Part shown: piece by piece, positions 1 through 64,000 of the stretch
How positions within the stretch are numbered: the stretch's first letter is position 1
Layout of the letters: every line of letters begins with the position of its first letter
From: Yuukianura sp. NJ FZ-2021
Taxonomy: Eukaryota
DNA length: 64,000 nt
Direction of reading: 5' to 3'
Assembly (NCBI GenBank): GCA_046563655.1
Contig: CM102286.1
Location: forward strand, 13,950,001 to 14,014,000
Made by a program: the position numbers and the translations under genes
The notes under the pieces: generated by a model
Told to the model about the DNA's origin: nothing
Seen by the model: the letters and a program-made list of their open reading frames with translations, nothing else
The model's database searches: none

Positions 1-28
1 TTCTCATATTTTTTTGTTTCAAGTTTAC

Positions 29-480
29 CTGTGAGTCCTGGAATGCCGAAGAGACCAAGGTGATATGACAGTGGAACTTTCAAGTTGTGGACATCCGGAA
101 TCTTACGAATATCTCCGAAGTATTCGACAGCGTCTGGGTTCACGGCGGAGTACTCGGCCCAGTTTGCCATGGTAATGATAACATCTCCAATGGCATATGC
201 TGGATTGTTTGTCTTGACAACTTGGGCAATTACACGGCCTGAAACTGCCTGGCCAACTAAAAGTGCTGGATAAATGGCTTTGATTGACGGGTGACGCAGT
301 CGACCTCGAATGTAGGGATCAACTCACGTAAAGCGTTTTGACCAGGATCTCATTGTGCCCCAATTCGGTTTTGTCTAGGTCAATCGTCTCGTTGCGAACT
401 TCGAAATGCTCAGTTGAATCTGGAACTCCGTCTGGAATTTGTTTGAAAATGACTTGCGTGTTGCTTTTCAACGACGTCAT
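29..480 (-). pseudogene. First exon of an NADPH-dependent alkenal/double-bond reductase (MDR, PTGR-like) paralog with a frameshift; gene continues off the window start
   Basis: ATG at 480 gives MTSLKSNTQVIFKQIPDGVPDSTEHFEVRNETIDLDKTEL..., colinear with the gene at 1093-2319. A 2-nt deletion in YVSVDPY creates TGA at 319-321; the homologous frame resumes (DPYIRGRLR...LGLFGIPGLT) to a GT donor at 28, the same intron position as in the paralog. Confidence 0.75.
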
Positions 481-1092
481 TTTCAAATTTCGCAATTAGA
501 AAAAACTGAAAAAACAAGCAAAAACTTTTTGCTAAAAAAGTGGTCGTTTTGGAAATAATTGATGAAGCGTCTTTGATGTTCTCTTTCTCTCAACTTTTTA
601 AAATTGTTTCCACAGTAGGAAAAGTTGTAATGTATAATTGTAGGAAAAGTATGAAAAAAGCTTTGTGTTTTAAATTTGGTTTTTCAAAATAGGTTAAATT
701 CCCCGTGGCTAAGAACTTGTTTCAAAAATGTATTCGGCACCAACCGGGCCGGCTAATTCTTTTATTTCATATGTGTCAAAAATGGGTTTTCAAAATTTTG
801 AGAAATGGATTTTAAAACGTGGGTTGAGTATTGTGTGGGAACTAATATTTCCCTAACGTTAAATTCTTTCCTTCCATCATTTGTACAAATGCTGTCGGCT
901 GCTTTTCAATTCCATTCCGAATTCATAATGCCATCTTTGTACTAATGTCTAATGGTAGAACAAAGGAGTAAAGAGGGCATAGAGCTAGGTTATGTTTAAA
1001 TCAAACTACTTTTGTTTCACATATTAATCATAGTTCTTGTTTATTTTTTGTATTCCAAAAGTTGTTTTTCCATTTTCCAGTGCGGCAATTTT

Positions 1093-2319
<1,227 letters not shown>

Positions 2320-3005
2320 CTTGACTAAAAGTCAAACAGAAATTCTAATATTTCTCAGCTGTTTTTTTTGAGATTCATTTTCACTCAAATGGCTGTTAAA
2401 GTTTTACATACCTGTTGAAAATTTCGGATTTGCTGAAACTTGAAACTGTGATAAACGACTGGTAGTTGTAGATACAGTGCAGAACCCACCTTCCAGAACT
2501 CGACTGACGCTGTATTTAGCAAATACCTTGTTTATATCCACATTGGACAAATTCAAGAGTGACACTTTTGTTCTCGTGATTGAGCGGAGCATGACGTCGA
2601 CGTGGATTCAAGGTCCAGAGTAACTCAATTACTGCAAAAAATATCATATCGAAGCCTAGAGAATGCTGGATTCTGGACTCTCTAAGCGGTTATGCTATGA
2701 CGATGAGGGTGGTCAAAGCCCATAGTTTTTTTTTTGCTATGCTGTTACATGTTCCAGGGATCATTCACGATGAAGCCTTTTCCAGTAGGATTTTTTGTAC
2801 TAAAGAATGTGCATTGTCATGGTCAGGGTCACGCAGTTGACTTCTCGTCATTTGATTTAATGGGGTACCATAAAAACGTTTTTACAAATAAGAAAAACGT
2901 TGTGCAGAAAATATGGTCCGTTAACTTGTAGAAACGATTTTTCCTATTTTCTTTCCCTCCATTCGGAAAAATGTCTGAGAACGGCTGGAATTATACTTCT
3001 ACTTT

Positions 3006-3125
3006 TAATATACATAAATAATAATAATTATAAATAATACATGTTAATAGAGTAGAATAATAAATAATATACATATGTTATAATATACATTTATAATATA
3101 TGTATTATATTTATAGTAAATACTT
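3006..3125. repeat. AT-rich low-complexity tract
   Basis: Nearly pure A/T with TAATA/TATA repeats. Confidence 0.6.
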
Positions 3126-3210
3126 TTACAATGATCAAACAAGGAATGCCGGTGCGAGAGTTCGGCGGTTTTATCTTACCACAGAAGCGCATGCTTACCA
3201 CACCGTGATT

Positions 3211-3273
3211 TTTCCGCGCGAAATTTGAATTTGAATTTTGAAAACAAAGAAAAGAAGGAGCTTGTTTTCCCGC
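3211..3273 (+). promoter_or_regulatory. E2F/CHR-like promoter motifs
   Basis: TTTCCGCGCGAAATTTGAA at 3211-3229 (E2F-like site abutting TTTGAA) and TTTTCCCGC at about 3265, between the divergent reductase and DENND2-like genes. Confidence 0.35.
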
Positions 3274-5763
3274 TTAAAACTGGTCTGAGTGAGTCCATAT
3301 TTTGCATTGTATTATTATATTGACATAAATATACATATAAATACACTTTTAATTAATTTTTACTGCATTTTTCACACCTCTATACAGCTAATGTTGAGTT
3401 TCTTTTCTTTTCATATGGATACTAGTACCTAGTGGATACACAATGTCGCTATGCGTGAAGAAGTTGTGGAAGGAAAGGGGGGTGGGTGAAAAATTTGAGT
3501 GCCACTGACGAAGACGTCCATCCGCCCAACACTTCAGTTTTCCTTTGGACACTGCTGTGGTTACTTGGGTTGAGTGTACCACGTTGCTCATTGCCATTGT
3601 GGTCACTGATCGTGGTAAAAATAAGTTTGAAGTGCCTTAACTCCGTCACTAACTTCCAAAAATACTAATCATTAATCTCTCCGTTTATCAGCCATCTATC
3701 TGGATCTGCCTTGCGTTGGAATTCCTTTGTTTACATTTGTTAACCCACACAGACATTAGACATGCTCATCATCTCTGACTTGGCACATCACATGGAGTGG
3801 GATGGAGGAACTAATCTTAATGTCATGTTTTGATGAATCGACAGAAGTGGATTTGCTGATCATACTCCCGTTTCGCTGATCGTTGGACCACTAATGGTAA
3901 GGAGAGATTCAACAAACAGCATCCTTTTATCTCAAATGTAGAAACTGAATCACTTTGTGTTGTTTTTTGGTTCATTTCATCTTACTAGGTTTAAAACTGG
4001 GTTAGTGTTTCTGTGTATTTAGATGTCATTTACCAACATCCATCCACTAGCTCAATTCTATTGCAATCTGATGAATAATTTTACCTTCTGTACTTCCTAG
4101 TTCCTACTGCAGTAAGATTGGCCATTCCTTGTCCTCTTCCTGACTATTAAGGTCGGTCGTTATGCACTAGCACTGAATTTATGTTTGCAATTAGTTAAAA
4201 GTTATAAACCTAACCTGAATGTTTGTTTGTTAAGGTACATATTGAAACTGAAAGGACATAGGCGGATGGGTTAAGTTGGGCTAGGTACTAGGACATAACG
4301 GTTAACCGTTTGTCTAACCTTGACCTCGCATCTGTAAAGATTTGAAAGGATAAAATTCATTTTTATCTTTCTACAATGTACAGTAGAAGTTTCATTTTCT
4401 TGGTCATGACCATAAGATGTTGTCCAAATACGTCGGTAGTCCGCAGTTAAAGTCCTTGTGCGATTTCGAATCGAAAGTTTATACTCAAGTTCACTACATT
4501 TTTGTCATCATCAGCACATTTCCTTGTGAATTTTCTAGGAAGTTAGACGTTTAGCCAGACTTAATTAGAGATGCGTAGAAGAAGCAAGATGTCGTGGATA
4601 TTGTAAAACCAAAATCTTTTCGTTTACTTCTTTAGAATGTAAGTAGTAATTTGATTCAACTCCAAAAAAATTGATGAAGTCCTTCATCCATCTCCCAAAT
4701 TGTAAAACAGGCAAAGTTTTTGGTAAAACTGAAAAAACCTGAACAGTCTAAATCTCAGAACCAACTTTTTTTACGACCGCCATTCAAGGCTAACGAGGTA
4801 ACTTGGTTGTGTCTTTTGTGTGATTTTTTCTTGAATCTTTCAGACGTTGCTGCTCCTGTAGCTCCTTTTTGATCGTTTGTGTTGAGAGTGTATCGTTAAT
4901 CGTTCTGTTTCTATCATTCCTTGTTCTGTTGAATTATTGTTGCACGTAGTGATAGTCTTTTTACTATAGTACTTGACAAACATGGACGACTTCAGACTAC
5001 GGACGGAGTTACTGTAGTTACTCCCTTTTCAACAAGTTTCGGTTATCTCATTTTCGCATCACCATTATTGCTGAGCAGTATTTTACTTTTCAACTTTTCA
5101 GCTGCACATCACAACACTTTTTTTGCAATCGTTTTTTGTTGTTTCTTTTGTTCAAATGTAGCACAACATAGTTAAGAGGTGGATCGATACGCAGGTTTGT
5201 TCTACAAATTATGCCCAAAAACGAAAGAAAAACGTTGCTTTTTGAATTTTGATGATAAAAATTGACGTTTTCTCAACCGGTGAAAAGAAACAACAAAAAT
5301 GACAATGGACTGTGGACTCAATGGCTAAACACAATGACAATTCCACTTACCGTTTGTCACAATTCCCTACTTTGCTTTATCCTAAGTTTAATTATTTATT
5401 AGCTTCACTCATTTTAGGTACAATGTCAAAAAATGCCATTTTTTCCTAAAAACCTGGTCCGAATTTCGAAAAAGTTGAAATTCAAGTGATTTCATGGGAA
5501 ACTCCAAATTATTAACACGAGAAAAATCAAGTTTTCCCACGTTTTGCCTTTGTTGTGTTGGTCGGACCTTAATCACAACCTTTTCTGAATGTGTCACCTT
5601 TTCTTCCGCTGCGCACACCTCAAATTCTACTTCTTCCGAGTCACGATTAATCATACTGATGAGTTCAGAATTGCAATTGTTAAGATTTTGAAGAGTTAAA
5701 GTATGCCTTGAATTTAAATTTTGAACTTAACTAATTGAATTTGTGTTTTGATTGTGTTTCCAG

Positions 5764-8700
5764 ATGGAGAACAGGAATTCAGTCCGTGCCCTACGTGAAA
5801 AATTTGAGCTTCAGGCGGAAGAGCAGAATAGGTCACGGTCATCTGTTTCCCGCTCCAAATTCGGTTCTCAAACGACACTTTTTAGTCAACTTGGCTCTCT
5901 ACACCTCAGTGACTCAATTACTTCAAATTCAATTACTTCAAATGAGATTCTGAACAAGTCTTCCATATCAAACAGTAGACTCTCAATAGGTCTGCCTTTG
6001 CCAAGTGTCTTGCCAACTCAAGTGCTCAAACCACGACCATTTTCATACTCTGAGGCTACTGGATCCGGATCAATTGAAAATGGTATTTACTCTTCCTATA
6101 TTGGATCCCCACCGACTCCACCGCCCGAGAAACCACCAAGGACATTCCTCTATGATTTACTGTCGGATCCTCCATCAAGAGACCAAGTCCAACCGACTAA
6201 TTTACAATCAGCAGTGCATAGTGACACTTCAACATCGACTTACATTAGTTCTGGAGTGTCACTCCGACGAAAGATGCCATTGACAAGCAGTGTATCCCTA
6301 CCTCGAGATGTTTCAGTAGATACGCCAGAGGTTGAAAATGGAATTGAGGTCCAATCAGTTCCGGTTCATCGAAAAGCAATTTATATCTCTGATGGACCTG
6401 TTGGAGTGACACGGAGGAAGAAAAAAACAAAAACGATTCGGTCGTTTCCGTTTGGAAGTGATGTGTTATCTACAATGGACGGCGATATGTCGGACGTGTA
6501 TGGCAGCTTTAATGGGTATACCCACCATGAGAGCCCTCCAGAATCTCTGCCACCTTCGTCACCTTCCAAGTACTTATCAGCTACAAAAGAGATGAACCGA
6601 CTTCTGGAGAAACAATCTCAAGCAGCACTTAAGATATCTACGGCAAACATTCGACCTATCCAGGTAAGCAGTGGAGTACAAAGTCAATTTCAAGGTCAAG
6701 GTCAACCGCCAGTCAAATCTTCCACAACTACAAACGTTTTTTTATCGTCGTCTGGACAGTCACCGCCACGGCTCCTACGTGCTAAAACCGAATCTGACAT
6801 TCTGAGTTCAACGACATCCCAACGATCTTGGCGGTCAGTGCAAGTTCCAGTTTGTGATTCATCTGACTATGGTTCCCTTGTAGGAGAGTCTGACACTGGA
6901 GACAGAGTCAGCTTAGACCAATTCAAGTCCAATTGTATCCAAATTGGGAGTAATCACTATGGCAACGGACTCCGGAATTACTTAAACCCGTATTACTACC
7001 CGCGCGGACTCCAAGTCGGTCCGGACGGGAAGTTGAGTCGTGAACCCATATCAGCTGACCATCCAAATCACTTTGCCGTTGGATTGCTTCAAAATTACCA
7101 ACAGTTTTTTGAATCTGAAGATTCAAATTGTAGTTACTCCCGCCACGGTGAGAGCTGCTATGACAAATACTTGGAGTTTATTCGACGATATCATCCGGAA
7201 CTAGAACGATGTGAAGAGCCAGCTCTGTTTTATCGTCAAGGCACGAGTGTAACGGTTGTCCCCCCATGGCAAAAGTCATCTTACTTGTCCAAGTTCTGCT
7301 CTACATCTCCGTCGTCACACTATTCGTCGGTAACCTATTCTTCAAAGTCGTCAATCATGTCACAACCTGAGTTAGGCATTTGGAGGAATCCGACTAATGC
7401 AACTACTGCCCCTGTCAAGTCCAAAGTCACGTCGTCAGTCGAACGTTTCGGACCCCCGACAACACCGAGACCAATTCGCCCTACGGAACTTCGTCTAGCA
7501 CGCTCAGCTAAGTCCAAATCGGAGTGGAATTTAAATGACCCGCCTGTCCATGACCATGACCATCCAACTAGTACGAGGAGACATTCAACACAAAATTTTA
7601 GTTCGGCCAGAGCTGTTTTTCTGGAAGGAAGTCACGATGGGCATGACATCCGGAGTGGTCGTCAACAATTTCAAAATAATTCACGCAATAATAATGGATT
7701 TCATGCGCAGTCTCCAATGCATCATTCGGTAAGCCAATTTATGATTTTTAGTGGTTTATAGTCAGGAATGCCAAAAATATTTAGTCTCCTTACTCATAAT
7801 GTTAACAAAAAAATATTTACGGTTTTTTTTTTTCTAACAAAATTTTTATTTATTTGCACGGTAAATTTTTGAACGTTTTTTTTTGAATAATTAATTTCTT
7901 ATAATGATATTTTTTTGTAATACTTCTAATGTATTTAATATCTTTTGCCAATATATCTGTGGTTTTTAGCACATATTTTTTACAACCCTGTTTATAACTT
8001 CTGCTTCCTTTTTTTGCAATTTTTCTTTCGAGTCTTTTTTTTTTCGATTTTTGTCACGTCAGATTGAGATTGACATGTAACGTGATTGAGGTCACGCGTT
8101 ATTTACCACTACTACTAAAACGTAAAACCACAGTTTTATGACTGTGAAAAACCATTGTTTCTGTCATAAGGTTTTTGGGGGTGAGAGATTACGATCTCTG
8201 TGGCATAAGGTGAACATAAGTTTTAAAAAGTTTTACATCTTATCACATGCGTATGTGAATTACACATAGTACCACACCTTGTTATACATTATGTTCACAA
8301 TTTCAAATTTTGAATTTGATGTACTAATCGAAAAAAAAAGTCGTAAAAAATGAATTCCTAGGAAGTTACAGTTATTTGTTATTGTTGATTGGTCCGGTGC
8401 GTTCAGGCCGTAAAAAGAAGCTGGTTTCGTGGTAGTGGTTGCAGAAATTTGCAGTAATTGTCACCGTTTTTTTGAACATTGAAGAAGATTGATGTAAAAA
8501 GTGATGAACCGAGTGGTGGTTGGTTCAATGGAAAAAGTTAAATTAACGTTAACGTTTCTTCACTTGCACTGTTGCATTATGAAAGGCCTTGTTACGATGA
8601 TTATCGTTGGTTTTAAAAATTAATACTTCTTAAGAACTTAGCAAACAAGGAAGTTTTTAAGATGCTTGGAAGTTTTTAAGCTACTTTGCAATTTCATGGA

Positions 8701-11700
8701 AGCCGTGCAACGACGCTGCCACCTAGAACTTTTAGCAGGGAATTGTCAAATACTTTTTCAGAAGAAAACAGTTGTTTGTTATAACTCTTTTTAGGTGTTG
8801 TAAATGACGTAATTTGTAGGTTTTTGAATGAGATTTGTTAAGTACAAACGTTTTTCTCTGTTACTCGACACTTTTTAAACTAAACCCCTAGCATTTCAAT
8901 GGTTTAACTGTTCTTACCGCAAAAAAAGAGAGACCGAGTAGAGTAGAGTAGCCAGAGGCGGGAAGTAATCATCGTTAAGGAATTTTGAATCTTTGTGGAA
9001 TTGAAATGAAAGAAGGATGAAATCGTAGCAGTGAAGACTAAAAGTAAAGAAAAGACGAATTACAAAAAAAAATTGGATGTAGTGCATCTGCATCATTTGT
9101 CTCACATTTGTAGATTTGCACAAGACAGAAAAAATTTGACTGACTTTTTGTATAAAGTACAATGTTTAATGCATGATTTCGAAATTTCGTCACTCCCAAC
9201 TTCCGTAATTTGAAATGTATATGGAGCACATTAACAAAACGGCAAGATGTTACGTTTTTTTCAAAGTGTTACTGTTAATGTTAATAGTTGAATAATTTTT
9301 GTTGCATGCGAAACCAACTATAGAATACTTCATGGTTGGTGTTTTTTGAACTAATGTTTTTTGGTGATAATTGACAAAAAATTGGCGGTAATTTGTTTTT
9401 GAAGGATTTTTTTTTGGAATTGTGCGCTACCTCTGCTGACTGTGTCGAATTTGAAATTGGCAAGAGAATTACTATGCACCTTACAAGACAAGTGTTATGT
9501 ACATGAGCGAGCATGGTAGATTTTTTTCGTAATTTGAAATTTTGGGAGAGATTTTTATGTTCAACGGATGGATCCTGAGAGTAAAAAATTGAATGTCGAA
9601 TCATTCGTGCTTTTTCAAAGGTTACGCTCATGAATGTTTTAAGTTTGGCTTTGAAGTAATTTTTTTTATCAACTACAAAGTTTATACTTACTTGTAATAA
9701 TAGTGCAAGACAGAAGATGAGTTGGACTGCTATTTGTCAAGTCATTCGGATCTTTACCCTTGGAGTTAATCTAGAAACAAAAGAATTGAAGAGTACAATT
9801 GATAGTAATCTGAAGGAATTGTGGCGAAACAGGAGAGCAACTTAAGATTTTCTTTTGTTTTTACTTTTTTGGTTGAGAAATGAGAATAATATTGAAGGAT
9901 TTTTGTTGTAATTTTAGTATTTTTTTTTTCATGGTTCGAGGATTTAGGAAGCGAAGGCATGACAGGAGAAGGTTTCAAAATTGAAATTTTAGTTTCAAGT
10001 TTAAATTTTTGAACCTTGATGTGTAAAGTGTTGACAGGAGAGGATGAGTCTTGTACAGTTAAAAAGTAAAAAAAAAATTGCAGAATTCTTTTCAGAATTC
10101 AAGTTCAGTTCTAATCTTCATGTCAAAGTGTGAACTTTAATTGACCAGTTTTTGTTGTTAAATAATTTAATTAACTTTTTTTTCCAAAGTAAACTGGAAA
10201 GAGTAGTAGTGACCTCCACAGTAGTTTCGTGTGTGTTGGTGAATGGGAATGCAGTGGAGTGACTAATCCTCTGAAATTGTTCTGTCAACCACATCATAGT
10301 TCTTCTTACATTCATTTCATTACGAACGTCTTGTCTTGTTATTATTTTTCCCATGGAAGACTTTTGGATTCGGTTGAGTTGTTTTGTATACTAGCAGTAT
10401 AATAGTACTGTGCAGTAGTTTTCTAATTAATATGTGTGGAACGACATATTAAATGTCTCTTTAGATGCTGATGCTGATGCTGGGAAAACAGAGAGGATAG
10501 TTGTCGTAAATAAATTGTGGTGTTTTTTTTTAGTGCGGAATTGAAAATTCAAGAAGCTTTGTTGTTTAAAACTTTTTTTTGAGATTGTTGACGAGTTGTG
10601 CGCCGATGCCTTAAGGGCCTTCAACCTGCCAGCCACTTTCTGGACATGACAAAGAAGGGGCTTGGTCATTGCCATCATTGGGACAGTAAAAAGTAACAAG
10701 ATGGACGTATTTGGGATTTGAAGTTTCCATTGTTGGATGTTGGTGGGTGATAGTGATGATGATGATGCTGATTCTGAGGATTAGTCATCCCCTCTCACCC
10801 TATTCCTGAGACATTGTTAAAACGAAAGTGAGCCACTCAGACACTTTGATTAAGGTTTTCATGATGAGTTTGGCACGAAAGTTTTATATTAATTTGGAAA
10901 TTGAACTTGGCCTGATGTTGGAGGAGATGTATGAAAAGTCGAGGAAATTAAGTCAATTGGAGACGAGGGAGGAAGAAGAGTTGCTTTCTATGGTAAAATT
11001 TGAAAATTTATAAAATATAATAATACTTTGTAGTTTTCAAATTACAATGTTTTAAATTTGTCGGTTCTTATTGTGTGGCAGCATACTGCTAATTTATTGC
11101 TCCAAAGGAGAAAGTTCTTACAAGATTTTGGTTTGTGTGTCAAATTTCTTAATCGCCAAAATGGATCTCTTTTAAGGGGAGCGCAAACTGCGAAAGAACG
11201 ACTAGACATGCGTGAATTCTTTTTCTTTAAAACGTTAGTAATGTAGTGTGAAAAATGAAATGTGTCAAAAAGTTTCAAAATATTTTAGAGTTTTGCTTTT
11301 TTTTTTACTATTGTTGTGTTAACGTGAGTTGGGGCGTGGGAAAATTTAAAATGGTGTGTAAATTGCGACTATTTAAACTTTTAGTTTAAACAAAATCTTT
11401 AAACTGTGGGGGCGTTACTCTTTCCACGTGTCGAAATTTTTTTTTGTCTGTCTCGGAAGTAATTAGCCAAACTGTTGTCTTGTTCCTGTGGCTTACATTT
11501 AGTTTTTAGTACTTGAAAACGCCTTATTTGAGAGTCGTAGAAGTTTAATTATAGCATTGTTTACCTTCTGGGCTGTTAATTGTTAAGGTTGAATAGACTA
11601 TGACTTATGGTAAAAGTGCAGGATATGAGTTACAATTTTGTTATGTTGGTACTACATAGTTTGTGGTGGAGTCGATGAACCACACGAAAAAAATGAGGAA

Positions 11701-14700
11701 TGACTGTGAACATAAAAAATCCAATCAGCCAAGTCATTTTAGACGCACAAGGATTTTTTTTTGTTGCAATTTTGTGCGTGTAGGGTGTAACTACGTGTAT
11801 GGCTTTGCACTTAAACATGAACTAAATTAACATAAAGTGAAAAGTGTTTGTTTAAAATTAGGTTTGTGATGGAAAATGTGCTTGATGCTTTGTTTGATGC
11901 TTTGAAGTGTTGATGGGAGGATATGGAGAGGGTGAGAACAAATTTTGGAAAGCATTGTTTAATTTTCATTGTAGGACAGGAAGGATTTTCGTATCTCGTG
12001 GGGACTTTTCTCTTTGTTTAGTTTAGAAGATGATGTTAAGGTAAAGAGCAATTTTGAAAATGAAATTTTGGAAAATGAGTTTTCAATTTGTTTAAGATTT
12101 TAGAACATGATTGAAGAGAAAGTTGTATGTCAACGCCACTTTGTTTGAAGTTTGCCCCCACCCATGGTTAACATTAATAACTTTGGACAAGGAGCTGTTT
12201 AGCGTAACTTTTGCTTTGGGTTGGGCTTAAGTTTCGGTTAGGCTTAACTTTGGCTTTAGGGCTTAGGATTGCAGAGATGGTTTACTTAAGGAGGTTGTAA
12301 ATGGTTTATTTTTAGGAATGAATGGTGGTTCTGGCTTATTGAACTCAATTTTGAAAAATGTTAAGACGTAAGATGAGGTTGAAGGCTTTAGAAGATCCAA
12401 GATTCGGTCTACTGATTACTGATGATGGGAAGGTGTGAAATTTTTTTAAGATGCCGATGACTAAGATGAGATTTGAAATTGCGAAAGTGTGTTCTTTTTG
12501 TATTTTTTTTTTGGCGGGAAGACAATGAAGGTTCAAATGGATTTATTAATGTGGGTTTGGTCCTTGGTTCATTAGGTTTGAGTTAAGTGGCTAAGATGCC
12601 CCTCCATACAAAGTGTTTTCGTGACAAAGTGCAAAATAGGATGCAAAAAGTGCTTGGGGATAAGAAATTTAGAGTGAACTTTTTTTTTGAAGACAGAGAT
12701 GTAAAACAGTGAAAGGATTTTTGAGTTGTGCACCGCGGCAGCATGGGGAGAGATTTTTTGAAAGTACTTTTTAAATCTTTTTGATGACGATGAAAAACCT
12801 ATTGTTTTGGGCCTTTGTAATTGTGATTTTGAGTGGTGCTGACGGTGAGAAGAATGGAAACTGTCGGAGATTAAAAACTTTAAAAAGTCATCCAACGAGA
12901 TCAGTCAGAATTTGGGGGCGGGGATTTTCAATTTGCAGAGGTTTGCATATGTTTTGTTTTAGTTTTGAAAGTGAGGGGGGAGAGTTGAGCCTTTTCGCGT
13001 TCATTTCTTGTTTAGAATGAAATAAGTTTAAAAATAATTTATAGGGCGGGCTCAGAGGGAGGTTTTTGTTTGTTTATTATGAAGACCTACTTGATTGACC
13101 TGATTTGTTGGAGTTAGAAAAAATCAATTTCGGATTTGGGGCAAGTTTTTTAGTAACTGCGAATTAAAGAAGTGAAATTTCTAAAAATTAATTGGGCGTA
13201 AACTTTAAAAAATGTTTATTTAAGGGAGGCGTTTTTCCAATTTTTTTGTATGAGGGGTAGACCGTTTCGAAAACCTTGAGGATTTAACAGTTAAGAAAAG
13301 TTAACAAAAACAATGAGAGTAGTGATGTGCTCATTGCTATTGTTTTTTTAAGTGTTTGGTATGACAGTTTGTTTCGCATGAATTGACAAGAAAGTAATTT
13401 TTTGGAAACTTTAAACTGCTAAATAAGAAATGCATCATAAACAATTACTGGTCGTCTCGCTTTCATTGTTTAGATTTTTACTGTGCAAGAGTCTAAACAA
13501 AAAGGGTTTTGATGGAGCCAAAGGCAGTTTCAGGTTACAAAGTGTTTTGAAATGGCTTTTTAGAAATTGATGTGCAAAGCTATTTTTTTTTACAACGCAA
13601 AAGGAATGGGACTAAAAACAGAGCAGTTTTGTGCTTTGAGTGAATTTCGAATGCTATAATTTTGTTTTCTGAGGCTTTTAGCGACGTGATTGTGTTTTGG
13701 AATGACGTGACTCTTTGCCAGTCTGGTTTTGAAGTAAACTTGTAAATGGAATGATGAAATTTTGAAATTCACTTTTCAACGCTATTTTTACCCTAACAAA
13801 GTAATATTTCAGATGAAAATTTTTTGTAGCATAATAGTAAAGCGGTAGCAAAGTTACCAGACGTGTAACAAGTAAGCTTGCGAGTCGCAAATTGCGACGC
13901 GAAAGTTTAATTTTTGATTGTTAGTTTTTGTGTTTGTAAGTCAAAGTCAATACTTCCACGATTTTCGTAATTTGGAAACCATTTGTGTCATTTTGAAATT
14001 ATGAAACGGAAACCTTGAGATTATACAGTTGTAATTTAGGTTGGAATTACGATTTGTAGAGTCATTATGTGGGAACGGCTGGTGAGTATTCCTAGTACAG
14101 TGGGAATTGAAGAATTGGTTAATTACAGTATGGTGAAAGTTGGTTAATTAGTGCATTGTTAATTAATATCTATTGTTTTTTTATGATTGCAGATCCATAG
14201 CCTTGTGAATCAAATTTACCCCGTGGGGATCGACTCTGTTGGGTCGGCGGGAAAAGATGTAACGAGTTCAAGTACAGATTCTGGAATTCAGATTGGAGCA
14301 GACTCACTGAGTTCATGTGACACACCGCTAACTGGCGACAGTACGACGGATACTGGCGACTCTGACTGTGAAAACGACTCGGAAAATTTGGAAGCCATTA
14401 GACAAGTAAGTAAAAAAAAAGTTGGGTCAAAGGTCATGCGTGAGAAATTGTAATTTAGTTAAAATGTAATAATTTGTGTTACTTTTCTTTTGTTTTTATG
14501 TAATTTACTTTCAGTTTTTACTTTTTTGAGATAAGTAACAAGGAAGTGGAAAGATCAGAGATCATCTGCCGTAATTAGTGATGTACGGGATACTCACAAG
14601 CACAAATGTACTTGATACTTGTGTGATGCTTGGGAAGTTTTTGACGTGTCTCTTAGCAAGAGTTCCTTCAACCTAAACTTTAAGCTAAAAAGCTAACTTT

Positions 14701-17700
14701 TGGTTTCAAATATTGAGTTTTCCGTTTGAATCCAAATGTTAACTTTTGCTTTTAGTGAACTTAGTGAACTTTTAGTGATGCTGACTAACTGACTTTTGCT
14801 CTTTTTGAGTTCAAATGTTAACTTTTACTTTTTCGTTTTTTTTAAATGCACTTCCTGGATTTGGGGTTAGGTGAGGCTGGGCATGAGACGATCGTACCAG
14901 AGTCTAAATGTCAAGAAGTCTAACGATCCGGAACTTTTTAGAGCTGCAGTGACATTTAGTGCTTTGTGTTTTCCCTTTTACGTTTTTTTTTTTTGAAATT
15001 TAAAAGAATTGAACAAAAAAAGATGATAGAGAGACATTAATCGTCACGCTTGTGAGACTTTAATTACGGGAAGAAAAAATATACTTTTAGTTTTTTGGTA
15101 TTGCGTAAAACAGACACAGGAACGGCGAATTATTGCGTGATTGTAGGGCTACATTCATTTTTTGTACAGTTGACTCCACAACGCAACCTGTCTAACATAA
15201 CTTTTGAGGCTCTTCCGTTTTCTGTCACTTCCGATTTCATTCCCACGGTTTTTTAGTCAAACCTTTCATTTTTTGTGGAACTTTAATTAATTTTAATTGT
15301 AAGTCACAACGAAACGGATTAACACAAGAGAGCATTGGATTTATAGATTTTGAAGTGGAAGGAAGGAGAAGGTGGTGTTGTCACTTGTAATTTTGGAAAA
15401 AAATAAGTGGAAAAAACATAACTTTTTTTTTCAGTTTTCATTTTTTGTGTTATATGAGAATTGGGATGCTGACGAATGTAATAGAGAGCGTGGTTTAATT
15501 ATTTATGATGTTGGGGGAAAATGACGAGCATAAAACTTCAATCTCTGTGGTTTTTCAAAAAATTTCAAATTTTTGGGGTAACAATGACAAGTAGAGAGAA
15601 GCAGAAAAGAATTGTATTGTCGGGCGGAATAAACGAGTTTTTTTTTAAAAAAAGCAAAGTAGTAAAGTCATTGGACGTGGCATGAAAGTTGAAACTGTCA
15701 AAAAGTGGTCATTCCATGTCCATAACCTAAGTATGTGAGCTAATCCGCCTGTCAAATGAACTTAACGTTACTGTAGTAGCGAAAGATGATGATGACCTGT
15801 GAGAAATCAGACAGGGAGGAATTATGTGTGTCTGTCTGTCTCATAAATGTCAATGTTTTTGCCAAATTTTAAGTTTTTGAAAAAAAAAATGAACGAAGAG
15901 CGAAAAAAATTGGAATTGTTAAAAAGTTGGAGTTGTGTTAATGTAGTAAATTTTTGTTACGTGTAAAATCGACTCAATTTAATTTGGGTTTTTGGGCGTA
16001 CATGAGTGAAAAAGGAGGTTTTGAATTTCAATGTGAACAGGTTTGGAAGCTGTTTTTTTTTCTTTCTTTTTTTTCGAAATGTTAATTAACTGTGGTCAAT
16101 GAAATGAAGTGATTGAATTATGAAATACTGGTACAATTATTATCTTATATGCGTGCGTGATGTTGTGAATTTTTTTGAGGGCGGGAGTACCATTCAATTC
16201 ATGATGATGATGATGATGATTTTTGCACCGACAAGTTTAAGTTTCTAACAAAAAATTATTATTCTAACTCAATTTTTATAAAATGCTGCTACCGAGCATG
16301 TACTTTTTAAATGTTTTTTTAATTCTACAATTTTTTTTGTTTTAACAGGTCGTGGAACAGCGGAAAGGTTACATCCGTCGTGTTTCTAGCATTAGAACAA
16401 CGGAACTCCTCCCTCTGCAGCGATTACTTCGGAATCGTCCACTTCCGGAAACACTCCCTTCGCCCATTGAGCATGGGAATGACAGGGGACTTAAAGGGCT
16501 CTTCGACAATCTCCTTGTAATTGGAATCAGAAGGGACGAGAAAACTGGTGCTTATCATCCCATCATCAAGTACAAATTTCCACACTCGGTAACCCACTCA
16601 CACGCATTTACAAGGATTTCTTTAGTTATAAAAAAAATTATAAAGATTATGGTATTAATGGGCTGATGAAATGGAGGCATTACATGCAATGATGCAGTTT
16701 TAGATTAGAAAAAAAGTTATGCTGAAAGCTGAAGTGTGGTGGAAATTTGGAAAGTTGAAATTTTGATTTTTTTTTGGGGGGTTTTTACAGACCGTTTTAC
16801 CGGATGGGATTGAGCGATTTTGTTTTCCGGATTCCATGGAGTGGCCATGTCACGAAGGAACGACGGCCCAGTTCTATACGCTGACGGTTACGCAGAGTGA
16901 TGGATCGAGAAAGTACGGATGCTGCTATAGGATACTTCCGGATGGTGCCAATATTTGTATTCCGATTGCATACTGCATCATAACACAAACTCGTGCCATT
17001 GGGTTTTATCGTAAAGTGAGTGCAAATGGAAATCATTTTTGAATTTTTGAAAGTTTGTGTAAAGCGGAAAGTACTTTTGAATTTAAGTTTTGTGTTCTGG
17101 ATGGTCATTGTTGACTAAACTTTCTTTTTTGTGTTGATCTTTTAGGTGCTGCAAGTGCTGGCCTCAAGGCATGGCTATTGTGAAGCTCAAATGAATTTTA
17201 TGATTAATGAATTGTATGAAGAGGAAGTGCCGGATCCAGGGAAGAACTTGCTACTCAAAGATCCAACGGGCATGGTAGACACTACGAATTGTGTTGACTA
17301 CGACATGGCTATTCCGTTGATGATCCGGAGAAAAGCGGACGTTCGGCTGGAAAATAACGATCTCTACCTCTTACTTACCACACTTGATCTCTCTATTGCT
17401 TTGAAGCTATTTGGTTCTTTGCTGCTCGAAAGAAAAATTATACTTCTAAGCAAACATCTCAAGTAAGTTGGAAAAAAAATGGGAATTTTAAAATACATAC
17501 GGTAGAACCTCTCATTGCGCAACTTTTAGCTCCGCCTATCCTGATGCATTAGAACTTAATTTTGAGTTCATGTGTGAAGAAAACAGTACCCTTCAGGTGT
17601 ATAAGTAAATAGAGGAGTAAATCCGTTACCACTTTTTGGAGTTCCGGATTTCGGATTTTGATTCACAAATCCGGATTTCACAGTACACAGGATTTCCTAT

Positions 17701-18864
17701 AAGAGAATTGTGTATTTGAAATCCGAATTTGGAAGAATCCGCATCTGTCAAAAATTCGGATTTACACCCCTAAGCTGTACGCTACCCGCGAAACAATTTT
17801 TTTCAAACCAACCAATTAGAGCGAGTTGCGAAATGAGAGGTCCTACTGTAATTAGGCTTGGAGAAATTAAGAATTTTTGTTTTGTTTCAGTTTGGTGTCA
17901 CTTTGTGTGGAAGCTCTGGAGTCGATGTTGTATCCATTCAGTTGGCAACATACGTTTGTGCCAATCCTGCCGCTGAACATGACTGAGCTACTGGAACTGC
18001 CAGCACCCTTCGTCATTGGTGCACTTCGAAGTCAAGTGGTTCCATGGGACATCAAGTTGGATGAAGTAAGTGAAACTTGGAATTTTGAAAAAGTTTGATT
18101 TTTTGAAGTATGAAATGTAATTTTGGGTTTCTTTTTTCCAGGGAATTGTAGTGGATTTAGACCAGAAGAAAATTTTGAGTTGTGAGGGAGACGAAGGAAA
18201 CATTCTTCCGAAACGACTTTACCGAAAACTGCGTGAAGCTCTTCAGTCGGTGCTCAATTTAGTCGAACAAACAGAGAATACACGGAATGTTCTCATCAGT
18301 GAATGCTTTATTCGAATGTTCGTGGAAACTGTGGGACATCACAGGACAAGCGGAACATTTGAAAGTTGCTTCTTTCAAAATCCAGATGATACTATTCCGG
18401 AAATACGAGTATTCAAGGTAAGTTTTTTAAAAATACTTGCAAATCGGTTACCGGAAACTCCATGATTTGAAAAATGCTGGCAATTTTTTGTTTCATTTTT
18501 TTTTAGAAGGAAATGTTTCTGAAATCTGTAACTTCAAAATCGAATCGTGATTTCCTGGATTGGTTTACAGAAACGTCAATGTTTCAACAGTTCATTGAAT
18601 CCCGAAAACAACCTGATTTCAAACCAGGTAATTTTCGAAATTTTTCTTTCGCGCTATTAAAATTGAAAAATTCATTGTTTTGAAATTCAATTTCATTTTT
18701 CCTTAGGTTTGTTTGAACAACGTTGTATGGAACAGTCGGAGCAGAGCAAGGACTCCGGCTTCCACCAAAACAATAATGCTGGAACTGTGCCCTGGAAGCA
18801 TCCAAGTATCTTATCTAAAGGAACAGCATGGATCAAAGGAGCTTTTAACAAGGAGCGAGATTGA
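5764..18864 (+). CDS. DENN-domain Rab GEF, DENND2/ST5-like; long Ser/Pro-rich first exon (5764-7728), then exons at about 14193-14405, 16349-16588, 16791-17015, 17146-17462, 17891-18065, 18142-18417, 18508-18627, 18708-18864
   Basis: uDENN (FCFPDS, YTLTVTQSDGSRKYGCCYR), cDENN (FGSLLLERKIILLS, LYPFSWQHTFVPILP, PAPFVIG) and dDENN (ISECFIRMFVETVGH, WFTETSMFQQFI) motifs; phase-compatible GT-AG junctions. Confidence 0.88.
17500..17848. mobile_element. MITE (Tc1/mariner/pogo-type) in a DENND2-like intron
   Basis: Imperfect ~25-bp TIRs (CGGTAGAACCTCTCATTGCGCAACT ... AGTTGCGAAATGAGAGGTCCTACTG) flanked by TA on both sides; related element at 61407-61770. Confidence 0.7.
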
Positions 18865-19790
18865 GAACATTAAGGTTGTGAATCTTCCATGCTAATAGCT
18901 TGGCGTATGAAAAAGTCAAGCGTCGATTACTTACTGGATTAATTAATTAGTGTTGTTCATCCGTCCATTTGTCCCGCCTTGAAGGTGAGTTACACCTTAT
19001 CATGTGAGTGAAAAATTCTAAAAGTAATACTGTTACCTCGTAAATGTACCACCTCTTTAAGTAGTGTTAAAGTTTTAGACAATCTTGGTAAGATAAGTTG
19101 AAATGCAATTCAAGTTAAGTTGCAAGGCAATAATTAGAAAGTAATTTTAGTTAAATTAATTTGTTAAGTTGAATTAATTTCCAGTTCAATGCTCCGCCCC
19201 GGTTCAAAATGTATGGTCTGCCAGTAATTATAGCAATAACTTCAGAGAGCACGGGCAAAATGTTGCTCGTGTTGCCACTTTTTACAAAATTGAATCCAGT
19301 TGAAAAGGAAATTTTGGTTAGAATTTTTAGAAAAGTTAAGAAATTACAAAAGAGAAAGGAATCTTGAGACTGAATCCCATCTATTTTTACACTGTTGATG
19401 GTTAAAGCAATCTTCCCAGGCTATTTTAGACTACTGCACCTCCTACATCTACCCTTCTCATTCAGTCAGTGCTAAATTACTCTAATATTTCTGTCGTCTC
19501 GTCATATTTCTCTCAAGTTATTAGTAATTTATACAAAAACTGTTTCCGTTATATTAGTTTGAATTCGTAAAACAGAATCTCTGCACCTCTTTAATCAATT
19601 TCTAAGTAGTCTATACTTAATCTTTGACACTATGAATCGTTGGAAAACCGTTGTTTTAGGTAAAATCAGGAAGATAAAATAAATTATAAAAACTGAAGTT
19701 TTATGTGAACCATAACTTACGTAGGAAGCAAGTGTTAATTGATTGAAGTTAAGATTGACCAGGAAGTAATGATTGCTGGAGTTGAAGTTT

Positions 19791-21093
19791 TTAAAGTATT
19801 TTGTACTTCGTTGTGTAGACCAAGTAGCGACAGTCGTCAATCACGAAGCTGAAAAACCAAAGCGAGAGAAAAAACATTTAGGAGGCTTTGAAATTTGGGG
19901 AAGTGACCTTGACCTGGATGCTGATCTTACCTGTACCAAATTGGAGTAATGAAAGCAGTAGAGAAGTGCCAGAGGGCATGGGAGTCCAAGGCCCATAAAA
20001 TCGGAGGGAAGTCCAGTACTTCGAGGCTGATTGACGTTAAGGCAAGAAGTATAAACAAAGTACATTTCCAGACATGTGGATGTGACTTCCTACGTCCCCA
20101 GCACCAGGAGAGCCAGCATGTAGCATTCAGTATACCTGCAATTTTGTAAAATATTTGTTCACCTTGGATCTTGTATTTGGAATTTGCTACTCACCAACTG
20201 TAATGTTTGCCTTCATGTTGTATCCGTAGTCGAATTTTACAAAAGCCAAGTAGTAGATGTGATTGGCGAAGAAGGAAGATATGAGAGCACCAGGAATAAG
20301 TTTACTGATTAGACTGCTCTTGCCCTCAAACATTCTAAAAAATCATATCCTCAACATTGGTATTTCAAAATAGGTTTTATCGTTTTGAGTTTCAATTACC
20401 TAACGAAGGCTGCAAAGAACGAGAAGGTAACCATGGAGAAGGCCGAGAAGTAGTCCATGGCTTCCGTCATCGGAGTGTCGCGAGTGTGGAAGACAGTTGA
20501 CCAAATCCATCCATTGATACAAACCAAGGAGAAGAGATGCCAGAACCAATAGAGCGGGGAATCAGGGGGAATTTGTTTCCGAAGTGACCTAATACCATAG
20601 ACGTGGACGAGTAGATTGAGCAGAGATGCAAGGACGGATGCCGGTTCTTGGATTCCAGCCAGTCGTACAAACGGCCACTGTAAATTACAATGAACATTGC
20701 ATTCCTTGCATTGCTAAAAACTGAAAGTCAAACTTACTTTGCCAAAGAATTGAGGAATTGGTAGGTCGTAATTTTGAAACATGGCCACGGTTTCCCACAT
20801 ACAGGAATACTGACATTCACCTTCACAGTCCCATCCAAGCAAACGAAGTGACAGGGGTTGATGATTGTAATCTGAATGAAACAATATTGTAAGCAAGAGT
20901 TCAATTATTAATCAAACTTATGTAAAAGAAAAAGTAGTTTTCAGTTACCTGATCCAGTGCATTTTGTTTCTCGACAAGTCGTCATGCATCGATAAAACGT
21001 TATGTCTTTGTCTCCTCTGGACGAATCCACAACCGGTATCGAGAAATACGCTAAAACAATTATTGTAACTAAAAACCAGTGATTCGCCCTCAT
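19791..21093 (-). CDS. PGAP3: Post-GPI attachment to proteins factor 3 (Per1/PGAP3), multi-exon
   Basis: Signal peptide followed by SRGD...C..C...C, LLGWDCEGECQYSCMW, PQFFGKWPF, WSTVFHTRDT, EVLDFPPILWALDSHALWH, FVIDDC; these are Per1-family motifs. Confidence 0.92.
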
Positions 21094-21239
21094 CTTTCGT
21101 AAACTAAATCAACATTGAATTAAAATCTAAAACATTTTTAATCTATTAAAGTAAGTTAAGGATTTAGGAAGAACTGAAACTTCTTGGAAGAAATCACGGA
21201 CAAGGGACAAATACAGCACCCGCCAGGAGACAGCTGGAG

Positions 21240-22400
21240 AGGGATTCAATAGAGAATGGAAAAAAACCGAAACCAAACGCAAACCTCGAAAAACTCAAAC
21301 CAACCCAATCCTAAACTGAAGTTGAAGCTCGAATTCAATTGGAATCTTGGTTTCAGCTTCTCTCGGTTTGGGTTTGCAAGCTGAAACTTAGCCGATTGTC
21401 TCAAACTCATACGTCCTAGCAAAACCGAGATGGGGCGGGAGAAATTTTGAATTGCAATTTCAAATTGAAATTGTGTTTACCTAATCAGCTGACTTTTACA
21501 AAATTAAACTTTATAACTTTTTTGCATTCCATATCAAGTAAATTTGTTCCCATCTCACTGCTTTCAACTTTTCAGACAAGGAATAGGCACTGACCACTAA
21601 GGCGCTGACCTATTCCTTGCTTCATATGATGGATTCGATGAATTGTACCCGCCTTTTATGAATTTGTTTTTATTATAACGAATGTTATTAAGTTTCATTA
21701 CATTGGGTACCAGGCTAGGCGCAAGTACGTTAAATGTTTACTCGTGGGATCAGCCGGATGGTCAGAGCCATGAAAATGGTCAGCGCCTCCGGTGAGTCCC
21801 AATCATTTGACATAACGGGAGGAAACTTACGTAAGATATACACTTACTGTTAGCAGGAATCTAAGCGTAATGTTTAAATGTGATGATTAGGTGAATGCAG
21901 ATCTCATTTTAATTGTATAGTTATTCCCTCCACTGCATGATACTAGGAAGTTTCTCTATTCCGAACTGGGTCCCGACGTCGTTACTTTAATATCACAACC
22001 ACTGCACAATTAGTGTTGTTGGCGTATGGTTTTTTACTTTAAAACCTTAATCTTCTATTGGACTACTGCGCTGACCACTTATTATGGCGCTGACAGTAGT
22101 CACAAGGAGTAATAATTAGTAATTAGTAATGGCGAAGCAATGGGTAAACCAGTTCCAAGCCTGGTCTGGACCTGGATTGCAAAAGCTTAGTTTTGGCTAA
22201 CTTTAGCTTACTCCAAAAGTCTATTGAATAAGCCGATTCAATAGACCTCGAGTTTTCTCCTGTTTGGCTCGGTTTCCTCTCGCTTTCTGTTTGGTTTCGG
22301 GTTGGCTTGAGTAAAAATTTTTTGGATTGCATAGGTTTCAGCTTGCAATCCGGTTTGAAGACAAGCTCAAGCCAAACCATATTCTCTATTGAATTCGCCT
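21240..22400. mobile_element. Probable non-autonomous DNA transposon/MITE
   Basis: ATTCAATAGAGAAT at 21244-21257 is inverted at 22381-22394; both ends are rich in AAACC(G/A)A-type motifs; no TSD determined. Confidence 0.4.
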
Positions 22401-22844
22401 ACTGATTTCTAATAAAGTTTGTCAACACGGCTTAAAAAAGTTAAGCCCTGTTCACACTTCATCTTCAATTCGCGAAACGCCATACACTGAGGCGAATGTC
22501 GCAGAAAACAAATTCTGCTGGATTATTTTCAGAACAATGCCAAATAGAGAAATAGACTAAGAGAATTTTAATTAATTGTAAAATCACGAGTGGATAAGAG
22601 TACAAAATCATAAGTTTCACTAAATTACAACACGATTAACGACATTAGAGGCGACAAAGCGAATAATTAAAATTATTTCATTAGTTGACTTCCATCCATC
22701 CATCTTACGTTCGTTTTCCATTGGCTAGGAGAAACTTTACCATATTCATTAAAAATCACGATTGTGTGGAGTGTTTCATGGTTATTTCTTTGAAGTTGAT
22801 ACACCATTGATGGTAAATGACTAGTAAACTCCGATAGTATTGAC

Positions 22845-23713
22845 CTATCTGGAAAGATGCCTCTCTTGAGTCCTTCTGCGGTCACCAAAGAACGAGTTGG
22901 CCACAAACTCATCCCTCAGATTGCGAAATTCGACGAGAAAGTTATATTGCTGTGAGAATGAGGCTTAAGGTTAGAATAAATGCTGCAGATGGACGATTTT
23001 GTATTACATTACCTTCACGGTTTGAACAGCCCTTCTGTCCACGGTTCTTTTCATCAGAGCATAAACGTCAGTATACGACAAGGTATCGTTAGTGTGGAGT
23101 ATTATGGTCGCACCCACCAGACAAGATCGACCTAATCCATCGCGAGAACTAAAAAATAACAGCAATTCGAACTGATTAACAGGCGTTTCAATAAGTTCAA
23201 CAGTTTAGAGGAATGTCGTACATAATCAAGCATTTTTCTCCTGTTTCAACGATGGAAAAAATCACGCGAATAATCTCCATGAGCTCACTAATGGTAGGGA
23301 ACAGTCCGTATGGACAAGGGTAGTGATGAACTGCAAACTCCGATGAAAGGCTGTCAATGGTAACGCCAAACCGTTCCAGTTCTGCAGTTTCGCACAGCAC
23401 AACGATTTGGCTAATGTTGTTAGTTTTTAATACTCCTATAAAGTCAAAGAAAAAATTTATAAAACTTTAAATCAAAATCCTTTAGTCATTACAAAATAAA
23501 TTGTCATCACTGGCCTATGTCTTGCTCCAGATTTCTCTGGATAAAACGATGTTTACATCCCAGCAGTGCTCCAACCGCAATCGACTCTGGATATCCAACA
23601 TGACTCAAGTCCAGCCTAGAAGTATAAACGGATTAAATCAATTAAAGTAATCCACTTATTGACAATTAATGACGCATTTACCAATTAAGTTTGTAGGGCA
23701 AAGACGAATTCAT
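22845..23713 (-). CDS. CDKN3: Cyclin-dependent kinase inhibitor 3 (KAP/CDKN3)-like dual-specificity phosphatase fold, catalytic residues substituted
   Basis: Spliced translation LNWLDLSHVG...ALLGCKHRFIQRNLEQD...VLCETAELERFGV...HHYP...GLGRSCLV...AVQTVKQYNFLVEFR follows CDKN3 along its length; start codon tentative. Confidence 0.8.
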
Positions 23714-24262
23714 ACTGATCCCCTTGTCCTCAGGTGAGGCAACTGACTAGCCTCTTGCGCTTTACCACCCCAAGTTATTGCAATAATCAATCACCAACTA
23801 ATCATTACATGTACAAAAATATAGTAATTTAGTTAAATTAGATAAAAAACAAAACTAATTAATATAAAACATTATTTTTTGTAAGCATTGAAATTACAAA
23901 TTCAAAAGCTTTTGTAATCAAATTTTCCCTCCTCCCGGTTTTGGGATTTAAACTGGGGCACGCTGAGACTCCAGGTTCAAAATTTCGTAATTTACGATTT
24001 CAAATACTAATTAAAAATAAATTAAGATCATTCACCAATTTGAATTTCTTTGTCTAAAGTATTTATTGCCTAGGGCTTACAAAACGGTTGATATGTTGAC
24101 ATTGCAAAGTTACAACAAACTTTGTAACTTGCATGAATTTCAAATACCCCGCCCCACCACTTGTACTTACTTGTGTGGAATGCTCAAGCTGTAATTTTCG
24201 GAAGGAATGTAAATGTAACTGTAACAAGTCCATTAACGTGTTGGTGAAAACTTACGTTAAAA

Positions 24263-27200
24263 ATGGCGGACCTTATGGACATGCGATGGCTCGTCCGCGA
24301 CATTAATCAACGTGCGGTCGACGAAGTCAGAATCCAGCACATCTTTACTCCAGGATTACCCGACGAAATACGACGAGAGCGGATACGGCGACGAAAATTT
24401 GCACAAGCTGAGAGGTACAAAGGCGGTAAACTTCTAGAAATTTTGAAATGTTTGAACTTTTAAGTAGTTAGTATGAATCTACCCAATTTTCAGTCATATT
24501 CCATTCTACTTCCTGCTGGACATTGCTTACATCTGGTCCAGCTTCCTCTCAGTCGTAAGTTGTGCACTTAAGTTTTCAACATTCCAGAAAATTCAGGCAA
24601 ATTGCATATGAAATCGTTTTTACTATGGCAGGTCGTCGCTCTCATATATTTTTTGATGTTTCTGACGCTTTTGGGTTGGAAGCCTTCAATTGATTCCTTT
24701 GTTGTGCCACTTCACGCAGACGCGATTGCCCTCATGAATGCCCCACCTCCTACTTCAAGTTACGATGCTCCACCACTAGTGCCACCGACAGAAACTACTC
24801 CGACACCGCTTCCAAGAAATGAACATTTATATGAAAAGCTGATGCTGGAAGAAAAGGGCTACAACACGCACAATTGGGCTGCGTACTATCTCGTCCTTGG
24901 AGTCATTTTGTGTGGGATCAGCTGGTACAGCTACTTTGGTGCAGGGATTGTCGGTCGCCGTTATATTTACATCGTCGTAAGTTTCTTCTATGTAACTTTA
25001 ACTTAGTTAATTAATTAATCTAACTTTTGTTGTTTAAACAGTCGCTCTTTACTCACTTCGTCGTTCTCTTTGGTGAAGGCTATGCCGTTCTTTCCGCCTT
25101 CTCCAAGTTACCTAAAGCTTGTAACACCACGGAGTTTCGGGAACATATGATGAGTTACTTCATCTGGTACGGAATACTGTCACCACACATACTAAACCAT
25201 GGACATGAAGCCATGGTCAAGATGGACGCTGTACAAGGAGCTGTATGTCCACAACATTTTATGTTTTTACTTAAGTCCATGGCCAACAACCGAGAAATTT
25301 TCTTCAACCTACCCTAAATCCTCGCATATAGCGCGCGTAGTATCAGTGTGTTTTTTTTTTTCGTCCAAAAATCGTTTTCTGTAAACTACATCAATTTAAA
25401 ACGAAATAGGGATAAACCACAATCGTCATAAATTTCTGACCATGCGCAGTATGTGTGAGTGCGTGTTATAGACGAGGATTTCGGGTAATCCAATCAACAT
25501 AATTCCAAAAACGGTTGTTTTTGTTTAAATTCAGTTGGCCTGTTGTGGTGTTGACGGTTACAAGGACTACGAACACATTTTTGCCACTATAGGCGATCCA
25601 GCGTTCAACGATTCCTGGTATCCCACGGAAATTTTTCAAATGGAAGGTTATGGAACTTTTGACATTGAGTACTACAAAGAAAAAGGTCGGGAAATACGGC
25701 AAGTACCTCCTAGTTGCTGTACTCCATTTTGGCGCCCTAATGTGTACTGTGCCGAGGACCTTTTTACAATGGAACGAGAGTTGCCAAATAATACCATTGC
25801 AAAGGATCGGATCAATCCTCTCGTGAGTTTTTCAAAATTTGAGTTTCCCGGGTTCCAAATTTTGGCCAACTATGGATGGTGACTGATTTTTAGGGTTGTG
25901 TGGAAGCCGTTGGCCAAACATGTGACCGCATGGTTTACTTGTTGACGTATGGAATGCTAACAATTTTGTATTTTCGCGTCTTTCTGTGGCTGTTTAAACT
26001 TGTGCTGACTGGAGTTATTCTGCGATCGATGCACCTCATTATGACAACTCTATTTTCCGTTACGCGTGGAAACGCTCGGTTTGTCTACGACTACCGCCGA
26101 ACTCGTCCGGAAGAAGATCCATATAAAAAGGCCATCGGAGACTTTCGGCGTGGAGTTGTTCCGGAAGGCTGGGAAGAATTTGTAGAAAACCGGATCGAAG
26201 GAAGGAAAAAAGCGTTGCCGATTAGTGAACAGTTCACTGTTGGGCAATTGGCTGACAACGCTGCCCTTGAGGACAGATTGTACATGCACTTGATTCAAAA
26301 ATGGGTATGGATTTTCAAAATTAAAAAAAAAACTGCCTTTTTTTTTTTCGAAAAACTGATTTTTTAGAAAGGAGAGAAAGCACGTGCAGAAGGAAAAGAA
26401 ATTTATTTTGGCGTTGGTGTTGGAGAGGCATCGGACAAACGAGAGGCCGAGTTTCTGGAAGAACGTGGACATGGAAATAAGGAATTCCGGACAGCCGATA
26501 CGGCACTTTCCCGCTTAGCAACAATTGGAAATCGAATGCACAGGCCTGGTAAGACTAAGCTTATGCAAAGTTTAAAAAAAAAAACAAATTTTAAACGACA
26601 TTGTTTGTGCTAGACAAAACGTTTAGACGACCTCTAAAGCTTGCAAAAATGTCGCCAGAAAAGAGAGAAATTGAGAGACTCCGCCAATCTGCCACAGCAG
26701 AGCAACTGAAAAAAGAGCAAGAAGGAAGTTTTGCTGACGACGGTCAACCGATTGTGCCAATTCCGGAAGACGCGAGTGCCAGTCCACTGGACGTGTCACA
26801 GGAACCGGAATCTGAAGAACCTGAACAAGGAAAATGGAAAGAAAAGTTCAAAAAAGGTGTTCACTCTGTCATGGAAATTCTCGCTGAAAAAAAAGCTAGG
26901 GAGAACAAAATTGTAAGAACTTTTCAAAAAAAAAAATTCTTGTTAAATGATTCGGAATTTGTTCCAACTCTTTCTGTTTTGTAATTATCAAGCAACGTAT
27001 GCTGAAGAAACAAGAGCGAAAAGCCGAGAAGCGTGGACGAGCCAAGGACAAAGAAAAGGCAAAAGACAAAGAAAGAGCAAAAGACAAAGAAAAGGCAAAA
27101 GACAAAGAAAGGGCAAAAGACAAAGAAAAGGCAAAAGACAAAGACAAGTCCAAAGACAAAGACAAGCCCAAAGAGAAAGACAAACATAAGAAACGTCCAG

Positions 27201-28141
27201 CACATAGAACAGTATCCGGTCCAGTACAATTACCGGCGCCAATCAAACTACCAAAAAAGTTGCCGAAACTGCTGGAACTACCGTCGATACCTTCAATACC
27301 ATCGTTACCGGCACTTCCAGAGGAACCGAAACTGCTAAGAGGTGAAGAGAGGAAAAGAGGAAAAGATGAAGAACGCAAGGAACGAAAAGAACGAAAGCAG
27401 ACAAAGCCCGAAAAAGAAAAAGTTTCGGTTGATGACGCAAAGAAAAAAGTTGACGAAAAACAGGAAAAAGCTGACGAAAAACAGAGAAAAGTTGACGAAA
27501 AACGGAAAAAAGGAGATGAACAAGTTTCAAAATCTGCAGAAGACGTTCGGCCTAAAGAAAAAATCACACGCAAACGCAGAGACAAAACCGAACCTGCTCC
27601 CAAGGAAGCCGAACCGTCGAAACCGCCTACACCAAAACCGGAAGAAGCCCAACAAAAATCGGAAGTTGTCGAACCAAAGGTTGAAAAAGAGAAGAAAAAA
27701 CAGAAAACCGAGGCCATACCGAAACCTGTCGTTCCAAAACCGGAACGAGAACCGTCTCCTGAAGTTCCTACAACTGAAATACTGCCGCCGAAGAGGAAAC
27801 GTAGACGTAGAGAAGCTGCTGAAGGAGCGGCACGTGATACCACCAGTGCCACGACTCGACCACGAGAAAAGAAGTCACGACGCAAACGCACTACACGTCC
27901 AGCGTCACCTCCAACGCGTACTACCGTTTCACTGCCCATTATCAGATCAAAAGCCAGACAGGTAATGGGAAGCTCAAACTTTTACAAAATTTCTTATTTT
28001 TTTTTTTTTTTGAAATTTTGAAAAAAATTTTGTAAACTGTAGGAAAGGATTAAGCGAATCAAACCTGTGCCAATTGAAAAGCGAAAACCTTGGAATTACG
28101 GTGCACTAGGAAGTTCACACCCATCGCGTTACGTGATGTGA
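24263..28141 (+). CDS. Divergent tetraspanin-like membrane protein with a long Lys/Glu/Pro-rich C-terminal tail, multi-exon
   Basis: Hydrophobic TM segments, CCGVDGYKDY, VPPSCC and GC before the last TM (tetraspanin large-loop signature). The tail exons join in frame to TGA at 28139-28141; a single-gene model is inferred. Confidence 0.65.
27043..27185 (+). repeat. Coding 18-bp tandem repeat encoding (KDKEKA/KDKERA)n
   Basis: AAAGACAAAGAAAAGGCA-like units repeated, decaying into KDKDK. Confidence 0.85.
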
Positions 28142-28670
28142 ACGAGAGAAAACCAATTTTAAAACAAATTTTAAAAAAAAGTCTTAAAAAATAGTCAAAT
28201 GTGTCTCAAGTTGGTTTTTGGAGACACAAATTTTGTTAAGAAAGAAAAACTGCTTACACTGATAGGCTGTGATGACAAGTTTAATGCTGCAAAACTTATT
28301 CTTTATGGCGACTGCCAAACAGTTTCTCATAATCTCTAGTCTCCAAAACACCAACATCATGCCAAAAAATCAGATTTGCAGATTGATTTTCCCTTCTCTT
28401 GCGCCACTTCGCTTTTTTGAAAAATATTTTATGCCTTTTTTATTCTGCAACATGAAGTTTCAAGCTACAAAACTTTATTTCAGTTTCTTCCAAGAAAAAC
28501 CCGAAGTCAGAATAACTTCGATTTTCCTTGCGTCAAGTCAAGATTTCCGTCTTTTCAGGCATTCATCAAAGTTAAATTTGGTTCTGGTTTTTTGCAGCAT
28601 TCAATTCAATTGAAAAATTGAAATTTGAAAGCATTTTTCAAGTTCAGTGACAAATTTTCCTGATTTGACA

Positions 28671-31423
28671 ATGTCACTCTACAGCTCGTTGATTCTACTG
28701 CTTGTACTTTGTGAAAGTACAACAGTATTTTGTGAAACTGGACCAGATAGTGGTTTTAGCAACTCAAATTTTGAAATTTCAAATCAATCTTCAATTTTTG
28801 AAACGAAACAGCAGTTGCTCATTTCAAATGAAATGGTGGCCAAAGAGTTTCTGGACAAACTTGACAAAGAAGTGACTGAACAGTGTTCCAAATCAGCCTT
28901 CGCTGAATGGATTCATGCAACTGACATTACTCCCACGAACCGTGCAAACGCTGTAAAGAAACCAAACCCAAATTCTAAAATTCAAAATTGAAAACAATCT
29001 AAAATTGAAATTTGGTTTTAGGCAAAAGCTAGACTGGATTACATGAAATTCTGGAAACAGAAATGGAAGGAGAGTGAGCAGTTTGATTGGAGCAAGTTCG
29101 AAGATCCTTTAATCCGAAGACAGTTTAAACGCCTGTCTGTTTTGGGAACTCCCGCTTTGCCGGAAGAGGATTTGAAAAAGGCAAGTTTTTCAAAATTTTG
29201 AAATCTTCTCAAACAGCGTTTCAATTTTAAAAATAAAATTTAGTTCAATTCACTGAAACAAAAAATGGAAGGCGTCTACAGTACTGCAAGAATTTGCAAT
29301 CCTTCGAGCCTCAGTCAATGCAACCTAGCACTGGAGCCGGGTAATTCAAAATTCAAAGTTTTGATAACTCAAAAAAACGAAGTTTTTTTTCGAAATTTGT
29401 ATTTTAGAAATTACGGAGTTGATGATGTACAGCCGAAATGAAACGGAACTGAAAAGTGCTTGGGTTCAATGGCGTAGGGTGACAGGGAAAAAAATGCGAA
29501 AAGATTACGAAGCACTTGCGATAATCATGAGCGAAGTTGCACGAGTTAACAGTTAAGCCTTTCAAAAAAAAATTCTGAAATTTTCGTTTCTGAAAATGTT
29601 TTTTTAAATGTCTTTTTTAGAGTTTAGTAGTGTCGCTGCTTATGAAACTCGATCTTACGAAACTCCTCATTTTATTACCGAGTTGGAAAAGTTATGGTCT
29701 CAACTGGAACCGTTCTACCAGCAGTTACATGCCTACGTTCGTTTCAAGCTCGGTCAACGATACGGTACTGAGATCGTATCGTCATCCGAACCGATCCCAA
29801 GTCATCTCCTGGGCAACATGTGGGCCCAGTCGTGGGGTAATATCTTTGACCTGGTCGTTCCGTTTCCAAATGTTTCGAGTATCGATGCCACGCCGGCTCT
29901 TTTGGCCCAAAATGTCACGCCAACTAAAATGGCCAAACTTGCCGAAGAGTTTTTCGTGTCACTCGGCTTCCCGCGGCTACCCCAAGAGTTCTGGACGGGC
30001 TCTATACTGCAGAAACCCACCGACAAGGAAATGGTTTGTCATGCTTCAAGTTGGGACATGTGTGACCAAAAGAATTTTTGGTAATTTAAAAAAAAATCCA
30101 AAATTTTTGAATTTGAGATTTCGAAAATCTTTGCTCTTCAAGGATTAAACAATGTACGAGGATAAATATGGAGGATTTTGTGACTCTGCATCATGAAATG
30201 GGTCACACGATGTATCAAATTCAAGTAAGTTCAAAATTTTGTGTAAACATTTGAAAATCAAAATTTTGGAAATAAGTTGTTTTTGAAATCTCAGTACAAA
30301 TCTCAACCAAAAGTATTTCGAGATGGAGCTAATGCGGCTTTTCATGAGGCGATTGGAGACCTCATTGCTCTCTCAGTTCAAACGCCAAAACATCTTCAAA
30401 AAATCGGTTTTTTGAAAAAAGTTGAAGAGTCAAGAGAGGGAGATTTGAATCATTTGATGTTAATGGCATTAGAAAAAATTGCGTTTCTTCCTTTCGGCCT
30501 TCTTGTGGACAAGTGGAGATGGGGAGTGTTTGATGGAAACATTACTGCTGAAAACTACAATTGCGAATGGTGGAAGTTAAGGTACCAAATTTTTCAAAAA
30601 GATAAAAAATTTGAAAAACCAACTTTTTGAAAATGACTTGAAATTTTTAGAAATAAGTACCAGGGAGTGAGTCCTGCTGAACGGAGATCTGAAGATGACT
30701 TTGATCCCGGGTCAAAGTATCACGTTGCAGCCAACGTTGGGTATATACGGTAAGTATAATAATTAATAAAATAAATAATATAAATAGTTATATAAATGGT
30801 ATAATTAAGTATAATTATTTAGCTACTTTATCAGCACAATCATACAGTTCCAGTTCCATCATGGGCTGTGCAAAGTCGCTGGTCAATTTGACTCCACTGA
30901 TGAGACAAAACCACTTTATAAATGTGACATTTTTGGAAGTATGGAAGCAGGAGAGAAGCTCATGTAAATGAAAACCCAATTTGTTAAAAGAGTTTCACAT
31001 GTTTGTTGAAATTTTTCAAAATCTTTTGACTTTTGACTTTTTCCGTAGGAGAATGTTACAACTAGGGTCTTCCGTTCCATGGCCCGATGCCATGGAAATT
31101 GTCACTACACAAAGAGTTCTGGACGCTGGTCCAATTCTGGACTACTTCAAACCTTTAATCGAATGGCTTCTAAGTCAAAATGAACAGAACAATGTCACTG
31201 TTGGATGGACAATGCGTAACTTATCTACACAAAATTGTCAAATGTTCCCAAAAAGATTTTTGTTTTCAAAAATTCAATTTTGTTTTAATTTCTAGGCAAT
31301 CAATTGTGCTCCACCTCCATAAAGTCCAGCACAACCAAAAAATTCATCAGTTCGTATTTCATTATAGTCGAATTAGGTTTATTTTATGTTACCAAAAATT
31401 ATTTTCAGCACAAATTAATTTAA
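28671..31423 (+). CDS. Angiotensin-converting enzyme-like M2 metallopeptidase, single domain, signal peptide and hydrophobic C-tail
   Basis: [19 protein letters not shown], zinc motif [51 protein letters not shown]. Confidence 0.93.
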
Positions 31424-31559
31424 TTGATACAAGTGTGGAGACGTAAGTAGGAGCTTGAAAATTAGATCAATTTAGAACAATGTGTACTGATCAATGTAAC
31501 GTGTCAGAAATTTGACAGCTTTAGGTTATTTGAACAGTTTAAGGAAAAGAAAATAACTT

Positions 31560-32580
31560 TTTAAGGAATGGAATGACGGGGATTCGACTCACAAGAAACA
31601 ATGATGCGCAAGCGTGAGTTGGCCAATTTTTCGACGTTGGTTACATTTCTAAAAAAAAATGCACAACTTTATTTTTACAAGATGGACGACATTTGTTCTT
31701 TTCGCATTTGAAAGAGAATTGAAAAGAAGAGAAGGAATTACCGTTGATTGCGGTTAACATTTTATACAAAATCTTGTGGTCGTTTTTGATACCGTTCAGC
31801 ACTCGGCTCATTTCAGCCCGATATTCTTCGGCCTTCTTCTTCTTTTCCTCCGACATATTTCTGGACTCCTTGACCTTGTCTTCAGCCAACTCTAAATCGA
31901 GGTCAGCTCTTCCGCGACGCGTCGCAGCCCGCTCCGTGGCCTTCTCCAACAGTCGCACGGCTTCAACCTTGTCCCAGCCAGGGCGCATGTTCTTAAAGCA
32001 AAAAAGAGCACAATTAACAGATTTTCAAGGATTTTAGCCATACGATTTACAGTTTTTCTCAACTTCCTGAAGTTAGGAAACGAAAAAAACACGAAAAACT
32101 ACTTGGCAAGTTAAATCTCCGAAAAAATCATATCAAAAATGAAATGCAAATAATGCCGCACAGTTTTTACTTACTTTGACCAAATTACTTTGAGCCGTTT
32201 AACATCTTCTTTATTGTCCAAATAGTATTCTATGTTTGCGGTTTCTAGTTCTTTATCCATACTCGATGAGAATCGGCGAAACTTAAACCTAATTCCTACC
32301 GTACCAAGAATTATTGTCCTAATAAAGAGCTCACTTCTGAATTCAAAATGTGTGTGATTTGAAAACTTAACCCAGCTAAAGACGGACAAGATGGTTACTA
32401 GTATTAAGAAAATACAAACGACAATAACGCCCCTCAAAAAATGATTTTTTTCTTTAATCTTTAACATTGTAAGCTGATTTTATTCTATGTAGTTAGTTTA
32501 CCTTTTGTCCTTCGTAGTTAATTGGTTTTGTTCAACTCCAACAAGAGTCCAGCAGCAGATATCAAAGTAATAAAACTTAC
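31560..32580 (-). CDS. Uncharacterised small membrane protein with a coiled-coil segment (multi-exon, boundaries uncertain)
   Basis: Exon-like ORF pieces with a TM segment (GVIVVCIFLILVTILSVFSW) and a charged helix (KVEAVRLLEKATERAATRR...EEKKKKAEEYR) separated by T-rich GT-AG introns. Confidence 0.4.
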
Positions 32581-33330
32581 TTGCTTTTGATGATTGGTTA
32601 GGTTACTAACAAAACCGTCGACGTGATCTGAAAGAGAGAACTGATGGACTGTGGTCAAGGGCCAATAAAATCCCGTTTTCTTTGTCGTCGTGGCAAATTT
32701 CAGCCCTTCATGAGTCCCTAAACCTTGAACTTTTCAGTTTATATTTCTTTAGTTTGTAGTGAGTCCTTTCTCCTTCAGATTCTGCTTCTCCCCGATTTCG
32801 TTTCAAAATTTGAGGTGACAAATGACTATAGGAAGTAACAATAGTTGAAAAAAAATTAACATTTGTTGCTTAATAGAATGCAATTGAAAATGTTTACAGT
32901 ACCAAAAAGTAAATATAATATAATAAATAAAATTAATATAATAAATCGACAAAGTGTAATTGAATTAATTGCCAACTTAACTTTTTCCAAGAATGAGTTT
33001 GAACTTTTTGACCTAATTGTAGTAACTTAATTGTTCACACCACTCCATTGGTTCAAGGGCATGAAAAGTTATTATCAGATCCAATTTTTAACATGCTAAA
33101 CATTAAACACGAAATGTCATTTTTATTATACTTGGTCGCACTAGCTGAGACGTAGCTAAATGGTCCAACAATTTAATTACTTTGAATTCAATTTTTATTG
33201 ATCTAAATGGCAAACGAGCCAAACATTTCGGTTCATTCCAACTGTAATTCTAAACAATGATTGCAAGGAGTTTAAAGTTTAATTTTGAGTTTTTCATTTG
33301 CTAATTCACGTTTGTCTGAATAAGACAGTC

Positions 33331-34133
33331 ATGAACTTGTTTAACCAAGGCTACAACTACTGTTTCTCCAGTGAAGCACTACCAAACTTACAATTTCAAA
33401 AATGTGAAGCTGTTGGCGGGAATAACGCAGCATTCCAGCAGCATCAACCTCAAAATAATTTTTGCCCAATCGGATCCCTTCAAGCGCCAAATTTTGAACT
33501 GAATCCAGCAAACGGTGGTGGAATAGGAATAGAATCATTTTGCGATCCTCAGAGCGGTAAATTTTGAAAATAATTTTTGAAATTAAAATACACTCGAATT
33601 TGAAATTTTGAATCTGATTTTTTGAAACTTTTTTTCATTAGAATATGACGACTACGACACAAAAAGCGTCGCTTACAAACGCTTCAAACGCAATGATTAT
33701 TTGATGAAGAAGATTGTGTCTCCAGTGATTGTTTCCTCGACGCTTCCAGTGATGGAATCCAAATTAATCGTAATGCGACGTCAAGTGGAAGCTCTCCAAA
33801 TGTGTATTGTGAGTTAAAAAAAATTATTCAAAATTTCAATTAAAAAGCTACAACTAAATATTTTTTCAAAATTCTTTCTGATAGGAGAAGGAAAACGAGG
33901 AAATCGCTGAAGTGAGAAAGCGGAACGCAGCAGCGCTGGAGGATTACAGCACGAAAAAAGCCGAATTTGATCAAACTTATAAAAAACTGAGTCGTCCAAT
34001 ATCGGATGCCCAAATTACAAAATTTAGTAACTACATTTACAATCGGTTGCAGTCGAGACGCCTCGAGCGTTTGAACGCTCAATTACAAGATCAGCAGGTT
34101 CAAAATGCCCCAAGTGAGGAACAACAAAACTAA
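33331..34133 (+). CDS. Divergent SMARCE1/BAF57 (BAP111)-like protein, NHRLI plus coiled-coil region only; about 213 aa, exons 33331-33556, 33642-33808, 33885-34133
   Basis: DPQSEYDDYDTKSVAYKRFKRNDYLMKKIVSPVIV...MRRQVEALQM...EFDQTYKKL parallels the recalled BAF57 segment [35 protein letters not shown]...LKRQVQSLMV...FNNELKRL. Confidence 0.6.
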
Positions 34134-34306
34134 AATTGACGGGAAAATTTAAACAGCAAATAATTTTTTTTCCTTCTATACTAAAAATCTTGTTCTAAAA
34201 ATCTAAAAGTTCTAAAAAAAATCATAAAATCCAGAAAAGTACTGAAGATTAAACTTGGAGATTCAGACTTGAAAATTCTTGTTTTGCTACCCAAAATTGC
34301 AATTTT

Positions 34307-35424
34307 TCAGAATAGTCCAGCCTGAAGTTGCTGGACAACATCGAGACTCTTGATACGTGACATGTTGCGGTCAATTTGTCTCAAAGATGTCCCGAGTGAG
34401 GTCAAGGTCAACTCTTCTGACGGGTCACCCTCAGAAGTCGTTGTGCTGTGACCCGAATCTATCAAAACCTCTTTGTTTCTCTTCGGAGACGAAAAAAACA
34501 CACGTTTGTCCGCTGGTGGTCCACCTCCAACACTTTTCATTGTCAAGTTGTACATCATCTTAAAATTTTAGTCCAAAATCTCAAAGTTTAGTAATTTCAA
34601 AAACATCATTTTTTGAAAAAATGAATGACTGACCTTCAGAAATTGTTCAAAGTCGATTGATCCAATAGATTCTGAATCTGCCGCTACAAAGTGTACTCGT
34701 CTCTCCTCTTGTGGCGTTTCGTCTCCGTATTCATCCAAAGTACTTTCACTTTAAAAAAATGAAAGTTTTTTAGAATTTTTGAAATTGAAAATGGCGGGTA
34801 AAATTACAATTCTGGAAAATCCACAAGCCCGTCTCCTCCTCTGTCGAAAATGAGAAATAGCGAATGCAGTCGAAGAAAAACTGCGCGACTCCATCCAGGA
34901 AATTCGTCCAAATTCATTTCGTCAACTCTTTTGAGATTGTTCATCTCCTTGGCTTCCAGACGCTCCTCAATGACCTCGCGGTAAGGTTCAAAAAGTTCAG
35001 GCAAAAAGTTGACCTTGACCTCTAGTGCCTCCGGGGTCAACTCTCCAATGTCACTGAAACTACTGCCCCGCTTTCCTGGAATCCAGCAAAAACCAGTTTG
35101 AAAAAGGCGGGAAATATTTCAAAACACTTAAAATTCAAATTTACCGGTTCGGGTATGGTCGTACGGACGGAAGAATGTGATTGGTGGTTGCTGAATTGGA
35201 AAGCGGAAGCTGAACACATATAGGCATGCGCGGAAGAATTTTTTTGCCCACTTCGCACAAGAATTCCCCTTAGGCACTGTAATGTCAGGAGCAGTGACGT
35301 CATCTGGAGAGTCAGCTGATTCCGGATCAGGGCCGTCACCAATTCGGTCAAAGTCTAAGTTATCTACTACGACTGCGTTGGATTCAGCGGCAGTCGGTGG
35401 CGGTGGGCCACTGTTTGGTTCCAT
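34307..35424 (-). CDS. EF-hand calcium-binding protein, multi-exon
   Basis: EF loops FLIFDRGGDGLVDFPEL and DSESIGSIDFEQFLKMMY; GT-AG introns. Confidence 0.75.
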
Positions 35425-35737
35425 TTTCAAATCCAAAGGTCAGAGGTCACGAGATCAGCTGATTTCAAACTGGTCGTGGAACTTCACAGTCTTCAAAAAA
35501 AAAGTTTTGAAAAAAAGCACAAAACTTATTTTTGAAGTTGTGAATTAAAATCCTGAACTTGTTTCCCTAGCAACAAAAGCAGAGTAAAAAAAAAATAGAA
35601 ACAGAAATTATTTAATTTGCCAGTGTGTGAGCGAATTCGCCTGGGTTGCGTCGGAAGTTTTTGCTGTTTACAGGCCAATAACGACAAAGTAGTCAAGCGT
35701 TGCGTCAAAAAATTTTTGGCTGCGACAAAAACCGAAA

Positions 35738-36757
35738 ATGTCGCAAAACGACGCTAAAGTTTCTCCGGAAGAACTGGTTCCGGAAAATAACGAAGCGAAA
35801 TCCACAACCGCTGGGAATGTTGGTCCGAAAAAATCGGAAAAGTGGAAATTTTTTAACCGTTTCGCTGGTCTCCCAAATTGCTTCCTCTGCATCAAGATTG
35901 AGCTAGCAATTTACATCGCCATTGTCTTCTGCTTGATCGTAAGACTCCAAAAATGTTATGACCTTTGACCTCTGTGACCTTCGACCTCAAAAACTTGTTT
36001 ATTTTTTGTAACAGGTTGACGTTACACTCATCGCTCTGTGGAGTACGTATCGTCACATTTGGGTTCAAGAAGATGATCTCATCTACCAAACCGAAGCAAC
36101 TAAACTCAACGGTAAAGGTTCAATTTCTTCTTTCAAAATTTTGTCAATTTTCAAACTTTTTCAAAATTTCAATTTTTTTTTTTGTTCTAGGCGAATTGGT
36201 TGCAATGCAAGTCTTCTGTTTCGTGTCCAACATTTGTTTACTTTTTGGAATCAAACTTGTACGTTCTAATTACCGAATTTTCAAAAAGGCTAAAAAGTGA
36301 CTAAAAATATTCAAAAATTAGCCAATTTGTGTTCAAATTTTCGTTTACTTTCTAGCGCTTCCCACTGCTCTGTCTGTCCTGGGTGACTATTCGTCTGATT
36401 TGGTTCTACTACGCACTCGTTGCTTGGATTCGCGCTCTCAACTTGGAACAATTCCTCAAAGGAAATGCTACTGAACCGATTCGATTCGACAAAGACGAAG
36501 ATCCGAAACCTTTCAACGAAGACCAACTCCGCATTATCCGGAACATCTCAAAAGTTGTCATCTACTCGTACTGGCCAATCGTCATCATCCAACTCTACAT
36601 CATCCTAGGAACTTCTGTATTCATTTTCCAAATCATGGAAGCCAATGAACGTCGTCGTCGCTCAACTCCTGTCGGAATCTACGTCCATCCGAACCAACTT
36701 CGGAAACTGTCGGCACTCGCTGCAAGCGATACGGATCTTCCTCAGCCTCAACCTTAA
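35738..36757 (+). CDS. Four-TM membrane protein (LAPTM/DUF4728-like), multi-exon
   Basis: N-terminal CFLCIKIELA motif followed by four hydrophobic segments, including SNICLLFGIK...LLCLSWV. Confidence 0.6.
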
Positions 36758-37139
36758 ATCAAACTCCATCTACAACATTAATCTCATCCAAACAATTCCA
36801 AAAAACGCAACATTATTCAAAAACTTAAAATTTTGTTAAAAAGAATTTTTTATGGAAAAATGGAATTTTGAGTTTTGAATTTTTCCGCTGCCATGGCACT
36901 GTATTGACCCACAAAAGCTTTTAGCTTTCATTCAACAATTTAAAAACGAGTTGGGGCAACTTGAGATTTTTTTTTCTTCAGTTGCGTTCGACGACTCTTA
37001 TCAAACAGTCGCTTTCCTTTGCTCTTCTCCCGCTTCAAATTTTGAATCTTCCCGAACTTTTGAGCCAAAAGTTTTGACTGCCGCCACGTCTCAGGTTACC
37101 CCAGAATCTCACCTCTCGCGTTCACTTGTTTGCTGAGTC

Positions 37140-37634
37140 ATGGCTTCCATGATGCTGTTGACCATCGGCTGCTTCTGGCTCGTCGTCACCATGACCAGCA
37201 CGTCTGCGCAGACGCTGGGTCTCGATTTGCACGAAATCGTTACACCAGCAGCGAAGTTCCGCTACACAGACGCCTTCGCAGATCGAACTTGCAGCGACGA
37301 CGAGAAAGAAGTTATGGAGAGACTTGTTCTTAACTGCAAGGAGTATACGCGGAGGTTCAACGGTGACAAGAGTGCCTTCCTTGGTTGGCTTCGTGACCAA
37401 CGGTACATGAATGGAAAATTTGAGTTGTTGCTTGAAGCAGAGGCAGCCATTGACCAGTGCTGCGGAATGCGGTCCTTCACTTGTAACTGTGACCGCATAA
37501 TGGGCAAATTCAAATGGTACCGCAGGGGAATTGACGATGGGGCTTGGTCCATGTCACTCCCATTCACGACGTTATTGGGATGCTGGATGCTGGGCTACTT
37601 CGCTCAACAAGGACTTATCCTCCCACGCAACTAA
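37140..37634 (+). CDS. Secreted/GPI-type small 6-Cys protein, family member 1 (164 aa, single exon)
   Basis: Signal peptide ending SA-QTLG; C-x14-C ... CC-x6-C-x-C; hydrophobic C-tail; paralogous to 38401-38904. Confidence 0.75.
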   Translation: MASMMLLTIGCFWLVVTMTSTSAQTLGLDLHEIVTPAAKFRYTDAFADRTCSDDEKEVMERLVLNCKEYTRRFNGDKSAFLGWLRDQRYMNGKFELLLEAEAAIDQCCGMRSFTCNCDRIMGKFKWYRRGIDDGAWSMSLPFTTLLGCWMLGYFAQQGLILPRN

Positions 37635-38400
37635 AAGTTCAAGTACACAAAGAAATTAGACGCTAGTTAAGTTAATTTGTTCAAGGTCAAGTTAATCAAT
37701 AGTTAATAGCTAAACAAGTTTAAATTATGTAAACCAAAATGTTAGACATTTATGCTACAAGTTACATAACTGTTTCATTACTTATCTTTAGATAGCATAA
37801 CATCATTACATACTAACATATGCCTGTAAATCTTAGGTTTTGATGTAAAACTATCGTGAATGTTATCAAACGTTTTTAGTTCTATTGTAAACGTTTTCTG
37901 AAAAAATAAATAAATAAAAAAGTTTATAAAAAAAATACTTGTCTATGATACTGCTTCAAAACTGTCTTTGAAACGAAATTAGCTTTTGGAAATTTTTGGA
38001 ATAATTTTGAAAGAAACACAAAAATAAAACGAGAATTTTAAAATAAGTTATAGTCGTAAAATTAGGCATTTTGAATTTTATGTGTCATGGCAACATAAGT
38101 GGCTCACATTTTCGTTATAATAAACTTACAAAAGAAAATGCTCAAGTTTTTCTATTTTTATGCACAAAAGTTATAAACATTTCTGTTACTTTTTGTGAAT
38201 CTCGTGATTCAATTCTCCCGCTTTTTTTAGTAACTTTGAATTTGATTGTTCATAGATGTCTGAGTTTTTTTGTAAAGCGTGAATCTTCCAGAACTTGGAC
38301 TGTGGCCTGCCAGTGTGCTCAAGAGTCACGCGACCATGAAACAGGCTACACCTCCTCCTGAACCGAAAATTTCCACTTTCCCGCTGAATTTGAACCTCAG

Positions 38401-38904
38401 ATGACTCAAATCCGAGTTTTCTGGAATGCTTGCCCTATTCGTTTCTGGTGGCTCATCTTCGTCATCCTGACTGAAACTAAAGCACAGACGCTTGGACCCG
38501 GTTTGGAAACAGATACTAAGACACCACCGTCCATTGTGTCCCTGAATTCAACGAAAGTCGGAGCAGAATGTACACCGGAAATGCATAGTACGTGGTACAG
38601 CCTCGGTCGATACTGCTATGAGATGTACTACAGTGGCAAAGATGTCAGCACCTTCGTCAATGACATCAGAGACAAACCGTACATGACATTCCGGGATCTT
38701 CTGGAAGCAGAGGCCATCGTCACCAATTGCTGCTACACGTATGCAATCGAATGCTCCTGTACCGGTATTGAAACGGTACTGAAACGGTTTCGTCGGTTTG
38801 AAGACGGCGGCAGTCGACTCCACCCCATACGCTTAACTACGTTACTCAGTCTCATAGTTTTGAGCAACCTGTTCTGGCAAGGTCAGCTAATTCGTCCACA
38901 TTAG
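38401..38904 (+). CDS. Secreted/GPI-type small 6-Cys protein, family member 2 (167 aa, single exon)
   Basis: Shares AQTLG, RD.(R/P)YM, LLEAEA, identical Cys spacing, DGG/DGA before the hydrophobic tail and a QG.LI.P terminus with member 1. Confidence 0.75.
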   Translation: MTQIRVFWNACPIRFWWLIFVILTETKAQTLGPGLETDTKTPPSIVSLNSTKVGAECTPEMHSTWYSLGRYCYEMYYSGKDVSTFVNDIRDKPYMTFRDLLEAEAIVTNCCYTYAIECSCTGIETVLKRFRRFEDGGSRLHPIRLTTLLSLIVLSNLFWQGQLIRPH

Positions 38905-39151
38905 GTTGTTACTAAATTAGGTTAATTAGACTATAATTAATTGACTATTTGCTCAATTACTCAATTGCAGCTCATTTTACTCAATTTACTCAAATGAGTC
39001 CATAGTTGATTTAAGAGTTGTTAGTTAGGCAGTGAAGTTCAAGCAAACAGTTTAGACCATCTAAAAGCAGAATTACTATTAACATTAAGGTTTGTTGTAA
39101 ACGCTATTGTTCTAAATATTTTGCTAATTCAGATTTTAGTTACTTATTGTT

Positions 39152-41735
39152 CTAAACTTTTGCAAAATAAATTGCTCTGATGAGAATCCAGAGTTTTTTG
39201 GCTACCGAAACTGACGCTCTCTTTGGATAACCGTCAGCTTTTCTCAAAACTTTTCCAATGGCGCTGTAGATGTCAGTAGCAGCGATTACTCCAGGCTGCA
39301 TGCTGCGCGGTATCATTTGAATTCCCCTCTGAGCCCTTGACTTGTTTTCGTCCGCTAAATCCAAAATCCGTACCGACAATTTTTGAAGTACCGTTTCGCC
39401 GAGAGTCCACGGTTTCCTGTCAATCAAAGCTTGGAACTCGGTTTCGTTCATAAAGTCCTTCGGAACGTAGCAGCGTCCAAGCGTTTCACTGTCAGTGACA
39501 ATGTCACGAGCAATGTTTGTAAGTTGCAGGGCCACGCCCATTTCTCGGGCAGCTCGAATGACATCTTCGGGGTTAGGAGGTAGTTGCCGCGGGAAGTTGA
39601 CGAACCAATCACGACTCTCGTTGGCCGCCATGAAGGTGCAGAGGACTCCAACGCTACTGGCAACATACTCGGAGTACTCTACCAAATCTGCTTCGGTTTT
39701 GACAGTTCGACCAGCAATGTCCCACTCGTAACCTTCACAAAGTTCGTACAGCGGTTCGGCCGGAATTTGAAACGCGAGTCGACTCAAACTTCTAAATGCT
39801 GCCAATTCGTCACGAGATAAAATGCCTACAAAAGTAAAAGTATGATTAGCTAAGGTGTCTAAAAAGTTATTAAAAAATTAGGCGGGGGAAAGATGACGTC
39901 ATCAGGTATAGGAATTGTGACGTCATCACCTAGAGGAATTCTGACGTCATCGGGAGAGTGGTAGCACGTTATCAGGTAGAGGAATTATGGCGTCTTCGGG
40001 TAGAGGAATTCTGACGTCATCAGGAGAGTGGTATGACGTTATCAGGTAGAGGAATTATGACGTCATCGGGAGAGGAATATGACGTTACCAGGTAGAGGAA
40101 TTGTGACGTCATCAGCAGAGGAAATGTGACGTCATAAAGTACAAAAAAGTACCTTCGTAGTAATTCCAGTCGACCAGAACTTTTTTTGAGTCCGAATTTT
40201 CGTAGTCCACAGAATATTTGACTTGTGAATTTTGTTTTCGTCCCGCAAATAATTTGTCCAAAAAATTTCGAATCATTTTCAATTTTTCCTGCTTCTGGTC
40301 CTGGGTCAAGCAGAGGTCATCCACCATATCGTCCGTGACACGACAAAAGGCATAGAGTACGCCGAGATCTTGGCGTAGTGCAGGCGGAAACACATGACTA
40401 GCGGCCCAAAATGACTTGGATGCTATATGCAGCACGTCAAGTGTCCGACGCAAGTCTTCGATTCGTTCCGACTCCAGTGTGGATTCGAGTCGAAAGAAAG
40501 CGCACAACATTTTGAAGAAAACGTTTCCATGGAACTGTTCTGGAAAATTGTGGAGAACTGCATTGGACTTTTCGACTGCGCAGAAGCCTAGAACAACCAA
40601 GGCGCTGACCGTGAAGAAGAAAAATGCTTCTTCTATGGGCATCTTTTCACTTAAGTAGATTCCAACGACCGCTTTTGGGCTGACTGTCCATACGTCTTCG
40701 TAGATTGCTAAGTTGTCTGCATAGGCCAAGTACAGTGATGGTGTAACTATGCCAACCAACACACCCCAGCGACGCTGAACGACGTAATTTCCAACTCCGA
40801 TCCAGAGAAACGCAAAAATCGGAAACGTCCAGCCAATGACGCTGCAAAAGTAGAACGGCGGCGTTCCCGGAACTTCATAAATTTTCAACAACGAAAAATG
40901 CTCAAAATTTTTTTAGATTTAAAAAAATCCGTAACATATAATTTGGTGAAAAGTAAAGTGAAAAGGTTAAAGTGAAAAAAGGAAAGTGAAATTGCCAAAG
41001 TAATAAAAGATCGTCACAGAATGGAAAGCTCAAAAAGTGAAAAGATCAAAATGCCAAAATGACGAATTTTTGATGGTCGATTTTTTTTTAAACTTTATAA
41101 CTTTTAGAATTTCGGTCATTTTGACATTTTAATCTTATCACGTTTTGACTTTTTCAAAATGTGATCTTTTTCTACTTTGACCATTTCACTTTTGACTTTT
41201 CCATGTTTGATCTTTTCACTATTGACTTTGTTGCGTTTGAACTTTTGAGTTTTGACCAAATTACATGGAATCTTAAACTCTTAAGCTGTCTACTCAATTT
41301 TTTGTTAATTTTACCTGTGTTGAACCAGGAAATGACGGAGGCTATCATCATGAGCACTGCAGGGACCCAGCGAATGATGTTCGCCTTCACCGGAGTGACA
41401 TCCAGACATAGCCCAGGGAGTGACCAGCGGAGACACAGAATTGACCAGAACATGACCATGACCGTTTGGATGACAAAGAAAAAGTACTCTTCGACCGGGA
41501 GAAATCCAATGTTAAACAGACTCGCTTCATCTGCAAATGACCAAGCGCCTGACCAGACCATCAAATTGTCCCACGGTGTGGTGTAGATCAGCGCTAACGC
41601 TGAAATTATCAACGTCGTCACCCAAAGACTGGCGTTCATGAACGGCCTCACGATGAGCCAAAGGACAAAAGTCAATGGAATTGTGTACACAACATGGAAT
41701 GACAGGTAGGTCATATCCTCAGAAGTTCTCGCCAT
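39152..41735 (-). CDS. carRP: Bifunctional lycopene cyclase/phytoene synthase of fungal type (CarRP/CarRA/Al-2-like), about 604 aa; exons 41315-41735, 40153-40872, 39152-39825
   Basis: Cyclase repeats YTTPWDN, PVEEYFFFVIQT, PIEEAFFF; synthase ASKSF, LYAFCRVTDDMVDD, YSEYVASSVG, MGVALQLTNIARDIVTDSETLGRCYVP; spliced ORF of 1815 nt with no internal stops. Confidence 0.96.
39890..40136. repeat. Intronic minisatellite, 11 units of 22-24 bp, each centred on a CRE-like core
   Basis: Consensus about GGTAGAGGAATT(G/C/A)TGACGTCATC; perfect TGACGTCA at 39894, 39918, 39942, 40012, 40058, 40104, 40127. Confidence 0.9.
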
Positions 41736-42287
41736 TTTCGAAATTTGACAAATCCAATGTTCCTGTCCAACCAAAAAAAAAAGTTTTTCCAAAATTTTGA
41801 ATTTTTTCAATGAAACTTTTTTGTTACCAAAATTAAACTCCAGTCTGCTCCGCTGTCTGGATGTTCGTGACTAATCTCTGAACTTTGACAAAAACTAAGT
41901 TGGTTCATTTTATTACTCAACTTTTGTCTACTTTTTTAGAAACCAGACAAGTCTTTTAAAATACTAATTTTTTTGTTGTTCGTATCCGGCTTGACGAAAC
42001 ACTAAAGAAATCACGGCAAATCACGTGCCACTTGAAGGGTTTCAAAATCAAATTTTCCAAAGAAGAAGCCGAATGAAAACTTTGTTCTCTTCGACATTAT
42101 CAAAAGTCACACAGAAGCTTGACAGACACAAGATGCTTGTCAATCAGTTGCTGACGTGACTTTTGACCTGGATTGTCTTCCACGTGCAGAGGTCACAAGT
42201 CTGGGCAGATAAAGTTACTGACTAAACTGCCACCAAAACTTAATTCAAAGTTGAAGTAGACTTTGGTCTAAAGAGAGCTCAAAAGTC
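41736..42287. promoter_or_regulatory. Shared bidirectional promoter region of carRP and carB (552 bp between start codons)
   Basis: Divergent ATGs at 41735 (-) and 42288 (+); CACGTG E-boxes at 42022 and 42181, TGACGT at 42152. Confidence 0.7.
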
Positions 42288-44168
42288 ATGAAAATTTTGA
42301 TTGTTGGAGCTGGAGTTGGTGGGACAGCGGTGGCTGCTCGATTGGCCAAACAAGGTCACGAGGTCAAAGTTTACGAAAAAAATGGATTTCAAGGCGGACG
42401 GTGCTCCCTTATACACCATGAGGGACATAGGTTTGATCAGGTAAAAAAATTGAATTTTTTTTTTGAAAAATTAATTCGGTATAAGATTTTTCTTAATTTT
42501 TGAAAAACGAAATCTTTAAAATACTTTCTTAACTTTTGAAAAAAAGGGACCGAGTTTACTCCTGATGTTGGAACTTTTTGAACAAACGTTTGCCGATCTC
42601 GGTCTAAACTTGCATGAAGAACTTGAACTTTTGAAATGCACGCCAAATTACAAAGTTCATTTTCATGATGGGAAGGTCATTGAACTTGGATCTGACCTGC
42701 CTGCTCTGCTGCACGAAATTCGAAAATATGAACCAGAGGAGCCAGAACAAAAAACTTTAGCATTTTTGAAAGAAACTGAGCAACATTATAGATACAGCGT
42801 TGCTCATGCGCTGGGAAACAACTTCAATTCTATTTGGGATGTGATTCGTCCGCACCTCGTTGAGGTTCCTTTTCGACTGCACATTTGGGACACGGTGTAC
42901 AACCGAGTTTCAAAATATTTCCAATCCGAGTACCTCCGAAGAGCTTTTACTTTTCAAACAATGTACCTCGGCATGTCACCTTATGATGCCCCTGCGCCGT
43001 ACAATTTGCTTCAGGTAAAAAAATTTTTGCTAAAAGTTAAAATTCATTCTGTTAAAAATTAAAATTTGTTTTGTTAAAAGTTAAAATTTTGTTAAAAGTT
43101 TTTCAATTTCTTTAGTACACGGAAATGGCCGGTGGAATTTGGTACCCAAAAGGCGGATTTACCGAAGTTGTGCGAGTTTTGGAACAAATTGCCAAAAAAT
43201 ATGGCGCCACTTTCAATTACAATTCGGAAGTGACCAAGGTCAATGTCAACCAATCAAAAGAGGTCACAGGGGTCACGGTGGGCGGAGTCACGGAAGACGC
43301 TGATCTTGTCATCTGCAATGCCGATTTGGTCTACGCTTACAACAACTTGCTTCCAGAAGTAAGAAAAATTTTAACCCAAAAAAAAGTTCTAAAAGTTTTG
43401 GCCTTTTTTGACATTTTAAAATTTTTACTTTACCGACAGACTAAATATGGAAAATCGCTTGGAGCCAATGCAAAGTTAACTTGTTCCTCAATTTCATTTT
43501 ACTGGAGCATGCGTAGTGTCGTCAAAAGCCTATCTACGCATAACATCTTTTTGGCCAAAGACTACAAACCGTCATTTGACGACATCTTCCAAGGCCACAC
43601 TCTGCCTGCCGAACCGTCATTTTACGTCAACGTGCCGTCAAGAATCGACCCCACGGCGGCTCCACCCGGGAAAGACACTATAGTAGTTCTCGTTCCTACT
43701 GGGCATCTTCTGAACCAATCAGAAACCTCGACGGACTCTGACATCGATACACTCGTTTCCCGTGCAAGAAGTCATGTTCTAAATAGACTCGAGCGGGAAC
43801 TTGGAATTTCAAAGTTCCAAGATCTGATTGAGCACGAAATTGTGAACGACCCGAGAGATTGGCAGAGAAAATTCAACTTGTGGCAAGGGAGTATCCTTGG
43901 TTTGAGTCACAACGTTAGTCAAGTCCTTGCATTTAGACCGAAAACAAGAAGCGCCGAATTCAAAAATTTGTATTTTGTTGGCGCTTCAACTCAACCGGGC
44001 ACTGGAGTTCCACTGGTTCTATGCAGTGCTAAATTTGTAGCAGAACAAGTTCAAGCCGATTTAGTCAAAAAGACAACCCAAACTGATCGGAAGTTTGATC
44101 AAATTCCGCTCAGATTGATCCTAGTTTTAATCATTTTGATCATTCTGTTCACGAGTTTTGTTGTATAA
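42288..44168 (+). CDS. carB: Phytoene desaturase, CrtI/fungal CarB (Al-1) type, about 530 aa; exons 42288-42440, 42547-43014, 43116-43358, 43440-44168
   Basis: FAD motif GAGVGG...EKN...GGRCS, HRFDQGPSL, FTFQTMYLGMSP, GIWYPKGG, NADLVYAYNNLL, PSFYVNVPSRIDPTAAP, GSILGLSH, FVGASTQPGTGVP, and a C-terminal TM tail as in fungal CarB. Confidence 0.97.
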
Positions 44169-44214
44169 AAAACTACTATGAAAGCGTGTCAAACTTTATG
44201 AAACTTTTTATTTA

Positions 44215-45105
44215 CCCTATTTCACGGCGTATAGGTCGCGGCTTATCTGATGTTTTTCTGGCCCAACAGAAAATCAAAAAAAAAATTTTTTTCTAAGTTT
44301 GTTGATTTCCTCAATCGGTCTACTCCAAAACTAAGAAAACGTCCTCAATCCTTCAAACTAATGTTCTGGAAACCTTTGTTTAACCCATTTTGACACTCTG
44401 TACCGTGATTTTTTCCCAAGATTTCAAGATCCACTCATAAACCAAATATTACCTTCCTACGATTTCGGATTTTTGTGAGCGATACAGTTTCACAGTCCTA
44501 CATCCGCTCATCCCAAAAATTTCGAATTTTAGCCTTAAACGATTTGTTCACGGAAATATGATGTGGCTGCAAAAACTTAACCTAATTCGCCGGAAATGGA
44601 AATTACTGCCCGTTGCGTAAATTTTTGAACCGCTTCTTCTACTTCGGCAGTGAGATGTGCTGTTCTGGCATCGTTAGACCAGGAGGCAGTTTTCCTTTTT
44701 GGTTTGGGAACAACTTTTTCGTTTGTCCCATACATTGTTCATCCGATCTTCAACCAATTCGCCGTTAATCCAGCCTTTTGAATTGGCTCGAATCAGAATT
44801 CCAGCGGGAAAGCTTTCTTGTTATAACCTTCGATGTGTTTTTTTCCTCCCATGCAAATACCTTCCACTGATTATTTTTAAAATCTTCAGTATTTTCAAAA
44901 AAAGGAAAAATAGATAATGAAAAATAATTTTCTCCCTATGATAGAGACTCTATCGTATAGTAATAAAATAGCAATTGCAAGGGTTAACACACATGCACTG
45001 TTCGCCGTGTGACAGATTTGAGGCAATTTCACAAATCTTATACCCAACACATTATATTGGGGTGCGACCTATACGCGAGTGCGACCTATACGCCGTGAAA
45101 TAGGG
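44215..45105 (-). mobile_element. Deleted pogo-family (Tc1/mariner superfamily) DNA transposon with a degenerate DDE transposase fragment
   Basis: Perfect 25-bp TIRs CCCTATTTCACGGCGTATAGGTCGC with TA duplications (44213-14, 45106-07). The minus-strand remnant reads FPAGILIRANSKGWINGELV...TAHLTAEV...LQP..ISVNKSFKAKIR (DDE_1-like) with stops/frameshifts. Confidence 0.9.
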
Positions 45106-46231
45106 TAATAAAAAATTTAACTGAGATTGTCAGAAAAACTTGTTCATCCAAAATACCATTGATCAGCGTTTAGCTTGGAAGCTGAAGTTCCATTTCTTCA
45201 AAATGTACAAAACAGAAAAGAAAGTATAGGTTGGTCAGCTAGGGGCGGTTTAATGGTAACTAATGCCACTGCAAAAAATAAAAATATAATCCGTGACGTC
45301 ACTGAGGAAAATACAGTGAGTTTTTAAGATTTCTAGTGCACGAAAAAGTTTTCAATGAAGGTGTTAACACGGAAACAGAGAAAACACACATTGAACATTA
45401 AAAAACTCACGGTAGAAATGCCATCGTCGAGGGGAAAAAAATTGATATGATATAGTTAGGAATAACCTAACCTTTCTAAATTGTAAATAGACCGTATTTT
45501 TTGAAAAATCGGAGTTATGACATAACCTCTTACGGTATTTGTATTAATGGTCGCTATAACAACCTTGGATTTTCCTGTGGCTAGCAGCACACAATTCACT
45601 CCAACGGAACTTCCCTTTGAATACTTTCCCTAGAGTCAAAACAGTCTTTACATTACAACAGCAAGAACACAAGTTAATCATTCAGCAACAGCCCATTAAA
45701 TATAACTGGAGTTTTGAGAAAGGCTTAATTTTTTCCTTGCCTTTTTAGCAAAATTTGCATAGAAATTTGTCTGCCCCTAGGTCATTCATTTTGTAAGCTT
45801 TTCTCCTGTGCATTGAAGTGAAAGGAAGTTCAATTTTTCTTATTGTTTTTCCCGCCCTCGATCTCATTCTAACTACACCTCAAGCAAAAACAATTTTCAT
45901 TTGAGGCTGAATTCACAAAAAACTTGTCCTCGTCTTGTTTAACTTTTCTTCTATGACTTAAAACTTAGGTTAGGTTAGCCTGGCCTAACCTGTTGACAAG
46001 TTTTGTTGTCTAAAAAACCTTTATGAAAGCGTGTTAACTTTCATGAAACTTTTTATTTTAACAAAAAATTTAACTGAGATTGTTAGAAAAACCTTGTTCA
46101 TCCTGAGGACCATTGTACAGCGTTTAGTTTGGAAGCTGAAGTTCCTTTTCTTCAAAATGTACAAAAAAGAAAAGAAAGTATAAGTTAAATTGCTACTGTT
46201 TTTTTTTTGCAGCTGAAATATTTTTTGTGTG

Positions 46232-46501
46232 TTAAAAATTTAAAAAAATACCTTTTATGAAATAGAAACTTGCCAATAAATTCATTTCATCGGCTAATGC
46301 TTTTCGGAATTTGAGGTCCAGACGTTTCTGCAACTTCTTGGCAACCTTCCTCTCAGACTTAGGTTCGTTGGCCATATCGGCTCGTCTTCTACGTAACAAA
46401 TTCAAGTCGTTTTGGTAACTTACCCTAATCGCATACGCATTATCCAGAACTTCGTCAAATCGACGGTTAGCCGCTTCCCAGTCGAGGATACTATGCATGT
46501 C
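46232..46501 (-). CDS. Small helical protein of unknown function, copy A (exon of a duplicated gene)
   Basis: MHSILDWEAANRRFDEV...SERKVAKKLQKRL; paralogous to 47891-48160 with a shared acceptor context; may be a pseudogene. Confidence 0.4.
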   Translation of the reverse strand, partial: DMHSILDWEAANRRFDEVLDNAYAIRVSYQNDLNLLRRRRADMANEPKSERKVAKKLQKRLDLKFRKALADEMNLLASFYFIKGIFLNF

Positions 46502-47540
46502 CTAAAACAAAACCAATGTAGGATTTAATGTTTTGAAAAATGAAGGAATTTAAAATTTTTACATCTTAATTGTACAATTCGACACAGCTTATGAGATCTG
46601 CACCTTTGTGTACTGAAGCATTTTAATGTCAATTTAAACAAATATTTTCTTAACTTGCTTGATTCTTTCAAATAAAATTTCAAAAATAAAAAAAATTACT
46701 TTTATTTGGAGTATTTTTTCCTTCTCGTCCACACAATACGACGTAGACATCCACTCTTAGAAAAAAACGAATGAAAAAAAGGGAGAAACCGATAGGCTTT
46801 CAGAAAATTTTCCTCCAACCTACTACCCTCAAGGCTTTCATCCATATACGTTATTTTTAAAATTTCGAATTTTTTTACAGTCCCGTTTCAAACCCGTTTC
46901 AACTTATCCGTTTCATCAAGTTAATTCAATCATTAGAAACCACTAAATTGTAATTGCTTAATTTTCATTTTTGATGCAAAATTTTTTCTTTAGTATTTAC
47001 CATACTGTGAACGCGAAAACATTGTGTCTTCAAATAGGTTAATTGATATTTCCATTGGATATCCAGTGGAAGAAGCATACCTCTACTAGACGAGGAATAA
47101 TACAATACATTAAAATTTAGCGCGAAATTCAAATAAAAAATTGGAGTCGAGAAAAATTGAAGGTCGAAGATCGAAATTCACAAAATGTTAATTAAAGTTT
47201 TGTTCATATATGTTTACATTAACGAATTATTTGAAACCGATGCTGCTTTTCTTTTGTACGGTTAATTTTTTTTATGTTTTCAAATAACTCATACCTTTTG
47301 CACAAAGCTCCATTCGAATTCATTTCGTCTAGCGCTGCCGTCGTGCGTTTCGTTTCCGTTTTTTGCTAAAAACGGAAACGACACGGAATGTTAGGCCGCA
47401 ACCCGGACACGGAAACGGTCATGAAACAGATAAACGAAAACTGAACAAAAAAAACTGTTTGAAAACGGTAAAACGGTTGCATGCATAGCGAAATTTCAGA
47501 AATTTGGTTTCATGTTCTGCCTTTCAAAAATCCACTTCTT

Positions 47541-47745
47541 TTCTCTGCAGTGCTAAATTTGTAGCAGAACAAGTTCAAGCCGATTTAGTCAAAAAAATGA
47601 CCCAAACTCTTCCGAAATTTGACCAAATTCCGTTCAGATTGGCTCTCGTTTTAATTATTTTGATCCTTCTGTTACTGGGTTTTGTTCGGAAAAAAAACTT
47701 TTATAAAAGCGTGTTAAATTTTATGAAATTTTTTATTTACCCACA
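47541..47745 (+). pseudogene. Duplicated 3' fragment of carB (last ~45 codons plus 3' UTR)
   Basis: CSAKFVAEQVQADLVKKMTQTLPKFDQIPFRLALVLIILILLLLGFV is near-identical to 44022-44210. Confidence 0.88.
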
Positions 47746-47890
47746 AACACCAAATGTTACAAAAATCTTGCACATCCTGTAGACCATTGGGCAACGTTTA
47801 GCGTCAAAGTTGAATTTGCGTTTCGAAGATTTATTGAAAATGTACAAAAAAAAGTATAAGCTGAATTGATTTTTTTTTCTGTTTCAAAAA

Positions 47891-48160
47891 TTAAACAAAA
47901 ACATCTTTTATGGAAAGTAAACTTTTGCGTAAAGCCGTTTCATTGGCTCGTGCTTTTAAGAATATCGTGGCCAGACCTCGCTGCAATTTCTTGACAGCCT
48001 CTTTCTCAGACTGCAGATTAGGATCGTTGCCCATCTCATATAGTATGTCGCATGCCGCCTCAAAGTCGTTGAAGTAACTTGCGGTAATAGCACGCACAGT
48101 AGCCATGATTTCGTCCAATCTAAGCGCAGCGGATTCCAAATCAATGTTGCTATGCATGTC
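47891..48160 (-). CDS. Small helical protein of unknown function, copy B
   Basis: MHSNIDLESAALRLDEI...SEKEAVKKLQRGL; paralog of copy A. Confidence 0.4.
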   Translation of the reverse strand, partial: DMHSNIDLESAALRLDEIMATVRAITASYFNDFEAACDILYEMGNDPNLQSEKEAVKKLQRGLATIFLKARANETALRKSLLSIKDVFV

Positions 48161-48839
48161 CTAAAACAAAACCAATGTAAAGTTCAATGTTTTTAAAAAA
48201 GAACAACTGTGTAAGATTTTGACATCTTAATACAGACAGTATAGTACAGAATAGACATACAGAATAGTACAGACCGCAGCATGGGTTGTGAACTTTTGCG
48301 TACTTGACTGTTCAAAAAAAAAAATTAACAAGCTTTTTTAAATTGTATAATTTCTTCAAAAAAAAAATCTAGAAATGGAAAATTTACTTTTAAGGAATTA
48401 GTTCTTCCTGTTCTCAGTATGACCTAAGACGTCCACTTATTTCCAAAAAACAACAAGGAAAACGAAAAAAGAGAAACAGATAGACTTCAAAATGTTTCCT
48501 CAACCTGAATACCCTCAAAGGCCTCCTCGTTTTCAGTTATTTTTAGAGTTTGGATTTCCGTTACAGTCCCCTTTTCAAAGCAATTTTCCATTTGAATTCC
48601 ATTTTCGAGTCGCTTTTACAAAAAAAAGTTAGAGTAAAGGAAAAAAAAGAAAAATTTAAAATCTGTTGCTGTTGGAATATGATGATTGATGATGGAAGAT
48701 TTTGTTTATTTATTGATTCTAAAAACGTTTATGATGGGAGCATGAGATTTTGATTTGATTTTCATTTGGAATTGAATTTTGATGAGAGTATTTTGAAACA
48801 AAAACTGTCCACCTTCAATTTTGTAGTAAAAAGTAAGAT

Positions 48840-51317
48840 ATGGGAGGAGTCAGTTCTGCAATTGACGTTGTTCAAAAAGCAACAACGTTTGGGATGGGTG
48901 TTGTTCGTGAAAGACGACTTGACTATGTCACGGGACAGGATTCTATTAGTGATAAGTCTCTTAACAATTGCCTTTGCTGTAATTTGAACACCAATTTCAC
49001 ACTGGAGTTGGCGACGCATGCGCAGAATGAAGATGTTGATAGTACTGCACCAGTTGAAGACATTGGCAGTACGTTGACTGACGATGTTGACGACATTACG
49101 ACGCTTGTGCAAAGCCGTGAAGGTTATGATGCCTCACTTGACGTATTTTCACACAAAAATGTAAGTTTAAAATACAAAGTCACTTTTTTGCTTTTCACTG
49201 CATCTTTTTCAAATCATAAAAGCTTTTTTTGGTTTGATTTTTTGAAAATTTTGAATTGGTTGTGCGCAGGTCATGACCTCGATTTTGGGAAATTTAGAAT
49301 TCGAAGACTTGCTTCATCTTCGCCGCGTCAACAAAATTTTGAACAAAGCAGTTTGCAATTGCCTGAGATGCAGACGAAGTCACGAAACTGTTTTGGATTC
49401 TGAACGACGTGTTTCCACGTTTCTCAAAATTTTGAAAAATGTTGGCTGTTGCCATCCTTTTGGTGACCTGGTCATTGACCTTTGGGAAATTTCTTTGGAA
49501 ACTGTACTTGACCTGTCGCGTGACCTCTGGTGGGTCACAGGCCTCAAACTGTTTGGAACAGCATCCACTTCTGCACAACCACCTCTACGCCAGTTCATTC
49601 TCAAAGACATTTCAACCAAAGTTGCAGTTTTACTCAACGGAACTTCGAATATCGAATCACTTTGGATCAAAACCGATTTTGAAATTTCAATCACCGGAAT
49701 TTTGGAATTACTTCTATCAAAACAATTTCCAAAACTGAGTTGTCTCATGCTAAACACGATTTACGCGGGAGATTCAAATTTCGGTGGCGGTTTTCTTGAA
49801 AGTGTGATGCGTCGTAGTCCAAATTTGACTTCACTTGGACTCATTCTACCTGAAAATGGCGACGACAAATTTTTGGAAGCTCTTATTCCTACTTTTGGAA
49901 TTCAAAAATCTGCTTCAGTGCTGAACATTTCTTTAGCCACGCCCCTTTCTTTGTCAAACGTTGAAACACTCCTACGCAAGTCCATTACTCTCACGTCTCT
50001 CCGAATTCGGATTTCAGAGTTCGGAAACGAACAGTTCCGAAACAACTTTCATTTGTGGTTGAGCAGCCAATCACAATCGCTTGTGACCTTCGCTTTAGCA
50101 CTGGAGACAGACACAACTTTTTTTGGCACATGGAACTTACCTGCTCTTACGCAACTGGAAGTTCTAAGTATTCTGATTACCGGTACACCGTCCAGTATCA
50201 TTCAGCCATTCGATTCCGACCAATTTCCAAAACTGAGTTCATTTGCTTATGTTCATTCGGGTGGAAATTTGGACTTGTTCAACTTCGGAATTTACAGAAC
50301 TGTTACATCAATTGGAATTTCCGGAAAAAATGGACCCCTTGATCCGAATATTGCCGAACATCTTCCGAATCTTCAACATGTTACACTCTGCGGTGTTTCA
50401 CGACAGCATCTGACAACAATTCTATCAAAATTTACTTCACTTTTAGAACTGGTGCTAATTTTTGAAGAAGGAGAAAACGACCTCTGGCGGGAAGTCACAG
50501 GCGAATACCCAGAATGCTGGGAAGATTTGTTCCAAGAAGTTTTTGGAAACGTGGAGGTCAACGACACTTTGGACGAAGAGGTCAATGACCTTTTGGAAAC
50601 AGAGGTCAATGACCTCGCAGCTGACCTTCATACTCCAGAGGCCAATGACCTTGACCTTTTATCTCCAGAGGTCAATGACTTTGCAGTTGACCTTTTCACT
50701 CTGGAAGTCAATGACCTTGACCTTTTCCCTCCAGAGGTTAACGACCTTATAGTTGACCTTTTGGCTCCAGAGGTCAACGACTCTTTTGACGCAGAGTGGA
50801 ATTCCATTATGGAGTGTAACGCTGAACCCATTGACGCTTGCGCTGAAGTTGAAAATGCCATTTTTCAAGAGTCACTGGAAGGGCTGGAAGAAACGACCAA
50901 AATGTTTTACGGCTTGGGAGATGCTCCGTTACCCTCATTTGGAAATATGAAATGTATTTTTTCAAAATTTCAAAAATTTTTAATTATAAGTTAGAATTTA
51001 TAAATTGATAACCTAAAAATTAAAAATTTCGAATATTTTGTGTTTTAGGTTTGGAGTATTTGAAATTTGTGGGATGGAATGCCAGTGCCCTCGGTGGATT
51101 GATTCATATGAGTTCAAATCAAAAGTTGTCTCCACTTGGACACTTTCAAATTGAACTTCCACCAAATCGTGAAGTATACATTTCAAATAAGTTCCATTTC
51201 GAAAATGAAATTTTGAAAGAATCTTAACATTTAAAATTGTATGTTCAATGGTAGCTTCCGCCTGGTTCTCTGGAATTGCTCAAGTCTTACCACAAAAAAG
51301 TTCTACTACAGCCTTGA
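48840..51317 (+). CDS. F-box plus LRR-like protein with an acidic EVND repeat; exons about 48840-49160, 49270-50953, 51049-51173, 51255-51317
   Basis: F-box-like VMTSILGNLEFEDLLHLRRVNKILN; LxxLxL repeats (FPKLSCLML, PNLTSLGL, LPALTQLEVLSI, LPNLQHVTL); N-terminal MG. Confidence 0.75.
50551..50790 (+). repeat. Coding repeat of 8 E(V/A)ND units built on the palindrome AGGTCAATGACCT
   Basis: Perfect AGGTCAATGACCT at 50579 and 50603; one-mismatch copies at 50639, 50669, 50705. Confidence 0.85.
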
Positions 51318-51728
51318 GTTCAAAACAACAAAAAGTCATAAATTCGTCTACCACACGCCAATCAAAGAAAACTTTCAAAAAATTTGTTTTTTGAACTTGT
51401 AAAATGAATTTGAAAATTATTGACCAAGGTTATGCTTGGCAGTAGCGTGCAACGCAACTAATTAAAACTTTGCGTTTTTACCTAACTAGCGTGTTTAGGC
51501 CAACCTTGGCCGAAAATCTCCTTGGTTGTGTTATCCGAAACAATCTTTTTCAAAATTAGTCCCAATTTCAAAAATAAACAAAATTTTGACAAAAAGAAAC
51601 AAAATTCAATGCCATTGGGACTCCATTATATTGCAACAAAATAAAATAAAGTGGCAGTTCAAAGCATTCCGTTAGTGCTGCAAAAAAACGTAACTTTTTG
51701 CATACTTTTGACCTGTAGCATTTCAAAA

Positions 51729-53316
51729 ATGAAAAACTGTCACTTTCTTTCAAAGTCAATTTTAAAAGTATTGACACTGGTCGTCGTGGCGACGTCGCTA
51801 GTAGGAGGAGCGATGGCAAGTGACGATAAGGTGTAGTAGGGGACCATTTGCGTCAAATCCTAAGTCTTACATGCGGTCAAGCTGGGTCAAGGTCAAGGGT
51901 CAAGGGTTACCGGAGTACTACTAACATTATGTTAGTTATAACTTGTTGAAATGCGATGAAAGGCGATGTAGAAATTGCTTAGGTTAACTAGCTAGAATTG
52001 CCTGCCATTGCATTAGGACGGACGCACGAAATTTGAAAATTTCTTTATGTATGAGAAGCGCTAGTTCATTTGTTTGGTTGGGTTAAGGATTTGACGCAAG
52101 TGGTTGTGTTTCTAGGAATTTGTGAGGAAGGAACCTTACGGTAAGTTTTCCATTATATTTAGATTTATATAATATTAATAAATTAATAAAATGTAATATG
52201 TTATTCGGAAAATATCTAGGAAGTCAAGACTGTTGTGCGGTAATGCTGGAAGGGAACAAGGGTAATGGGGTCTACAAAGTGTATCCGTACATCAACAATA
52301 CATTGAATGGAGTTAAAGTAATTACTATATATAATATAAATAATAATCTAAAATCTAATATAATTAATAAAGTAATTAATAGTGATGAATTAGTGGCGAA
52401 ATACAATGAATTACGAATTAGATTCAATTACAACCATGTTCTCGCAGGTCTACTGCGACCTTCAAACTCTGGGTGGTGGGTGGACAGTAATTTTAAGGCG
52501 CGAAGAAGTATCGGGCCCAATTACGCGCTTTAACCGCGGATGGGCAGACTACGTCTCTGGGTTTGGATTTTTGAGCTACTCTCATTGGCTGGGTATACAA
52601 TTTACCGTAAAGTTTCAAGTAAAAGCCATTGTTTTAAAAAATTTTGATGTTGTTTGAACAGGTTTGGAAACAATATCAGCTCTAACTAGCGGTCAAGACC
52701 AAGAACTTCGAGCGGAAATGACAAATTGGGACGGAGAAGCTCTCACTTCTGCATATAAAACATTTTATGTTGGTGGAAATCGTACCGACTATCACGTGGT
52801 TCCTGGAGTTCCTTACAAGGACCATACCGGTAAGATTTAAGGAAAAAAATGCAAAATTTTAGTTTTCAATTTTTGAATTTCATGGATATTTCAGGTGATA
52901 TTTTCCCGACATCCAAATCCGTTTCAATGAGTTCTTTTTCTTCGTCTTCTTCTTCCATCATTGGCTTTTCAACGTTCGATCATGAATTTAAAAATGGCGC
53001 TCATGGTTTTCGATCTGGTTGTGCCACTCAACGGAATGCTGCATGGTGGTACAATGACAAGTGCATGAGCGTGGTAAAATTTTAAAATATCTTATTATAT
53101 TGTACTTATTTAAGTGTAATTGAAAATATTTTACTTGATATGTACTTGAAGCCAAACCTTAATGGTTTGTACATAGCAGAGGGTGGTAATGCTTCAGAGG
53201 CGATCGTTTGGGAAGTTGGATCCAAAAAACATCCGCTCAAATTTGTTGAAATTAAAATCCGAAATCGAAATTTCCCAAAAGGATGTGCAAAACCAAAGCC
53301 CAAAAAAACTGAATAA
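51729..53316 (+). CDS. Secreted fibrinogen-related (FReD/FREP) protein, multi-exon
   Basis: Signal peptide; VYCDLQTLGGGWTVILRR, FNRGWADYVSGFG, HWLGLE, FSTFD, AAWWY..C..PNLNGLY, EIKIR. Confidence 0.88.
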
Positions 53317-53433
53317 ATTAAATATAGCGAATACTGACTACTCGAAGGATTGCTCAAGTGAAATTTATTTTTTAGTTCGGAAAGAATTTAAATTGAATCG
53401 GTTTACACAAACTACGATCGGAAAATAGACCAG

Positions 53434-54567
53434 GAGCCACGATCACAGAGGAAGCATTAAAATTGTATTACCGTAATCTAACCTTAACCAGAAGAAAAAC
53501 TTGGTTTCATTTGGAGATCACACTCCAAAAATTGGTTAGATTAAGATAACCCTTGGATTAGCCCTTAACCTAACCAGTTTTCCATCGTGACACATGACGC
53601 GCGGTATTTGAAAACTTAAAATGTAAACAAAGAGCAGCTGCTTACATACACAACCAAGTTCAAATCTCTTCACCTTAGTTCCAACGAATAACTGATCAAT
53701 TCAATGAAGTACCAATTGCGGTTGTGACTCAACTAGTATAGTATATAGTACTAGTTGGCCGTAACTCGCATTGTGTAGCCATCGTTGTCATTGTTTATGC
53801 CTAAATCGGTGACCTTGTTATTACATAATCAATCACCCCAAACTGTTAGACGTACACGGACGTAAGTAAAGTGTTAGTCTACCTTCTGGGCAAAGATCAT
53901 TCAAGTTCATGTGAGTTCACGGCCGTCTATTTAGACGAGTCAAGGCCACATGAATAGTTGTACTGACGACATGAGGTGGGATGATACATTAAGTACCGAG
54001 TAGACAGCGAATGGAACCGATTAGTGATGGATGATTCATTAAGTACCTAGTAGACAGCGAATGGAACCGATTAGTGATGGATGATACATTAAGTACCGAC
54101 TAGACTCCGAATGGAACCAAACAGTGATGACAAGAGTTGAAATCGTACGTTATTACTTCGGGGGTTCATAATGGAGACGGGCCAACAGCCCTTTTGGAGT
54201 ATTAATGTAAACGTCACACGAAAATATGGAAAACGGCATCGGTCGTGACTCAAATGAATGGTCGTGACTCGATGGAGATATGATGTAGTCGGGAGCTTCA
54301 CCTTATTACCGAGATAAAACTGCTCCGGACTGGTTTTTACTTTGGAACTAAAATCTGGTTAGAAAAGTGAGGTGTGATCTCCAAACTTCTAAATCGGTAA
54401 TAAGTTGGAGGGCGATCACACCCTAACCAGAATTTTTGGGGTTATCTCACGATTATCTCACGATTAAGGATAATCCGGGAAAAAACAGTTTAGCTGTTTT
54501 GGTGTGATCGTCCTTTTTTCCTAACCCGGCATTAAAATCCGCTAATGCCCCTGTGTGATCGTGGCTC
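53434..54567. mobile_element. Non-autonomous DNA transposon, PIF/Harbinger-like, with an internal ~51-bp tandem repeat
   Basis: Imperfect TIRs GAGCCACGATCACA(G/C)AGG..GCATTA with CAG on both flanks (3-bp TSD); about 2.6 copies of GGATGATACATTAAGTACC...GAATGGAACCGATTAGTGAT at 53979-54130. Confidence 0.7.
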
Positions 54568-54703
54568 CAGGAGCTCCAAATTGAAGTGATATCTAAAAAT
54601 ATTAAACAAAAACCTGCAGCTTTCAGCGGAAGAAGAATTATTTTTAGTTCCTTTTCTCGAAATTTCTAGAAAATTTACGATGAGAAAACAGAAAACACAC
54701 ATT

Positions 54704-54715
54704 TTTGGCGGGAAA
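54704..54715 (+). promoter_or_regulatory. E2F binding site upstream of DTL/Cdt2
   Basis: TTTGGCGGGAAA about 320 bp upstream of the ATG of a known E2F-target family gene. Confidence 0.6.
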
Positions 54716-55031
54716 CTTTCCCTCCACTTTTCTCTCTTCTCTTCGGTCGGCTCCTTTTTTTTTCTTTTTTTTTTTTCAAAAAAGTTTCGCTTTTGATTTT
54801 CACCTTGTTTGTTTTTGATTTTGTTGGAAACTTTTAAAAACAAATTCTTCAATAATTAAACATTATACACAAGGATCGAAGGGAGTTACATTTCGATTGG
54901 TGACTGGTAAGTAACTGCTTGTGAAAGGTGAAAACTGGCTTGCTTAAGTTCATTGAGCATTGTTTTACAATAATACCTATGTTAGGTTAGGACTTAATTG
55001 AAGTCTTAATTGATTTATGAAAATCTTATAG

Positions 55032-57259
55032 ATGGACGGAGAAGAAAGAATGACAGGAACATTTCCACTATCGGTGTTGATGGGACGTGAGTTGGGGTTT
55101 GGCATGGGGTCAACCAAGTCAGCATTGAAGTACAAACAGAAATTGACAAAGTTGACTTATCGAGAGGAGGATCGAATGGTCGTATCTCCAATGAATCCGA
55201 TTTATTCTATGGAGTTTTGCCCCATTACGACACAACCCAAAATTTTGGCTGTCAGTGATGAAATTGGAGGAGTCACGTTGATTGATACACAAACAAATTT
55301 TAAATCCAAAATTGTCACACGTAAAACTCAAATCAAAGAAACGTTAATTAACCAAGGTTCACCTTTTTTACGAATTTTCATTGCTCTTGATAGGTCACGA
55401 GTGTCATACATGTTCGCTATATAGCGTGACATGGTCAATTCCGACTCCTAATCTTCTTGCAACTGGAGCAAGTGATCAAACAGTTTGTGTATGGGATGCA
55501 AACACGTTTCAAAAAGTGCGATGTTATCATGGTCACTCCAAAACAGTTAGACGAGTCAGATTTCATCCTACCGACTCTGGTAAAAACAGCAATTAATTTC
55601 ATCTATCTATCGCATACGATGTTCGTAAACTTGTGAATGCTTATTGCTGTTTCTGAAACAGGCAAAATTGGGAGTTGCAGCCGCGACGGAAGTATTCTTT
55701 TATGGGATTTGCGCTGCTCAGGAGTTGATCCTATGAACATTATAGCTTGTGCTCATAGACAAAAACATCCGGGTAACTTCAACTCTTCATTTACTTTTAG
55801 ATCGGTTTCATTTTTATTCCCGGGCTGGTTTTCATTTTGTGTGATCGTAGGTATTTCGCAAGGTCGGAAGAAAGGTCATAAGAACAGTCCGCAAATCTCT
55901 ACTCCCGTGACAGACTTCTTATTTATGGACGACAATACCCTGATTTCTTGTGGAGCCACTGATTCGTTAGTTATTTTATTTGATATAACATCAATTTAAG
56001 TATTTGAACTCTACAATGTTCAATGTTTGATTTACATAGGCAAATTAAGTTCTGGGATATTCGGAAAACATACCAGTATTTGCAAAAAGTTGAACCAGTT
56101 CGTCAGCTTGACTACGATGTGGCCAACTGCACTGGCTACTCCTCCATGACACTGGACAGTTACGGGAATCTCTACATTTCTACTGCCAAGGACGACATTA
56201 TTCGATTTCAAGTTTACAATGACTCTAATACTCAGCCCGGTACAGACGAAAAATTGAAAAAACTTGCCCAATTGATTATTATTCCAACTTGAATTCACAA
56301 TATTCTGACTATTTGGTTTCATCTGTTCTCTAGATTCAATTTTTAAGCGACCATCATCTGATTACAGCATCAACATTGGACTGAGTGATGACGGAAGATA
56401 CTTGGTGTCTGGTTCTGTCACTCCTTTTGCCTGTATTTGGGATACTTGGGACAAGAGTACGCAGTTACCATTTGTCCAATTGGAAGGAACTCGTAATGGA
56501 GTATTTTCTACTCCTTGTGCCTTGTTTTCTCCCAATGATCCACTCAAAGTTGTAACTGGCTCGGATGATTCAAGTTTGACCATATGGAGACTCAATATGA
56601 ATGGAAACAACTCAACAACAGGTATTTACGAAAGCGGAACGTCCGAAGACATTCCGTTGGCACCATTTCAAGACATCAATCTGCCAGAAAAGAGGTTCAT
56701 ACCCAAACATCACCGCAGATCATTGACTTTAACTCCTGTGGACCGTTCATACTTCACTGATCTTCCGAATTTTGTCATGGACGGACAGTTACCGCATGTT
56801 GCCAGTACCACTGGACGAAGAGTTAGCAAGTCTCATACCTGGTTGGCCAATTTCAGTCTTCCAAAACCATCCAAAGTCCCTATAAAGAAAACAATCAAGT
56901 TGAAGCGAAAAGTGGTTCCGGCTTCTTCCAGTAGTTCCGAACTGGGAACTGAAAGTGACTCTGCCGTCGTCACTCCCGTGACGAAACTTCCCCCGAAGAG
57001 TCGCTCTAGCACTGGACCACCTAAGAAACGTCAACGTTTGCGTGGAGGAACACCAAGTTCAAAGTCCAGTCGTGAAAAGAGAAAAAGTCTCAAGAAGGCA
57101 ATGGCAGAGTGTAACATGGAAAACGATCGACTGGAGTCCCAGTGTCCCTCGATTCTCAAATATTTTAGTCCAGTTGCATCACCACAAACACTCCAATCTG
57201 GACCACCGCTACGGGATATCCACCTTTCAGAATTCGATACTTCCGAAACTACTATTTAA
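55032..57259 (+). CDS. DTL: Denticleless/Cdt2 WD40 substrate receptor of CRL4, multi-exon
   Basis: WD40 repeats (LATGASDQTVCVWD, SCSRDGSILLWDLRC, ISCGATDS.IKFWDIRK, VVTGSDDSSLTIWR), LPNFVMDGQLPH and a C-terminal PIP-like SILKYF. Confidence 0.88.
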
Positions 57260-57989
57260 AGTAGGCTAAGTGGCTAAGTTTCTTAAGGGTATAGTTTTTA
57301 TGCATGTCGTTGCCTATTTTTATGTTCGTTGCTAGGTTACAGACTGATTCCAGAGGTAGATCAACTCAGGTTTAGTGTCCAATTTTGCTAATCTCAGCAT
57401 GATTTTTTATAATTTAGCAATACTTTTCATACTTGAGTTGGGATGTTCGGTTGTAAACCCGCCGAAAGCATTAGTGTTGGCATAATTATTGCCAAGGTCA
57501 TGAGTTAATTGTTATTGAAACTAATCTCAGACATTAGCAATTTAATCCGTCAATGGGATTCGGAAGTTATAGTTAAAGGGCTACGTTTTAACACGCGAAA
57601 TCGAAATCTCACACTCCCTGGAACTGCGTTGTGGGCGGGATTTCTTATATTTTGAATAAATATCAAACACTGCTTTTCTTTAATTTGCAGTTATCTTCTA
57701 CGGTAAGTGTTTTTACACAATCTGTTCTTTAACTTATTGGCGGAGATGACAGTTGACTAATTGACAAGTAACGCCAGTTACAGGAGTGGCTGCTGCGCAG
57801 GGTCGGGTCAAACGATATTACGTCAATTACTTAAAAGGTGAGAAAACGTGTTGTCAATTGAATTGTAAAACATGTCGGGCCAAATTACTAAGTATGAAGT
57901 GAGTGAGTGTGTCTTTTTTTTTAATTTTTTACTTTTTCTTATTACAGGACTTACAAGGATGATGAAATTCTCGAGGAATCTCCACTTGT

Positions 57990-58005
57990 AGCAGAGTGGC
58001 GCAGT

Positions 58006-58039
<34 letters not shown>

Positions 58040-58062
58040 TGGATCGAAACCTCCCTCTGCTA
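57990..58062 (+). tRNA. Initiator tRNA-Met (CAT)
   Basis: AGCAGAG/CTCTGCT acceptor stem (A1-U72), TTGGG/CCCAA anticodon stem with three G-C pairs, ATCGAAA T-loop, downstream T-run terminator; one extra T in the T-stem. Confidence 0.9.
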
Positions 58063-58183
58063 ACAATTTTTTTTTAATAAAATATTGTAAAATTATTTTT
58101 GATGGATTAGGTAATTTTTTACCATTTATTTTTTCTAATAAAGGCTATACCGTTGAGTTTGGATTTTTTGAACTTTAGGTACA

Positions 58184-59507
58184 ATGCTAAAGGACGAAGA
58201 AACGCTTGGAAGCGAGCGGGAGCGCCGGAATTCAAATTACAACGAATACTTGCCGCCATCACCGGAGTTGTCCAAGCCTTTTGACGATGAAGATTTGTGT
58301 TGCTGTGAGTATGTCAACGTAAAGGGAGAACGGACTCATCTCCTTGGATTCTTCTGTGACTGTGATACACTGGATGATTCAGTTGAAAGGTTAATTGATT
58401 ATTAATTAGTCACAAGTTGTCTAAATTTTCAAAATCTTATAGAAGCAAATTCAATTTCAGACTAATTCGGAGACAAGACATTCCGGAATCTCACTTTCGT
58501 GATTTGTGCTCAACTATTGAAGATCGTCTGCGTATTCCTTGGCGAGGTGGTGCCAGACGAATCAATCTATTAGCCTTGGCTCCAGTAATTGTACTGCCGC
58601 TACTTGGATACTTCTCAACGTTTGGTCCAGTTTCAACATTCATTGCCTTTCTACTCATCCCCATCTTCTTACGGATTGTTACTAAGTGTATCGGTAACAA
58701 ACGCACTCCGTTCCACTATTCCCTTAGCTTATCCAGTTTACTCTACTCCTTCCTCGTAAGTTTTCAAAAACAAAAGTGATGACCTTGCCCTTGCCAGTTG
58801 GCAATGAACAATTTTGATTTTCTGATTCTAGGTCGTCCATTCTGTTACAAAACATAATGTTTTTTGGTACACGTTCAACTGGATGTTGTTGGTATCCGTT
58901 TTTGGTGGAATGCACATAGTCAAATGGAAAGGCAGAAGAGACAGTGCCCTCGTCCTGGACAACTTGCCATTCTACTACTACTGTCGAAAGTGTCAATTCT
59001 ACATTAACGGACGAGACCATCACTGTAACTGGCTCGATTGTTGCGTGGGGCAAAACAACCGTTGCTGGTTTATGCTAACGATCTCATTGGGAATTACTTG
59101 GATTCTGGGCATAATTTATTCTTACTACTACTGTTCTTATTGGCAGAATGGCTCCATTACAGAAACAATTTACAAGGACTTTAGGTAAGGCTAACTTTAA
59201 CTATAATCGTCGTGTTTGTGAGCTTAATTACATAGCGGAGCAAGCCGGTTAATATGAAAATGTGCACTTGCAATTATAACTTTAAGTAAATCAATAACTT
59301 GTTTCTTTCAGTTCTGCCATCGCATTTACGACTACGCTGTACGGAATGATCATCTTACTGTTTCTTATTGGAATTCTGGCACATCAAGTCAATATGATGT
59401 GGAAGGGCATGTCTTACTTGGATTGGAAGTTTAAGGACGTGTGTTATGCGCCTAATAAACAGGCCTGTCAAAAATATGTGCCAAAAACCACCAAAATATT
59501 TATTTAA
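58184..59507 (+). CDS. ZDHHC23: DHHC palmitoyltransferase, ZDHHC23-like, multi-exon
   Basis: N-terminal LCCCEYVNVKGERTHLLGFFCDCDTLD and LRIPWRGGA (ZDHHC23-type); CRKC...RDHHCNWLDCCVGQNN. Confidence 0.88.
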
Positions 59508-60271
59508 ATATGTATCAAAAACCGTGAAATATGGTCTAAGATATTTACTAAAAGTTCAATATTTATTACTTTTAAAAAGGAATCGAAAAATTCCTGATGC
59601 TTTTAAGCCTATAAAACTATCAATACATTTATGTGTTTGTCGGATAAAGCATGTAGGGCACGGCAGAAGAACAATGTACGACGGAACCGTGAATTGTTTA
59701 CTTGAATCTTTGCGCTATGTAGACTCAGGCATACTTGCCACCGACAAAATCGACACGACAAATTAAAATGCGGATAATGTTTTTTTTTCGGATTCAGGTT
59801 TTCTTTCGGCTGACACGAACTCACATTCATTGGTCTATGAAAAGTATAAGGGGCTCCTTAATACAAACATTAAAACAAACCTAACAGGATTAGTTGGGGA
59901 AAAACATTTCTCATTGCATCCGCTCAGTGTATCGATTGTGTGGTTACAAATACCGTGGCGTACGGCACGCGCTGTAATTGAACGGGCGAAATTCTGGTTT
60001 ACTTTGACCGGTTTCCTTTCTAAAAACCGCCATTTTTACCGATCAAACGGATCGCCGCCCAGACATATGTTAGGTTAGCGAAAAAATCCGAAAAGTCTTG
60101 ACGAAAAAGTCCGAAAACTGTCATTTTTCAGTTGTTTTTCACAAAAAAGTGACGAAACAGCGAAAATATGTACGTAAATATTTACTAAAACCGTAAATAT
60201 TTTTTTCCGTCGAAAGCGCCTGAATATTTAAAAAATATGTTATATGTAAGTACATATGTTTGACAGGCCTG
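59460..60271. mobile_element. hAT-type non-autonomous transposon (812 bp)
   Basis: 20-bp TIRs CAGGCCTGTCAAA(A/C)ATATGT and a perfect 8-bp TSD CTAATAAA (59452-59459; 60272-60279). Confidence 0.92.
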
Positions 60272-60459
60272 CTAATAAACAATGTTTGTTTTAATTAGTA
60301 ACTACGGTAATAGCACTTGTTTAGTTTGTAAAAGTCGCAAACATCGGCAAAAGAAAGCGCTGTCGCTCAAGAAACCTGGGAAAATTTGAATTCGGGTGGG
60401 AAAAAATTGCCGCCTTTTGGTTTATGTAAACAACTTTTCCGAGACAGTGACATTGAAAT

Positions 60460-60739
60460 TGAAAAATGGCGTGGCTCAGCGTAGGAAGGTCGTACAATGA
60501 CCAACAATATATCAAACTTTAGGAAAAGACTTGATCTAGTACCCTGTCGGAGAAAATTACACAATTTTAGTTCTAACTGTGAAAAAAATTGACTCAAACA
60601 TTCCACCTCCATATTTACATAGATAGAACTAAAATTTTGTAATTTTCTCCGACAGGGTACTAGATCAAGTCTTTTCCTAAAGTTTGATATATTGTTGGTC
60701 ATTGTACGACCTTCCTACGCTGATCCAGACCATTTTTCA
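60460..60739. repeat. Long near-perfect inverted repeat (116-bp arms, 48-bp spacer)
   Basis: 60460-60575 is the reverse complement of 60624-60739 with few mismatches. Confidence 0.92.
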
Positions 60740-61406
60740 TTTGATGAGTTACAGCCGCATTTTGACCCCCCGTTTCCAGGGTGTTCGCACACCTTAAGAA
60801 AAATGTTAAATAAAAAAGAAAGTAAATGAAGTCACTGCTAGTTGTGTAACGTTTTTAAATAGTCATTCATTTCGTCATGTTCTGAAAGTGTTTTATTGAT
60901 GTTGTTCTATTTAGAGCAATCGCGTGATGCCAAAATGTTCCTTTTTATTTCAGGCTTACGCTTAGCATAATTCATGTTAAGTGGTCGCATTCTTCTCCAG
61001 TGGCTAACAATTTAGCACTATGTATTTTTAAATTCTTTAGCTCTAAATTTAAAATTAGATCATTCCGAATCTGATTTCCTATGGATAATCCAGCGTTTTC
61101 GAAGAAATGCTAAACCAATTACCTCATCGGCATTGCTTAAAGGTTTCAAAATATATGTTAAAAAAAAAACTTTGATGTACGTGACACCAGGAAACGAATC
61201 GCAGTTAGTTTATGTTTACCGGTAACTTTCTAGTTTTGCTAAACTTACAACTTAAGACGTGTTAAAAGCGTCGTTTGCATTGGTTATCGTAAACATCGAT
61301 CATATCTACTACTTTGTTTTTACGTCTTGTTGCAGAAATTATATACTGTAAGAACATGTAACTTCTCTCTACATAACTTACAGACTGTAGAAAATTTTAG
61401 TTTGTA

Positions 61407-61770
61407 CGGTAAACCCTCTCAAATTGCAACACGTTTTGTTATGGCTGGGTGGAGCCTAAGGTTTTTGGAGGGAACTACCTGCTGACACTCTGGATCAGTG
61501 TTGCTGGACGAAACTGGGCGTTAAATCCAGTGGATGATATATTTCATCCGGTTTTATCCGGCAGAAATATAAATATTGGATGAAATGGATAGAATTGGAT
61601 ACTTACACCTAATCTGACATCCTGTATTAAAAAATAGGTGATAGAAAGTATTGTATCCATCCGCGCTTTAGATGTTCAAATACCTCTGATGCCTATAATC
61701 AGAAAATTTACGGTAATTGCCAATTCCCAACTATTAATCACAGCGAGTTGCAATTTGAGGGGGTCTACTG
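61407..61770. mobile_element. MITE related to 17500-17848
   Basis: TIRs CGGTAAACCCTCTCAAATTGCAAC / GTTGCAATTTGAGGGGGTCTACTG flanked by TA. Confidence 0.7.
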
Positions 61771-62083
61771 TAGTGAATTAAGTTAATAAGGAGAAAGATG
61801 AACTCATTTGTTTTCTTAGGATTGCTACTACGACTACATATAGTAGTAGTACGTGGCATTTGTAAAATGTAAATTGATGATTAACGGATGCTAACAAGCC
61901 TTTTTACCTTCTAGATTTATCTAGGCTACTAATTGACAAGTCTTTTCCTAATTTCAGCTCGAGTGGACACCTATAAATAGGACACAGCGACTTTGTAAGA
62001 AGCCATACCAATCTAAACCTTAAATGCAACGCTCCAATTTCAAAATTTAGAATTTCCAAAATTTAAATTTCATTTTTGAAGCC

Positions 62084-62364
62084 ATGAAGTTCCAACGCAT
62101 CTTTGTCCTCTTCGTTGCCTTCTTTTTCCTGTTCGTATCGCTCTCGAGTAGCGTCGGTAAGTAGTGATTTAGATATATTTCAATTAATGAAATATTCGAA
62201 TTAATGAAAATGCTTTTAGAAATTAAATTTTAGATTGAAAATTTGAATTTGTTTTGTTAGATGGTGCTCCGGCGTTTGCTAGAGGAAGACGCGGAAGGCA
62301 TCGTAAAGATCATGTTGGAGGAAAGGAGTACCGTGCGGCAGATGAGTTTGGGGACAAACGCTGA
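62084..62364 (+). CDS. Small secreted cationic peptide (58 aa; exons 62084-62156, 62261-62364)
   Basis: TATAAAT at about 61973; MKFQRIFVLFVAFFFLFVSLSSSVDG-APAFARGRRGRHRKDHVGGKEYRAADEFGDKR*; phase-1 GTAAGT...TTAG intron. Confidence 0.7.
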
Positions 62365-62852
62365 TTGTCGTCGACGTTGAAATGATATGACGCTGCTGAA
62401 AATGACGCTTGGTCACTGCTGGCAACATCGCTGCATTTGAGTGGTGGAATTCAGCATCAAGGATTCTCAAATCTTAGCTGTTAATCTTTATGTTTTTATA
62501 TAAAATTATTTTTATAAAGAATTTTGTACAAACTTGCTAATTTTGAGGTTCCTTACAGCTTGTACAAAACTTTTTTATGAATTATTTTTGCAACTAGTTG
62601 TTATCAATTTAATTTTGGTAATAAAATGTAAGATTCAAGTAATTTTTTTGACTTATGAAAACCTTATCAAAGCTGTTGTCATGACGGTGAAAATTTTTGC
62701 TGAGTTAGAAAAGTTTTAATTCATGTGATTTTTTTAGATTACACTTCTACACTGTTATATTTGATTTATTGGTTTTGATTTGACACAAAGTTCACCGTGT
62801 ATTGGAATTTTTAGTGACCTTGACCTCTAGGTCACAGTTTAACTTTTGAAAC

Positions 62853-64000
62853 ATGGACGTTAGTGATGCTCCTTCGGAAACTTTGGTGGCCTTGAAGGAC
62901 CTTCCACTCGAAGAAAAATCTCAACTGTTGTCAAATAGAAAGTCAGTTTATTTTTAAAGTTTTTTAAAAAATTAATAAGTTGATCAAATTTTTAAGAAAA
63001 GTTTGATTCCATTTTCAGTGTTGAGGAAATTCAAATAGTGGCAGACCGCGTCCAAATTCTTGAAGAACACATGCGGCACTTGTATGACAACATGGTGGAG
63101 TTCATACACGGAAAAGCATTGTACGAATTTCGAAAAAATGACTTTCTAAAAAAAACTCTTGAGTTTTAAAACTTTTTTTTTTGACATTTTTGAGAGCTTT
63201 TTTGGAATTCCAGATTACGTGATGTTGGAGATGGACTGGCAAAAGTTTTCAACCAATTTGGTCAACTGGACCAGTTGCCAGTGCCCACTTCAACCAACTA
63301 CACAATGATCCTTCTTGGAGACGCTGTTCTGAACATTGGAGACAAAATGTAAGAAAATTTTTCGAAATTTTGAAATTCTCTTTTTTCAAAATTTTCAAAA
63401 CTTTTTCCTTCCAAACTTTTTTGAATTGAGGTTTTTGAATTGGGTTTTTAGGGATTCTGAGATCGGTCACTTCGAAACCAAAATATTTCCAATTTTTGCA
63501 TCGTTTGGCTCAGCATTTAAGTCGATGAAGAATCAAATCGCTGAAGCAAGACAAGCAGAGGATCAGCATGTTGTAAAAAGAAACGAATACATTCGATTTC
63601 TAGAACGAACGAGGAACACCGATGATGACAAATATGTAACTAATCACAAAGTTAATTAACTTTTAGCACAATTTTTATTTACTTTTGATTTTTTTCTAGG
63701 TTGAAAAAGAGGAGCACTTGAAACAAAAGTTGATTCACTGCATGAACCAGTCGTCAGCCTGCCGTCGAAAAAGTGTCAAGAAACTTGCCAAATTGGAAAA
63801 GAAAAAGTGCGAAGACCTCAAAAAACTTTTGTCAAAATGGTTTTTAGCACAAGCGTCAGTGGCTGGAAAAACGCTGGAACTGTCCGTTGAAGCTAGTCGT
63901 ACTGCCATGTCCATCGACACTTCTGGAGATATCAATGTCTGTTTTTCAAAAAATACTATTTTTTAAAATTTCGATTATAATTTGTTCAAAATTGCAGAAA
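62853..64000 (+). CDS. FAM92/CIBAR-like BAR-domain protein, 3'-truncated by the window end
   Basis: RLRDVGDGLAK and LEKKKCEDLKKLLSKWFLAQASVAGKTLEL...IDTSGDI parallel the recalled FAM92 BAR-domain motifs. Confidence 0.65.

Follow-up and report, generated by a model that had tools for sequence, protein, structure and literature searches.

A probable laterally acquired fungal-type carotenoid gene pair in an animal chromosome, on a deep branch beside the arthropod copies

The 64-kb stretch of DNA analysed here, which we will call the window, carries at positions 39152-44168 two genes that we read as a genuine, chromosomally integrated and laterally acquired fungal-type carotenoid pair of an animal, most likely active, which in protein trees would form a deep branch of its own beside the arthropod copies. 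We give this reading a probability of about three in four. To our knowledge, carotenoid-making animals provide the most familiar instance of a metabolic pathway acquired from fungi, and this locus would be a fifth example of what has become a textbook case of horizontal gene transfer (HGT) in animals. It leaves the accepted view of the pathway's workings as it was. What an intact pair at equal distance from every known copy would bring is a new calibration point for the dating and the counting of the transfers.

The locus and its gene models

The two genes are transcribed divergently (Table 1), and in the gene models both outer limits of the pair are the last base of a stop codon. An earlier note on this DNA had described two spliced reading frames of about 604 and 530 residues, divergent and 552 bp apart, and this description proved exact to the base, the exon limits of both genes being reproduced collinearly by tblastn with mite and Mucor/Cokeromyces queries (in the case of carRP, Dinothrombium P0260 and Cokeromyces P0267). 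The start of the carRP-like gene (carRP hereafter) could also be the second ATG, at 41714, in which case the protein would have 597 residues. Its two introns, of 442 and 327 nt, are both in phase 1 and bounded by GT..AG, as are the three introns of the carB-like gene (carB), of 106, 101 and 81 nt. The carB protein ends in a hydrophobic tail. No further copy of either gene was found in the 64-kb window by tblastn with mite and Mucor/Cokeromyces homologues.

Table 1. Features of the carotenoid pair and of its surroundings in the window
Feature	Position	Strand	Details and evidence
PGAP3/Per1 gene	19930-20911		Pfam
ACE/Peptidase_M2 gene	28629-31292		Pfam; 60-70% identity to animal ACE
carRP-like gene, fused lycopene cyclase/phytoene synthase	39152..41735	minus	3 exons, 1815 nt, 604 aa
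carRP exon 3, remaining phytoene synthase with DIVTD	39152..39825	minus	674 nt including stop; SQS_PSY E = 2.6e-35, profile positions 73-260 of 263; motif aligned
24-nt tandem array, about 10 copies, in carRP intron 2	39893..40135	.	Tandem Repeats Finder
carRP exon 2, second cyclase half domain, linker and phytoene synthase start with DDMVD	40153..40872	minus	720 nt; CarR_dom_SF 59.7 bits; SQS_PSY profile positions 4-63
carRP exon 1, first cyclase half domain, PVEE at residue 80	41315..41735	minus	421 nt; CarR_dom_SF 67.8 bits; motif aligned
Shared 5' spacer between start codons	41736..42287	.	552 nt; start codons 41735 (minus) and 42288 (plus); GC 0.357
carB-like gene, CrtI-type phytoene desaturase	42288..44168	plus	4 exons, 1593 nt, 530 aa
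carB exon 1, FAD/NAD Rossmann fold, GAGVGG	42288..42440	plus	NAD_binding_8 E = 3.5e-12; crtI_fam 51.3 bits, profile positions 2-48 of 504; motif aligned
carB exon 2	42547..43014	plus	crtI_fam 107.2 bits, profile positions 50-201
carB exon 3, GGIWYPKGGF	43116..43358	plus	crtI_fam 54.3 bits, profile positions 204-283; motif aligned
carB exon 4, C-terminal half with conserved NLYFVGASTQPGTGVP block	43440..44168	plus	includes stop; crtI_fam 163 bits, profile positions 301-500; motif aligned
Fibrinogen_C gene	52394-53082		Pfam
WD40 exons, DTL-like by position and sequence only	55032-57256		Pfam WD40

Domains and conserved sites

The domain profiles agree with the proposal, also made in the earlier note, that the pair is of fungal type and that a CrtI-type desaturase is joined in it by a cyclase/synthase fusion. 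At the N-terminus of carRP, TIGR03462 (CarR) is matched twice, each time above its cut-off of 39.4 bits, and both P-x-E-E cyclase motifs are kept in the alignment with homologues. The Pfam family SQS_PSY follows, split between exon 2 and exon 3. The synthase part has its two Asp-rich motifs, DDMVD and DIVTD, at conserved columns of the alignment, and the PDB matches for exon 3 are CrtM (8is6) and PSY (5iys). One reading frame joins these domains, exon 2 running from the second cyclase half into the beginning of the synthase.

The carB exons 1-4 match TIGR02734 (crtI_fam) collinearly, and their scores add up to 376 bits (cut-off 238), a simple sum that is only rough because each exon was scored alone. 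This protein also matches NAD_binding_8/Amino_oxidase in Pfam and CrtI in the PDB (4rep, 4dgk), and its GxGxxG motif, GAGVGG, is aligned to invariant columns. Residues 464-479 form the C-terminal block N-L-Y-F-V-G-A-S-T-x-P-G-T-G-V-P, whose columns vary little or not at all among 98 homologues and which presumably corresponds to a named PROSITE motif. Among these 98 homologues, 131 columns are at least 95% invariant and carB keeps 128 of them; the named controls from functional lineages keep 123-129 of 129-132 such columns. For carRP, the figure is 36 of the 38 columns at least 95% invariant among 51 homologues, and the two substitutions, Y to F and I to V, are conservative. In these alignments, the invariant sites of both proteins are kept to the same degree as in homologues of lineages whose genes are known to function.

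Chromosomal setting

The pair is integrated in an animal genome, with introns and codon usage of the host type and animal genes on both sides, the linkage being that of the assembly. The claim that the genes are intact and spliced, with AT-rich introns like those of their neighbours, is borne out by the open frames and by the five GT..AG introns, whose GC content is 0.15-0.42 versus 0.44-0.48 in the exons. The GC3 values of the pair are 0.43 and 0.53 and those of the neighbours range over 0.30-0.55; the RSCU correlation is 0.74 between the pair and neighbouring exons and 0.78 from neighbour to neighbour. On the side of carRP there is a gene within 0.3 kb (ORF 38362-38901), and on that of carB one at about 4.7 kb. 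The genes would have been resident in the host for a long time, as their spliceosomal introns and host codon preferences suggest.

As for the flanking genes named in the earlier note, ACE, FREP (Fibrinogen_C) and PGAP3 are recovered by Pfam and DTL stands by position and sequence only, a search with the DTL-like exons having matched generic WD40 proteins only, just as comparisons of the ACE protein did not tell animal phyla apart; tetraspanin and F-box/LRR found no Pfam match among the window flanks. The other neighbours in the window are DENN, DHHC and PTGR-like genes, and the 579-aa ORF at 49255-50991 matched no Pfam family at E <= 0.001.

Five DNA runs, which belong to 2 studies and carry 2 organism codes, contain 31-mers sampled from the 5-kb stretch, at shares of 0.30-0.68. 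One of these runs may be the source of the sequence.

Phylogenetic position

Over its full length, carB is 52-59% identical to every homologue, with 55-59% for Mucorales and 52-59% for arthropods. In a tree of 99 rows, it falls within a set made of all 16 named arthropod rows and 5 unnamed rows (SH-aLRT 96), the sister of which is formed by 29 Mucoromycota rows. A more careful tree of 39 rows gives 86/75 for the group of arthropods plus the window and 100/99 for Mucoromycota, and the former is split three ways, into the window protein, Tetranychoidea (100/100) and a branch of trombidids, midges and aphids (96/92). The branch leading to carB is long (0.78-0.83 changes per site). To place it as sister to 12 Mucoromycota rows costs 7.1 lnL and is borderline rejected by the AU test (p = 0.043); neither a placement with Tetranychoidea (p = 0.44) nor one with trombidids, midges and aphids (p = 0.18) is rejected.

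The carRP tree was built with one representative per 50% cluster under the LG+G4 model, only two of its arthropod rows being named, and in it carRP groups with Dinothrombium, Contarinia, Cokeromyces and one unnamed row (support 86). The best match of carRP is Dinothrombium, at 39-41% identity. Both proteins belong to the Mucoromycota/arthropod branch of the fungal families, and both trees concur with the earlier view that Mucoromycota are the nearest fungal relatives.

By these trees, carB would join the arthropod copies basally, apart from the fully supported clades of spider mites and flat mites, of gall midges and sciarids, and of aphids and adelgids, and apart from the two velvet-mite copies. 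Such a deep branch of its own, outside the known carrier clades, makes it likely that the host belongs to a lineage absent among the annotated carriers. The host is thus most likely an animal lineage of this kind, and probably an arthropod, although this last term is taken from the tree position of the transferred genes alone and is circular in that respect. A narrower reading, which we hold only tentatively, is that the host belongs to a lineage without published carotenoid synthesis of its own (for instance a springtail, as guessed in the earlier note, some other small invertebrate living in soil, or a non-prostigmatan mite), with the pair at the base of all arthropod copies. All data would also agree with a host from an unsampled family in an order of known carriers, such as a further prostigmatan mite, and the locus would then represent the vertical inheritance of a known acquisition. 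More generally, the position of the pair may go back to common ancestry, to exchange among arthropods, or to several captures from one and the same lineage of fungi.

Comparison with the known carriers

The carotenoid genes of aphids were reportedly described by Moran and Jarvik in 2010 (cited in PMC5636080). As carriers, the relevant passages of PMC10016063 and PMC5636080 name no groups beyond aphids with their relatives, gall midges, and spider and trombidid mites.

In spider mites (Tetranychus urticae tetur01g11270 and the fusions; Tetranychoidea including Brevipalpus), the same two families are found, likewise of fungal origin, with Mucoromycota as sister, and nuclear in an animal. The window carB is 56-57% identical to the proteins of Brevipalpus and to P0003, a sister of Brevipalpus that clusters at 90% identity with the T. 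urticae phytoene desaturase, and the Tetranychoidea clade forms without it. T. urticae is described as having three desaturase and two fusion genes (PMC12135272), as against one of each in our 64 kb. According to the parts of PMC12135272 and PMC6275457 that deal with them, these spider-mite genes control body colour, diapause and probably light perception via vitamin A, and their knock-out or knock-down leads to albinism and loss of diapause.

Aphids, adelgids and phylloxerids likewise have both genes from fungi, the cyclase/synthase fusion and the desaturase, beside conserved host genes and with introns gained in the animal. Their genes differ from ours in sequence (52-59% identity for carB, the aphid clade at 100/100 leaving the window out) and in structure: the cyclase/synthase exons of aphids and phylloxerids are given as 913, 479-482 and 426 nt, versus 421, 720 and 674 nt in the window, and their desaturase as having one intron, versus three here at different positions (exon and intron data in PMC5636080). 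The trombidids Dinothrombium tinctorium and Leptotrombidium deliense provide the best named match of carRP, and their carB homologues, at 58-59%, are among the best; twelve fusion copies are reported for Dinothrombium and two for Leptotrombidium in the passage concerned of PMC6275457, compared with one in the 64 kb. Gall midges and sciarids (Sitodiplosis, Contarinia, Pseudolycoriella) would belong to the same arthropod clade, and the Contarinia carRP falls in the small group of ours, but their carB proteins (54-57% identity) form a clade at 100/100 from which the window is excluded.

The carB/carRP (carRA) unit of Mucorales, the sister group in both trees, consists of adjacent, divergently transcribed genes (as described in PMC10141606), and the likeness to this layout pointed out in the earlier note is seen in the start codons of the window pair, which lie head to head. 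Unlike that unit, the window genes are in an animal chromosome, use host codons and fall outside the Mucoromycota clade, and the carB protein, at 530 aa versus mostly 565-610 aa, is without roughly 40-60 extra residues of most Mucorales proteins.

Proposed pathway

The acquired pathway is probably functional. From the known roles of the gene families, the phytoene-synthase domain at the C-terminus of the fusion would make phytoene out of the geranylgeranyl diphosphate of the host; four (possibly five) double bonds would then be added by the FAD-dependent CrtI-type desaturase to give lycopene or 3,4-didehydrolycopene, the ends of which would be cyclised by the two N-terminal CarR half domains of the fusion to give gamma- and then beta-carotene. 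If the host is a new lineage, a pigment independent of the diet and a supply of retinoids are predicted there.

Alternative explanations

The earlier note had suggested an independent acquisition. This is right in the weaker sense that carB nests in no sampled carrier clade, and finds no support in the trees, where carB groups with the arthropod copies. An independent new transfer, in which the block would come directly from a Mucoromycota-like fungus and the grouping with arthropods would be due to long-branch or compositional attraction, is in our opinion unlikely. Both the cost of placing the window with Mucoromycota and the support for the arthropod set in the 99-row tree count against it, and the best carRP match is a mite and not a fungus, even though the long carB branch lies in no known carrier clade, the arthropod-plus-window group reaches only 86/75 in the careful tree, and the identity to Mucorales is as high as that to arthropods. 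Intron positions unlike those of aphids and phylloxerids (PMC5636080) also speak in its favour, as does the fact that three independent events from related donors are presented as accepted in the relevant part of PMC10016063. All these results are also compatible with a capture of its own from the unsampled lineage that served the other arthropods as donor. Should the pair instead be basal and its host a new lineage, a fifth carrier lineage would be added, and the locus would bear on the choice between one early entry, a spread between arthropods and a repeated capture from one fungal lineage; it gains interest if the host lineage has no record of these genes.

Contaminants are described in the pertinent section of PMC7003083 as frequent among the HGT candidates of arthropod assemblies, and the physical linkage of our pair comes from the assembly alone, so that the genes could in principle be those of a fungus, or of a mite or aphid eaten by or cohabiting with the animal, misjoined to its DNA. 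This we consider highly improbable, as the 64 kb are continuous with no N, the codon usage, GC3 and AT-rich GT..AG introns match those of the neighbours, other genes are close by on both sides, and the words of the stretch recur in 5 runs of 2 studies. Moreover, identity to database proteins does not exceed 59%, and therefore no known fungus, aphid or mite is the source. It is somewhat less far-fetched, but still improbable, that the integrated pair makes no carotenoids and is silent or reused (for phytoene only, for a non-cyclised product or for retinoid supply only). Indeed, one of the two spider-mite cyclase/synthase paralogues is reported to have no colour effect on knock-down (PMC12135272), but both window genes are single copy there and intact, with invariant sites as conserved as in lineages of proven function, the motifs of all three catalytic modules are kept, and a total of 1134 open codons is not expected of a decaying gene.

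The spacer and the intron repeat

The 552-nt spacer is presumed to be a bidirectional promoter and, as in Mucorales, would drive the two genes in opposite directions. Two of the window's six CACGTG sites fall within it. In carRP intron 2, each unit of the 24-nt array carries TGACGTCA or a near copy, and the array contains seven of the nine TGACGTCA sites of the window, the number expected by chance in all 64 kb being 0.94.

The carotenoid gene pair and its products

The pair is composed of a fused lycopene cyclase/phytoene synthase gene (carRP) and of a CrtI-type phytoene desaturase gene (carB), which face each other head-to-head. The limits that the earlier note had set for it, 39152 and 44168, proved exact, each being the final base of a stop codon, and the divergent layout that it had claimed holds as well, with 552 nt between the facing start codons. 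The spliced carB frame is 1593 nt long and encodes 530 aa, and its three introns (106, 101 and 81 nt) are all bordered by GT..AG. That of carRP is 1815 nt long for 604 aa, with two GT..AG introns (442 and 327 nt), both in phase 1. A further in-frame ATG of carRP, at 41714, is where the homologues and the cyclase profile start, so the protein may be 597 aa long. The exon limits of both genes were recovered collinearly by tblastn with Dinothrombium and Mucor/Cokeromyces proteins, and the same searches found no additional copy or fragment of either gene in the window. The coordinates of the features are collected in the table.

Coordinates of the carotenoid genes and of the other features of the window
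Feature	Position	Strand	Basis
PTGR-like zinc-type dehydrogenase, tandem copies	3-323, 1446-2331	-	Pfam ADH_N_2/ADH_zinc_N
Region of positive GC skew	8000-16000
DENN-domain gene	16767-18095		Pfam
PGAP3/Per1	19930-20911		Pfam
Lys/Glu/Asp/Pro-rich open frame	26951-28018	+
Angiotensin-converting-enzyme (ACE) gene	28629-31292		Pfam
Paralogous single-exon ORFs	37137-37631, 38362-38901	+
carRP, exons 1 to 3	41735-41315, 40872-40153, 39825-39152	-
24-nt tandem array, carRP intron 2	39893-40135
Spacer between carRP and carB	41736-42287
CACGTG sites in the spacer	42022-42027, 42181-42186
carB, exons 1 to 4	42288-42440, 42547-43014, 43116-43358, 43440-44168	+
carB intron 3	43359-43439	+
ORF running through carB intron 3	43116-44168	+
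Single-exon ORF of 579 aa	49255-50991	+
Fibrinogen-domain gene	52394-53082		Pfam
WD40 exons	55032-57256		Pfam
tRNA-Met (CAT), between the WD40 and DHHC genes	57989-58064	+	ARAGORN
DHHC gene	58832-59185		Pfam

The fusion described in the earlier note is found within a single carRP polypeptide, which carries two lycopene-cyclase half domains (TIGR03462, 67.8 and 59.7 bits for a cut-off of 39.4) and the Pfam SQS_PSY domain (E = 2.6e-35), which exon 2 matches over profile positions 4-63 and exon 3 over 73-260 of 263. In particular, exon 2 runs from the second cyclase half into the beginning of the synthase, which places the junction inside one polypeptide. The CrtI-type assignment of carB is likewise borne out, as the phytoene-desaturase family profile is matched from 2 to 500 of 504, collinearly across the four exons, and among solved structures the protein matches CrtI 4dgk and 4rep. 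When carB is aligned with 98 homologues, 128 of the 131 columns of at least 95% invariance are kept; the corresponding count is 123-129 of 129-132 in six named controls (mites, a midge, an aphid and Mucor). For carRP, aligned with 51 homologues, the figure is 36 of 38, both differences being conservative. The motifs are intact, namely the FAD-binding GAGVGG and the C-terminal CrtI block of carB, and both P-x-E-E and both Asp-rich motifs of carRP. Judged by the sequence, the three catalytic modules are all under constraint, and the enzymes are probably active.

The third carB intron is in frame and stop-free, and its retention in an isoform would add 27 residues.

Relationships of the two genes

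When the last carB exon was searched against the protein database, nothing near-identical came up; the leading named matches (53-61% over this exon) belong to aphids, adelgids, a sciarid, gall midges, trombidid mites and Brevipalpus, with Mucorales next. At full length, carB shares 52-59% identity with every homologue. In a tree of 99 rows, it falls within a set that takes in all 16 named arthropod rows plus 5 unnamed ones (SH-aLRT 96), and whose sister group consists of 29 Mucoromycota rows. A more careful tree of 39 rows was built under a PMSF mixture model (support given as ultrafast bootstrap/SH-aLRT), in which the arthropods and the window form a group (86/75) beside the Mucoromycota (100/99). 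This group is split in three ways, between the window, Brevipalpus with P0003 (100/100), and the trombidids, midges and aphids (96/92). The second of these clades is Tetranychoidea, since the P0003 row and the Tetranychus urticae phytoene desaturase fall into one cluster at 90%.

The alternative placements of carB were weighed by AU tests. Joining the window to Tetranychoidea (p = 0.44) or to the trombidid, midge and aphid group (p = 0.18) is not rejected, and joining it to the Mucoromycota, 7.1 lnL units worse, is borderline rejected (p = 0.043). For carRP, Dinothrombium was the top match (39%, and 41% at full length) when exon 2 was used in an exhaustive profile search. In a quick LG+G4 tree of 52 representatives, the window is grouped with Dinothrombium, the gall midge Contarinia, the mucoralean Cokeromyces and one unnamed row (support 86), and chytrid, blastocladian and Dikarya sequences are placed outside this group of five. 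The two genes thus agree, both being of the Mucoromycota/arthropod type and on a deep branch of their own.

Two other placements were observed in the carB comparison. The parasitoid wasp of aphids Aphidius gifuensis has three annotated phytoene desaturases (P0021, P0023 and P0027) on one 25-Mb contig, which are sister to all aphid and adelgid copies, the main aphid cluster P0006 included (100/100); they could reflect a transfer from aphid to parasitoid, or contamination. The copy of the sciarid fly Pseudolycoriella hygida (P0007) falls inside the gall-midge clade, which suggests that the midge acquisition predates the Cecidomyiidae.

Gene arrangement in known carriers

In aphids and mites too, the two genes diverge from a shared upstream region. 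The layout of the window matches that of the fungal pair, which diverges from a common upstream region according to an excerpt of PMC10141606, but it is at odds with the term 'tail-to-tail' that a passage of PMC5636080 applies to the fungal and arthropod arrangement. The gene structures were compared with those of aphids and phylloxerids. There, according to PMC5636080, the cyclase/synthase exons measure 913, 479-482 and 426 nt, and the desaturase has a single intron, whereas the carRP exons of the window measure 421, 720 and 674 nt and carB has three introns. Given these differences, the carRP introns cannot be held in common with these insects, and of the three carB introns one at most can be.

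Probable integration in the chromosome

The window has 64 kb of sequence with zero N, and the pair is like its neighbours in composition. Its genes have a GC content of 0.44 and 0.48, and a GC3 of 0.43 and 0.53 that compares with 0.30-0.55 in nine neighbouring exons. Their relative synonymous codon usage correlates with that of the neighbours at r 0.74, and the two halves of the neighbour set with each other at 0.78. The short AT-rich introns reported in the earlier note were found again, with a GC content of 0.15-0.25 in the three carB introns. Words of the 5-kb stretch are present in five DNA runs (two studies, two organism codes; none is RNA) at shares of 0.30-0.68, and one of these runs may be the source. 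That the pair owes its presence to contamination or to a chimeric join is, in our estimation, highly improbable.

The flanks were examined by a Pfam scan that took in every stop-to-stop ORF of at least 110 aa, almost all those of 62-109 aa, and 150 out of 406 in the 42-61 aa range. It agrees with the ACE-like and fibrinogen-domain neighbours that had been proposed. The gene called DTL stands as far as its WD40 exons are concerned, but a search with them returned 19 matches, generic WD40 only. The tetraspanin, F-box and LRR domains named in the initial description did not come out of the window ORFs scanned, and no arthropod-specific domain did either. Rfam at the gathering threshold found one tRNA and nothing else in the window, with no arthropod-specific RNA.

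Host lineage

The ACE gene is of little guidance: one exon matches 120 animal ACEs at 54-70% identity, fish being highest, and the summed tblastn scores of 12 ACEs (molluscs, insects, Daphnia, an oribatid mite, a hemichordate and vertebrates) range from 368 to 530, a taxonomic pattern being absent. To call the host an arthropod would be to follow solely the companions of the transferred genes in the tree, and the springtail suggested in the earlier note is a candidate host. An excerpt of PMC10016063 gives as carriers only aphids and their relatives, gall midges, spider mites and trombidid mites. The database includes proteins of aphid relatives, cecidomyiids, sciarids, tetranychoids and trombidids, all at 59% identity or less, and a host belonging to one of these groups (for the trombidids, one close to the sequenced species) is very unlikely. 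In full-text searches that covered mainly open-access journals, no report of these genes was found for springtails, oribatid mites, bdelloid rotifers or tardigrades. The mechanism and the gene families are textbook matter, and the lineage is apparently unrecorded as a carrier and equidistant from all known copies.

Proposed pathway and regulation

Following the named families, the synthase domain of carRP would convert two host GGPP into phytoene, which the carB desaturase would bring to lycopene or 3,4-didehydrolycopene, and the cyclase domains of carRP would then yield gamma-carotene and finally beta-carotene. Spider mites that lack the homologous desaturase show albinism and a diapause block, as stated in excerpts of PMC6275457 and PMC12135272, and by analogy colour, photoprotection and retinoid supply are plausible uses of carotenoids here.

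We propose that the spacer may act as a bidirectional promoter. It contains two of the six CACGTG sites (E-box) of the window, a possible host-type regulatory input; this motif is not enriched window-wide (6 observed vs 9.4 expected). The array in carRP intron 2 has about 10 copies, each unit with the palindrome TGACGTCA or a near copy. It holds 7 of the 9 exact sites of the window, for which 0.94 would be expected by chance window-wide. CRE-like binding sites may be clustered here, or the array may simply be a minisatellite.

Other features of the window

Adjoining the 3' end of carRP, the two paralogous ORFs (34% identity, E = 7e-17) each have hydrophobic residues at both the N-terminal stretch and the C-terminus, as well as conserved cysteines, and belong to no Pfam family. 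The ORF of 579 aa has an F-box-like start and C-terminal 'EVNDL'-type repeats; it has no Pfam match at E <= 0.001, so the 'F-box/LRR' label is left unconfirmed. Lys, Glu, Asp and Pro are extremely abundant in the 356-aa frame at 26951-28018, which contains KDKEKAKDKER repeats and for which no family was found; at the same place, the AT skew is 0.58 and frames are open on both strands. Finally, the 8-16 kb region has a strong positive GC skew (0.17-0.43 per kb). It was discarded as a coding region: its ORFs look non-coding, Pfam recognises no coding sequence in it, and tandem repeats are absent. A long intron or a minus-strand non-coding transcript may lie there.
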